From contig JADEYG010000009.1 of the NCBI GenBank assembly GCA_016906335.1, forward strand, positions 434,001-498,000: a DNA stretch of 64,000 nucleotides, written 5' to 3'. The position numbers were made by a program, and so were the translations under genes. This document shows positions 1 through 64,000 of this stretch, piece after piece; the stretch's first letter is position 1, and each line of letters opens with the position of its first letter. The notes under the pieces are model-generated. The model worked only from the letters and a program-made list of their open reading frames with translations. It was not told where the DNA came from and searched no databases. Origin of the DNA: Novakomyces olei. Its lineage: Eukaryota.

Positions 1-33
1 ATTGCGATATATAATGAATGAGAGGGTCATTTT

Positions 34-2549
<2,516 letters not shown>

Positions 2550-3304
2550 TCTGGTCTTTGAGCCTGGGACCATACTGTATTAAATGTTTAATCCTACTGG
2601 GTTATAAGGCCTGATTTATTTTTGCTCTTGCCTTTTCACATGCGGTTTCCATTCGAACCGATCTTTTGTTTATACATTATTTGGCTGCTACTCACTGTCT
2701 CGGTGGCAGTCTCGGTGGCAGTCTCGCTGTACCATTTCATTGTCCATCAAAACATTTCATTGTCTTTTATTTCTCTCGCTTCAAGCAAGCTGTTGGTTTT
2801 GTTTATTCTGCAGGATCCGTTCTCTCTGGCCTACAATAATTTTGTACATGATCCCTTTCTGTTTCACCTTGGCCTGCCCGTTTCATTCCATGACCTCTAC
2901 TTTAGACGCTCATTTATATTTTGAGTCTGTTTTATCTGCACAATTACTATACCGTTGAACATTTTTGGAATCAGTGTACTGATGCTCAGACTTATACACT
3001 CGCTGATTGAATCGATTGGAATGATTACGGTCCGTGTCAATTGAAGCTACTTTTTTAAAGGCCGGGGAGAAGTGCACAGTTAGGTTTCCTTTTATGATTT
3101 TTATTTGTTCATGAATACTTTGTGTATGTTGTAATATAGTATTGTACAATCGTCTTTAGCGATGCATAGAATATTTCTGTGTGAATAATGGTTAGTTGCA
3201 TAGCAATATGGATTTAATACTGTTTGACCATAATTTGCAGCCTTTTTGCCCACTGCCAAAGACTCGAGCTTAATATTGTAATATTTCGTTTCTCCGTGAA
3301 TAAC

Positions 3305-3340
3305 AATTAATCAATCAATTAATCAATTAATTAATTAATT

Positions 3341-3417
<77 letters not shown>
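3305..3417 (+). repeat. (AATT)/(ATTT)n microsatellite
   Basis: Tandem run between convergent gene ends. Confidence 0.9.
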
Positions 3418-3522
3418 TGTACTACTTTTCGACACAGGAAACCCAAGAATCGCCATCTACAATAATCATGTTTAAAAGCATTGCTTATATTAAGACAAAT
3501 GCACCTATGTATACCGAATGTA

Positions 3523-4647
3523 TCAATATTCAATCTGGCCGAAAACAGGCTGCTCTTCTAAAAGACCAGACTCGTCTTTTATTTCCCGTTCGTTTGCAGC
3601 TTGAGACGAACCGGCAGAGATTTCGTCAGAATCGACCGGTGTCCGGGGCGAAGCATGGCTTTGCGAAGATCGATCATGTGTGTCCTCATCGTACTCACTC
3701 TCGATACCGTTACTTGCAGCCCGAAGGTGTCCCAGTCCGCCAGCACCAAAATGCCGGGCAGAAGGATTAGTAGAGGAAGTCAATGGACTTTCGTCATTCA
3801 AAGAATCAACTTTAAGCGCGTCCATTTTCAACGAATCAACCAGGTCATCGTCTGGTCCAAAAAATTGCATAGCCCCTGTTCCAGTGCCCTCGTGGCTCGG
3901 TTTAAGTAAAGGAGAGGAAGATGAAGGTGATCTGTTCATACGTACTAATATAGACGCGGCTTCCAGCAGCTGTACTTGTTGGTGTTTGGAGATGGAGAGC
4001 TTTGATGTTTGGTTCCCTGGTGGTTAGTTGCAGGGTACCCAAGATAGTCGACAAGACGCGAAAAGAAGGTACAGACGGCACAAGTCGAGTAAAAAGGTAA
4101 AGGCAGAGTGCGGGTAAAAGGCTATTCTCATATATATATATGTATATATGTATAATAGATCAAATAGATACCAACTGAATGGAGGAGTAAATGTACTTAC
4201 ATTGCGCAGTATGCTCCCATTTGTGCTTTGATAGACACGAGACTAAACAATTAGCTTTCCCCTCAATCGTTGTACAGAAAACTTACTGCTCTTGTAATTT
4301 TTGCCGCACAAGTCGCACCGTACATCCCCGAGCGCGTGAGATACAGCTTCAGACTTCCTGCGTTCCTTTTTTATCTCGGACCGCAGTGATTTGTATGAAT
4401 TTTCCTTGCCGTCGTCGTTACCCGCGGCCGGGGAAGATGCGATAACCGCCTCTTCATTATCTGAGTTTGACAATGCATCAGCGGCCAAAGCTTTTGACAG
4501 CGACGAAGGAGGGTTTGCGGCTGCTATAGGATACGGTGAAAACCCTCCACCTGATCCAGGCGAAAAGGCGGAAGGATGATGTGAGGACGACCGACGCCGT
4601 GCGGACGCCCGCGTTGCGTGGATCGGGATTGAGCCCACAGTCATCAT
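3523..4647 (-). CDS. Single C2H2 zinc-finger protein, conserved fungal family, 3 exons
   Basis: Exons 4647-4287, 4242-4201 and 4016-3523 give RCDLCGKNYKSISCLSKHKWEHTAQWNQTSKLSISKHQQVQLLEAASIL. GTAAGT donors and CTAAT/CTAAC branch points. Confidence 0.85.
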
Positions 4648-4694
4648 AAGATATAGTAGGCTAATATGGTATTAAAAGAAACAAAGTTGGTTCG

Positions 4695-4783
4695 ATTGAG
4701 GATTGAGGATTGAGGATTGAGGATTGAGGATTGAGGATTGAGGATTGAGGATTGAGGATTGAGGATTGAGGATTGAGGATTGA
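4695..4783 (+). repeat. 7-bp tandem repeat (GATTGAG)x~12 just upstream of the C2H2 start codon
   Basis: Perfect tandem copies. Confidence 0.95.
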
Positions 4784-5775
4784 CAGACACGGAATTGACT
4801 GAGCCTTGTCCGATTCTGATCAGCTTGATATAGAGTGCCGGCGAGTTTAAATGCTCAATATATTAAGAGAGGAAAAAGAGCCACAGAAAAGCAAACACGT
4901 CCTTCGAAATATGAAAGAGTAAACTGTCCGACACAATTGCCAGCAGAGACAAAGGCAATCGTGTACGGCGGCTAACTCTTGTTGAATTAGGGCGCGTTTG
5001 GATACAATAATTGAATCCAAGCAAAGTCTGCAAAGAGGCTCTGTCCAGCGCCTCGATTGGGCGACTGCTGCTTCACAAACACGGTCTATAGCGTATGCCG
5101 AGAGTGAGGTAGGCCGACTCTCCACGAAAAGAGCCAAGCAAAAAAAAAGATCTGAAACGCAGAGGCACGGAAACCGATGGAAGTCGTGCAAGAGGCAGTT
5201 CTTGTGCGGACGCAGTTCTTCAGGGATTGAGCAGGTAAGCGGTGAGCCGTGTCTGAACGCGTGTCAAGCCTATACTCTTGCGGTCCGCAATTGCGCAGAC
5301 AGTGGAGCCCAAAAAAAAATAAAAGAACAAAACTAAAAATAAATTCAAGAGGGAATAATATGCCTCGCAAGTGCCGACGCGACGCGCGTTTGCAGTCACG
5401 ACGGCACCAGTGTTGCTGAATGAAAAAGGACTCGCTCAAAGGCAGCTCAGTGGCTGCTTTTCAGGTCTCTTTTATCCCTCAGCCAAAGGAAGCAAAGTGG
5501 TTCCAGAAAAAATAATAATATATTTATATAAAGTGCCCTCCTCCAATTGTCGGCAATCGCACCCAAAGGTAAAGGGAAAACAAATAAAATAGTATGAATA
5601 AGAGTATATGGTATGAAAGAATATATATGAAAGAGTATATATGAAAGAATATATATGAAACTATGGAGTATAGTATGAAAAAGATTATAGTATGAATAAA
5701 ATGGGATAGAGACGGAGGAGCAATAATTATTCACAGCTACTATTTTAATCTTGTATAAAATTCACACTATAAACT

Positions 5776-6030
5776 TGCAACGTGGTACTGCAGCATTCCA
5801 TAAGCTAAACCGTTTTGGGCAACCAAATACTTTTTGCCTTGGAATACTGATAAGAATGGATGGATGATTAAATATAAATCTCGATTTGCTAATAATTCGT
5901 CAGATCTAGAACAGCGCAGAATCCGTGTGCACAGGTTACTTGGTCGGCATCTGCGTTACTTACACGAGGGTAGCGTTAATGTGCGCGAGTATACTTACTT
6001 GCCAACGCAGCTGTCCCCTCTTGCTACATG
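5776..6030 (-). ncRNA. Candidate spliced structured RNA or micro-gene (unidentified)
   Basis: TATA at 6059-6064; 40-nt GTAAGT...ATTAAC...TAAG intron at 5998-5959; hairpins; no recognisable protein. Confidence 0.35.
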
Positions 6031-6172
6031 AATACACGTGCAAGTAACTCTACTGCGTTATATACGTGTGCATGTAAATCGAGTCATACGCGCTCGGCCA
6101 TAATAATATTAAGGCAGCAATTGCCTCGTAAACAATCATCGTCGCGTACACTAAAGAGATATACGGTTCGGT

Positions 6173-7506
6173 ATGGCGGGCGAGAGCCGGCACGAGCTGG
6201 TCGCCTGGATCAATGACGTATTTTGATTTTTATTTGTTGCGGCTAACGCGTCAGTTAACTGGACTCGGCATTACCAAAGTCGAGCAGTGTGGAAAGGGTA
6301 CGGCGAGCAGGCTCTCTGTTTATTCAGACAACTAACGCCAGCAAGGGATCGCGCTATGCCACGTCTACGACTCTATATGGGGTACGTATTGAAACTGGAT
6401 AAACGTTTAATTTTTTTTTGTTTTGGTTTATATTCTTTTTGTCATTTTTCCCCCTCTCTTTTGGCCTTGTTGGCTTGTCAATTCGTCGATTCGTCACCGC
6501 TCTCATTCAGCTCCCGCTTTTTGGTCTCGCTTTTTGGTCTCGCTTTTTTACTAATGCTGTAGGTGACGTTGCTATAAAAAAGATTTCGGTAATCAAGTGC
6601 AATTTGCATACATTCTAACTCTCAAGTTTAATGCAAACAACGAGTATCAGTATATTCAGAATTGGAAGGTTCTACAGGCCGCTTTTAGTCGCCATGAAAT
6701 GGAACGACAGATCCCAGTAGATCGTTTGGCTCGCTGCAAGATGCAGGATAACTTGGAGTTTTTGCAATATTCAAAACGGTACTGGGACCAGTATTACAGC
6801 GGCCAACCGTATGATGCCGCAGCTCGTCGAGGAGGCAGTGTTGCCGGCCCAATTAGAGCCGCAAACACTCTGGCACCCAAGGCGAGCTCTGCCAGTTTAG
6901 CTGGCAGAGCTAATGGGCATACTCCGGCAGCGAGAAAACCCGCTTTATCGTCTGGTGCAAGAGCTGCACCAGTGCACACCAGCTCATTTGAGCAGCCTTC
7001 TGCTCGAATTTCCACCTCAAATATACACCAGACTCGGGCACAAGAGCTTCAAGAGCAGTTGGATCAGTTGCAGGAACAGGCGGAAGGATTGGAACGCGAG
7101 CGGGATTTTTACTTTGGAAAATTGAGAAAATTGGAGATCATAATTCAAGAGCACTCGGCCGGAGCAGAAGGTCAGCATGAAGCTGCTGATCCGGAATCTT
7201 TTCTGTCTCGTTTAAATACCACACTTTACCAGACCGAGGTAGTTTGTCACCCACAGTCATATATTTATTTATTATTTATTTACTTGTTGGCTTACGCCTT
7301 TTTGCATCTCACGACCTTAGCATATTGTATTATTACATCAATTAAAAGCTTTTTATTTTATTATTATTATTATTTTTTTTTTCATTTTCTTTCTTTTTTG
7401 TTGCTAATTTGTACAGGAAGGTTTCGAGGTACCTGCCGAAGTTGTGAGCAACGAAGTTGAAGGGCTCAATTTAGACGAGCGTATTGACGATAATGAAACC
7501 TTTTAG
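6173..7506 (+). CDS. MAL3: EB1-family microtubule plus-end binding protein (Mal3/Bim1), 6 exons
   Basis: Spliced MAGESRHELVAWIND-LTGLGITKVEQCGKG-IALCHVYDSIWG-DVAIKKIS-FNANNEY (CH domain); EBH motif GLERERDFYFGKLR; C-terminal ETF. Confidence 0.95.
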
Positions 7507-8016
7507 ACGTACAAGTCTCTACATTTATTTGCATTTACATACCAAATCATGTGATCGGCTTGCGCTTGTGTTTAAACTTTGTCATTTCATCTCTAGTCGT
7601 GACAATTTTAATGTACAGTCTTTTTAAAGCATAGTATAAGGAATAGGATCAAGATTTAAAGTGGAAAAGGCATGTGTATAAGGCTCAAGTATAGAGATTT
7701 TCAGGAATAATAGAAGAAATAAAAATGAGGACCAAATTTGAGTCGGCATTCCATCATCTCCAAAGATAAATGTGATTTTATGTTCAATTGCCCTGATCCA
7801 AGACAAACGTATAATCGAGCTGGGGTATTTGCATTCTGCAGTCGCAGATATGTACACACTCTGAATTTTGGTTGGAAAATAATAGACAATAAACAAATAA
7901 CTAAAACAATATATAAGTATAAATATAAAATAAATAAAATAATAGCAGCAGTAGTTGTGGCAATAGAAGTAATAATAATAGTAAAAGCAGGAGAAACAGT
8001 TTAGACGAGTTTTCAA

Positions 8017-10203
8017 CTAGCGTTGAACGCTCATTTGACCCATTTCGACTTCAAGTGCCTTTGACCCAGAGTCTGCTAGACTTTTTCCCCGTTGCCCAAC
8101 AGTAACAAAAGCATCGCGTTGCACACTCCCTTCCCTCTCCCTCCGTTTGTCTGTACTGTTCTCCTCAGAATCTGTCAGAGTTGAAGCCGAATTTAGAGTC
8201 GAATTTGGCACTGAAGTCGTCGTAGACACTTGTCCCTGTAAACCCGCTGTGCCATTCAAATCAGCATCAGTCCATCCAAAGACATCAGCCCACCAGCAAA
8301 CAGCAGCTGGGTCAGGTAATATTACTCCTCCATCAGGATCAGCAGCGTCTACCTTTGCATTGTATCCACTATAAAGCCATTCTCCTCGTCGCGCGAGGAA
8401 ATAGTCCCATACAGAACGAGTGCGGTCGGCCACTTTGGCCTCGACCCTCTCCCTTTCGTTGTTGTATAGAAAGGTTCCATATTGGCACGAGTAAGTGTGG
8501 TACATTAGCCTGCGCAAGAACCGTTCATTGAACTCGAACCTTGTCGGAAACTGCCTCATTATTTGGTACGTGGCATCAAGAAATTGATGAAAAACAGGTG
8601 AAGTGTACTTTAATTCATTGCGTCTGTTTATATTTTGCAATCCACGTTGCACATTGTGCAGTGCAGATTGGGCAAACGTGTTTGTTGTGGCCCGCGCGGT
8701 TGGCGATAAACCTCCATTGCTATTATTGTAGTTAAAACTATTTTGGGATTTCATAGTTGTAGTTGTAAACGACTTTTCTGTGGCCAAATGACCGGCTCGT
8801 TCGGCAAACCTGTGCCCAAAAGCCAGCCAGTCCTTTTCGACCAGGGTTATAAACCCTTCTAGTGTTCGATAATAGGGGTCTAAGCAAATTTGGGCAAGAG
8901 CGCACAGCTGGCTCGTACGGTCCCATCCATCACTGCAGTGCACGAGGACGTGAGAGTGCAGTATGGCAATGTGGCGAGTAATGAGGCAACTGCCCTCGAT
9001 CAGAGAGCCGATATGCTTTAGCCAATTAGAACGGGCTAAAGCGTCCCGGTTAGGAGGCAGAGGTGAAATGTCCGTGTCCTTGAACGCCTCGACTACACGT
9101 GCCAGGGATTCCCTCATAACGTGGATGTTATCGATTCCAAGAAAGACTTTACGTGACCCCCGGTAGTGCTCCATATTTTCACTGCCTGCTCCAATTGCTA
9201 CATTGGCCATTGCATTGGCTGTTGGTCGTGCGTCGATGATTAGATTATTGTCCATGCAGGAACCGTACACCTGTCGGTTTCTGCTCAAATCTGAGTTTGC
9301 ATTTTGATTCGTATCAAATGACGGTGACCGTGATTGTAAGGACTTTGCTGATGAAGCGTCGCTTTGAGCAGTTATAGGTTCGCTAGAGGCTCCCCGCTCT
9401 GGCCGAGCACTACCAGTCTTTTCCCCGTTAGATTTAGGGTGACGAGTGGCAAAAATTGCCTCCACCAGCCGCTCATCTTGCGGAGACCTGTTCTGTTTCA
9501 GCCCGACCATTGGCTGTGAAGATCGGGTGATGGAGCAGCCATTAAGTGCGTGTACGTACGTGAGAGCAGGAATCCGTGCTTTTGATCTAAATTTCCCGGC
9601 GTAAGCAATAACATTGTCACTAACGTCCCGCGGCACAGCAAAGAGCGAAGGGTAAGTAGGGCAAAACGCATAGTCCCTGTTGACCTCGGTTACACGCCAG
9701 TCGCGATTGCCCTTGTCAATGCCCATCCGTGCAAGTTCCCGCAGCGGATTGTAAAAAGTCCATCCGCTATAATCTCGCTCTGCTGGGCCAGGCTCATACG
9801 CAAAGGCGTACAGCTTGTCGATGCTGTCTACGCAAGTTAGCCTTTGCAGGAGAGCAAAGGCATTTGCCGCAGATGCCTCGTCTACAAAATCAAGAGCGAA
9901 AAACGTGAAATCGCGGCAGCGGACACGCAGCGGAGTGTTGCCGGAAGTGTATGCCGGCTGCTGCTGTACTTGCTGGATCATCGGGTAGCATACCCAGACT
10001 TCAAGCCGGGCATTAGGAGCAGAGAATATTAGATGGTGCGGTGTAAAGTGTAATTGCCCTCGAGTAGCGACTCCACGCCGGACTAGATGAACATCGGAGA
10101 ACTGGAGAAGGTCAGTCTCTCGTGAATAGTGGAATTGGACAGACAGCAATTAGACTGTGGAGACTGTGGGCCGACTTACCTTTGCGTGCCGTGAAGGCTC
10201 CAT
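8017..10203 (-). CDS. YMR1: Myotubularin-family PI3P phosphatase
   Basis: Catalytic HCSDGWDRT, N-terminal PH-GRAM-like region; exon 1 10203-10180 (MEPSRHAK), exon 2 10101-8017. Confidence 0.95.
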
Positions 10204-10377
10204 ACTGGAGATTTCTCGATCGCGCTCCTAGTTCATGAGCCTGTTAATTATTCTCCTCGAAAATGGTACTTTATTTGTAATGGGATTATGACCCGATTAG
10301 TGTCCTTGTTATACACGTTTGTCTGCTTGAAGAGGATTATATTTCTCTTGTCCAAATGTTAGTGATTGTACTTGCTT

Positions 10378-10605
<228 letters not shown>

Positions 10606-11806
10606 CTAGTCCTACGCCGAATCAATCTGCTCTGCGTGATTTTACAAAGCCCGTGTAATTAAAGCGTCAAACTTTATGCGTGAATTTCCAATCTAACGTA
10701 TTCTAGTCCATTTTTCAATATTACAGCCATCCTATCAGACAGTGTGTGCTTGTAGCGTTACTTGGTACTGCGTTCTACTTTGCCGGCCCCTTTTTATTGA
10801 TTCTATAATTACTCACTCACACGCAACGATAATGCGATAGTGTGCGTGTGCACAAATCAAGCGTTGTGCTATCTCAAGCAGATCTCCTTTTTGCGTGGCT
10901 AATTATTATTTCTATTTGGACAAGTTCCTCTAATAAATACGAATACACGGTCGTCACGTAAAACACGTGCCACAACTCGTAAAAATCTAATCAGTTGCTA
11001 CAATACTTCCACTGTCAGAGTGTCAGGGACGCGTTTTTTTATTTGAAGCAAACAAACAGTATCGTAATCCTTGTAGTCGTCTATCGCTCACACATCTGTC
11101 CAGTATGATTTCACCATTCACACGATTAAATTTCCGTCATCATATGCACTGACATGCCCAATGAAATGGGTATACTCTCAAAAGTAATAGCAATTTTTAT
11201 TATGAAACATGGATAAGCAACAATAAAATTAGGGCCAGCAGACATGCAGCCAAGCTAGCTCAAGCGACTACAAAATAGGACAATATGATTGAAGAATCAG
11301 AGAGGCTCGGCTCGAATTCCTTGTAGTCGTTTTTGACGCAACCCTAGAAAAGTAGCATAGCTTACCCGATTACCTGATATGACCTGATATGTCTAGCTGT
11401 TAGTCTAAATTAGTCAAGTAGGGTTTTTTATGCTCCATAATTTCGACTCCGCCTAGTCGCGCTACAGCGAACGCCTGAAAGCTCCTTAATATTGCGAATT
11501 GTTCATGTACCCATTAACCCGCATTATTTTACTATAACGAACCGCGGATTGGGCTAGGGTATAGGCATAACCTAAAAGATAAGTATTAGGAGCCATTAAT
11601 TCTGCCTGGTTTTGCCTTCATGCCCTATCATCAGGTTCCCTGTATTGGGGTTAAGAGAAGGTCTTTGACGGAAATACTGCACTCGTGAAACGCAACAAAA
11701 CTATCAAACTCTTCATCAACGATAAAGCTCACTCTCAACGAACAACTGCCTTCAAACTCCGAGAAACCCCGTATTATATCTCCAAGTGCCCCTCCAGCTG
11801 TCGAAC

Positions 11807-12589
11807 ATGGTACGTACTCTCCATGGACCTTCTTTACAAGTCTGGGATATTTCGGAAAACTGATTACTAACGGCCATACAGGGGTTACGGTACAATACAT
11901 ACTTGAATGGTCCTCGGTAAGAAAGCCTTGCTTTTATTGATTTTTATTTTATTTTATTTTATTTTTATTTTTCCAATACCTATCGAGCTCTGAGATTACA
12001 AGATCCGAGAACTTTAGGCGTTCAAGGGGACAAGGCTGAGGGGGTTAAAGCTCTATAGCGTTATATACATACTTTGATGAACACGCGAGCTCTTTTCTTG
12101 TTCCATTTATTCTCAAAGCGGCTTTACGTCAAATAAGAGCTTTATCGTACAGCAATCTAACACGTTTAGAGTCTATGGCTGCGGCAAATGCAAAGCACAT
12201 CTTTCTCATTTTGACGACATAATCTCACGTGTATGTATTTAAAGAATGTTTGGCTTCAACTAACTGTTTTCTTTAGCAATTTCGAGGTCAGCACGGCAAA
12301 GCCTTTCTCTTTAACAGCGTGTAAGATTTTGTTTGCGATTTACATTAATTTTGTAAGGGTAAATGTGACTGAGGGTGAACCGGAACATCGCCACATGACA
12401 ACAGGCCGACACATTGTACGAGACATTACATGCAAGCAATGCGGCACTTGCGTCGGATGGAAGTACGATAAAGCATTCGAGGAATCACAAAAGCATAAAG
12501 AAGGTAAGATCTTACTTGTTTGACATCAACTCATCTGTCCAGGCAAATATATACTGGAAATGATGCTTTTGATTGAGCGGAATCAATAA
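11807..12589 (+). CDS. MOH1: Yippee/Moh1 zinc-binding protein, 6 exons
   Basis: ATG alone in exon 1 (11807-11809), then GLRYNTYLNGPR-VYGCGKCKAHL...FRGQHGKAFLFN...MTTGRHIVRDITCKQC...GWKYDKA...KEGKYILE. Confidence 0.92.
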
Positions 12590-13440
12590 ATGCAATGTTG
12601 ATTGCCATGAAATTCTTCAATTTTCTCTCATCATTTTTTTATTTTTTCTGATAAATTTAAAGGCTGCATCATGGAGAAGCAGTCTGCTCTATATCGATGA
12701 GCCGCCGCCGTTGCTTTTTATTTTTATTTTAATTTCTTCGTTTATTTACGCGGAAAATGGGAGGACATACATAAGAGACCGACCAGGTTTTAAAGTGAGG
12801 TCATCGCAAAGCGTTGAAAATTGCGAGGGAAAAAAGACACAGAAAATGAAAATAAAAATTTGGAGGAACAATTGATTGGAACATTTGATATGCTCAACAT
12901 TTGAGATTATTCTGACGGTTAAGTGATTGTCAAATGCAGCGCCATTTCTCAATTCTTTCCCCCTTTACTTCTTTCTTTATCGGTTCATATTTTTTTTTAT
13001 ATCATATAATTTATTCTATTTAATTTTTGTTGCAAGCTTTCTTTTCGTTTTTATGGGCAGCAGTTTCATGTCAGTATTATTGAGCGGAGTTGGGTGGTGC
13101 AAGGCGTGTTCGTTTATATTCAGGGGACAGGTGAAGCATAAATGGCAATTACAGGGAACAACAGTTGGCATTTCAGTTTTCAAGCCGATCGGCAAAGAGC
13201 AGGCGATGAGGGTAAAGGGAAAGAGGGCAAAGCAAGGTTTGGGTGGGAATTGATCTGGTTTATTTTCGATAGCAACAAATAAAAAGAACAAATAAATAAA
13301 AAGAACAAATAAATAAATAAGTTATTAATTGATAAATGTAATTGCAAAATCAAGTATGTATCTACTAGAATATACATATTATTAATTACTAATTGCCACG
13401 ATACTCATAGCCATGCTAATTCTTTTCTATAACGCGCGAG

Positions 13441-16347
13441 CTACCGCTGGATATCTAATGAATTCTGCGCTGAAGACCAACCCGCTCCGCCAGTTTGGCG
13501 CTTAAAGAACCGTCGAAACCCTGTAAACATTGCTCTGTCAGAAGAATCAGGAGCACCTGGGCTAGAACTGCCATCGGCAGGAGTTGTAGGGGCCACAGAT
13601 CGAGCTTCACTGCCCGGCCGAGCGACAGATGAAGTAGTAATCCCGTTTGTTTGAGCTGACGAGCTGAGAGGCGTGGATACTTCAGAAGCAAAGCCTTGGA
13701 GTCCTCGAGCTCCTCTGTCTACTCCGTCCCGTGCAGCGTTAAAAAGGGCAGACGAAAGTATAGAGGGATCAAAATGATGGCTGATGCCGCTCATGAGACT
13801 GCTCGTATTACTGCCACTGCCTGTGTTTAAGGGTGGCAGATTTTCTTTCAGAGAAATGCTGCTCATTAGCGCAGATGCTTCTTTTAAATCGGGTTGTTCC
13901 CGAGTCCGGCGAAGAAATAAGTTTATTATTGCCGCGTGGTCTGATTTACGTATGCCCTATTAAGGTGAGTAAGACTGGGAAATAGATATATATATATATA
14001 CATATAAAAAAAATATAAAAAAAATAAATAAAAAACGGAAAAAAATTGAAAACCATAGTTTTAGCAATTGTTCCAATGTTGAAGACAAAGAAAGCCACTC
14101 TTAAGTGATAGAACACTAGCTTCACAAAAACAAATGTGAATACTTGCTTTTTCTTCTTTTTTTTTTATTCGTTAAACCTACCTTGAGCTCCAAGATCTTT
14201 ATAAAGTTAGCCTCTGACCGGTCGCCGATAAGATAAATATAATTCTGCACCAGTCCGTCTGGAGGGTTACTCCTAGTGAGTACGACTTTAAGCACTCGCT
14301 CCAGCTTCCCCATTTCCTGCTGAGTGTGTCGTGAATATTCGTCTGTAACGCAAAGATCAGTCCCCGGCCGAAGACTGGGTAGTGTAGCCAGACTCTCGCG
14401 AACAAAGTACAAGTCCAACAGCATCTGCTCTGCTCCGACCTCAGAAACTGGCCGGACGTGTACGATGCAAGTCAAGAAAAGAGCGACAAAGGCCTCAACC
14501 ACACGATCACACAGGGACTGAGCAAATCTAGCATTTTCAATACGCACGAGGGCCTCTTTGACTACCCGGTTGATTGTATGTGCCATCTCTGGAGCATAAG
14601 GCGAAGTATCACCGACATCGTCAATGTTTGTCCAGTCAATTTTTTGTACCTGGGCAACAGCTGGATGAAGAGAAGCAATAACAATAGCAACCATCTGTTT
14701 AAGCGCGGCAATTACCACGTCCTGTAGCACTATTCGCTCCTTTCCATACGTCAATTGCTGCGGCGTAGAGATTACTGACCGATCAACTGACCGTGCAAAC
14801 TTTGTTTCCAGCTGTTTCATTGTTTTAAGCATATAATCAGCAGTGTTTACAACAGCAGCAGTCCCGTAAACGGACCGTGCAGCGTCCGCACTGGCCAGTT
14901 CGGGTTTTAGAACCTGTTCGCCATAGAGCCGAAGGTACTTGCCAAACAACTGGAATAGTTTGACAAGACCAGATCCCTGGGTTAGCCGTACACACTGACT
15001 AAACGTCTGACGATAGTATTGGAATAATTCTGGTGAGGAATCAAGCACTGCTGCAACAGACCCCTCTTCCTCTTCCTCTTCTTCTTTGGAAACTCCGTCT
15101 TTCTTGCTACCGGGCAAGCTCGCTCCCCGCTTTTTAAATGCTTGCAGCATTGCTGCTAGTATACGATCTTGCGAGTCAATGTACAGATCTAAATGCGGCT
15201 CAAAAGCCTGTGAAATAAGTTTCCCAAATATCGTATTTGGTGCTGAAGCATTCGCCGATGACTGTGATGCTACAGTTTCCATAGAGGCTCGACGATTAGA
15301 GAACCTTCGTTCCAAGTACGATTCGAATTCAAGCGTTTCTGCAAGCGCAGAGAGCAGTAACTTAATATCCATGTCTTTGCCTTTTCGCTGTAGAATACCG
15401 GAAATGTCTGCACGAGTTTCCTCACCAAACCTTTGCGCAAGCTTAATCCCAACGTTCCAGCCCGCTGGGAAGACCAAGACATAATCTTCCTCGTACGTTT
15501 TCAGGATCCGTTTCAGCCAGGCAAAGCGACGCGTAATGTTATCGAGAGACCCAGCTTCCTCATTGGACCGGAAAACGGAGAGGTAAGACTTGAGCTGCTG
15601 ATCGCAAAACCAGGAAACAAGCTGGTCTTTTGCGTCTTCACCAAGCACTGCAACTGTCTGGCAGGCTTCAGAAAGAGAAATAGCTCTGCCCGAGGAAGGT
15701 TGCGAGCGGCCATCTTTAACGGTATCCTTGAGGTCTTCAAAGACTTGCTCAAGAATTTGCTTTTGCAGGCCAGAAATGCTGCGACTCAAGTCCGCTATTT
15801 GATCTATACTGCGGTAAGACTTAAAATGCTGCATTAGCTGCAAAACTGCTTGGAGTAAATGTGCCGTTTCCGCATAATCCCGTGCCTCTATTTGGCCAGT
15901 TAGTTGATCGTAAGCTGAGACCAACATTTGCAATCGTTTCAGCATTGTCATCGATAGTGTCAAGTTTCGTTTAATTACATCAAGATCTCGTATCTTAACC
16001 GTCATTTGTGAAACTGCCTTTTCCGTACGTCCAGCTCGCTCCTGAATGCCTTCGAGCCGATTAGCTATATCTCCAATTTCTTCACCGACAACAGTTATTC
16101 GGTGTTCCGTTTCAGCTGCTGAAGCTTTCTGTGCAACTTGAAGCGTAGCAATTTCACCATCAATTTCAGTGCAGGCCGCGTCTAAGCGCTCACTCATCAT
16201 TGGCGTGGCATCCAATGCCTCGATGTCGGGACAAAGCGTGTCCAGCATTGTGTATAAATCAAAATCTGCCAAGTCTAGCGGGTCAGTTGCACGTTCGCTA
16301 CTCGAGCCACTTGGCTCTTTCGCCTTGCTTGGCTCTTTTAAGCTCAT
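13441..16347 (-). CDS. VPS53: GARP complex subunit Vps53, 2 exons
   Basis: Motifs LKRLQMLVSAYDQL, EAGSLDNITRRFAWLKR, EVGAEQMLLD; intron ~14182-13958 joins ILELK to GIRKSDH. Confidence 0.93.
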
Positions 16348-16624
16348 AATTAGGTCCAATAATTGACTCAAATGAAACGCAGCATTTACGCCAATGCGCA
16401 CGCTCGCCTAGCGGCAATCTACGACTAGTCTTTGCGTACTAATCTTTTCATGAGCAGCGTTTCGCGATCGGAGGTGCTAAAATAGAGACTTTGCTGTACC
16501 GTATCTACTCTGTGCGGGTTTGATATGGGCAAGTACACAAAGAGGTAGAGTGTGGTAAAGTAGGACACAGTATCTAAAGTAGGACAATGTATGGACAATG
16601 TCTGTGAAATATGGAGAGTTTAGT

Positions 16625-16695
16625 AAAGTATGGTAAAGCTGGTATGGTAAAGTTGGGTAAAGTATGGTAAGTATGGTAAAGTATGGTAAAGTTGG
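16625..16695 (+). repeat. ~10-bp minisatellite (TATGGTAAAG)n in the divergent promoter
   Basis: Degenerate tandem copies. Confidence 0.8.
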
Positions 16696-16836
16696 AAAGC
16701 AAAACTAGGATAACAAGACGGGACGAATACTGTACGTACGGTACGTTCAAAAGTAATATACACAATAAATATAAGCATTATCTGACGGTTGCGTAAAAAT
16801 AGTACTTCTGAGAAACACAAGCAGCTCTCGGTCATC

Positions 16837-17252
16837 ATGAGAGTCAGTCTGAGAGCCTTTGCGGCAGCATCGACGGGCATTACCGGCCTCAAAGTGGTAG
16901 CGGAGCCGCGTCCAGTTCTGCGCAATCTTTACAACGAAACTTTGCATCTTTTAGAGAAAATGCCGGATCATTCCGTCTACCGAACGGCAACAACAGCATT
17001 GATCAAATCTCGTCTGGCGGCAGTTGAGAAGCATGAATCCGTTGAAGCCTTAGAGAACGAAATCCAAAGCGGGCTTGCCGAGGAGATTATTATGCAGGCT
17101 CGTGACGAGCTGCGACTGGTAAAGCGATTGCTCAACGAAAAGCCGTATGCATTGAACAATTAATCTATGAATACAAACTAACCCTGACTAGTTGGGAGGA
17201 ATTAGAGCAAGTACCCGCAGAAAACCAATGGGAGGCTATTCGGCGAGTTTAA
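16837..17252 (+). CDS. NDUFA5: Complex I accessory subunit NDUFA5/B13, 2 exons
   Basis: STGITGLKV, YRTATTALIKSRL, GLAEEIIMQARDEL, spliced KPWEELEQVPAENQW. Confidence 0.9.
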
Positions 17253-17609
17253 GGCTAACGTCGAACGTTAAAGAGCTGTGTAGAATAGTGATTGCTCATG
17301 TGTTTATCGTCAATACAACAAGTACCAGTATTGTACATTTCTTGTTCAAATTGCGTCTACTCTGAATACAAGGTGGCAAGGTGGATGGCCAGCAGTAGTG
17401 TCTGCCTGCCTAACCTGACTGCCTAACCTAACTGCCTAATCTAACTGCCTATACCTACCGTCTTACTAGATTGTGACCGTTAGAGTCTCTGCGCAGATCG
17501 GCAGGCGGCCAAGCCCCAGATCAAATGCAAATCTGCGAAGACCATAATATTAACCCACGATCTATAATGCTACGATGTGGACCGTAGTCTCCCGTGCTAC
17601 GGATACAAT

Positions 17610-17710
17610 TATCGCCATACAAATTGCCATACAAATTGCCATACAAATTGCCATACAAGTGCCATACAATTGCCATACAATTACCATCCAATTGCCATAC
17701 AATCGCCATA
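17610..17710 (+). repeat. 12-bp minisatellite (ATTGCCATACAA)n
   Basis: About 8 tandem copies. Confidence 0.9.
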
Positions 17711-17770
17711 CGAATACCAACTATTTAAACACGCACTTGTAACGGTACAAGTCTCTAGATCTTCAAGCAG

Positions 17771-18517
17771 CTACTCGTTCCGGCTGACATTGCTCCATAA
17801 ACTCGAAACTGAGCTCTGCATACTGCCCCAAGTATGCTTCCCAAAATCCTTGGTTGATTTTCCCAGCTCTTTGGCCCGGCCAAAGAGCGAAGGATCGTCT
17901 GGGTTCAAGAGCCCTCCAGCCGCAGGCGACTGCCGACGGCTGCTGTTGCTCTCCGTACGCACAGGCTGGCTGGCGTACGGGTTCTGTGAGTAGCTGGATA
18001 CGCTGCTGTTGTACGAGGCAGTCCGTGAAACTGCCGCAGGACTGCCCTGCTGAGCCTGTGCTGGACCATACGATCCAGGATTCCACGATGGCTGAGCCGG
18101 AGCCAAATTGGCCGATGGCCCTCCGTCGACGAGACGATGGGTCGCTGCTCGCACTGGCGTTGGATTGTAAACTGCCGTCGCTGCCGCCAAGTTCTCTGTG
18201 CTACTGTTCGCACTAGCAAGCGGACTGTTCGCCGGCAGGCTCTGTGCCGGATCAGCGAGGCGCGTACGGCTCTCGGCGCCAGCGGCCGCGTAAGGAGACG
18301 ACCCGCCACTATTAGGGACAAGCGTCCTTGGCTGAGAGTGCGTTGAAGCGCTTGTTAGAGCGTAGTCTGGCGCAGAGCGACGCGTATCGTGGCGCGGCGA
18401 TTTTGAAGGCGGCCGAAGAGGCGCGTCGCTGAATACGGGCACCACTTGGATTAGTCAAAGGCAGGAGGAGAAACGAAAAGGCACAAGCAAGAAAAATGGG
18501 CTTTATTTACCAGACAT
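17771..18517 (-). CDS. Ser/Ala/Pro-rich hypothetical protein; 7-nt first coding exon
   Basis: ATGTCTG|GTAAAT...CTAATCCAAG| joins the 224-aa ORF; possible amphipathic C-terminus (LFGRAKELGKSTKDFGKHTW). Confidence 0.65.
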
Positions 18518-18788
18518 AAGTTGAAAAGGCAACGGCTTATTGCATCGGTGTGAGTGTAAGAGAAGACGCGCTCGCGTCTACTCGATCCGGGCCTGCTAAT
18601 TTATATCGAATTTATGTAATTATTTATGTAGTAATTTATGTAATATTTTATTACGCGTGGTGCAAAGTCAGCGTGGGAAAATAATTATAGATGAACGCAT
18701 GTATAAAGTGAATAAAGAGTAGATTGAAGAATGTCGACAAGCAAGAAAAGCGAAGCAATAAACTGTAGCATAAACTAAAGCAGTAAAA

Positions 18789-18915
18789 TGTAACATTTCA
18801 CTGTAACATTTCACTGTAACATTTCACTGTAACATTTCACTGTAATATTGGATTTTAACATTGGATTGTAACAGTCAACAGTAACATTCAACTGTAACAT
18901 TGGACTGTAACATTC
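18789..18915 (+). repeat. 13-bp minisatellite (TGTAACATTTCAC)n
   Basis: Tandem copies, degenerating at the 3' end. Confidence 0.88.
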
Positions 18916-19209
18916 AATAATAATTAAACGGCCGTTTTATCAACTATTGAATAATACAAAATAGGACTCTATCACAAGAACGACGCGCCAAAAAAAAAAA
19001 GTGCTGGTCTACCGACCAACTCTGTCCAAAAATATCGCAAGTTAGCCAGGGCCAGTGGCATTTTGTCCCGGCTCTGCGTGTGTGCAGGTAACAGGAAAAC
19101 AATTTCCACAAATTACATATACACAAATAGAGACACTTCAAGATCCAAACTCTTGGTGTATTACTACACAGTTTGACAAGATCATTTACCTGTGTACAAC
19201 ATTAGCTTC

Positions 19210-19674
19210 CTAGCGTCGCCTGTACGATGACCCCACGAAAGATTTGCCAGGTGTATCTTTGTATATAGTGAACCCCGGCCCGTTTCGCGGGAAAATATTC
19301 TCGCTCCACTTGCGACCGTTTGGCAGAGTAAGAATCGAATGCCATACGTCTTCCGTATCATGACTGGCCGCACAGATTTTCTCGTCAATTGGCCCGGGGC
19401 ACTTTTTCCCTTCTGCTGGCGATTCTACACTGAACCAATGCCGTGACGCAGTTTCACGCCAGGGCGTAAATGTGCTTTCCACCATCATTGAGGCAGTTAG
19501 CTGGCCTCTATCAGCAGCTGCATTTTGGTCGATGCGAGCAGGAGAAGGCGTGCTACCTTGACTGCTGGTCCCCGTGTTGATTGAATCATTGTAGCCAGTT
19601 CTGTGCCGATTGGCTCGACGGGTCCTAGCCTGATCAAATCTCAGTCTGTAAGCCTCAATGCCGCTCTGTGACAT
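19210..19674 (-). CDS. Small hypothetical protein (3' end uncertain)
   Basis: 154-aa ORF with AAAAAAATG start context; downstream GCTAAT...CAG acceptor suggests a possible GC-AG intron. Confidence 0.55.
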   Translation of the reverse strand: MSQSGIEAYRLRFDQARTRRANRHRTGYNDSINTGTSSQGSTPSPARIDQNAAADRGQLTASMMVESTFTPWRETASRHWFSVESPAEGKKCPGPIDEKICAASHDTEDVWHSILTLPNGRKWSENIFPRNGPGFTIYKDTPGKSFVGSSYRRR

Positions 19675-19928
19675 TTTTTTTGATCCAATACTGAGCCGTT
19701 TGGCCTAGAAACCTACAGATACCGGTTCAGATCTTGCACCAAATTAGTGACGGTTTCCTCTGCTGACTGATCTTTGATTTGTGCAACGAAATAAGAAAGC
19801 GTTAATTGAAATCTTGTATGGCGTTTGAATATAGGTCGCGTGTGTATAAGCGTGGTCATTGAATTTTCTTTCAACTTTAGCGTCACGTGAGAAGAATGCG
19901 GCCTTTTGAGCCGTCAATATAGTGTGAT

Positions 19929-20861
19929 TTAATAATAAGCGACTGTGTGTAGCAGTGGAAGATTGGGATGAGCTTCCTGCCAGTCGACGAAAATATCGGC
20001 CATACTGCCGTCTAATTTATGTGCTTCATTCGCCTTGCTAAGCTGATTTACCAGCTCCAAAATTCCCTTTCCGCCAATTGCGGCCTCTTCCTGATTGTCC
20101 TTGATGTCCACGTTGATCACGTGAGTAACACAGTTTTGACTTTGTCCACGGTTTAAAAGGTCTAAGGTAAGGTTTTTTGATACAATAAAATCAATACGAT
20201 ACGAATTAATAAAATGTAAAATTATATAGTCAGACCTGCCGTAAAACAGAGCACATCAAGGTAAAAGCACCAAAGGCAATAGGCACAAAAGAACCGAGTA
20301 TAAGTTGACAACAGAAAAGAGCATGTAAAACGATGTGAGCATCTACTCTGCAATACCTTCACAGACTGAATCAAAGCATCGTTCTTCACAAGTTATTATC
20401 AGATCAAACGTTTTACGGCCGTCACGCCAGCGTTGAGGTGCCGTTTTGATATGACGATTACGATCTAGCATGTATAGCAGCCCGTTAAGCGTGTAACTAT
20501 GGTCAGTATTAGAGGAAGAGGCCATTGTCTTGATGATAAACTTACAGTCGAGCATCTTGAGACTTTAGCTCATTGTATATCTGGTCATACGGTGTGCCAA
20601 ACGAGTAGATATTGGGCTGATCAATAGCAGGTCCTGGCAAACGCATCGCTGATCCAGTACCGTAGGAGTCCACATCGTAGCCTGCGTTCCTGAATAGTTG
20701 GAAAAAGTCGGGTTAGTCTTGTGTTTTCATCTAGTTGTGACCAACTTTAATTCGTAATGCGCTTGCATAGAACTGGGAAAGTTAGCATATGCACATTGAT
20801 TGATTCTAAAACTTTACCGATTGTTATTTGACGCGCAAATCACACTAATTCCGAGCTTCAT
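19929..20861 (-). CDS. SSU72: RNA polymerase II CTD phosphatase Ssu72, 5 exons
   Basis: Catalytic [47 protein letters not shown]. Confidence 0.95.
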
Positions 20862-20941
20862 TTTTTGCAATCTCTGGCCGACCCACGTTGTCAAACTTGC
20901 TCTTGACTGGTTGTCAATTGATAGATTGAACTCGCTTGCAG

Positions 20942-21085
<144 letters not shown>

Positions 21086-21230
21086 GTTTTCAAATTACTA
21101 GTTGAATTAACATTATACCACTCTAACCCAAGCCTAGTCCGACATAAACCATCGCCAGTTTAGTCAATTGAAAGCGCAGAAACTTGAATAAATTGCTGCT
21201 CACACGGGACAAGGCAGGCAATTAATCAAA

Positions 21231-22037
21231 ATGCCACCTTCATCGAGGCATTACTATTTCTCGCGGCGGGCGGCGGTCGCAGCACTACACGGAGATCAAG
21301 CACGGGCAAAAGTATTAAATCATTTTTTCCAGAAATGCTTAATATCGCGGCCCGCGTTTGATCATACAACCTCAAAGATCGTCCCGCGTGTGTATCTCAA
21401 TGCCCGGCCGGACCAGCAGGAGTATATAAAGCAGTTCAATTTGGGCCATTTAGATGAGCTTATGAGCCAAAGCAGCAAAGCAGCGCCCAAGAAAATGGAC
21501 GCTCAAATACGAGCGCCGAGGAAAAGCGTCTCCTCCCGAGTACGAGAGCTTGCTACTCCTCTGCAAGACGCTTCAATCGCAACAAAGTTCCTCTGCCGGC
21601 GAGCGGAGGAAATTTTCCGGCGAAAGGGATCCTTTGTCGCGGCTTTCCGTGACGTTGTTTCCTCTTATCATCTACGATCACCAGATAGCGCTTTTACCGG
21701 TGTCCGCGTATCAGTCAGAGGCCGTTTGCAAAAGAGCCGAGGTGCCGGTAGAGCACAAAGGTTTCGAGAGGAAAAGGGAACCGTCAAAGTCTCGACTGTT
21801 GGAGCTCCTACGGATTATCATATGTCTACTTTTAGATCGTTGGAAGGTATTTCCAGCCATAAAGTCTGGATCGGTGGGAAGCGATGGGGACTTGCTGCCA
21901 AGGGTGCTGTTATCGACGGGTCGCATGTTCGTCGGCTGAAGGAAATTCAGAAAGAGACACTGGTAAAATCGGCTGAAAAATCATCTGCTGAAAAAGTTTC
22001 TGCTGAGAAAGTTTCTCCTGAAAAAGTTTCTGCATAG
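21231..22037 (+). CDS. rps3: Nucleus-encoded mitochondrial ribosomal protein uS3m (Rps3/Var1/S5-type), intronless
   Basis: C-terminal S3 domain GVRVSVRGRL...GRAQ...KG...DY...GISSHKVWIGGK; N-terminal YYF...D...KVLNHFF...ISRPAFDHTTSK resembles fungal mtDNA Rps3. Confidence 0.8.
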   Translation: MPPSSRHYYFSRRAAVAALHGDQARAKVLNHFFQKCLISRPAFDHTTSKIVPRVYLNARPDQQEYIKQFNLGHLDELMSQSSKAAPKKMDAQIRAPRKSVSSRVRELATPLQDASIATKFLCRRAEEIFRRKGSFVAAFRDVVSSYHLRSPDSAFTGVRVSVRGRLQKSRGAGRAQRFREEKGTVKVSTVGAPTDYHMSTFRSLEGISSHKVWIGGKRWGLAAKGAVIDGSHVRRLKEIQKETLVKSAEKSSAEKVSAEKVSPEKVSA

Positions 22038-22647
22038 AAGTAATGTAATTATTGATCAAGCAGTGTTGAGCTTTATTTGCACAGTACTTTGATTTGCTTC
22101 GTAAATGTGCTTTTTAGACTAGTCCGCTTTATACACGCACGTGCCGGGCGTAGATTATGTTTTGAATTCAGGATTATTTGTTTTGTTTTGTTCTTTTTTC
22201 CTTCAATCTACAGCTGTTGCGACGAATGTTTGTATAATTTTATCAAATTATCTTAAACCAAATTAATTAAATTATTGAATCAGCGTGATTTAATTTAAGT
22301 TTTTTCTGCTCTAATCAGACTACAGCTATGGTAAAAGAGATACAAAAAACTGTAATTAATCCTCAATATATGACAATGCGACTGTGCAATACATTTATTC
22401 CAAAGCAGGCAGATTTTTTGTCCATATGTTTCAAGCCAAAGCGTTGGAAAGCATCACCACAAACTCGTCTCAAAATACTTTTTGTTCCATTCTCATCGTC
22501 CCCCGTGCTTTTTATAGCATTGTACTGAACAATGCCCACATGAAAAGAATAATATCATATAAATAGCTGAAAAGACTGGACAGCTCGAGCCATACAATTA
22601 TCACGGACAAAAGCCGGTAGATCAAGCACTTATTGCAAGCACTAGCA

Positions 22648-23799
22648 TCAAGCAGCATGCTGTTGTCGCTGCTCTTCCAGTTGCTGGTACAGCAAGGACA
22701 AAGCTTTCTCTGTAGCATCAGGAGTCCCCGTGATTGTAAACAGCCTCTCGCCGGCATCGTTGCACGGCTCCTTTGAAATATTGATTTGGCTGCCAGACGC
22801 TCTTCGAATCTCACTGATCTTACTCCCACCTCGCCCGATAATACATCCCACCATATCCCCAGGAATAGGGATCTGCTGTGTTTGTAATTGCCGATCGTCC
22901 CCCGTGAATTCGGCAGGTGCCGGCCTTTTGTAGCCGCTGCTGTTATTGCCATTACGATGTACTCCACCTCTGCCAAAGTGCGGAGGCCTCCGGCCGTATG
23001 GGTTATGGCGACCCATTGAATGATCCATCATTGGCCCGCCAAGAGCCATCCCCATAAAAGGGGGAGCCGGTGCTAGGCCTCCCATAGCAGGAATCGAACC
23101 CATGGCAGCACCATAAGGCTGAGCCAGTCTGACCATGGGATTGTACAGAACTGTGCCTGAAGCACGGTCCCAATCAGCAGCCAGGCACCGGCTGATAAGC
23201 AATACAGCATGGCCCAATGGTTCTGGCTGGCCTTGTACTTCTACAAGACGCTCACTAGACTGTGGCAGTAGCTCTTTAGTAGCGTTTAATTTGACTCCAG
23301 CAGTTTCCTGAATTTCTCTGATTTTTGAGCCCTGCCTGCCTATTATTGACCCGACAAGAGCGTGTGAAACGAGGAGGCGAATACGCTGCCAGTCTCTGTG
23401 CTCTTCTCCACCAACTCCTCCGCCAGCTCCCGCATCAGTATCGTTTTGAGTATCCTGAAAGCTTTTGGCAATGTGTACAAAGGCACGTGAAATGTTCTCC
23501 AAAGGGCCCGACACTGTCAGGACCCGATCATTGACGCCAGTAATAACTTTGCTCACACCTGCTTTAACCCCGAGCGAGTCTCGCATTTCTGCGACATTAC
23601 GGCCTTCTTTCCCGATAATTATTCCGGCTTCCTTTGTCGAGATCAGTGCTCGCAGCGTTATCTGCGCCGACTGATCTGATACTGTCGGTGCGTTATTTGC
23701 TGCCACATTTGTCGCTGATGACTCGTCAAAAGTTGCGTCATCTGCCGCACTCAAATCAGACTCTTCACTGCGCTTTGCATCTGCAGTGTCGCTGCTCAT
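22648..23799 (-). CDS. Triple KH-domain RNA-binding protein (Rnc1/Hek2/Pbp2 family), intronless
   Basis: Three GxxG KH motifs: IIGKEGRNV, IIGRQGSKI, IIGRGGSKI. Confidence 0.93.
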   Translation of the reverse strand: MSSDTADAKRSEESDLSAADDATFDESSATNVAANNAPTVSDQSAQITLRALISTKEAGIIIGKEGRNVAEMRDSLGVKAGVSKVITGVNDRVLTVSGPLENISRAFVHIAKSFQDTQNDTDAGAGGGVGGEEHRDWQRIRLLVSHALVGSIIGRQGSKIREIQETAGVKLNATKELLPQSSERLVEVQGQPEPLGHAVLLISRCLAADWDRASGTVLYNPMVRLAQPYGAAMGSIPAMGGLAPAPPFMGMALGGPMMDHSMGRHNPYGRRPPHFGRGGVHRNGNNSSGYKRPAPAEFTGDDRQLQTQQIPIPGDMVGCIIGRGGSKISEIRRASGSQINISKEPCNDAGERLFTITGTPDATEKALSLLYQQLEEQRQQHAA

Positions 23800-23916
23800 T
23801 TTTGTGTGGAAGCGACTCTTGCGCTCGACACAGACAGCCTCGTACACTGTTTATTTGCACACGAATGACGACGAGTTTTGACGAGAAATTTGCGTATGTT
23901 TGTATCCCACATACTA

Positions 23917-24236
<320 letters not shown>

Positions 24237-24329
24237 TGCAGATACCTACAAAATATTGTAATAAAACGCAATTGAACTCGGATTAAATGATACTACGTAC
24301 AAACTACAATATCCTGATTAATGTACACA

Positions 24330-27300
24330 TCAAGTCTCCAGCGCCGCCAGCTCTTGCTGGCAGCTTTCACAGTACTCGAGCAGGTGCTGTGGCACCTCTT
24401 GTCCCCCAGATGTGAGCAATTGCCGGCCACGCTGGCACTGAACCGTTTCATCATACACAAACTGCCGGTAATGGCCCTTGACTGCTTCACGTTCCAGGCT
24501 GTCCAGTGTCTTTATGGCCACAATGTAATCGTGGCGCATCACAGCAAAGTCTTGCCGCATGAAATGAAGGCGGGTTAAATGATTATTTTCGTCAATATTC
24601 GCGTAATTGTTGTTTAAAGATTCATCAAACAAAGTGTAGCATGAGCCGTTGCCCCTAAAGGCAAATTTGTCCCGAACATACTCGTCCACATCGGCGCTGT
24701 ATAGAGCCCGAGAGATAGTTCCCACTGCATCAAGTCTCAGCTCGCTCAGTACTTTGTCCGCCCGCCGCTCTGTCCAATACGCGAGTGTTGATCGGGAGGC
24801 CAGTGCCATGTTGACGAGGGCAGAGAGCAGTAAGAACAGAATAATAAGTTTATTGGCATCAATGGCCTCTAGCACCGCTGACGCCCTGTCCCGAAGTGCG
24901 GACCCAAAGTCAGACAAGCAGCTCATCACGAAAAGTGCCATGTTTTGCCTTATTATATCCCCGACTGACGCCATCAGCATTGATCCAATCTTGGAGTCTG
25001 GTGGGGCAATGAGTCTCCGGCTCTTTTGTAGAGCTCCTACTCGCCCATAAATCCTAATTGCTCTTGATTTTTTAGCATGCCTGCCCAGTTTTTCGATTTC
25101 ATCAGACACGACTTTATGCAAGCCGTCTGCGAACCGCTGGCAGATACACAGCGAAGCCTGGTCCAGGACCTGTTGGAACCCGAATATCCGTCGGTGGAAG
25201 TCAAGGGCATAGGAAACCATGACTTTGCACCTGCCTTTACTCACAAACGAGATGGAGACACGGGTAACCGCCTCAAAATCCCGATAAAAGGGCAATTGCC
25301 AGAGCGTATTGCGCAGGGTGGCGATGTACACTAAATGCTCACTCCTTTGGTCAAGAGTTTGGACATTGTGCATTTCTATCCTACGATCTTTGCCCAGTGG
25401 GGTCCGAAAGGCACAGGTTATATCAAAAGTACGCCGAAGTCCGTCACGGCCGGGTAAACGTTGCCACGGGTTTTGTACCGTGTCCACCGAGCCCATTGAA
25501 TTGTAAAGCAGCTGATAAAGACCCGAGTTATCACCAAAGAGGAGGTGGAACATACACTTTGCGCTTATATCGTACTCGTGCACACTCAGCATATGCTTAA
25601 AGTGCTCACTGCGGGGCACATCTACGGGGACAGTTGGCAGCTTGTACCTCACAATCTCTGGCTTATGGTCAATAGTCTTCTCCCGTTTGTAAGGGTGGAC
25701 CATACTGAGCGAGTGCTGCAGGGCTGTCACGTTTGTTGCACTGTGGACAAGTGCATTGTGCACCTGTACATCGCCTGTAAGTGACTCGTCTTCAGCGTCA
25801 CGAAGCCCTTTGTACCAGGGCGAATCGCCGCTCGGCCTTCGCTCCGATTCGTCCTGATAGGGGAGTTGAATTTCCTCGCCGGCATCAGCGATATACGCAA
25901 AGACCTGGTCAGCATCGCGAGGGCTGTCGGACAAGAAATTTTGCAGCAAAAAGCTTACACGCCTCCTCAGCAACACTACGTCATCAAGGTAAACCCTAAA
26001 CGTGACAAACCCTACATTATACACCTCGAGGACCAAGTAATCACAGTGTTTGCCAGGCAGTGTTTGCACGTCTAAAACGTCGGTAAAGGAAAACGTTTTA
26101 AGCGTCACCATATCGTAGGCCCTGCCGTAAAAATAAAGGCCATTATTCGTTACGTAGACACGCCCAGAGACAGAGTAGTTGGAGGCACTGGAGACGTAGT
26201 AGACTGCCCTAAAGACCATTAAAAGCCGCTCATTCATATCTACTGCACTGAAAAAGGCATGAAACTGGGCATCGTTCTTGCGCAGCTCGAGTGGGTACCT
26301 TCGAGGGTACCTTGGCAGTGTAAAATCTACTGACGTTCTTGCCTTTGTCGAGCTGGAGGAAAGCTGCCTTGACTCACTGGCTTCCTTGCCACTAACCTGC
26401 CGAGACTGGCCGTCTTGAGCCGATTGTGGCTGATACTGAGCTTCTCCTGATCCCGACGATTCTATCGTCTCTTGTTTCCCTTCCCGCTCCTTTCGCTCAT
26501 TTTCTCCCAACTTTTCAACTTCCTTCTCGGCCTCTTGCGGTATCGTCCACGAACTTGTTCCCCAATAGTTTGCTCTTATTCCACTCGGAATCGTCTTGTC
26601 CAGCTCCGCTTCCCTCTGGTTTTCATCACTGCAAGCCGCGTAAGCCCTCCCTGTGTAAGCTGTGTTTATAGGTGCCGGGGCAAATGACATTGGTGCAAAC
26701 GAGGTAACCATCAGCAGCTCTGGCCCATTCGAGTTTACAAGCCTCGGTCTCCCGATAGAGGGCAGACGGGTACCTGTGGGACTTTGAGGGACCATTGCAG
26801 CGGAATTAGAGGCGCCTATAAGCACACCTATACCTTGGGCTGAGCTTCCTCCTGAGCCCGAATTTGTGGTAGAGCCTGAATTCGTGGCAGAGCCCTGTAC
26901 TGGCGATCCCTGACCTGCTCCCGACCCACGGCCTGATCCATTAGAGATAGACAGTGAGGGCAGCGTCCTTGTTGGGCTATCCATACTGAGCCTGGCTAAG
27001 GGCCCGTCGATAGCCGATAAATTTCCTGCTTCGTGAAGATGACCTTCAGCAGCAAAGTCTTCGTGAGACGGTGGAGAGATGACAAAAGCCTGAGGGTATC
27101 CGTTAGAGGCCAGTACCTGTCTCTTGGACGTTTCAAACGCTTCCAGCCAATCCTTCAAATCATGTTCATCGCCTGCCTGTAGAATTATAGAAAACTGCTT
27201 AGTCATGACTTCGAAACAGAACCTCCGGTCCTCCTGCGGCCTTAAATGAACACTGCAAAGCAGTACACCGATACGCTCGCCTTCCTCAACGACTCCCTTC

Positions 27301-28427
27301 CGGGAAGAAACGAGCCAGCCAAAGACGCCGCGTTCAAGAAAGTACCACCGTTTCTGCCATACATAATTTGTCCTCGTTTTGCCGACTTGACGAACGTAGA
27401 GGTAGCCTTGCTGTTTCACTGGGCCACCGTCTTTCTCCAATCCTGAAGCCGCCTGCTTCACTGTGCTTCCAGCAACTGAAGATCGCAGAGTATTCAGGCC
27501 ATAAGGTTTGAGTTCACGTGTGGGCTGTTTAGACTCACACGCATCGCGTTCCATCCCCTCACGGATAGTATCAAGTTGGCGTTTGAGGGAGGGAACGTGC
27601 CGCTGCACTTGTGTGAGCCAGTTGAGGGTGCGGTTGCGGAGTACTGTAGACTTTTCCACTTGAGCAAGCGCAAGACGGACGTTTAAAAGCGCATTGTCCA
27701 CGCCCAGCGAGAAAGTTTCCACTACCAGTTTATCGATTGCATTTCTAAAAGACGGGAGAGCTGTTGCTAAATCAAACGAGGCATGAAAGTACTGCTTGCG
27801 TGCCTCGTGTAGCTGGAAAGCAGATTCCCGAATAGCCGACACTTCCTTCGACTTGGACATGGAGTAGTAGCGTGCGTCAGCTGATTCATACGCGTCCAGT
27901 GTACGATCGTACGCACGTTTCAAGTCACGCATCCCCCGCAGGTCTCGAACTTGGAACCTGTGCAGTGGCTCAAAGACCCGATCGTTGGTATACTTCATTT
28001 GCTTCGTTACCGGGTTTGCGAGTGAGCGCAGCTCTTCTCCGAACCCGTGGAGAGCTGTCACTGCATAGTCAGTGTCAAGAAAGACTTCGGGGCTGTATGT
28101 AGGCACTAGACGATCTGTAAGGCCGTTGAGCGAATCTTCCAGGCCGGCCGCTGCAGCAACGGCAGTTTGAACAGCCTTGATGACATCAGTGAGCCATTTT
28201 TCAAACACGTCCAGCTGCTCTTCCAAGTTTTTCACTGCCGAGCGGTACGAAGGCGAATCAAGGCGGCACTCTTCCAGAACAACGGCGTACAGGCTGCCTG
28301 GCGCAGGACTGCCCTGTGCAGGAGCAAGGCTGCCTTGCAAGTCTAGACTGCCAGACGCTGTACGCGAAGACGGATTATTGCCGCCGCCGTCTGCCGGCAC
28401 AGATGCTTCGTCCCGTACGTTTGCCAT
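24330..28427 (-). CDS. SIP3: Membrane-anchored sterol transfer protein of the Sip3/Lam1 type (BAR-PH-GRAM-VASt-TM)
   Basis: LDSPSYR BAR start, PH (KQQGYLY...WQKRWYFL...DRRFCFEV), ANYWGT, GRAM-like GRVYVT, LFHLLFGD-like VASt, C-terminal TM. Confidence 0.88.
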   Translation of the reverse strand: MANVRDEASVPADGGGNNPSSRTASGSLDLQGSLAPAQGSPAPGSLYAVVLEECRLDSPSYRSAVKNLEEQLDVFEKWLTDVIKAVQTAVAAAAGLEDSLNGLTDRLVPTYSPEVFLDTDYAVTALHGFGEELRSLANPVTKQMKYTNDRVFEPLHRFQVRDLRGMRDLKRAYDRTLDAYESADARYYSMSKSKEVSAIRESAFQLHEARKQYFHASFDLATALPSFRNAIDKLVVETFSLGVDNALLNVRLALAQVEKSTVLRNRTLNWLTQVQRHVPSLKRQLDTIREGMERDACESKQPTRELKPYGLNTLRSSVAGSTVKQAASGLEKDGGPVKQQGYLYVRQVGKTRTNYVWQKRWYFLERGVFGWLVSSRKGVVEEGERIGVLLCSVHLRPQEDRRFCFEVMTKQFSIILQAGDEHDLKDWLEAFETSKRQVLASNGYPQAFVISPPSHEDFAAEGHLHEAGNLSAIDGPLARLSMDSPTRTLPSLSISNGSGRGSGAGQGSPVQGSATNSGSTTNSGSGGSSAQGIGVLIGASNSAAMVPQSPTGTRLPSIGRPRLVNSNGPELLMVTSFAPMSFAPAPINTAYTGRAYAACSDENQREAELDKTIPSGIRANYWGTSSWTIPQEAEKEVEKLGENERKEREGKQETIESSGSGEAQYQPQSAQDGQSRQVSGKEASESRQLSSSSTKARTSVDFTLPRYPRRYPLELRKNDAQFHAFFSAVDMNERLLMVFRAVYYVSSASNYSVSGRVYVTNNGLYFYGRAYDMVTLKTFSFTDVLDVQTLPGKHCDYLVLEVYNVGFVTFRVYLDDVVLLRRRVSFLLQNFLSDSPRDADQVFAYIADAGEEIQLPYQDESERRPSGDSPWYKGLRDAEDESLTGDVQVHNALVHSATNVTALQHSLSMVHPYKREKTIDHKPEIVRYKLPTVPVDVPRSEHFKHMLSVHEYDISAKCMFHLLFGDNSGLYQLLYNSMGSVDTVQNPWQRLPGRDGLRRTFDITCAFRTPLGKDRRIEMHNVQTLDQRSEHLVYIATLRNTLWQLPFYRDFEAVTRVSISFVSKGRCKVMVSYALDFHRRIFGFQQVLDQASLCICQRFADGLHKVVSDEIEKLGRHAKKSRAIRIYGRVGALQKSRRLIAPPDSKIGSMLMASVGDIIRQNMALFVMSCLSDFGSALRDRASAVLEAIDANKLIILFLLLSALVNMALASRSTLAYWTERRADKVLSELRLDAVGTISRALYSADVDEYVRDKFAFRGNGSCYTLFDESLNNNYANIDENNHLTRLHFMRQDFAVMRHDYIVAIKTLDSLEREAVKGHYRQFVYDETVQCQRGRQLLTSGGQEVPQHLLEYCESCQQELAALET

Positions 28428-28659
28428 TAGCGCAGCATTCACACAGGCGCGCGGCTTTTCGAACGGTCGGATGCTTTTGTGCGGCGCTTCAACAAACCGA
28501 CGTATGCCGTCACTCGCACTATATTTTTATAGTGGGAATTTTACGTTGGCTGTTACCGTAACGTGGGAGCTGCGTAGTGGCGATAAGTGTAATATTACAC
28601 TTACAAGTGAGTGTAACTTTGCACCTTTTTTTCTATCGAAACGTTACGTTACGTCTAGT

Positions 28660-28922
28660 TGGGCCTATAGCTGTGGACCTATAGTTGTATAGTGTCGGCC
28701 TATGTTGTATAGTGTTGGCCTATAGTTTGTATAGTGTTGGCCTTAGTATAACTCTATAGTGTCGGGTGTCGGCCTATTGTTGTATAGTGTTGGCCTTAGT
28801 TGTATAGTGTGGGCCTATAATTGTATAGTGTTGGCCTATAATTGTATAGTGTTGGCCTATAACTCTATAGTGTCGGCCTATCGTTGTATAGTGTTGGCCT
28901 TAGTTGTATAAGGTTGGCCTAT
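28660..28922 (+). repeat. ~21-bp minisatellite (TTGTATAGTGTTGGCCTATAA)x~12
   Basis: Head-to-tail degenerate copies, no spacers. Confidence 0.92.
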
Positions 28923-29461
28923 CGGTATGAGCCTAAATATGGTCGAACAATAATCGCGTACACGATAATGTGCTCGGCAGCCGCCTGCCCAACTGTGCTG
29001 TCAAATTGATTAGCCGTCTAATCTCAAATCCGGGTTTGCCTGGATTGAGATTGCTTGTAATGCTATGAACGGTCGCCCTTCAAGCTGGCAAAAAGGGACG
29101 ACTCTGGTCCGATCGGGCAGAGACGCGTTTTGACATTTCAGAATTTTGCCATGTATAAGCACAACATTAATATGCGTTATTTCGTCCCTCCTCCCCCACT
29201 TTAGCTTATCTGTTGCGTAGTGCGCTCGTGATTTGTTGGGACGAGCCTTTTCTAGTGTACCATGAACGTTCTTCCCCACTTTCTTAGACTGAATTACTCC
29301 CCCCGACACTATGGGACTGCATACAAGGAACTAGCAAGGAACGGGCGATTTATGAAAAGGATAGGTTGCTTGTACACAGTATTACTTTAAACCCACGACG
29401 CTTGTTCTGGTCGACAGAATGTGTGCTGATGTGCCACACATGGTCTGCTTTTCATTATCTT

Positions 29462-29527
29462 TCCATAATGCTTTCATAAGCTTTCATAATGCTTTCATAA
29501 GCTTTCATAAGCTTTCATAAGCTTTCA
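29462..29527 (+). repeat. 10-bp minisatellite (GCTTTCATAA)n
   Basis: About 6 tandem copies. Confidence 0.9.
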
Positions 29528-29914
29528 ATCTGCTTACTCAACCATGATTATCTCATCCATATGGCACTTTATACATACATTACCAACTCGATGTATCGGA
29601 TAATAAATTAGTATACTCTACAATACGCTTGTAATTTTGAGTTTGGATACCAAACACAGTGCTGCTAAAAAAACGTATTGCCGTACAAGAACGATACTCC
29701 ATTCTTCGTGGTACTCGGCCAATATACAAAATGCCAAAGTGTTGGGTCCAGTGTAAATATGCAATGTCCACTCCGCGCCCGTACATTCGTGTAATACTAC
29801 ATTTCCTCGATCGTTCACGGAGAGTTTGTACGCGTGCCGTGTCTTTGGCTATGTGTTCTATTTTAGCTATTCTTCTCGTACTATCTTTTCTCTTACAATT
29901 CTCCATACTTGACA

Positions 29915-30135
29915 ATTTGACTCTATTGACTGTAGACTCCATAGACTCTATACTCTTTTTTTTTCCTACTCTATAATATGACTATAATATGACTATAATG
30001 TGACTATAATTTGACTCTATATCACTATAATGTGACTATATTTTGAACTATTTTTTCGACTCTATAATATGACTAATATACTATATGACTATATGACTAT
30101 GACTATATGGAACTATATGACTATAATTTGACTTT
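29915..30135 (+). repeat. Degenerate ~11-bp minisatellite (GACTATAATAT)n
   Basis: Many GACTAT/GACTCT cores in tandem. Confidence 0.8.
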
Positions 30136-30199
30136 GAATATATCTCATTATTCGCACTTTACCTAATACGACTCCACAGAACCCTTAATATATCGGTGC

Positions 30200-30353
30200 T
30201 GTTGAACTTTTGTGTTAAATTTACTAATTCTAGCTACAACCTATATAAATAATTGTATGTGAGTATAGGCTTCATAAGCAATAGTGTGTATAAGTTGCAT
30301 AAATAATAATTAGGTTTGGCCCATATTTAGATGTATTTCAACATATTCCAACA
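30200..30353 (-). repeat. 3' LTR
   Basis: Identical by eye to 34701-34854; preceded on the minus strand by the polypurine tract at 30354-30362. Confidence 0.97.
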
Positions 30354-30417
30354 CACCCTCCCAGGCGGCGGGCACGGTAAGCCTGTATGCGCGGATCACG
30401 TGGTAAGGTTACTTACT

Positions 30418-33400
30418 TTATTCGCTCACTCCAACTAACTTTGTAAAGTTTTTAAACAGTAGCTTGCGGAGCGGTTTTGTAAGGCCGTCAGCTGCCATAC
30501 GAGCGGTTGGTATGTACTTGATTTTTATTCTTTCTGACTCCGTTAGCTCACGGACAAAGTGCCATCGGATGGCTACGTGTTTTGTCCTTCGGTGAAATTG
30601 CGGGTTCTTGGCGAGGGCGATAGCGCCTTGGTTGTCCTCCAGGACAATCATAGGCAATCTGTCGTCCTCATTGTAGTTCAGTTCCAAGAGGAGCTGTTGG
30701 GCCCACAGCACCTCTTGGCCACTGATCGACAAGCCAACATACTCGGCCTCAGTGGAGGAGAGAGCCACTGTCGTTTGGAGAGTTGATCTCCACGACACAG
30801 GTCCTCCACCGGCCAAGAGTATGAAACCAGAGCATGACCGTCTGGTGTCTGGGTCGCCTGCCCAGTCCGAGTCCGTATGGACCTTTAGGTCCATGTTGTC
30901 CTTGCTGAATCTATACTTGATACTGTAAGTTTTTGTTCCTTTTAGATATCTCAAGACTCTTTTGGCAGCAGTCAAGTGCTCTTCACTTGGCCGGTGCATA
31001 TGTCGAGCCAGGGTGTTAACCGCGTAGGCTATGTCGGGTCGCGTCTGAGTCGACGCAAAGAGCAGCGAACCTATGAGTTGCTGGTACTGCGTTTGCATCT
31101 CTTTGGTCGGCTCTGACTCGGGCTGTCCACCAATGGCCTCTCTATCCTCGGCCATTGGGGTTTCGATGGCCTTGCAGTCCATCATTCCGAAGCGTTCAAG
31201 CATATTAGTGACATAGTGTTCTTGTTTAAGCTCTATGCTTCTATGCTTTCTGTCTCGTACAATTTGTATTCCGACGAAAAGGTTCGCCGGACCGAGGTCC
31301 TTGGCTACGTAAGCCGTTTTAATTTCCTTTTTAATGTCAGCTAACTTTGATTCTGTAGCTGCGATGACCAGCAAATCGTCTGTATGGGCGAGAATTATTT
31401 CATTCTCGTCCCGGACGAATACTGAGTTATCGGATTTAAGGGGAATGAACCCAAGCTGCCTGAACATCTGGCGCAGACATTTGTACCACTCGCGTGGAGA
31501 CTGTTTTAGTCCATACAATGTTTTGCGAAGCTTGCATACTTGGTCCTTTCCGGTTTCGAAGCCGACAGGTTGTTCGACGTACACTTCTTCTTGTACTTGT
31601 GCGTTCAGAAAAGCGGTTTCGAAGTCCATCTGGTCACATTCCAGATCTTTGAATGCGACAATGGCCAATACCATTCTCCACGTCGCGGTATGTACTACAG
31701 GCGCAAAGGTCTCTTGGTAATCAATTCCTTCCTTTTGCAAATAACCTTTTACAACCCATCTTGCTTTGTATTTTTGCACATTGCCTTCTGTGTCTCTCTT
31801 TATTTTAAAGACCCATTTGCCTTTTAAGACGTGCTTGCCCTTTTCAATGTCGGACTTGTTCACTAACGTCCAGGTCTCGTTTTTGTCTAACGACTTGAGT
31901 TCCGCATGGCAAGCTTCGGTCCATTCCCGAGCTTGTGGGGACTCGAGTGCCTCTCGGAGAGTCTGCGGCTCTATGTAAACTGCATGAGCAACAGTAAGTA
32001 GAGACTTCTGCGTTTCGTTTAGACGTGCTGACCGACGCAGGCTCGGCACAGGTGCTTCACTAATTATTGTCAGTTGCTGTTCCGGCTCAGCGTGAGTGTT
32101 GTTAGCTTGCTCCGGCTCAGCGTGAGTGTTGCTAGCTTGTTGGATTTTTTCATTGTTTGATGAGTCCTCCTCACTCCTGTCCGCTGCTGTCGTTGTCGGC
32201 GGCCCTTCGGTGATAGTGACTTTATCACTGTCCTCACCCTCCGGCTGCTGCAACGGCAGCGGTGTCAGGAGTGGGGACAAGGCAGCATTTTCTTCATCAG
32301 GCACCTGAAAGTTTGGTGGGCTGCTGATGTTGTTGCCGGTGTAGTCATCGATGGTGTTTTCATCGAACCTGACGTGACTTGACCGTGTCGTTTGGCCGCT
32401 TGGCAGCTGGATTTTATAAATGGTATGGCTTTCGTAACCAACCAGCTTGCCAATCTGTGCACGACTGCCTAGTTTGTCGCTTTTGACACGTTTTTCATGT
32501 GGGATGTGGACATATACTCTGCATCCATACACTTTAATGTGGTCCACTCGTGGCAGTGTCCCATAAAGTGCTTCATGAGGTGTCATGTTCAGCGTTTTGG
32601 TGAATTGTACGTTGAGGAGATATGTAGCTGTCTCCATAGCTGCATACCACATGTCTTCCTTCAAACATCCTCCGATGCTGAGTGCCCTGGCCTTTTCACT
32701 TATTAGCCCGTTGCTACGCTCTGCCATTCCATTTTGCTCAGGCGTATATGGCACGGTGTTTTCAATTTTAACTCCCAGTGATGTAAGCCAGGGTTGAGCA
32801 GAGGTAAATTCAAGACCGCCGTCTGTGCGAATGGACTTTGGCATTGCCTTGAAGTAATTCTTGATGAATTCAGTCCAGAGCTTTATTGCCGAAAGAACTG
32901 AGCTAGCTGTTTTCGAGGTCAAAGGTATGATCCAGCGAAAACGACTGACTTCATCGGTCAAGATGATTACGTAGCGGTATCCGTCTCTGGATATTTGGCT
33001 CATTGGACCCATTAAGTCCATGTAGACTCGGTCGAGCTTCTCGGTAGCTCGCTCCAGTGTCTGGCGATGTACTGTCCTGTGCGACTTGGAGAGTTCGCAG
33101 ACTGTACATGCACCCTCCGGCTCTAATGCCGGGGCAATGTCCATGCCTATAACATGGTTTGCCGTCTGAGAGATTGTTTTGGCCGAAGCGTGACCATAAC
33201 GCTTGTGCCAGACATTCTCTGTGGCTACGATAAGGGCTGTTGCTTCGTCTTTGGACTGGTTTTTGCTTGTCGGTTGACCAATACAATCCAACATCCAGTG
33301 GCCCTTATAACTGATTAGTTTCGTAAGTACCTCATCTTCTCCTGCGTGTCTGACCAAAGGCCCTTCAGAGCGTATCTCAAAGTTCAGACCTCGCTCGACA

Positions 33401-34587
33401 AGTATTGTCATGGAGAGAAGATTGATGGGCAGAGCTGGCACATAAAGTACGTTGCCAAATGTGAGTTGCGTTACCACACCACTTGGCTTGCGCACATTGA
33501 GTGTGACGTTGCCAACTCCTAGGGCCGGAGTCTTGCCTGACCCCGTCTCCACCCACTGATTGTTCGTGGGCTTAAGGTTCGTAATCCAAGCTGGACTGTT
33601 ACACATGTGCTGTGTAGCACCTGAGTCCACAATCCATGCCGTTGTATTTGGCACTGCCGTAAAAGAAGAAACTTGCGCAGAGGCAACAAACGTCTTGGTC
33701 GCCTCCTTCGGCCCCCTTTTTGTAACTCCTGGTCTCTTTTCGGGGAACCTTTTCCAACAATTTTCCGAGAGATGTCCAGTCTTGTTGCAGAAACTGCACT
33801 GGTCCCTTTTCTTGTAGTTGGCTCCTTTGGCGACTAATGCCAATTCGGAGTCTGCAACCCGGCCACGACTGTGATTTAGAAAGCGTTCTATTATCACGTC
33901 AAGGTCTAGTGGGTTCTTTACGTCGTAGGTGTCTTTTTGTATTTGGACAAACTGACTATACTCCATTTCTATACCAGTAAGGAAAGTATAAATTTGTGTA
34001 TATCTTCCGACCTTTTCCCCTGCAGACTCAAAGGTTTCTAGGCGGTCGACGAACTTACGGCAGTACTCCTCTGGAGTTCTAGCCTGTTCACTGGGGAGTC
34101 TCAGGCTGAAGAAATTTTGGTAGCAAGTACCGACGTAGGAGAAACCTGCCTGCGCATATTCCCTTTTCAAAAGTCTCCAAACTTCCTTGGGACTTGTAAG
34201 TCTTTTCACACGTCTGTTGATTTCAACAGATATATTACTCAAGATGTAGCTTAGAGCTAGGGAGCAGTTGCGCTTCCAGGTGGCTAGCTCATCGCTTACA
34301 TCCTCGTAATCGTCGTCGGAGAGGATAGACGCCGTGTCGTCCTCGATCTCGGCCGTCTTTTCGTCCTTCACTTCCTTGACTTTCTTCTCTGGCTCCTTAA
34401 TTCGGCCAGAGACGTAACCAAACAAGCCAAGCCCATTGAGATGGGCCTTCATGTTCTGCGCCCATATATCGTAGTTTTCAGAGCCTCGGAGCTTCTGAAA
34501 AGAGATTTTCGTAGGGGCTGTTTGAGCAGAGTAGCTGCTATTTCCTTGAGGCTGAGCAGGCATATTCAGTGGTGCGTCTGTTTCCAT
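30418..34587 (-). CDS. Copia Gag-Pol polyprotein (Gag-PR-IN-RT-RNaseH)
   Basis: CCHC knuckle CSFCNKTGHLSENC, protease WIVDSGA, integrase HHCC and D-D-E (YTPEQNGMAER), RT YKARWVVKGY/LYGLKQS/HTDDLL, RNase H DSDWAGD. Confidence 0.98.
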   Translation of the reverse strand: METDAPLNMPAQPQGNSSYSAQTAPTKISFQKLRGSENYDIWAQNMKAHLNGLGLFGYVSGRIKEPEKKVKEVKDEKTAEIEDDTASILSDDDYEDVSDELATWKRNCSLALSYILSNISVEINRRVKRLTSPKEVWRLLKREYAQAGFSYVGTCYQNFFSLRLPSEQARTPEEYCRKFVDRLETFESAGEKVGRYTQIYTFLTGIEMEYSQFVQIQKDTYDVKNPLDLDVIIERFLNHSRGRVADSELALVAKGANYKKRDQCSFCNKTGHLSENCWKRFPEKRPGVTKRGPKEATKTFVASAQVSSFTAVPNTTAWIVDSGATQHMCNSPAWITNLKPTNNQWVETGSGKTPALGVGNVTLNVRKPSGVVTQLTFGNVLYVPALPINLLSMTILVERGLNFEIRSEGPLVRHAGEDEVLTKLISYKGHWMLDCIGQPTSKNQSKDEATALIVATENVWHKRYGHASAKTISQTANHVIGMDIAPALEPEGACTVCELSKSHRTVHRQTLERATEKLDRVYMDLMGPMSQISRDGYRYVIILTDEVSRFRWIIPLTSKTASSVLSAIKLWTEFIKNYFKAMPKSIRTDGGLEFTSAQPWLTSLGVKIENTVPYTPEQNGMAERSNGLISEKARALSIGGCLKEDMWYAAMETATYLLNVQFTKTLNMTPHEALYGTLPRVDHIKVYGCRVYVHIPHEKRVKSDKLGSRAQIGKLVGYESHTIYKIQLPSGQTTRSSHVRFDENTIDDYTGNNISSPPNFQVPDEENAALSPLLTPLPLQQPEGEDSDKVTITEGPPTTTAADRSEEDSSNNEKIQQASNTHAEPEQANNTHAEPEQQLTIISEAPVPSLRRSARLNETQKSLLTVAHAVYIEPQTLREALESPQAREWTEACHAELKSLDKNETWTLVNKSDIEKGKHVLKGKWVFKIKRDTEGNVQKYKARWVVKGYLQKEGIDYQETFAPVVHTATWRMVLAIVAFKDLECDQMDFETAFLNAQVQEEVYVEQPVGFETGKDQVCKLRKTLYGLKQSPREWYKCLRQMFRQLGFIPLKSDNSVFVRDENEIILAHTDDLLVIAATESKLADIKKEIKTAYVAKDLGPANLFVGIQIVRDRKHRSIELKQEHYVTNMLERFGMMDCKAIETPMAEDREAIGGQPESEPTKEMQTQYQQLIGSLLFASTQTRPDIAYAVNTLARHMHRPSEEHLTAAKRVLRYLKGTKTYSIKYRFSKDNMDLKVHTDSDWAGDPDTRRSCSGFILLAGGGPVSWRSTLQTTVALSSTEAEYVGLSISGQEVLWAQQLLLELNYNEDDRLPMIVLEDNQGAIALAKNPQFHRRTKHVAIRWHFVRELTESERIKIKYIPTARMAADGLTKPLRKLLFKNFTKLVGVSE

Positions 34588-34700
34588 TATGACAGGATTG
34601 TCAGGTGATAAGGGAGAACAGAATTAATTAAACGATAGTGCTTTTTGGATAGCAAAAAATTTTTGTTGGCTCTGAAGGCTAACGATCCAGGCTCATAACC

Positions 34701-34854
34701 TGTTGAACTTTTGTGTTAAATTTACTAATTCTAGCTACAACCTATATAAATAATTGTATGTGAGTATAGGCTTCATAAGCAATAGTGTGTATAAGTTGCA
34801 TAAATAATAATTAGGTTTGGCCCATATTTAGATGTATTTCAACATATTCCAACA
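34701..34854 (-). repeat. 5' LTR
   Basis: Immediately followed on the minus strand by the PBS at 34690-34700. Confidence 0.97.
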
Positions 34855-35066
34855 GGTGCGCACACTACCTACCGTAACTCTCTACCGTAACATTAATCTT
34901 TATACTTTTTGATCGCTCGCCTGGCGCGGGGCTTCACTGGGCGAGCACAGAAAGGCGCAGGCCAGAAAGCACTGGCAAAGTCTGTGCGGGCTTCAAGGCA
35001 CCACTCTCCCTGATCTCTGCGCGCCTATAATTTTCGCACTGGAATGGTTGGCGAGTACAGCATGTA

Positions 35067-38000
35067 ATGGACTTTTCCTCGGCTCTCGAGAAAGTTGAAA
35101 ACAGTGACGGCAGTAGTAATAGCACTACTGCCGCTGCCGCCGTCTCGTCGAGAAACGGGAACGGCGTTCCATACATGCTTCCCTCGTCGGGATCGCGGTT
35201 TACGTCTTTGACTGGCAGTGCGGGTACAGCTTCTCCAACGGTGGCTCCAGTGCCCTCGCAAGTGTCTGCCGTACCTTCAGCTTCCCACGCTTATATGCAG
35301 TCGCTAAACCCTAACTTTATTCCGCAAAGCAGCTCAAGTGCCGTGGGCCAAGTGGTCGAGTACGAGCCCCGGTCGGGTCTCGATCACGGTTTTGATCGGC
35401 GCGGCAGTTTTGGGAACAGTACTCGAGGAGGCGGAGACAGTGAAGGAATAAACAGTGAAGGAATAAACAGTGAAGGAATAAACGCAGCCGCTGCCGTAGC
35501 CGCTGCAGCAGCAGCAGCGGCAGCGGCAGGCGAACTCCCACTTTGGGCGTTTGAAAAGACAAAAGCCGGAAAAGACCGCAAGCGGCTGCCGCTTGCCTGC
35601 CTTTCCTGCAGAAGGAAAAAAATACGTTGCTCTGGAGAAAAGCCTGCGTGCCTCTACTGCCAAAAGAACGGGATCTTTTGCGAGTACGTAACCTCCTCGA
35701 GAAAGTCGCGGCACAAGCAGAGCCATGGAAGCGACCATAACTCTGACGAGGCGGGTGCCAGTGACGAGGAAGCAGATACGAAACGACTAAAAGTGTTTTC
35801 GTCTCGGACAGAGGCCAACAATGGCCATTCTGTTAATGGCGGAGGAGTCCCCAACTACTCGGCGGCCACGGCAGTCTCTGACGCAGAGAACCGTGGAGTG
35901 CCAGAGAGGGCGAGGGCCATGTTTGACCAACCTCCAAGGCCCAACCTGCACAATCCCCATACTGCACAGAGCCATAGCAGTCAGACCAGCAATGGCCTAC
36001 GGCTTGACGGCTATATGGAAAAAGGAGCGGATGGGCAAACGGGTTACATGAACCAGAGCCATACTGGAATAGATCGGCCGCCGCTCGTAGACGGCAGTAA
36101 CGGCATTGGGTTTTACGGTACAGATTTCAGTGTAGCCAGTGGCTACGACGAGCGGTTCCCACCACAGACAAACGGCCTCAAGTACTCTGGCTCTGCTGCT
36201 CTGCCGGACGGACTGTACTCGCAACAAGTCCCCACTTACCAGCAGGCTCATTCGATGGGGATAGTCCCAGGCCCAGATTTGAGCCAGAGGCTGGGCCAGG
36301 CAGGTCAAGGCAATCAAGGCAATCAAGGCAATCAAGGCAATCAAGGCAATCAAGGCAATCAAGTCAGCCAAGTCAGCCAAGGCAGCCATATTGGAATAGT
36401 CACAGGCGGGCAAGCTGGAACGGGACTGGCGAGTACGTCATATACGCGTGGAGCGGGAGCCAACGAGGCTTTGCCCTGGTCGCATAACCGCTCCTCTGCC
36501 AGTGCCAACTCTTCGGCACCTTTGCACTACGATCTGGCGAGTCAGTCGCGGCCGTTTGGTATGAGTATAGATTTGAATGTGGAAAAGATCAGTCCAATAG
36601 TGGACACACGGGTCGACCGGCACCTTTTGCCGAGTGTACACATCCAAGTGCACTTGGCCGATACGTTTTTCAAGACTGTTCATGGCACAACGTACTACCT
36701 TTTGCACAGAGACCAGACGATGCAGGCAATAACAAACAAATCGGCCAGTGTTCCTCTCGTCCTCGCTATATGTGCTGTCTCTGCCCGCTTCTCCAAATCT
36801 CTCGAGCTGCAAACAAAGCCAATGTGGTCCGCTGGCGAGGGCTTTGCTGAGAGAGCACGCAGAATCCTGATGGCCAATTTTGACCAGCCGACTATTGAAA
36901 ACGTGTCCAGCCTGGTTATAATGGCCCTGCACGAGTTTGGCTCTTGCCATGGGAACAAGAGCTGGATGCTGGCCGGAATGGCTATGCGAATGGCGTGTGC
37001 CCTGCGGCTCAATGACGATATTCCTGTTGCCTTTCGTAACCCTAACCCTACCCCTCTGGAGATTATGGAAGACGAGCTGAGGAGACGGGTGTTTTTCAGC
37101 TGTTTTGTACTGGACCGGTTCAATTCCAGCAGCGCTGGACGGCCGCACTTTCTCTCTGAGGCTGATTGCAGAGTGCAGCTGCCCATTGACGAGGCTCTTT
37201 TCCTGAGCGGAACTGCCGGAGCCACTGAGCGGCTGGATGGCAGTCTGATGGAGCAGTGCCCAGAATCGGCACGGCCGTCTGTGTCGCATGCCAATATGGG
37301 CATCTATGCTTACAGTATAAAGATCATATTGCTGTGGGGCCGAGTAGTACGCTTTGTCAGCCAGGGCGGGTTACAGAGCAAAGAGGATTTCTTACCAGCC
37401 TCCACTTTCCACAGCCTGGACAGGCAGATTCTGCAGTTTATTGCTGCCCTGCCAGACCGACTGGTCTGGTCGCCAGCAACGCTCAAGGCCTACAACGCCA
37501 GAGGCGAAGGTGCCAGTTTCACGTTTCTCCATGTCGCCTGCCACCAGGTACTGCTCTTCCTCCATCGCTGGGCGATTCCTCTCGGCACTGAGCAGTGCCT
37601 GCACGTTGAAGCGCCTCTCGAGGCCATTGAAAGGTCGACAAGGATTGCTCAGCACAGTGCAAACACGATCAGCCGGATCCTGGAAGAGGCATTTACAAAG
37701 GGCAAACTGGCAGTCTATGTGCCCTTTGTCGGGTACAGCTTGTTTACCGCCAGCCGAGTGCAGTTGAGGCTCATCTTCCACGGAGACGTGGAAACTGCCG
37801 CTGAGGCTCGTGTACACTTTGACTCAAATATGGCTATTCTCGACGAAATGAAGACACACTGGGGCGTAATGCAAAATATGAGTACCCACCTAGCTGAGCT
37901 TTGGAGGGAGCACGCTCAAGCTGCCTCGTCGCCTTTTGAAGAGGAAAATGGGAATGGAAACTCAAACTCGAATGGGAATGGGAATGGCAATGGAAATGGC

Positions 38001-38183
38001 AATGGGAATGGGCACTCAAACGGGAACGGGAGCCGTGGCAGAAACGTGGACAGTGCCGTCTACAATCCTGGCACGGGGACAACGAGCGTAAAGGAACAAG
38101 GGTTCCTTTACTACTCGGACTGGTTTGACAGGTACCCGCACGAAAAGCAACCGGACGAGGGCCGACTTGCTCGGCCAGAGTGA
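35067..38183 (+). CDS. Zn(II)2Cys6 transcription factor with fungal-specific TF domain, apparently intronless
   Basis: KRLPLACLSCRRKKIRCSGEKPACLYCQKNGIFCEY; middle region ELRRRVFFSCFVLDRF. Confidence 0.93.
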   Translation: MDFSSALEKVENSDGSSNSTTAAAAVSSRNGNGVPYMLPSSGSRFTSLTGSAGTASPTVAPVPSQVSAVPSASHAYMQSLNPNFIPQSSSSAVGQVVEYEPRSGLDHGFDRRGSFGNSTRGGGDSEGINSEGINSEGINAAAAVAAAAAAAAAAGELPLWAFEKTKAGKDRKRLPLACLSCRRKKIRCSGEKPACLYCQKNGIFCEYVTSSRKSRHKQSHGSDHNSDEAGASDEEADTKRLKVFSSRTEANNGHSVNGGGVPNYSAATAVSDAENRGVPERARAMFDQPPRPNLHNPHTAQSHSSQTSNGLRLDGYMEKGADGQTGYMNQSHTGIDRPPLVDGSNGIGFYGTDFSVASGYDERFPPQTNGLKYSGSAALPDGLYSQQVPTYQQAHSMGIVPGPDLSQRLGQAGQGNQGNQGNQGNQGNQGNQVSQVSQGSHIGIVTGGQAGTGLASTSYTRGAGANEALPWSHNRSSASANSSAPLHYDLASQSRPFGMSIDLNVEKISPIVDTRVDRHLLPSVHIQVHLADTFFKTVHGTTYYLLHRDQTMQAITNKSASVPLVLAICAVSARFSKSLELQTKPMWSAGEGFAERARRILMANFDQPTIENVSSLVIMALHEFGSCHGNKSWMLAGMAMRMACALRLNDDIPVAFRNPNPTPLEIMEDELRRRVFFSCFVLDRFNSSSAGRPHFLSEADCRVQLPIDEALFLSGTAGATERLDGSLMEQCPESARPSVSHANMGIYAYSIKIILLWGRVVRFVSQGGLQSKEDFLPASTFHSLDRQILQFIAALPDRLVWSPATLKAYNARGEGASFTFLHVACHQVLLFLHRWAIPLGTEQCLHVEAPLEAIERSTRIAQHSANTISRILEEAFTKGKLAVYVPFVGYSLFTASRVQLRLIFHGDVETAAEARVHFDSNMAILDEMKTHWGVMQNMSTHLAELWREHAQAASSPFEEENGNGNSNSNGNGNGNGNGNGNGHSNGNGSRGRNVDSAVYNPGTGTTSVKEQGFLYYSDWFDRYPHEKQPDEGRLARPE

Positions 38184-39042
38184 AGGTGGAGGAGGAGAGG
38201 AGAGGAGGATGTGGAGGAGAGGAGGAGGAGGTGGCTGGTAGATCGAGTTTGGTTGTTAATTGCTGGCTGGAGCGTTCTACATTACGACCGACTTCACTAT
38301 GACTCTAGTCGTTACGATTTGTTCATTATGACTTTATGATATGATCAGGTGCAAGTTGGAAAATTGTCCAACTGTTTTTTTCTTTTTTTCTTTTTAAAAG
38401 GGTACAGTACACGTACACTCTTGCGTACAGTACTGTTCAACAAAATTTCGTAAAGCGAATAAAATTGCAAAAGTATTTACCGGGCTTGCTTTGCGGTATT
38501 TGTCAAAGTAGCAGTTTATCGTTTTGTCAGGTCTCACAAAAATTCACGTCAAAAACACGATTGATATACAGAGGGCACTAAAGCAGTTGCCACGCAAAGC
38601 GTGTGCCATGCGGGTTTTGGCGATGCTTGAGCACGTTTTATGTGCGCTTTTATCCCCGATTTAGTTTTAATTATTTTTTGCTTTCGGATACATACATGGG
38701 AGGCGAGTGTTAAATTTTGAATATCATAGAGTAGGGATTTCTGTCGTGTTGTTTGCCTTTTCTCGCTTTGCGCTGCGATGTTTTGTGTTTGCTGAACTTT
38801 GTCTTTTTCTTTTTTCTTTTCCATTTATATCCAATGCCCTGTTCTCTTGTTTTGAATAGTATATAAAATATTGGCTTTTCAAACACTTCCAGACTCTTGT
38901 GAATTTAGACTGGCGAATTTAGCTCCGTGGATTACTTGTGTAGACTGACATTGTTACAATAGGCACGCAGTACGCACCTATCATAATAATTAAGTCTTCT
39001 AGTTGAATTAGTCGGTTAGATTAATTTGCCGGCCATTCGCAA

Positions 39043-39138
39043 TAGCGTACAGTGCAAGTCTTTATAGCGAACAGTGCAAATCTTTATAGCGAACAGTGCA
39101 AATCTTTATAGCGAACAGTGCAAGTCTATAGCGTACAG
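39043..39138 (+). repeat. 22-bp minisatellite (TAGCGAACAGTGCAAATCTTTA)x~4
   Basis: Tandem copies. Confidence 0.9.
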
Positions 39139-39516
39139 TACCTTGCAAGTACTCAAATCGTCCTCATTTGTTTCGTGTCAGTTATACAATAAATTCACAA
39201 TCACAGTATCAAGCGACGATACTCCCAAGTAATATGAGGATTAGCTACGTATATTTCCAAATCGCCGCGTACATAGATAATAGATAGATTTCCAAAATTA
39301 TTATACACATAATACTGCACACATAAATAATACAAGAGTCCGTATCCGGAGCGCAAGTCACTTTATCTGCAGACGACACTCAACGATCAGAGCATAGGAA
39401 ACAATACGCTCTGGCCTCACTCGAGCCAGATTAAAGTGTTTAAAATAAAAGAAACAAATTAAACAGGCGGCCGAGACTTGCTAGTATCTCGCTTGTTATT
39501 GCGGGTATCTACCGCC

Positions 39517-40521
39517 ATGGCCGATCAGCAGCGGCCGCGGAATAACCGCGTTATTCAGTGTAAACTTGTCCTGTTGGGTATGGCTCTGAACGATCTCTCT
39601 TTTTCTTCCTTTTTTTTTAAGTGTATCTGGATAAGACTAATTTTTAAAGGCGAAGCTGCAGTTGGAAAAGTATGACATCTAAACTTTGATTTGTTTTTGT
39701 CACTTAGTCAGTGCAGTAGAATACTTCAAGCGCCTATCTCTGCAGCCACTCTGAATAGCCGTCGGACTACTGGCTTTTTTTTCCAATTTTTATTGAACTA
39801 ACATTCTCTCTGCACAGTCTTCAGTCGTTATGCGGTTCGTTTCGGACGATTTTCAGGAAAACAAGGAGCCTACAATTGGGGGTAAGCTTATACGCCAGCC
39901 TGTCTCGTTTCTATTTTGCCCTTTGCTTTTTAATACCATTTTTAAATTTTTCAACTTTTTTCCTTTTGATCCCTCGATCAAACTAATACCCTTGCAGCTG
40001 CATTTCTTACCCAAAAATGCCAGGTCGATGGCCGAACGGTTAAACTGGAAATTTGGGATACGGCGGGACAAGAACGGTTCCACTCACTTGCACCGATGTA
40101 TTATCGAAACGCTTCCGCGGCACTTGTCGTGTACGATATTACTAAAGCAGCCTCTTTTGAACGTGCTAAAGGCTGGGTTCGTGAGTTACAGCGACAAGCA
40201 AGCCCGGAGATTGTTATTGCTCTTTCCGGGAATAAGCTCGATCTCGTTGAGGACGACGAAGGCGCAGAAGACGCAAGTCTTCGGCAGGTTTCACGAGAAG
40301 ATGCTCAGTCTTACGCTGACGAAGCTGGCCTGCTTTTCTTTGAAACCTCTGCCAAGACTGGACAAAATGTACAAGAAGTCTTTGGTGCTATAGCAAAGGC
40401 AATTAATCCAGATACTGTTGGCCGACGTGGAGGGCCTGCTCCCGTACAGGGCGTGGACTCTAGTCGTGTTGATTTAAATGCCAACGGTGGCCCTCAGCAG
40501 CAGGGGAATTGCGCTTGCTGA
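39517..40521 (+). CDS. VPS21: Rab5-family GTPase (Vps21-like), 4 exons
   Basis: [58 protein letters not shown]-terminal CAC. Confidence 0.92.
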
Positions 40522-41135
40522 TAAGGCGGATTTTTACTACCTAAACTTTGGGTTTCAATACACTTGACTTTTTTAGCTTTATTCAATTAATTTTTTCACC
40601 ACTTGCTCTTTTATCCACCTTTTTCATATTCCTCTTTTCCGTAGCCTTTTGCTCTAGTTTTTTCGTCTTGTTTTCTTTCTGATTTATGGCTTGACTTATT
40701 TACTTTTATTATGTTTTCTCAATTCCCTACCTTCTCCTCGTCCGATACGTCTGGCCTTGAATCAAAGACAATTATCATACGAGTTTGCAAAGGCATCTCT
40801 TATCTTTTGGCCATTGTATCTCTTTCTGCCGGCAATTTCGGTCTTTCCTTCCTATACATTAATATGATAATGCTCTGGTTTACGCTTATTCGTCATGGCT
40901 CTGATTATCTTTCCATTTTACTGCTCTCAAGGATGTCTACACAAATGGTCATAATACATCTCTTTTAATTGGAAAACTCTGTCCAAAATATCTACAGATT
41001 AATACAGAATCGTATAAAAGACCATTAAAAAACGGAAATAATTATACAGAAATATAAAGAATAGAAACTAAAAAGAAAATGAAATGAAATTGTATAAAAG
41101 CAATTCCAAAAGACGCCGTCAGATCAATCGACAGA

Positions 41136-43505
41136 TTAAAATTTTACAGTCTTGCCAGACTTGCGTCGTTTCTGATGACCATTCGAGTTTTTAGGATGCT
41201 CGTTTCCGCGTAAGAGCGATAGTTCGTCCCCACTATCACTGTCAGCCATATCCTCGAGATCCTTTGTGCTAAACAAAACCGATTGTGAGCAATTTCGTCT
41301 TGTCGACAAGTCACACTGAAACTCGCGCTTCCCTTGTCCCAAACATTTACGGAAACTCTGACCTCCATCACCTACCGTTACGGGCATAACTCTGCCTGAT
41401 TCTAAAGTACAAGCCGACTGACTGCCGTACGTAGAATCGCAATCCTCTTCTTCTCCACCAGAAGAAAGCAGAGACCCTCTGCGATCCAAAAAGTGTCCAA
41501 TCTTTTTGGACTCTTGAATTGCACTAAAGTCGAAACTAGTGTCGAAACCTGTATCGAAACAACCAAAATCTTTATGGCTTTGTGTTTTGCGGATCAATTT
41601 TCTCTTTGAGCATCGGCTCCACTTTCCTCTTTGCGCAAAAGCAGACTTGCTCATGAATAAAACGTCCATTTCTTCGTCTGAAGAACAAAATCGGGAATTA
41701 ATTCCATTTTTCTTGGCTGCTGCGCGACTATAAGCCTTTGTATCCACTCTCCCAGCCAACGTGTCGGGACTCACTTTGATCCACGTTGACACTGCTTGGT
41801 CGTATCTCCATTTCCGTGGCAGTGGAGTCGCTTCTGCCAGAGTGTCAGTGTTTCCCATCGGCGCAGGCCGATGCCGGAATGAAGGTTCACTGGCCACAGT
41901 ATTCAAAACGGGCTCAACCGCGGTAATAAAGGCATTTGTCCTTTCAGTCTGAGGAAACGACGAGTAATACCGATGGAACTGGAGCGCAGTGTCCGCTGCT
42001 AATTGCTCTGCGTATCGTTGCAATACACAGAGCAATTTATTCAATCGCTCCGCGTCGAAATTTTGAGCGAATAATAGTTGGAAAAACTGCTGTGTCCGAT
42101 CCACGCTTGCACAAGTCTCAGAGTACAGCTGAGCGATGTTTTCCTGCAAAAGCATTGCTGCAGCAGGCGGCAACGTATCCTCGTAGTGTGCGGTTTGTAG
42201 GGAGCTCACTATTATTACTAAAAGGGCACAAGGAAAAGGGTGGGATGAAAGGCAAAGAGCGCTGCCGGATTTGATGCTTTTCCCTCTTTTTTCCAGAGCG
42301 GCAATAACAATTTCTAAAAGGTTTCGTGACTGTGAGAGAGGGCCAATTTGCGTGCAGACGGTATTGAGTACCTGACAGACAAACGAGTCTACCTTTTCCG
42401 CCGGTGCAGTTTGAAAAGATGAGGATTTGGTGGAGAAATTGTCCTCTCCTTGGCCTCCATCAATTATCCACTCGATTGCTTTTACGCGCGATTCTAAAAG
42501 GCCATTGGTCTTCAATAGAAAAGACAGAATAGCCCCGTTTTGCACTACAGCAATGGCAGAGAGACGCGCGGCTAGAAGCGTATCGAAAAAAGCGGCTCGA
42601 TTCAGTCTTGTGAAAAGGGTATAGCTGTCCTGTAGACTCGATTGTGTGCATGAATTTAGGGGAAGATTGTCCATAATGGCAAACAAAACTGCCTCCGATT
42701 CAGAGGCAAGTCCATAATGTAAAAGAGCAAGAGTAATGTTTGGTAGTACTGGGAAAATAGCACTCGCATGGCAAACGACTGTCTGTATCAGCTGCCCGAG
42801 AAAAACATGTGCCCCGTACCTCGATAGGGGAACGTGAAATGTGTCAGAGCAACTGCAGTTTTCGTCACTCGTGGGACAGAAGAGGCATGCCCTTTCTGCT
42901 TGCATTGATCGGCCCAGAGTGTAAGCGCAACTAGCAGCCAAACTGCGGGGCTGTTTTGTGCATTTAGACTGTGTATTATCATCATCGATAGCTAAATCTT
43001 GAGCAACCCGTGCTAAAAGCGATACAAAAATATCGTAAATGCCAGAGAGATTATTTGCAAACGATTGTGGGAATGCTCTTGCCTGTAGCAATTTGAATTC
43101 CGTGGCCAGGTCTTGTCTAGTGACGCAAAAGGAGCCATTTATGTGGCAGTCTTGAGGATCGTGCTGCTGCATTGTGGTCTCTTTACCATTGCTCTTTAAC
43201 ACTATTGCGTCCTCCAAATGAAGCTGAGCGCGGCCACAAGGCGCCACTACCGGTTCCTGTTTTAATTGTTGTTGTTTCAATTGCTGTTGTTGCTGCTGCT
43301 TATCTTTTTGTCGGTTAATATGTCTCCGTCGTCCGTAGCAACGGCGCTGAAACGGGACTTGCCGAAACGTGCCTTCTCCCTGCCGATAATCAACAATCCC
43401 GTCAACCACAGAATCGCTCGTTTTCCGACGCGAAGTGGTAGACACTATTCGTGAGACAAGCGGCCTCAGCAGCCGCTGGCGTTTTGCTGAAGGCCAGGAA
43501 TCCAT
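41136..43505 (-). CDS. Hypothetical 789-aa protein
   Basis: Long intronless ORF; short motifs RLLRPLVSRI, WRYDQAVSTWI and SGDELS recall an uncharacterised fungal family. Confidence 0.75.
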   Translation of the reverse strand: MDSWPSAKRQRLLRPLVSRIVSTTSRRKTSDSVVDGIVDYRQGEGTFRQVPFQRRCYGRRRHINRQKDKQQQQQQLKQQQLKQEPVVAPCGRAQLHLEDAIVLKSNGKETTMQQHDPQDCHINGSFCVTRQDLATEFKLLQARAFPQSFANNLSGIYDIFVSLLARVAQDLAIDDDNTQSKCTKQPRSLAASCAYTLGRSMQAERACLFCPTSDENCSCSDTFHVPLSRYGAHVFLGQLIQTVVCHASAIFPVLPNITLALLHYGLASESEAVLFAIMDNLPLNSCTQSSLQDSYTLFTRLNRAAFFDTLLAARLSAIAVVQNGAILSFLLKTNGLLESRVKAIEWIIDGGQGEDNFSTKSSSFQTAPAEKVDSFVCQVLNTVCTQIGPLSQSRNLLEIVIAALEKRGKSIKSGSALCLSSHPFPCALLVIIVSSLQTAHYEDTLPPAAAMLLQENIAQLYSETCASVDRTQQFFQLLFAQNFDAERLNKLLCVLQRYAEQLAADTALQFHRYYSSFPQTERTNAFITAVEPVLNTVASEPSFRHRPAPMGNTDTLAEATPLPRKWRYDQAVSTWIKVSPDTLAGRVDTKAYSRAAAKKNGINSRFCSSDEEMDVLFMSKSAFAQRGKWSRCSKRKLIRKTQSHKDFGCFDTGFDTSFDFSAIQESKKIGHFLDRRGSLLSSGGEEEDCDSTYGSQSACTLESGRVMPVTVGDGGQSFRKCLGQGKREFQCDLSTRRNCSQSVLFSTKDLEDMADSDSGDELSLLRGNEHPKNSNGHQKRRKSGKTVKF

Positions 43506-43901
43506 TGTAATAGGATTGAGGAGAAGTTAATACCCAGGATTTAAAGACTCCAAAAATTCTCAAAAAGTCTCAAAAAGTTTCCAAAAGCAAGTTCAAAAAT
43601 GAACGTGAATGAGGCTCAAGCAGCTGCCCAAATGCAAACGCAAGTCCTCATAGCTTCCGGTGCTGTCAAAATCAACCAAAAATATTTCAGTCGCAAGCAG
43701 AAACTGAACAGATCAAAAAAGAAAACAAGGGCCTAAGCGCGCCCTGTAACAAACGCACTTTAAAAGCGTATACAATCAAGGCCGCAGTGCCCGACAGTAT
43801 AAGCGATTATTCTACTTTGCGTAGCAATCTAACCGCTCCAAATTTCCGGGGAAGCGCTTTCGCAATAGTCAATCGTCTGCCAGGCAACGGCCAGTCGGGC
43901 G

Positions 43902-44013
43902 TTGTTTACCGTGTAAACAAATAACACTAATTATATACGCTGCTATTATTCATCTATTTCTTACGCGATGCACGAATAATTGTCTACGCCTTAACCCTAA
44001 ACAATTAACCCTA
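43902..44013. promoter_or_regulatory. Inverted forkhead site pair plus two TAACCCTAA boxes
   Basis: TTGTTTAC-cgt-GTAAACAA (43902-43920); TTAACCCTAA at 43991 and 44005. Confidence 0.5.
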
Positions 44014-44366
44014 AGTAGATAATAACACTATTTTCGTGTCTTTAAGTAATCGTAATGCGGGCAAACTGTATAGTTATTATCCATAGTCTATAACGGTGGC
44101 CAATAACCAGGCCGGCAATTGGCAAACAATCCCAGCTTTTTGACCAGCAATCTCCCAAAGGTAATCGAGTAAATAATCAGGTTGAAAGGATTCAAAGCGT
44201 AAATTTGCCAGCCCGGTCCAATCGACCCGGAAATGCAACCAAATACAGTCATGCGCAACTGGCATTACGACATGCGTTAGTGGTCAGAATAGACTACAAA
44301 TGCTCAAATAGCCGAGGCCAGAATTGGCATTTATAAAGTAAACCTGAATCCAAACCGCTGAGCAGC

Positions 44367-45224
44367 TTAGGCAGAAGCCTTTGCCTCGATTTTATCGGCG
44401 ATAGTCAAATGCGAGCCTCCGTTCCGCAGCAAGTGGCGGACTGCTGCCTCAACCAAAAGCTTAATGTACAGCTTGTGTAAGAATACAATGTGCCGCGGCA
44501 CTGGATTGCGTCCAGGAACGCCATTCACACCATCAAAGAGAATGCTTGCGCAAGAAAAAGTCACAGTGTGCGCGTCAGAAGAGACTTTGAGGGTAATAGT
44601 TCCATCAAAGGGACGTGGAGCCGGAACGAGAGGCGAGTCTCCGCACCTTATCTCCGCCGAAGCGTCCGCCAGAGTGCTCTCCCGCGAGACCACTTCAAAG
44701 TGGTTTAATATACGTGCGCCCTCGGGATAGTTTCCGCTCTCCAGTTGCTCACGGTCCCAGTACTGTGCGCTTTCGCCAAACACAGGGTCTCCAGGGACAA
44801 AGGACGATTTGCGTAGCAAACGCGCCTGAACTCCAAAAATAGCGTTGCCGAAAAACCCTTGTGTAAAGGCATCAGCGAGCCTCTGATGCCACTGTGTCCG
44901 CTGCTCCTGATCCCGTCGTTCACGGCTCGTGAAAAGTTTCTGAAGGATGCCCAACTGCACACGGCCCTGCTGGGAGTCGGGATGGACGGCTTCGTCCAGC
45001 GCCCAGATTGGCACTCGCCTTACAAACTCGTCGTACAGCGCCCCATGGTTTTCCGGGTTAATGCGTCGAAAAGTCTCCGACTGGAAAGGCTCAGACGTGG
45101 GCCCAAACGGCACTTGCTTGACTATATGGATTAGTACGAGGAGGACTAGCGAGCCAGGTCTAACCTTTGCGTGTGTACCATGCAGCACCAAGACCCACGA
45201 CGACTGCGGACGTCGCTGAGCCAT
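44367..45224 (-). CDS. Hypothetical protein, probably a conserved fungal family
   Basis: 285-aa ORF with NHFEVV, IRCGDSP, LHKLYIKLLVEAAV. Confidence 0.75.
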   Translation of the reverse strand: MAQRRPQSSWVLVLHGTHAKVRPGSLVLLVLIHIVKQVPFGPTSEPFQSETFRRINPENHGALYDEFVRRVPIWALDEAVHPDSQQGRVQLGILQKLFTSRERRDQEQRTQWHQRLADAFTQGFFGNAIFGVQARLLRKSSFVPGDPVFGESAQYWDREQLESGNYPEGARILNHFEVVSRESTLADASAEIRCGDSPLVPAPRPFDGTITLKVSSDAHTVTFSCASILFDGVNGVPGRNPVPRHIVFLHKLYIKLLVEAAVRHLLRNGGSHLTIADKIEAKASA

Positions 45225-45552
45225 ACACTGCCGTTTTAAACAGAGTCTTGAAAACTGCCATTGCCGAGCGATTCGCCTACAATTGTCGTGCTCATTTGCC
45301 GGAACACTTCCGGGCGGAGTGGGGTAGCAGGGTTTTCCGCCACCATCCCACTCTTGCCTCCCATGCCTTATTTTGTTTTATTTTATTTTATTTTATTTTA
45401 TTTTATTTTATTATATTTTATTATATTTTATTATAGGGGCAGGTCGCCCGATACATACAATGGCGCACGTATGGCGAGTTTAAAGCCAATTATCTGATTT
45501 GTCGTGTCCCGCACATTGGCAGCGCACATTGACCGGCCGCTCACAAGTAGGG

Positions 45553-45650
45553 CCCGTACTTTATAACCCGTACTTTGCGTACTTTATACCCCGTACTTTG
45601 CATACTTTATACCCCGTACTTTGCATACTTTATATCCCGTACTTTATATT
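45553..45650 (+). repeat. ~23-bp minisatellite (CCCGTACTTTGCATACTTTATAC)n
   Basis: About 4 tandem copies. Confidence 0.85.
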
Positions 45651-46501
45651 CCTTGTACGTTATATCTTTTGAACTACCGCGTTTACGGTACCGCGCTATA
45701 CTATAATTAAACGTATAATTTCCCACATTGGGCCCCAAATCTGCACGCGCACGCGCACGCGCATATCGTATTCGGCCACATATGTAATTCAACGCCGTCT
45801 CTCCTTACAGCTGTACGCATTTATTTCCATATTAATCAAGCATATCCAAATGCGTACGTCCATTTTAGCCTCGACTGTCCGTATATCAATTAAGCAGACA
45901 AAATCGTTATATCTATTTCATCTACATATATATGTACCTATATCTATCATATTTCTTATATATCTATATCTAAAGCAAGTCTAGATCTATCTATATCTCC
46001 CATATATCTCTCTGCCATACGTTTATCTCGTTATTTATATCTTCATCTCTCTATATATTTTATCTACCATATATTTATATTTATATATATATCTATATAT
46101 ATATCTATATCTATATATATACCTATATATCTATACCTTTCCACCTTTTATATTACATACGCGCGGTACGCACGTGTTTCGATCCAAGAGCGATCTGCCG
46201 CCCGAGCGAGTCTCGACACCTTTCCTGCCGACGAAACTCGACTCGTTTATACAGTCTGTATTTCATTCATTTATTCCTTTGGATTTATTTTTGATTTTTG
46301 GGGTTATTTCTCGTTCCTTTTCGAAGAGTCTCATTTGCGTATCCGCCAACGCTTGTCTCGAACACGTCCAAATGGCCCATTAACCGCGCTTTTACTCGAA
46401 CCCGTACCCTTCTCTCTCCATTTTATCGGGTTTCTTTTACGATTATCTGACTGCGGCTGTATCGGCCGGCCCGTTCCCGTCGCGTACTTTGGCAGAGCGA
46501 A

Positions 46502-47524
46502 ATGGCTTCGGTTGTGGGTACTGTGCCGGATATGCCAATGTCCGACACGCATTCGCGTGTCATGGCTCAGTCGCGTGGACGGCAGTTCCGTGCGGGATCT
46601 TTGAGCGGACAAGACAATGTAGAAAAACCCGGGATTGCCGATAGCCGGCGCGGGACACGGAAAGCAGAGCACGTGAAACGAGGAGGCAAGAATCCCGTTA
46701 AACCAGCGATGGGAATAGAAGATGGAGTCGGTGTGCTGATATCGCCTTCGGGAGCAAAGGAGCCTGTTGCCAGACAAGCTGCGGATATGGACGTGGACCC
46801 GTTTGACCTGGAAAGCCGATTGGATGAAGACGAGGAAGAGGAGGAAGAAGAAGAAGAAGAAGAAGACGAGGAGGAGGCTAACCCTGATTCTTCAAGCACT
46901 GACGAAGAAGACTGGGAATCGATCGGCCCTCAGGCGCTACAGAGCTGCTCTACCTCCTTCTCAGTAGAAGCCTCACCTTCGTCCTTTGGAAGGCAGCCCC
47001 GGCTCTCCTTCTCTGCCCAGTCGACTGTGTCTCCTCGTCCAGGGCTGGGCTCTTCGCCACTACGGCCGATCCACTCTTCCTCTTTCAAGTCTTCAACGTT
47101 TGGCAGAGCACATGCTCATGCTTTTTCTTCGCCAGTGCTTGGCGCTTCTTCGCCTCACTCTTCGTCTCCAGCGGGGAACGGCATATCCTTCCCAAAGCAC
47201 CGAGTCGGCAGCAGTTCTGCTCGATCTCCCTTGCTCAAGGCTTCAACAGCAGGCCCGTTGTCTGAGCCAGTGAGCCCGCTGATTGGTCCAAGCGTTGCTG
47301 TCGGTGGGAGAGGAATTGCTCCCAAGATGCGACGAAAAAGCTCTACTACTGGACGGGTCTCTGCACTTAGTAGAGGCCTGGCGTCACTCGGGACTGGGGA
47401 TACTTCTGGCAATGGGACCGGTGTTTATAATAACAGGAAGCCGAGCATTGCCCGTACGGGGAGTGGTAAAGCGGATGATAGTGCAGCAGCCGCAGAGGCG
47501 ATGCTGATGCTTAGTGGCAAGTAG
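46502..47524 (+). CDS. Stb3-like disordered protein
   Basis: Acidic tract, STDEEDWESIGPQAL motif and C-terminal AAEAMLMLS, both resembling Stb3 motifs. Confidence 0.7.
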   Translation: MASVVGTVPDMPMSDTHSRVMAQSRGRQFRAGSLSGQDNVEKPGIADSRRGTRKAEHVKRGGKNPVKPAMGIEDGVGVLISPSGAKEPVARQAADMDVDPFDLESRLDEDEEEEEEEEEEEDEEEANPDSSSTDEEDWESIGPQALQSCSTSFSVEASPSSFGRQPRLSFSAQSTVSPRPGLGSSPLRPIHSSSFKSSTFGRAHAHAFSSPVLGASSPHSSSPAGNGISFPKHRVGSSSARSPLLKASTAGPLSEPVSPLIGPSVAVGGRGIAPKMRRKSSTTGRVSALSRGLASLGTGDTSGNGTGVYNNRKPSIARTGSGKADDSAAAAEAMLMLSGK

Positions 47525-48123
47525 CGGGGACACGCCTTCCGCACCCGCCTATTGTTTATACTGTTTTTTAAGCTTTTGTCTTGTTATTCTTCATATATTA
47601 TAATATTAATTCGTATGTTGACTGTATTTTTGACACCTTGTAAACGCTATAGTCGAAATTATAGGCTGTGTGCAGATCAGACAGCCGCTAAAGCCTGGCA
47701 AATTAGAACAAAACCTGGTTGGAGGGGACCGTGCCGTCTGCGCTTGCGTTCGATGGACTTTGCAGAGTGTTCAGATTTTACAAGATATTCCGTATTGTCT
47801 ATTACACTCGGACAGAGCTAGTGACTCTTATATTAGCCTCTCTGCGTTTGATTCTAGCTTTGATTTGAGGTGAAACTAGTTTAGTTTAATTTACGACTAG
47901 TTGTCTATTTGGCTCTATTCAAGAACTGTTTAGCTGTAAATCTTGGTAAATTTAGGGGTTCCCTAAATATTGGTTTCATACAATCTACTGAATAATAAAA
48001 ATATCATTAAAACAATATACGCACCCAGCAGCCGGAAAGAAGACACAAACTCGAATTCTTTCTGCAATTCTAGTTAGCGTACAGCCAAAGACTCGACTGG
48101 CTTTGAGCGCTAACAGACTCGCT

Positions 48124-49128
48124 TTATTTCGAAAGATAAGTTCGATAGTCTGTGTGTGAAAGATCAATAGCAATCTTTGTGTACTCGTCCAAATCTTCCT
48201 CCGGCAAACCCAAAGCCTTATTGGCCAATTTGCTCCTGAAATCGCCACAACCAACAGGGTAAAACACGCGAGCATAAAGCAATTTGCCAAAGCCCTGCCG
48301 ATTACCCGCCTCCAATTCCTTTTTCCCTTCCAAGTAACGTTCCTTGGAGCTCTGATGCTCGATTTTCCAGTCTGCTTCCTTTGTTCCAGTGACCCGTAAT
48401 ATAGAATCAAGCATATCTCTCTGGCTTATGAAAAAGCTCGAGATGTACACATACTTGTCGCTAAATTGATCAAGAGTCAGTGCGGGCTTCCCTCCTATTT
48501 TATGTATAGGAAAACTGAGCAATTTAGCCACAGCTCTCCCGCACTGAGGCCAAGTAGAAACGTTTATTTTCGTATTGCCGTCATCGTAAAAAGTTGCTTC
48601 ACGATTGGCCACATCAAATCCAAAAGAAAACTTGAAATTTGTGAGACTATGCTCATACCAGAAGCTGCAGGCAAGACCGATCCAGTGAATATTTCCTTTA
48701 CTCTCAATGTACGCTCGAACTCGAGCTTCACCGGGTCCAAGGAGAATATCATTCATCATTTCTGTCTGATCGGGATCTGAGCCATAAGAATTCGGCATTA
48801 TCCATCGCACTCCTGCCTCCGAAGCAGCATCCACCAGTTTGATCTGTGTATCTGGCGGAGCGTATACTGAAAGAGTTATTATAAGCATATCCTGACCTTT
48901 TAAAGCTCTGACAAGCGTGGCCTGGTCGCTATAGTCGACCTTGGCCACCAATGCGCCTTCTGGTACAGAGTTCGTCGAGTCTTGTCGAGTAACAGCTGTG
49001 ACTTTGTGCTGTCCTGTTTGCAAAAGGGATTCCGTGATTGCTTTTCCGATATGGCCACCGGCGCCGACTATTGCAATATTGGCGACATAGTTGCCCTGCG
49101 CAAGAGGGGACTGGTTGTGCTGAGCCAT
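48124..49128 (-). CDS. NmrA/isoflavone-reductase-like oxidoreductase (CipA-type), intronless
   Basis: IAIVGAGGHIGKAI Rossmann motif, AGVRWIMPNSYG, STWPQCGRAVAKLL. Confidence 0.92.
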   Translation of the reverse strand: MAQHNQSPLAQGNYVANIAIVGAGGHIGKAITESLLQTGQHKVTAVTRQDSTNSVPEGALVAKVDYSDQATLVRALKGQDMLIITLSVYAPPDTQIKLVDAASEAGVRWIMPNSYGSDPDQTEMMNDILLGPGEARVRAYIESKGNIHWIGLACSFWYEHSLTNFKFSFGFDVANREATFYDDGNTKINVSTWPQCGRAVAKLLSFPIHKIGGKPALTLDQFSDKYVYISSFFISQRDMLDSILRVTGTKEADWKIEHQSSKERYLEGKKELEAGNRQGFGKLLYARVFYPVGCGDFRSKLANKALGLPEEDLDEYTKIAIDLSHTDYRTYLSK

Positions 49129-49194
49129 TGGATTGGTGAGTGCTGATTAAAGGCGAATGTGGATATATACCTGGCAGATGTGAGCGGCGCGTGC

Positions 49195-49535
49195 TATTTA
49201 TAGAGTGCCTTGCTCGGCGTTAGTTTAACTCCGGTAGTTAAAGCCGTGGACGGAGCTTACTCACTTAACGCCGTCACGGCGTTAAGAATCGGGCCATCCT
49301 GCCCACACAGACGAGCCGCGGACGGTCCATTTGCCAAATGATGCCGCTGGCATTGCTGTCGCTGACGACGTTTGGTGCACACCTTGCCGGTGCATCTGGC
49401 TAAGCGTGTATCTATGGACTCGGCATAGTAATCTCGCGTTATTAGTGAACCGGCGTAAATCTCGCGGCGTTAAGTATCTACGGCGTTAATAATCTACGGT
49501 ATTAACAATCTATAGCGTAAGTACTACGGAGCTGA
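49195..49535 (-). promoter_or_regulatory. TATA box and clustered CGGCGTTAA-like sites upstream of the NmrA-like gene
   Basis: TATAAATA at 49202-49195; palindrome at 49264-49286; about 10 related sites. Confidence 0.6.
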
Positions 49536-50353
49536 TTACTTGGTACTATACAGTAAATTAAAACGCGGGATAGCCAGAATAACAACAAGATATATACGTA
49601 CATGCATACAAGATATTAATTTTATTTTTTCTAATGATAATTCATTTCGTTCTTCGAGGTACAATATTTATATTATATTATTATTTGTAAATTTAAAATT
49701 AGATTTATAAATAATGATATATGTATAATAAAAATTATATATATAATTAAAATATTTTTTATTAATTAAAACATAATAAAATACTAAATCTACAATTATT
49801 CACTTTTTTTCTATAAAAGGCGGCTCAAAACATGAATGCGAGTCAAGACTATGGACAAGTCAAACGGCTGGCAGTATTAGCAAACGCGTTCAAGTACAAT
49901 CTTTATTCACGGAAATGCGGAAATTCGAATTCCCCTGAGCGGATTCGTGCTAAATATTTCCAAAAGCACTGTAATGTACTTTTGACCTGTAATGCATTCC
50001 GTAGCCTATACACTATGACGATTGTATATGATTGTCTGAGGATAGGAAGGACCTATAAATAAGTAAAAAATAAATAAATAAATAAATAAAGAATAAATAT
50101 ATATATAAAAAATAAAGAATAAACGGCTACGTCCATACAAACATCATCATGTCATTGCTGGTGTCGTAACGAGGAGCGGCAAATACAACGAGCGTGGGAC
50201 GGAGACGCGACCAAAAGACGTAAATACGATCGTGTAGATTGTATCGGCATTGTCTTTGCTTTACTCTTTCAAATTGATCCTCAATTTGTCTCTTATTTCG
50301 CCACGCGGACGTACGCTTTATATCATTTCGCGATTCTCAGAGTCAGTGCCGCA

Positions 50354-50723
50354 ATGTACTCCGTTCTTGGAGCCGCAGAAACGTGGATATGCAGAATTTC
50401 GGTACGTGCGTCGTCCTTGACAGCTACTAAATGCACTTTAGCTTCTAGCGGCAATTGTTATTATACTTCCCACGCTGATCACGATTATGCTTGACGTTTG
50501 CTTATGGCTGTTTCGGCAGACTGAGAGTTCTGCAAAGAAAACTCACGCTCGATTTCGCAAAGCAAGCTCTAGCAATCCGAATTTGCAAAAGATCTTATCG
50601 TTCAATAAACGTGCTGCAGATCCACCAAGGCCAAGCAGCGAACCGCAATCGTCATCGACCTCTGCTTCTTTTTCTTTAACGCAAGCAACAGACACAGCGT
50701 CAGAAGAAGCAGTGGCGAATTAA
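50354..50723 (+). CDS. Small membrane protein, 2 exons (start missed by the ORF track)
   Basis: Exon 50354-50401, 40-nt intron (GTACGT...CTAAAT...TAG), exon 50442-50723: MYSVLGAAETWICRISLLAAIVIILPTLITIMLDVCLWLFRQ. Confidence 0.7.
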
Positions 50724-51128
50724 TAGGGTGCATTTTGGGCTATTTTTTGTTTTGCTAATCTTTGTCAGTCCCAATATTTTATCTGCTTTTATCCTTTTTG
50801 CACTTCCGGACCTGCGTCTTTTGCCTGTCTTCACTGGTTTGCTCCTCGGTGGCCAAAACGGCGTCGCAATGTTGTTTAAAATAAAATTACGGGTGGAAGC
50901 TTTAAGGGGACTGCGACAAGTCTTGATTGCCACATCCGTTCAAGCAGTTTGTGTATAATCGTCTACCAGTCAGTTATGATTGTCTACCACTATGTGCAAT
51001 AACTGTCTATACCAGACTTTTATTTAAAACTTGTGCACAAAGAGCTTCCTGCCCGTTAATTTATACCCATGCGATAATGATACTACAGCCAAAAGCTCTA
51101 ATCTTGATAGCAGTAAAGACCAAGTCAA

Positions 51129-51968
51129 TTAAAGCGCACCAAGCTCCTTCAGCTTGGATACGAGCTCCGATACATTTTCGACTTTGTGCCCGCCCTTGCG
51201 TGCTGGAGGCTCTTCCACTTTCAAAGTCTCCAAGCGCGGTTTTATGTCTACATCAAACTCTGCAAGCTCCTTTGTCGCAAGCGGCTTCTTCTTGGCCTTC
51301 ATAATCGATGCCAGCGCCAGATAGCGAGGCTTATTAAGCCTCAAGTCTGTCGTAATAACAATGGGTAAATCTGCCTCCACCGTATCCGTTCCCCCATCGA
51401 TTTCTCGGTCCACTACTACCTTGTCGCCAGAGAAAGTAATCTTGCTGGCACAAGTCGCCTGTGGCCAGTCCAACAGACCAGCGAGCATTTGACCCGTTTG
51501 ATGGCAATCGTCGTCAATGCTCTGCTTCCCAAGAATTACGAGGTTTACCTTTTCCTCCTCAACGACTTTTTTGAAAATTTTAGCTATGGCCAAAGGCTCA
51601 ATAGTCGCATTGTCTGCCGTCTGTACCAAGATCGATCTGTCGGCTCCCATCGCTAACGCATTTCGTAAGATATCCCCAGATTTTTTGGGTCCACATGAAA
51701 CGGCCAAAATATCTTCAACACGATCCTTATCGTGCTCGCGCATTTTGACTGCTTCCTCCATAGCGATCTCGCAAAACGGATTCATCTGTAACATTAGACG
51801 GCGGCCGCTTCATGACGAAACAATGGTGTATGGAAATAATGGCAATTACTGGCTTACACTCATTTTTTGGCCCGTCAAATCAAAACCTGTATTTTGCTTG
51901 TTGATCCGGGGTTTTAACGCATAGTCAAGAACGCGCTTAACGCCGACGAGCGCTCGTACTTTAGACAT
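51129..51968 (-). CDS. CIR1: Electron transfer flavoprotein beta subunit, 2 exons
   Basis: VGVKRVLDY, MSMNPFCEIAMEEA, GKQSIDDD, REIDGG, DLRLNKPRY; intron 51857-51786. Confidence 0.96.
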
Positions 51969-52049
51969 TGGCACTCACTGCCTTTTCTTGCCGCGGTGTC
52001 AAACGGCAATACGCATATAAATGTGGAATACAAGTTTTGTTCAATATTT

Positions 52050-52190
52050 GATTATATTTATTATTATTATATTTATTCTTATATTTATTATTATTATATT
52101 TATTCTTATATTTATTATTATTATATTTATTCTTATATTTATTATTATTATATTTATTCTTATATTTATTATTATTATATATATTATTAT
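52050..52190 (+). repeat. 27-bp AT-rich minisatellite x~5
   Basis: (TATATTTATTATTATTATATTTATTCT)n. Confidence 0.9.
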
Positions 52191-52375
52191 GTTTTAGTAA
52201 AATACGAAAAGTATAGTGTCTTATAATAATAGAGGTAGCATAAAATACAGATTGTATTGTTACAATTAAAGTACAATTTTATTGTGAAGCAGTTCCTTTA
52301 TTTGCATTTGAAAATAATGCTTCCGTAATGTAGCAATAAATGTGATGTTTATCTACGGACTGCGTTTTTCTCGCT

Positions 52376-53647
52376 CTATTTCTCTACGCTTTTCCGTTTT
52401 TTGCTCGCCTTTTCGCGTTTACGCTCGGCTGCTTTTAATTGCGCTTCACGATCAGTCTTTCCGAGTGCTTGCAGCTCTTTTGCCCTTTCAAGAACAAAAG
52501 CATCATCTTTACTCCTCCCTACTAAATCTCTCAGCAGTGTAATTTCATCCGTCCAAATTTGAGGATCTTCTGCTGGCGTTTCCAGCACCATTGGCAATTG
52601 CTCGTTCCGCTTATCGTTCACGACGAGACGAAAAGCCTCAAGGCCCAAGTAGCCGCGGCCTATAAAAGCATGCAAGTCTCTATTCTCACCCAATTGAGCT
52701 CGAGAGTCGTTCAGATGCCAGGCCGCAAGGTACTCTGAACCCACAATACGGTCAAACTCGCCCATGGTATTTTGGTAGGAGGCTGCATCACGTAAATCGT
52801 AGCCTGCAGCAAATAAATGGCACGTATCAAGGCAAACGCCAATACGAGAACGATCTTCAACCTTATCAATAATGCTCGCTAAATGCTCAAACTTCCCGCC
52901 AATAATAGCGCCTTGTCCCGCCATATTTTCCACCAATATTCTCACAAATTTCGTTTCCGCAATTGCTTGATTTAGTCGGCGAGCAATATTACTGATCCCC
53001 TCTTCTGCATCGGCGCACGAGGAATAAGAACCAGGGTGGAAATTGAACATGCCAATCCCTAAACTTTCTGCCCTGTGCAAATCGTCCACAAAAGCATCAT
53101 AAGCCTGGTCGTTCTTGGCCTTATCGGCCTGAGCCAAATTAACGAGATAGCTCCCATGCGGCAGAACTTGATGCCGCGCAGAAAAGTTTTCGCTAGCACA
53201 CGATTCATGCCACCGTTCGACCTGCTCTTTGGCCATTGGCGGCGATGACCAACGTCTTTGATTCTTTAGGAAAAGTGCAAAGGCATTGGCTCCTAATTGC
53301 CGAGCATTCACGATTGCATTCGCAGGCCCACCTGCTGCCGAAACGTGTGCTCCAATAAGCAAGCGCGGCATTTCTGATTTATCAGAGTCCAGCTGATCTT
53401 TGGACTCTGATTTTGTATCCAACTGCTCTGGTCTCGCGTCTTGTTTCGCCTCTGTCTCTTCTCCGTTTGCGTCTTTCGCTTTTATTACGCCGTTCGTTTT
53501 AGCACCTCCGTTTGCTTGATTAGACTCACGCGTACTTGGCTGTGCGGGGGTTTCTGCGCTATTGTTTTCCTGTTTTCTGGGTTCCTCTTTTGTCTCCACG
53601 TCGGCCTCTTTTGTTTCGGATTTAGTCCGATGACGTTTTCGCGGCAT
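52376..53647 (-). CDS. APN1: AP endonuclease, endonuclease IV family
   Basis: GAHVSAAGG, PHGSYLVNL, NFHPG, ENMAG, CLDTCH, HLNDS, DLH, LETP. Confidence 0.96.
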   Translation of the reverse strand: MPRKRHRTKSETKEADVETKEEPRKQENNSAETPAQPSTRESNQANGGAKTNGVIKAKDANGEETEAKQDARPEQLDTKSESKDQLDSDKSEMPRLLIGAHVSAAGGPANAIVNARQLGANAFALFLKNQRRWSSPPMAKEQVERWHESCASENFSARHQVLPHGSYLVNLAQADKAKNDQAYDAFVDDLHRAESLGIGMFNFHPGSYSSCADAEEGISNIARRLNQAIAETKFVRILVENMAGQGAIIGGKFEHLASIIDKVEDRSRIGVCLDTCHLFAAGYDLRDAASYQNTMGEFDRIVGSEYLAAWHLNDSRAQLGENRDLHAFIGRGYLGLEAFRLVVNDKRNEQLPMVLETPAEDPQIWTDEITLLRDLVGRSKDDAFVLERAKELQALGKTDREAQLKAAERKREKASKKRKSVEK

Positions 53648-54091
53648 TCTTTTCAATTGACTCGGACTTTTAACTTTTCAATTGCTTTATATCTGCGTAA
53701 TGTGCACAAGCAGCTTTAACTCCATCAAATGTCCGACTGCATTGAGCCGCTAAATGGTTTGATTACGTATGGTTTACTCTGTTTAGCGCGCGATAATGAC
53801 GGTCTTTTTTGGATCCCGATAAGATTATCTGAACAGTTTTTATTTAGTATTCATTTTCAGCGTTTTAATCCACTCGAATTTTATTATTACTCCTATTGAT
53901 TTATTGATTAATTAATTAATTAACTAATTTATTTATTTATTATCCTCGACTATCACGCGTAAAGGCCGAGCAGAAATACTGCTTGACGTTTAGTACAAGC
54001 AATACGAACTGTGTCTGCTATAGCAACACGTCCACAGACGAATCCTTTTAAGAAATAATTACTGCCACTATTGCATAATAAAAGCGATAGG

Positions 54092-54125
54092 ATGAGTCAG
54101 GGTAGGGCAGGGTGACTGCTATAAA
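54092..54125 (+). promoter_or_regulatory. Homol-E plus inverted Homol-D ribosomal-protein promoter module
   Basis: AGGGTAGGGC (54099-54108), GGTGACTG (54111-54118), then TATAAA; overlapping TGAGTCA. Confidence 0.65.
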
Positions 54126-54193
54126 GTAAACCAGCAAGAGACTATACACAACAACGACAACAGTGTACATTATACACACTACACATTTCAATC

Positions 54194-54798
54194 ATGAAGT
54201 ATCCCGCCGCGTCCGCTCCTGCTCTTAAGAAGGCGCGCAAGGCACAGCGCCCGGCCAAGCTGCGGTCATCGGTAAGAATTGCAAATTATGCTTTTCGGGG
54301 GTTTTGATTATTCTCCCATCTTCTATTTTGAGGATTACAAGTCTAACAATTGAACAGCTGGTACCGGGAGCCGTTCTCATCTTGCTGGCCGGCCGATTCC
54401 GTGGAAAGCGCGTAGTACTGCTCAAGGTTTTGGAGAGCGGACTGTTGCTGGTTTCAGGCCCATTCAAGGTGAATGGTGTGCCTTTGCGCCGTGTCAACCA
54501 CAAATACGTGATCGCCACGTCCACACGTGTTTCGCTACCGGACTCGCTTTCATTGGACAAGTTTGACAGCGCCTATTTCGCACGGGAAAAGTCAGAGAAG
54601 GCTCGCAAGGGCGAGGCCGACTTTTTCCAGGATGACAAGCCGGTAAAGAAAACGGTGGCAGAGTCTCGCATTGCCGATCAAAAGCAGGTTGACTCGGAAC
54701 TGCTCAAGGCCATCAAGCAGGTCACGGGTCTCAAGGAGTACCTGGCCGCCTCCTTCTCTCTCAGCAAGGGCGACCGCCCGCATCTCATGAAGTTTTAG
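54194..54798 (+). CDS. RPL6: 60S ribosomal protein eL6, 2 exons
   Basis: [45 protein letters not shown]; intron 54272-54357. Confidence 0.97.
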
Positions 54799-55319
54799 GA
54801 CTTTTACCATCATTTTGACAGCGAAATGTAGGTTCAAGTAGGGATTTTCACATGTCACATTTACGCTTGTACCGTATATATAAATATATCCTGCAGGATG
54901 CGTGTATCATGATACGGTAGATTATACATAATTTCAATGCTTGTAATCGTACCGTCTGCAGCACTCGCATGCTCAGACTCCCATCGAAGGCGTCAATCTT
55001 GTTTCCAATATTGCCATACCCTTATCCTTTTTCATACATTTTCATATCCATATTCACTTTTATATACATATACATATACATATGGCACAGTCGATCATCA
55101 AGACCATTATAGGCGGACGGGCCCCGTGGGTCAATTTAATATTGGCAATTACATATATTAATCCTTGACAGAAAAAAACCGCAAATATGAGGCCCATACG
55201 TAAGGAGACCGACCATGTTTGCCTGTTGCGCTCTATATACGAAGGCAGTCGGACATTTCCGACAGGCGTATTATATAACGTATATTATATAGACGTAGAG
55301 TACGTATTATAGTATATTA

Positions 55320-55442
55320 TTGTACCAAGTACTATTATACTATTATACTATTATACTATTATAGTACTATTATACTATAGTACTATTATACTATTATACT
55401 ATTATACTATTATACTATATATAGTACTATAGTATTATAGTA
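55320..55442 (+). repeat. 8-bp repeat (TATACTAT)n upstream of the aminotransferase
   Basis: Tandem copies. Confidence 0.9.
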
Positions 55443-55480
55443 CTTTTGCCTACTGCCTATTGCCAATCTGACGGTGGAGA

Positions 55481-56716
55481 ATGAGACGGCAGAGCTTGTC
55501 GCTCGATGCGACACCGCACGCAGAACCGGACGCGGTCTTTGAGCTGTCGCGGCGGTACGGAATTGACGATAATAAGAACAAAATAAATCTCGGCGTCGGA
55601 GCGTACCGCGACACAAAAGGCCGCCCTGTCGTATTGGGCAGTGTGCGAAAAGCTCTGCGCCGGGTCTATGACGAGTCTGCGCTGCACTTTGAGTACTCGA
55701 CGATGGCGGGTATCGCCGAGTACACTGACCTCGCCGCGCGGACCGTCTTTGGCCGCGGCAGCCGGCGACTGAACAGCGGCGAAATTGCCTCTGTCCAGAC
55801 CGTCGGTGGCACCGGCGCAAACCATTTAGCCGCTCTCTTTCTCCGCCAATTCTGGCCGCACTCTTCCGCCCGGCCGCGTATTTACGTAAGCAATCCTACG
55901 TGGGCCAACCATCACGTGCTCCTGTCCGCCGCGGGTCTGGAATGCGTTCCCTACGCGTACTGGGACGCGTCGGCACGCGCTATCGATATTGAGGGAATGC
56001 TGAGCGCGTTACGCGACGCGCCGGAGGGCAGTATCGTGCTCCTGCACGCGTGCGCACACAATCCCACGGGCGTCGATCCCACGCAAGAGCAGTGGCGGCA
56101 GATTGCGCGTGTCGTGCTGTCGCGTGGGCTGTTGCCCTTCTTTGACGCTGCCTATTTGGGCTTCGCGAGCGGCGATCTCGACGCGGATGCGTGGGCTGTC
56201 CGCGAGTTCTTTGACGTGTTCGGTATGGAGGGAGTCGTGTGCCAGAGCTTTTCAAAGTCAATGGGGCTCTATAGCGAACGCACGGGGGCTCTGCACGTTG
56301 TCTGCCAATCACAATCGCGCAGCAATGTGCTCTCACAACTCGCTCACCTCGCGCGGTCAGAGTACTCGTGCCCTCCGTCCAACGGAGCACGTATCGCTCT
56401 CTGCGTCCTCGGCAGCAGCGACCTTTTTAGACTATGGCAGACGGAGCTGCAGACTATGGCCCAGCGGATCCGCGATATGAGGGCCGCTCTGCGCTCCGCT
56501 CTCGAGACACGAGGCACTCCGGGATCCTGGCGCCATATTACGGAGCAGATTGGCATGTTTTCTTACACGGGACTCACGCCTGCTCAAGTGCACAGGCTCG
56601 TGGAGGAGTACCACGTCTACTGCACCGACAATGGCCGCATCAGTGTCAGCGGGATTACGCCAGACAACGTCGAGTACCTGGCCGATTCGATAGACGCATG
56701 CGTTCGGTCTGCTTAG
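55481..56716 (+). CDS. Aspartate aminotransferase, cytosolic Aat2-like, intronless
   Basis: NLGVGAYRD, NPTWANH, LHACAHNPTGVDP, PLP lysine in QSFSKSMGLYSER, QIGMFSYTGL, GRIS. Confidence 0.93.
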   Translation: MRRQSLSLDATPHAEPDAVFELSRRYGIDDNKNKINLGVGAYRDTKGRPVVLGSVRKALRRVYDESALHFEYSTMAGIAEYTDLAARTVFGRGSRRLNSGEIASVQTVGGTGANHLAALFLRQFWPHSSARPRIYVSNPTWANHHVLLSAAGLECVPYAYWDASARAIDIEGMLSALRDAPEGSIVLLHACAHNPTGVDPTQEQWRQIARVVLSRGLLPFFDAAYLGFASGDLDADAWAVREFFDVFGMEGVVCQSFSKSMGLYSERTGALHVVCQSQSRSNVLSQLAHLARSEYSCPPSNGARIALCVLGSSDLFRLWQTELQTMAQRIRDMRAALRSALETRGTPGSWRHITEQIGMFSYTGLTPAQVHRLVEEYHVYCTDNGRISVSGITPDNVEYLADSIDACVRSA

Positions 56717-56732
56717 CTCTGCACGTTTGTAG

Positions 56733-56808
56733 AATTAGATTAGATTAGATTAGATTAAAAAGTAGATTAAGTAGATTAGATTAGATTAGATTAGATTAGA
56801 TTAGATTA
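56733..56808 (+). repeat. (TTAGA)n
   Basis: Pentamer run after the stop codon. Confidence 0.9.
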
Positions 56809-57078
56809 TCAAAAAGCAAACATTACAGCTCCACACAATGTTCTTTTAAACATCTTCTCTGAATAGCTGTTCTTCTACATACGTGTTTGTTCTATATAGT
56901 GGTTCTGAATAGCCCCTGTAGATAGCTCTTCCAAGTGGCGAATACATGCCTAATCTATCCAGCTTTCTTATTTATAATAATTATTTTCAAACATTCACAA
57001 TGCTCGACGATAATTCGATGTACGTATAAAATACGGCATACTTGTTTGCTTGCACTTTTCTAAACATGTCTCATATCA

Positions 57079-59234
57079 TCACGCGTCAAGCTGCTGCGCT
57101 GATTGTAATTGTGTCAAAAGTTCCTCGGCCACGTCCTCCTTTCCAACCACAAATACGTACAAATCAAGTCCTGTGCCGTCCGGCTTTACGCTCTGAAACC
57201 TAATCTGCCTTTTCTCCCGCCTATACTCAATCCCCTTGGCTATTCCCAAATTGCAAATTACCCGGCCAGACCCTTCCATGCGCACAAGCACACGTGCTTT
57301 ATTTGTTTCTTTATTCACATTGACTTTGAGGACGCCTACTCCGAGATCCCTGTACGCTTTTTCTTCTTTACTAAACAGTTTGACTTTGGCCCGTGTCAAG
57401 TACTTTGTATCCTCGTCCTCCTCTCCTTTGCCTTTGCCCGATACCAAATCGTCATTCGTCCGTGGCTCTGCTGCCTCTGCTACTTCGTTCTCGTCTTCGC
57501 GTGCCTCTAAAGACTCTGGTTTCGAGGCTGTCGGTGTTGCAGCTTTTTGAGGCGAAAGGCCAAATGAAAACCCTGTCGTTGAAGAGGCACCAGCAGCAGG
57601 AGACTTTTGTCCAAAGGCTCCAAACTCACCAAAGGCAGTTGCTGCTGGAGCTGAAGATGTATCATCAGTGGCGCCCGTTGAACTCTGAGATAATGATCCA
57701 AACTTGAAAGCCGGTTTAGCTGCTGATTGCTGCTCAGAGTCCGAGTTGCCCAGAGGGTTATTAAATGTAAATTTTGGAGGAGCTGCTCCGGAGCCCGTAG
57801 GCTCTGAGCCGAATCTGATTGGCTGATCTGGAGTCCATGAAAAGTTCTTTTGCGGCGGAGTACCTTTGGCCACGTTCCCTGCAAAGGAAAAAATAGGGTT
57901 AGGGGTTTCCACTTTTTCAGGTTGAGCAGACTGTTCAGATTTATCCTTTGCACCAAACGATCCGCCAAAGGAAAAAGCAGATTGTGCGTTATCGCCAGCT
58001 TGCGATTTACTGGCACCGGCTCCAAAAGAGAAGGCGGGCTTGGGGGTTTCCTCCGGCAAACTCGTGTCTTTTTTTACGCTATTATCTTGTGCCATGTCGG
58101 TTTGCTTTTCAGTGGAGAATGAAAAGGCCGATGTGTTTGTATCGCTGACGTTTGCCGGTTTGAATGAGAAACTCGGTGCCGTACCGCCTGCAATAGATTT
58201 GTTTGCCAAACTTAAAGCATCCGCATTGCTTTTCGCAAAACTGTTCGTAGAGGAATCGTCCTTTTCGCTTGCTGAGCCTGCAGCCGAGTTATTAGGCCCA
58301 GAAGAAAAGCTGAAAAGTGGTTTAGCTTCTGATTCCTTATTCTTCTCATTATTTGGTTTGTTTGCTTCTGCAGTTTCGGATTCTTGTTGAGGGCTTTGGT
58401 GTGTTCCATATTCGCTCGCTGATTTGCCAAATGTAAATGGCGACGGGCCAGTCTTATTGCCAAAGGAAAAGCTCGGTGCTGGCGAAGGCGCGGTACTATT
58501 AAACGCAGATGCAGAATCATCTCTAGTCTCTGCTAAAGGCGCATTGCCACTTTTACGGGAGAGAGAAGCATCCGGAATAGCGTCCCAGTGTGTAGAGTAC
58601 TGTTGGAATAACGATTTCAAGCAGCTAAAGGCATTGTTCTCCAAGCTCTGTTGAACTGCTTTCATAAATCCATAATTTAAGGCACGTCTTTTTACAAACG
58701 TTGTATACTCCGCATTCTCTTTCTCCGGTGCATTCGACTCTGCAGCCGCTGGCGAAAACGGTTTAGCGGCCGGAGCCGAACCAAAACTGAAGAGCGGAGC
58801 TTTCGGTGCCTCGCTGTTGGCTGCATTAGCGTCTAAACGCCGTCGCGATTTTGGTATAGCAATTCTAGAATTAGTAATGAATTAATTTGAAATTTTCAAG
58901 CAACAGAATCATCTTTGTTCGGTTGGATTCGATTCGATTTTATTTTAATTTATTTTTGGTTTGAATTTAAATTTTTTATTTTATTTGTGCAAGGCAAAGC
59001 AATGACTCAGCAATCTTGATTCGTCCATTGTCTGTTTGAACAGCTTTCTTGCTCTCCGCCACTCATTGCATTGTTCCATAATCTCTTACACCTTTATTCA
59101 GAGCCGTACCTTCTTGTAGCCAAAACTTCAGGCAAAGCCGTTCTCGCTGGATCAGGTTGAGTGTCGCGCTCGTCCATGTCCTCATCGTCGGGCGAGTCCT
59201 TTGTTATTTGATTATCCGCTCCGCGTTTTGCCAT
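57079..59234 (-). CDS. NUP2: Nup2/Nup50/Nup61 nucleoporin, 2 exons
   Basis: N-terminal MAKRGADNQITKD, RR|IAIPKSRR, many FSFG repeats, C-terminal Ran-binding domain (GEEDED...GVGVLKV...RVLVR); intron ~59109-58865. Confidence 0.9.
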
Positions 59235-59434
59235 TAGACAGTGTGAAAAGTATGTGCAACTGTCAGATTCGCAGCAGTCAAATAGCACGCGCAGTTCGAT
59301 ATTTTGTGATTGTTTCTTTACGGTATATGTGCCGCAAGACACTGCGTATACAATGATGACTGTATATTCAGAGTAAATAGTTACCAGAAAATGAAGAAAA
59401 TTAACAAAATGTTGCTCGGATATTTTCTTGTGAC

Positions 59435-59694
<260 letters not shown>

Positions 59695-59784
59695 CTCTTG
59701 ATTTGCGTCTAGTGTGAATTTTATTTGGCTATCCTACACGTAATATTAAACTACAATTAGTCGAGCCTTCACGCAAGCTTTAAA

Positions 59785-61478
59785 ATGGCGTTCTTGCCAG
59801 TAGCAAAGGTGCTTTGCCTCTGTCTATGTGCATTCGCTGCAGTGTTCAAGCCAATTGCTGCCACATCTATTACGGGCTCACGTTTACTGGCTGTACTGGA
59901 TGCAGCTACAGCTGCGGACAGTTATTCCCAGTTTCTCGGCTCGTTTGAGGGTAAGCTTTGCCAGGCTTATACGTTTTTGGGTTCCATCAAGACATTACTG
60001 TTTTGTTTTTTGAGCTCTGAAATCGTTTTGCTTGTGAATGTTATTATATTTGAGATTCTTTGGCCCAATTGCTAACAAATAGAACGGGGATATGATATTA
60101 CCCTAATAGATCCGAAAACAGACGCGAAGCCTCTGTTCGAGAACGATGTACGGTCGTTTGATCACGTTTTAATTTTCACTACCAATTCAAAAAGTATGCT
60201 GTGCCAGACGATTTTTTGCAATTTATTTTATTTTATTACGATTTTTATTGGTTATTATAATCTTTCTTTGGCAAAACTAATTCTTCTAGCACTCGGACCC
60301 GAATTGACAGCTCGTTCTCTCGTAAGTTTTGTCAATGATGGTGGGAATATCATTTGTGCTACTTCGCAATATGTGCCTGAGCCTGTACGTGAACTAGGAG
60401 CGCAGATCGGTGTTACTTTTGCGCCACGAGGCTCAGTTTTGATTGATCATTTTTCCAATAATGGTGATTATCGCACCGTTGTTTCGTCCCGTATTACGGA
60501 AAATCCGTTTGTTTCTTCGTCTAAAGGCGCAATCGAATATTCTGGGACGGCTCAAGTACTCAGCAATAGTCCTTTGCTCTTGCCAGTCTTACGGGCAGAG
60601 CGCACTGCTTATGTTTACGATCCTGAGGAGGATATTTCCGGTATTGATGGTGATGTTTTTGCCGCTGGTACTCAAGCGTTTCTGGTCACGGCTTTTCAGG
60701 CACGTAACGGAGCTCGAATTTTACTTTCTGGAAGCGTGCAGCTCTTTGCAAATGATTTCAGCAAGCCTAATGGTGATTTTGTGCGTGACATAAGCAAGTG
60801 GGCCTTTCAAGAATCGGGAGTTTTACGCTCAACAGGCTTGCAGCATTACAAATTAGATGATAAACAAAAAGTTACCGAGATGCAGCACCTTTACAAAGCA
60901 ACTGAAGATAGTTTCACTCTGGATAATCCTCGCATGTATCGCATCAAGGACGTTGTGGTATGATCAGGCTCCCCTTCTTTCTTTCTGTTTTTCGTTTAAT
61001 TAAATACACGTACATATTGTTTGGCTTGCCGCACTTGACGCTAACTGTACAGGAATTTCGCATCGGGTTTTCCGGGGCTGTTGACGGAAACTGGTTCCCT
61101 TACGAGGCAAATGATGTGCAGCTGGAGCTGATAATGCTGGATTCTTATGTGCGACAGACAATGGAACTTTCTGGCACTGATGGAGCAAACGCATATTACC
61201 GTGCTCTTGTAATGCTACCCGATCACCATGGAGTATTCACGTTTCGAGTCAACTATAAGCGTCCAGGCCTTACACCCGTGGATGTTAAAGATATAGTTAC
61301 TATTCGGCACTTTTGGCATAACGAATATCCCCGCTTTCTGTCTGCCGCCTGGCCGTACTATACCGCCACTGCTTCAGTCACAATAGCCTTTTCCGCTTTC
61401 GTAGTGCTCTGGCTTTTCAATGTTGATACAAAGGAAGAACAGAGGCGAAAGTTGGAAGCTTCAAAGAAGGCACAGTAA
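59785..61478 (+). CDS. WBP1: Oligosaccharyltransferase subunit Wbp1/OST48, 4 exons
   Basis: Signal peptide, QARNGAR, LPDHHGVFTFRVNYKRPG, HNEYPRF, C-terminal TM and KKAQ ER-retrieval motif. Confidence 0.95.
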
Positions 61479-61862
61479 ATCAAACTTTAAAGAGAATAAA
61501 GAGAAACTGGCTGATTACAAACCTCTACAAACAATGTCTCGTGTTTTAAAAAGGTCAGAATATAATATATTTAGGCAGTGATTAATGATAAAAAAAGTAT
61601 GGCATTATGAAGGCAGACAGGCCGACTAATCAAGGCTAATTATGTAGCAATCTCCGCCTGGAATGATTTGATTCAAAAGTGTTTTTAATAAAGTAACGCA
61701 TATTCATGACTATACAGCTATACAAACGCTAAAATGAATAAACATTTTGTAATAAACTAACAGACTCGTACAGGCAATAAGAAATAGTAAAGATAAGTGT
61801 ACGTAGAAAAGTCTAGAGAAAAAAAGAAGTGGAAGAAGACAGGTGCCAAGAGCCAATGAAAC

Positions 61863-64000
61863 CTATGCGCTCTGAACTTTTAGAGACGATGATTTTTCAT
61901 AATTTGCAGTGTCCGAATCGGCAGTCGTGATCTCAATTCCATCCATGTTTCCTTGTTGCATGAAAAGATAATTGTCGGCCTCATCATACAGCTCACTCCA
62001 TTTTTTCGGAGCATCCGGCGAAACTGGCCAAATCAGATGTGAAATATAATACAGGCCTCCGCTCAAAAAGACGCCGAAAAAATAGTTGAGATTAAAAATG
62101 TACGTGGCGCCTTGAGAATTGGCTGCATTTGTTAGCCATTATCATTTTGAAAAATAATAAAAGTAATGACTTACGTCCACCAACGTTCCCAATGAATCCA
62201 GGCAGATTAATAGCGACGCCGCAGAGGTAGCAAACGAATCCACGAATGCTGAAACCTTTGTGATACCAGTACGGGCTTTCTTTTCCCCAAATGTACAAGC
62301 CAGAAAGACGAAGGTAGCCCTTCCGACAAAAATACTGATATTAGTATAAGGCTGTTCAAAAATGAATAAGTGGAATGATAGAAACATACATAATCCGTGA
62401 TTATAACACCGCTGATACTGGAAAGAAATACAGAGTAAGCGCTCAAACTTGCGGTAAACTGGTTCGAGCTCTTGAGCAGCTGGAAGGGGCAAATTGCGAG
62501 GCCAATACAAGCACAAACATAGCATCCACGGCGAATATTGATAAAGGGTGGGCACAAGGCGGCCATATCGTTTCCAGCACTAGAATTAGCAAACACTCAC
62601 GAATAACTAGACAAAACAAGAAAAATTGAAACAAAACAAAATAAATGTAGCATGAGCTTCAATATTCGTCTCTAAAATCATACCTTATACAGTTGGCCGA
62701 CAGGTTAATACCAATTTGTGCGAGAATAAATCCGGCAGATATGAAAAATACACCAGCACGATCAGCGCTGCTATTGTACCCACGTTCGCGATCAACAAAA
62801 GCGTCCAGGACGGAAAGAGGATCCCATTGAACTTCACCATTAAAAATAGAGGCACTCGCTGAACCAACGAGAACACCGATGAGTGAAGTAATACCAAATC
62901 CGAGTACAATTCCTGTCCATTGGGGGATAATTGCATTCCTTGGCTGACGAGCAAATCGCGAAAAGTCGGAGGCATTCGCGATTAGCGTAGCAAAATTGCC
63001 CATACAAGATATAATAGCAGTAGTAAAAGTCCAGCTGAACTCGGAGCCATGTACAGTATTGCCCGCATGGAGGTAGGGGCCAGCTCCATGGGCACGGACC
63101 AGAGTCCAGATGAGAAAGGCAATAGCCAATGGCGGAGTAACATACGCCTTGAAGGTGAAAAGATGGCGAAGTCTATGTACAGGATGCCACATAATCGGCA
63201 GCTGAATTAGCCAAAAGATGAAAAACGACACAAAATCTCTTGTACTCGTTCCACTTGACTCGGGGATATGGTTTGGGATGTATCGGAAAGACGGCGCAAG
63301 AGAGTACTGTCGTTAGAATTTAGAAATAAAGAGAGTCAGAATATAATAACGCTCAAATGATTTAGACGGAATTGAACTTTTAATTGAGGCATAAAATAGT
63401 AAACAAAAGAAAAGCCTCTCATAATCTTCAAATCATAAATAGTTTCAGACATACAATCAAAAGCTTGACACAGTTTCCGCCGATATAGCTCTGTACGCTA
63501 AACCAGACAATCGACATTACGACACGATTGAGGACGGGCCAAAGACTAAAATTAAGTTTTCAATAATGCGTTACAATACTTACGCTCCGATAGTTCCAAA
63601 CGACGCACGGCACGCTACAGGGAACGAGATGTGGTAGACGGCGCCAATACGGGCACTTATACAGACAAAAGTAGCGGCAATACTGTAACCGACCCACACG
63701 CAAATCCAAGCCTGCCACCAGTTGAGGCCGGCCGCAATACTTGTACTCGCAATCATCCAAGCTTCAGGTTAGAATTGGCTCTTGAACGACGGAAATAGGA
63801 GGAAGAAATGAAAAGAGTGAAGAGGTGAACTAGACAAGGAACAGAAGCATTAAAGCATCATTGGACAATGCCGAGATTAAAACACAAATCCTAGCATATG
63901 AATTGTATATTCACAAGAGAAATAGACTAGGCAAGACGGCAAACGGTCGTCTCTAAAACTTACTGTTGATATTGATAGAATCTGCCAGCCAAAACGCGAC
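61863..64000 (-). CDS. NCS1 uracil/allantoin permease (Fur4/Dal4 family), multi-exon, 5' end beyond the window
   Basis: [58 protein letters not shown]. Confidence 0.92.

What the first reader, a model, noticed from the sequence alone, without database searches (positions are those of the whole stretch)
21231..22037. Mitochondrial ribosomal protein S3 gene relocated to the nucleus
Seen: an intact, intronless 268-aa ORF between nuclear genes (SSU72 and a KH protein), with nuclear-like base composition and TGG for Trp. It has an S3 C-terminal domain (GVRVSVRGRL...KVWIGGK) and an N-terminal block like fungal mtDNA Rps3. Known: rps3/var1 is usually mtDNA-encoded and very AT-rich in ascomycetes, including S. 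pombe and S. cerevisiae. Nuclear copies exist in some lineages, so this may be an independent transfer. Inference: a completed, functional gene transfer. The Arg/Ser-rich N-terminus (MPPSSRHYYFSRRAAVAALHG) has no acidic residues and appears to overlap the conserved region, so the import signal may have been remodelled in place rather than added.
Basis: partly seen in the sequence, partly recalled or inferred. Interest (0 to 1): 0.75.

Follow-up and report, generated by a model that had tools for sequence, protein, structure and literature searches.

The report
Nuclear gene for mitochondrial ribosomal protein uS3m
This is an intact nuclear gene, in a deep-branching ascomycete fungus, for the mitochondrial ribosome protein S3 that most fungi still encode in mitochondrial DNA; such nuclear copies are already on record in a few other fungi, so it is a very divergent new example of a known kind.

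Summary
It lies head-to-head with SSU72 and tail-to-tail with a three-KH-domain gene, and its base composition matches its nuclear neighbours.

It is a very divergent member of the bacterial/organellar uS3 family, fungal VAR1/Rps3 type. Alone it falls just under Pfam's curated cut-offs. Paired with its one close relative (P0002, 60% identity), it matches bona fide VAR1-type proteins at 99.4% probability (E 6.8e-22).

Nuclear copies of this family already exist in public data, in Taphrina deformans, Protomyces lactucae-debilis and Savitreella phatthalungensis. A paper states that rps3 is nuclear in several fungi. The kind is therefore known.

Three points stay open:
- **Origin:** an independent transfer is neither shown nor excluded. 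An AU test does not reject grouping with the Taphrinomycetes copies (p 0.19).
- **Completion:** no genome of this organism is held, so I could not check whether its mtDNA has lost rps3.
- **Expression:** no RNA run was listed.

The N-terminus carries no added presequence. Import is therefore inferred, not shown.

The parts
21231..22037 (+). Coding sequence of nuclear-encoded mitochondrial ribosomal protein uS3m (268 aa plus TAG), with no intron needed
   Evidence: ORF shown. Family matches: VAR1 E 1.4e-6, S3_C E 2.1e-5, TIGR01009 rpsC_bact E 2.9e-8, hhalign 99.4%.
21192..21230 (+). In-frame leader between the upstream TAA (21189-21191) and the ATG. tblastn alignments to the Taphrina and Savitreella proteins start here, at 21219. 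This looks like a vestige of the ancestral N-terminus, now upstream of the start codon.
   Evidence: P0006 residues 9-226 and P0005 residues 9-214 both align from 21219. Calling it a vestige is inference from a short, weak stretch.
21231..21296 (+). Residues 1-22: basic, Arg/Ser/Ala-rich N-terminus with no acidic residue before D22. Candidate (unproven) matrix-targeting segment. It overlaps the block that aligns with the uS3 N-terminus.
   Evidence: first acidic residue at 22, net +3 in 20 aa; alignment; helix modelled at 12-32, low confidence.
21279..21410 (+). Residues 17-60: conserved N-terminal motif block of fungal mitochondrial Rps3 (H31, F33, Q34, L37, S39, P41, Y55)
   Evidence: These columns are invariant in 17 sequences. 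31/44 residues are identical to P0002.
21411..21530 (+). Residues 61-100: poorly conserved linker in the place of the bacterial KH domain. No KH profile match.
   Evidence: 10/39 residues identical to P0002. No PF07650 hit at E up to 10, whereas bacterial relatives P0017-P0020 carry it.
21687..21875 (+). Residues 153-215: S3 C-terminal domain core (GVRVSVRGRL ... KVWIG)
   Evidence: 53/63 residues identical to P0002. Pfam S3_C matches residues 138-214. Aligns to bacterial uS3 C-domains.
21968..22033 (+). 15-nt tandem repeat, 4.4 copies, encoding the AEKVS-like C-terminal tail. Absent from the relative P0002.
   Evidence: TRF; alignment.
20942..21058 (.). (TTAT)29 microsatellite inside the 369-bp divergent intergenic region shared with SSU72
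   Evidence: SSU72 ATG placed at 20861-20859.
19929..20861 (-). SSU72 phosphatase gene (several exons), head-to-head neighbour
   Evidence: Pfam Ssu72 E 3.3e-20 on one exon. Other exons read by eye from stop-to-stop frames. Boundaries are approximate.
22648..23799 (-). Three-KH-domain RNA-binding protein gene, tail-to-tail neighbour
   Evidence: KH_1 E 1.9e-42, three stretches.

Best explanation
The ORF is a functional nuclear gene for uS3m, the mitochondrial small-subunit ribosomal protein S3 (fungal names Rps3, Var1, S5). It descends from the mitochondrial rps3 gene by transfer to the nucleus.

**Shown**
- It is homologous to the bacterial/organellar uS3 family of VAR1 type.
- It lies in a nuclear context with nuclear composition.
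- The frame is intact.
- Conservation against its one close relative is concentrated in the domains.

**Inferred**
- The mRNA is translated in the cytosol.
- The protein is imported into the matrix. It would use either its basic, acid-free N-terminal 20 or so residues or internal signals. No added presequence is present: the start codon lies inside the block that aligns with the uS3 N-terminus.
- It is built into the head of the mitochondrial small subunit at the mRNA entry channel, as Var1/uS3m is in yeast.
For: **Family**
- Single-sequence matches: Pfam VAR1 E 1.4e-6 over residues 37-214 (profile 2-192 of 195) and S3_C E 2.1e-5. The only NCBIfam match is bacterial rpsC, E 2.9e-8.
- phmmer over 1,835,955,588 representatives gave 4 hits at E up to 0.001. 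These were P0002 and three proteins that themselves score 80-157 bits on VAR1.
- Profile-profile comparison of P0001+P0002 against 15 VAR1-type proteins: 99.4%, E 6.8e-22, 189 columns.
- The 17-sequence profile hits bacterial uS3 nearly end to end (8fmw_C, E 1.2e-17). It also hits plant uS3m (6xyw_Bb), yeast Var1 (5mrc_CC, E 5.9e-7) and Neurospora S5 (6yw5_CC, E 3.1e-4).
- The AlphaFold model is weak (pLDDT 56.3). Even so, all 50 top Foldseek hits listed are bacterial or chloroplast ribosome entries (best E 8.5e-10, about 200 columns, TM 0.36-0.49).

**Nuclear, not a stray mtDNA fragment**
- The neighbours are SSU72, a KH protein, a Zn2Cys6 factor, Vps53, myotubularin and a copia element.
- ORF GC is 0.498. 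The 18 mtDNA-type rps3 loci fetched from metagenomes have GC 0.21-0.29.
- The GARP/FYMINK amino-acid ratio is 1.43, against 0.46-0.50 for mtDNA-encoded Podila Rps3.
- There are no tRNA or Rfam matches in 15000-29000.
- Only one homologous locus exists in the window.

**Under selection**
- Identity to P0002 by region: S3_C core 53/63, N-terminal motif 31/44, linker 10/39.
- P0001 keeps all 19 columns that are invariant across the 17 sequences.
- No relative-rate excess appears against any of 15 outgroups (smallest p 0.078).

**Precedent**
- Nuclear-type homologues sit on contigs of 685,724 bp (Savitreella), 676,895 bp (Protomyces) and 63,276 bp (Taphrina deformans, named uS3m by UniRef).
Against: - Each single-sequence Pfam or NCBIfam score is below its curated cut-off: 29 against 33, 25.4 against 34.1, and 33.7 against 114.5 bits.
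- Codon usage correlates poorly with 11 other ORFs of the window (RSCU r 0.107). Only 2.0% of 440 same-length control segments score as low. Codon bias in this window is weak overall (control mean r 0.354).
- The structure model has low confidence.
- The maximum-likelihood tree gave P0001 a long tip (0.58, against 0.025 for P0002). Direct counts do not confirm that asymmetry.
- The N-terminal amphipathic moment (0.45) is no higher than in other window ORFs. The mtDNA-encoded Podila protein is equally basic at its N-terminus. No feature here specifically argues for a targeting signal.
- Absence of rps3 from this organism's mtDNA, transcription, import and ribosome incorporation are all untested.
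Confidence: 0.8

Rival explanations
1. Origin, reading A: the gene goes back to the same mitochondrion-to-nucleus transfer that produced the nuclear uS3m genes of Taphrinomycetes (Taphrina, Protomyces, Savitreella). The window lineage then diverged very fast.
For: - Nuclear-type copies exist in three Taphrinomycetes genera.
- The window's myotubularin has its best hits in Protomyces (52%) and Taphrina (51%).
- In a one-gene tree it falls outside Pezizomycotina (100/99) and outside the sampled Saccharomycotina (99/99). It sits in an unresolved group with Saitoella and the Taphrina/Protomyces clade.
- The AU test does not reject window clade plus Taphrinomycetes as one clade (p 0.192).
- Both groups lack an added presequence and start within the uS3 N-terminal block.
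Against: - The free tree puts the window clade outside all other fungal sequences (91/93). The stem is 1.29 long and the tool warns of long-branch attraction.
- Identity to the Taphrinomycetes proteins is only 22-28%.
- The uS3m and myotubularin genes lie 12 kb apart here. In Taphrina and Protomyces they are on contigs of different lengths, so there is no sign of shared linkage.
- Local synteny (SSU72, KH) could not be checked.
Confidence: 0.42
2. Origin, reading B: an independent transfer in this isolated ascomycete lineage, separate from the Taphrinomycetes event.
For: - The window clade (P0001+P0002) does not group with Taphrinomycetes in the free tree.
- Sequence, length and N-terminus differ strongly. 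About 12 N-terminal residues are missing and a repeat tail has been added.
- The organism is not inside the Taphrina/Protomyces clade (100/99).
- Papers report a patchy presence of rps3 in ascomycete mtDNAs, which implies repeated loss or relocation (PMC9154068 and PMC5626475, passages seen).
Against: - The AU test cannot reject a common clade (p 0.192).
- The tree has no mtDNA-encoded ascomycete sequences, because none could be fetched.
- Long-branch attraction toward the bacterial outgroup is likely.
Confidence: 0.36
3. The nuclear ORF is a redundant or decaying copy (an old nuclear insert of mtDNA). The working uS3m is still encoded in this organism's mtDNA.
For: - Scores are below the curated family cut-offs.
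- Codon usage is unusual.
- The tree shows a long tip branch.
- The mtDNA was not examined.
Against: - 268 codons stay open at 50% GC.
- Composition is fully nuclear, against 0.21-0.29 GC in mtDNA-type genes.
- Conservation against P0002 is domain-specific (84% against 26%).
- All invariant family residues are kept.
- There is no rate asymmetry in 15 of 15 outgroup comparisons.
- No flanking mitochondrial genes, tRNAs or introns were found.
Confidence: 0.08
4. It is a cytosolic ribosomal S3, or bacterial contamination in the assembly.
For: The best single-sequence PDB hits are bacterial uS3.
Against: - The flanks are eukaryotic fungal genes on the same contig.
- There is no KH_2 domain.
- The fungal mitochondrial N-terminal motif is present.
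- Its nearest relatives are VAR1-type fungal proteins.
- None of the 59 PDB hits is named a 40S protein.
- In the tree the five bacterial sequences form a separate clade (100/99).
Confidence: 0.01

Closest known systems
Nuclear-encoded uS3m of Taphrinomycetes: Taphrina deformans CCG83169.1 (UniRef R4XBD8, 'Small ribosomal subunit protein uS3m'), Protomyces lactucae-debilis ORY85626.1, Savitreella phatthalungensis PYCC9005_001980
   Same: - VAR1-type uS3 with nuclear-type amino-acid make-up, on large contigs.
- About 250-260 aa, with no KH domain.
- No added presequence; the N-terminus aligns with the uS3 N-terminus.
   Different: - Only 22-28% identical.
- The window protein lacks about the first 12 residues and has a 15-nt repeat tail.
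- It falls below Pfam cut-offs, whereas P0005, the one protein of this clade that was scanned, scores 80 bits on VAR1; the 152-157-bit scores belong to the Endogone and Podila-type proteins.
- It does not group with them in the free tree, although the AU test does not reject this.
mtDNA-encoded fungal Rps3 / Var1 / S5 (Podila verticillata YP_203368.1; S. cerevisiae Var1, PDB 5mrc chain CC; Neurospora S5, PDB 6yw5 chain CC)
   Same: - The same protein family and the same N-terminal motif and S3_C core.
- Presumably the same place in the small subunit.
   Different: - Those genes lie in mtDNA, are AT-rich (0.21-0.29 GC in the 18 loci), and their proteins are rich in N, K, I, Y and F.
- This gene is nuclear with 0.50 GC.
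Bacterial uS3 (rpsC)
   Same: Two-domain architecture that aligns almost end to end at the profile level (8fmw_C, profile 7-214 against chain 5-204). The fold search agrees.
   Different: - The KH domain with its glycine loop is no longer recognisable (no PF07650 hit).
- The first N-terminal strand is missing.
- The gene is eukaryotic and nuclear.
Allotopic VAR1 (recoded yeast VAR1 expressed from the nucleus; Sanchirico et al. 1995, seen only as cited in PMC7337963) and metazoan nuclear uS3m
   Same: uS3m made in the cytosol can be imported and can function. In metazoa uS3m is always nuclear (PMC7337963 introduction, passage seen).
   Different: - The yeast case is engineered. That it used a grafted presequence is my recollection, not checked.
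- Here the relocation is natural and no presequence has been added.

Membership tests
Bacterial/organellar uS3 (Ribosomal_S3_C, PF00189; TIGR01009) | Recognisable S3 C-terminal domain | tested here: met
   - Single sequence: E 2.1e-5, but 25.4 bits is under the 34.1-bit cut-off. TIGR01009 gives E 2.9e-8, at 33.7 bits under the 114.5-bit cut-off.
- 17-sequence profile against PDB: bacterial uS3 at E 1.2e-17.
- Foldseek: best hit E 8.5e-10.
Fungal mitochondrial Rps3/VAR1 (PF05316) | Score above Pfam's curated gathering threshold | tested here: inconclusive
   29.0 bits against a cut-off of 33. The E-value is 1.4e-6 and coverage is profile 2-192 of 195. P0002 behaves the same way, at 26 bits.
Fungal mitochondrial Rps3/VAR1 (PF05316) | Full-length homology to bona fide members | tested here: met
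   hhalign 99.4%, E 6.8e-22, 189 aligned columns against 15 proteins. Of those 15, the three that were scanned (P0003, P0004, P0005) each pass the VAR1 cut-off.
Fungal mitochondrial Rps3/VAR1 (PF05316) | Conserved N-terminal motif (H-Y/F-F-Q-x-x-L-x-S-x-P). I recall it as the motif of Bullerwell et al. 2000, a paper I did not see. | tested here: met
   H31, F33, Q34, S39 and P41 are invariant and L37 nearly invariant in 17 sequences.
Fungal mitochondrial Rps3/VAR1 (PF05316) | No KH domain in the N-terminal half | tested here: met
   No PF07650 hit at E up to 10. The bacterial hits P0017-P0020 carry it.
Functional endosymbiotic gene transfer | Gene absent from (or dead in) the organism's own mtDNA | not testable with these tools
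   No genome is held for this window. The runs are coded and can only be laid on window sequence.
Functional endosymbiotic gene transfer | Nuclear location and nuclear-type sequence | tested here: met
   Flanking nuclear genes. GC, GC3 and amino-acid make-up. No mitochondrial RNA genes nearby.
Functional endosymbiotic gene transfer | Expression, import into mitochondria, assembly into the mitoribosome | not testable with these tools
   No targeting predictor is on hand. The simple N-terminal features do not discriminate.
Nuclear insert of mtDNA (pseudogene) | mtDNA-like composition, flanking mitochondrial sequence, broken frame | tested here: not met
   GC 0.498 against 0.21-0.29. No tRNA or Rfam hit. 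The frame is intact.
Cytosolic (archaeal/eukaryotic type) uS3 | KH_2 domain and closest similarity to 40S S3 | tested here: not met
   No KH_2 hit. The only NCBIfam hit is the bacterial equivalog. None of the 59 PDB hits is named 40S.

The most novel reading that the evidence does not exclude
This reading makes two claims.

**An independent transfer.** The gene records a separate, natural mitochondrion-to-nucleus transfer of rps3 in an isolated ascomycete lineage. rps3 is a gene said to have moved fewer than six times in eukaryotes.

**An import signal made in place.** No presequence was captured. Instead the start codon moved about 12 codons into the conserved uS3 N-terminal strand. The vestige is still readable upstream of the ATG, at 21219-21230. 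This exposed an Arg/Ser/Ala-rich, acid-free segment that now doubles as the targeting signal.

If both hold, together with the Taphrinomycetes and possibly Endogone copies, uS3m would be a protein that is 'pre-adapted' for import, and its retention in most fungal mtDNAs would not be an import problem.
Probability: 0.25. Interest if true: 0.55.

Novelty: new member of a known kind. Interest (0 to 1): 0.35.

Why it matters
- **Why rps3 is of interest.** It is the one soluble protein that most fungal mitochondrial genomes keep, and why it is kept is an open question (PMC7337963, passage seen). A review counts it among the genes rarely transferred to the nucleus, with fewer than 6 transfers (PMC10809612, passage seen).
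- **What each natural nuclear copy offers.** It shows what is needed for relocation. In this gene, and in the Taphrinomycetes copies, no added presequence is visible.
- **What this gene adds.** It is the most divergent such copy found here, with only 4 hits in 1.84 billion representatives. It would be missed by threshold-based annotation, so mitogenome papers that report 'rps3 lost' may overlook nuclear copies of this kind.
- **Limit.** The phenomenon itself is already in print and in databases.

Tried and rejected
- **Own genome and mtDNA:** not held.
- **Expression:** no RNA holder was listed. The two DNA runs laid (X1, a possible source, and X2) read identical to the window over the stretches they cover. 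X2 leaves 21100-21194 and 21788-21794 uncovered, and covers 28 of 30 bins. This gives neither polymorphism for a dN/dS estimate nor any evidence on transcription. I re-sent the part beside it, as the tool advised.
- **Relatives with flanks, for synteny:**
  - The metagenome scan gave 24 loci. By my reading, 18 are AT-rich Podila/Mortierella-like mitochondrial rps3 and 6 are bacterial rpsC.
  - None is a relative of the window clade or of Taphrinomycetes, so synteny could not be tested.
  - The viral-contig scan found no relative among 98 pattern matches.
  - Searching the record behind L001 was not possible.
- **mtDNA-encoded ascomycete Rps3 for the tree:** no tool gave them as usable sequences, so the tree lacks the key comparison.
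- **Tip-branch asymmetry** (P0001 0.58 against P0002 0.025): rejected as evidence of decay, because 0 of 15 relative-rate comparisons are significant.
- **Upstream exon restoring the missing N-terminus:** three-frame translation and tblastn of 20880-21230 found nothing beyond the 12 nt just before the ATG.
- **Targeting signal:** the heuristic features do not separate this protein from non-mitochondrial ORFs or from mtDNA-encoded Rps3. They are not used as evidence.
- **Protein atlas:** the nearest clusters are named uS3m/VAR1 (score 0.93). This agrees with the family call but is only a lead. The atlas search with Vps53 gave no useful taxonomy.
- **Not used:** Complex prediction and the second structure job.
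Full report
**Observation**

The window holds an open frame from the ATG at 21231 to a TAG ending at 22037 on the + strand. It has 268 codons and no internal stop. The next in-frame stop upstream is TAA at 21189-21191, so 21231 is the first ATG.

- **Left:** a 70-aa ORF at 20343..20555 (-) matches Pfam Ssu72 (E 3.3e-20). Stop-to-stop frames show further Ssu72-like exons up to an ATG at 20861-20859 (-) (exon structure read by eye). The two genes are therefore head-to-head, 369 bp apart, with a (TTAT)29 microsatellite between them.
- **Right:** 22648..23799 (-) encodes a protein with three KH_1 domains (E 1.9e-42).

The wider window is plainly fungal nuclear DNA. It holds a Zn2Cys6/Fungal_trans factor, Vps53, a myotubularin phosphatase, a BAR-PH-GRAM-VASt protein and a copia-type polyprotein.

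The ORF has GC 0.498 and GC3 0.444, within the range of seven other ORFs (GC 0.469-0.607). The intergenic DNA around it has GC 0.155-0.346. Trp is coded by TGG twice and there is no TGA.

**What it is**

Alone, the protein (P0001) gives consistent but sub-threshold matches:

| Library model | E-value | Bits | Curated cut-off | Region matched |
|---|---|---|---|---|
| Pfam VAR1 | 1.4e-6 | 29 | 33 | residues 37-214, profile 2-192 of 195 |
| Pfam Ribosomal_S3_C | 2.1e-5 | 25.4 | 34.1 | residues 138-214 |
| NCBIfam rpsC_bact (its only hit) | 2.9e-8 | 33.7 | 114.5 | residues 9-214 |

The protein is extremely isolated.
- The word-indexed search of 5.8 billion proteins gave one hit, P0002 (246 aa, unnamed; 54% by BLASTP, 60% in the MAFFT alignment).
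- An exhaustive phmmer over 1,835,955,588 representatives gave four hits at E up to 0.001: P0002, P0003, P0004 and P0005. The last three are strong VAR1 members, at 157, 152 and 80 bits.

A profile-profile comparison settles membership. P0001+P0002 against 15 VAR1-type proteins gives 99.4% probability, E 6.8e-22, over 189 columns spanning residues 7-216.

A 17-sequence profile then matches bacterial uS3 almost end to end (8fmw_C, E 1.2e-17, profile 7-214 against chain 5-204). It also matches plant mitochondrial uS3m, yeast Var1 (5mrc_CC, E 5.9e-7) and Neurospora S5 (6yw5_CC, E 3.1e-4). Of the 59 hits, none is named a 40S protein.

The AlphaFold model is poor (mean pLDDT 56.3, pTM 0.48). Its best Foldseek matches are nevertheless bacterial and chloroplast uS3 chains (best E 8.5e-10, about 200 columns, TM 0.36-0.49).

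P0001 has no KH_2 match, unlike the bacterial relatives P0017-P0020. The conserved N-terminal motif of fungal mitochondrial Rps3 is present: H31, F33, Q34, S39 and P41 are invariant in 17 sequences.

**Is it a live gene?**

No expression data could be had (see Tried and rejected). The indirect evidence favours a gene under selection.
- Identity to P0002 is strongly domain-dependent: 53/63 in the S3_C core, 31/44 in the N-terminal motif block, 25/52 in the middle helices and 10/39 in the linker.
- P0001 keeps all 19 columns that are invariant in the 17-sequence alignment.
- The tree gave P0001 a long tip (0.58) and P0002 a short one (0.025). Direct counts of unique changes against 15 outgroups show no significant asymmetry in any comparison (smallest p 0.078). 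I treat that asymmetry as an artefact of a long stem.

One oddity remains. Codon usage correlates weakly with 11 other ORFs (r 0.107), and only 2.0% of 440 control segments of equal length score as low (control mean 0.354, sd 0.122).

Nothing suggests a raw insert of mtDNA.
- The 18 mtDNA-type rps3 genes fetched from metagenomes have GC 0.21-0.29.
- There are no tRNA genes or Rfam families in 15000-29000.
- The window holds only this one homologous locus.

**The N-terminus**

Relatives, whether nuclear-type or mtDNA-encoded, begin with a block that aligns with the very N-terminus of bacterial uS3.

P0001 begins inside this block. tblastn with the Taphrina and Savitreella proteins aligns their residue 9 onward starting at window 21219, which is 12 nt upstream of the ATG. 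The start codon therefore seems to have moved about 12 codons inward, and no new presequence was added.

Residues 1-21 have three Arg, two His and no acidic residue.

The same basic character is found in the mtDNA-encoded Podila protein (net +3 in 20 residues, first acidic residue at 19). The amphipathic moment (0.45) is also unremarkable among the window's ORFs. The features are thus ancestral to uS3 and are no evidence of targeting.

A paper reports that up to 25% of yeast mitoribosomal proteins lack a conventional N-terminal signal (PMC8724765; only the search listing with the start of its abstract was seen). Import without a presequence is therefore plausible. Here it is inference.

**Relatives and origin**

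The profile search found 17 proteins at E up to 1e-5. Thirteen are VAR1-type and four are bacterial.

| Protein | Organism | Longest contig | Type |
|---|---|---|---|
| P0005 | Savitreella phatthalungensis | 685,724 bp | nuclear-type |
| P0006 | Taphrina deformans CCG83169.1 (UniRef: uS3m) | 63,276 bp | nuclear-type |
| P0157 | Protomyces lactucae-debilis | 676,895 bp | nuclear-type |
| P0003 | Endogone sp. | 28,949 bp | nuclear-like make-up |
| P0004 cluster | contains Podila verticillata 'ribosomal protein S3 (mitochondrion)' | not relevant | mtDNA-encoded |

Amino-acid make-up separates the groups. The GARP/FYMINK ratio is 0.46-0.50 for the Podila mitochondrial proteins, 0.87-1.58 for the Taphrinomycetes and Endogone proteins, and 1.43 for P0001. 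Nuclear uS3m genes therefore already exist in public data for Taphrinomycetes.

The window's organism was placed only roughly.
- Its myotubularin has its best hits in Protomyces (52%) and Taphrina (51%). A mix of Pezizomycotina, Lipomycetaceae and Saitoella follows at 44-51%.
- In a 22-row tree it lies outside Pezizomycotina (100/99), outside the sampled Saccharomycotina (99/99) and outside Taphrina/Protomyces (100/99). It sits in an unresolved group with Saitoella.
- This is one gene only. It suggests an isolated, non-Pezizomycotina ascomycete lineage.

In the uS3m tree (25 rows, 235 columns), the window clade sits on a 1.29-long stem, outside all other fungal sequences (91/93). The tool warns of long-branch attraction.

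The AU test does not reject a clade of window clade plus Taphrinomycetes (p 0.192). A shared transfer and an independent transfer therefore both remain open.

mtDNA-encoded ascomycete sequences, which would decide this, could not be obtained.

**Literature** (passages seen unless stated otherwise)

[quoted passage not shown] 2018. I did not see the cited paper.
- PMC5626475 says rps3 is a free-standing mtDNA gene in Taphrinomycotina. It also says no nuclear counterpart was found in Dothideomycetes.
- PMC9154068 reports rps3 absent from the mtDNA of several yeast families.
- PMC4618339 reports the same for the CTG clade.
- PMC10809612 lists rps3 among genes transferred fewer than six times and notes that natural transfers exist.
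- PMC7337963 notes that uS3m is always nuclear in metazoa and that a recoded VAR1 works from the yeast nucleus.
- My searches listed no paper whose title or abstract concerns the Taphrinomycetes nuclear copies or this lineage. I opened only some of the listed papers, the library is partial, and supplements were not read.

**Verdict**

It is a new and unusually divergent member of a known kind.

'Completed', 'functional' and 'independent' remain untested. The in-place N-terminus idea fits the alignments but is not specific evidence for import.

- Interest: 0.35.
- Most novel surviving reading: an independent transfer, with a targeting signal made by a start-codon shift into the conserved N-terminus. 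Probability about 0.25.

Noticed in passing
window 23916-24236: A very long (ATA)107 microsatellite (98% matches) fills the gap between the KH gene and the BAR-PH-GRAM-VASt gene. Local GC falls to 0.17. Together with (TTAT)29 at 20942-21058, it shows that intergenic DNA here is rich in AT microsatellites.
   Followed up: no
window 30418-34587 (-): An uninterrupted 1389-aa copia-type polyprotein ORF with gag, beta-barrel, integrase and RVT_2 domains. It may be an intact LTR retrotransposon. LTRs were not looked for.
   Followed up: no
P0003 / P0141 (Endogone sp. FLAS-F59071, RUS22029.1; contig 28,949 bp): A Mucoromycota VAR1-type protein with nuclear-like amino-acid make-up (GARP/FYMINK 1.03-1.09, against 0.46-0.50 in mitochondrial Podila Rps3). 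It groups with the Podila/Mortierella mitochondrial genes (86/94). It may be a further, separate nuclear relocation of rps3. The contig's nature was not checked.
   Followed up: partly
window 21968-22033: The last 22 or so codons of the uS3m ORF are a 15-nt tandem repeat (4.4 copies, 84% matches) that gives an AEKVS-like tail. The relative P0002 lacks it. This looks like a recent coding microsatellite expansion.
   Followed up: partly
window 21231-22034: Codon usage of the uS3m ORF correlates poorly with other ORFs of the window (r 0.107, in the lowest 2.0% of 440 control segments), although its GC and GC3 are ordinary. Unexplained.
   Followed up: partly
window 21195-22500, run X2: A run with a different organism label (organism B) and from a different study holds this stretch with no differences, at low depth of about 4-6. 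The same organism seems to be present in another sample.
   Followed up: no
window 41136-43505 (-) and 46502-47524 (+): Two long ORFs (788 and 340 aa) have no Pfam family at E up to 1e-5.
   Followed up: no
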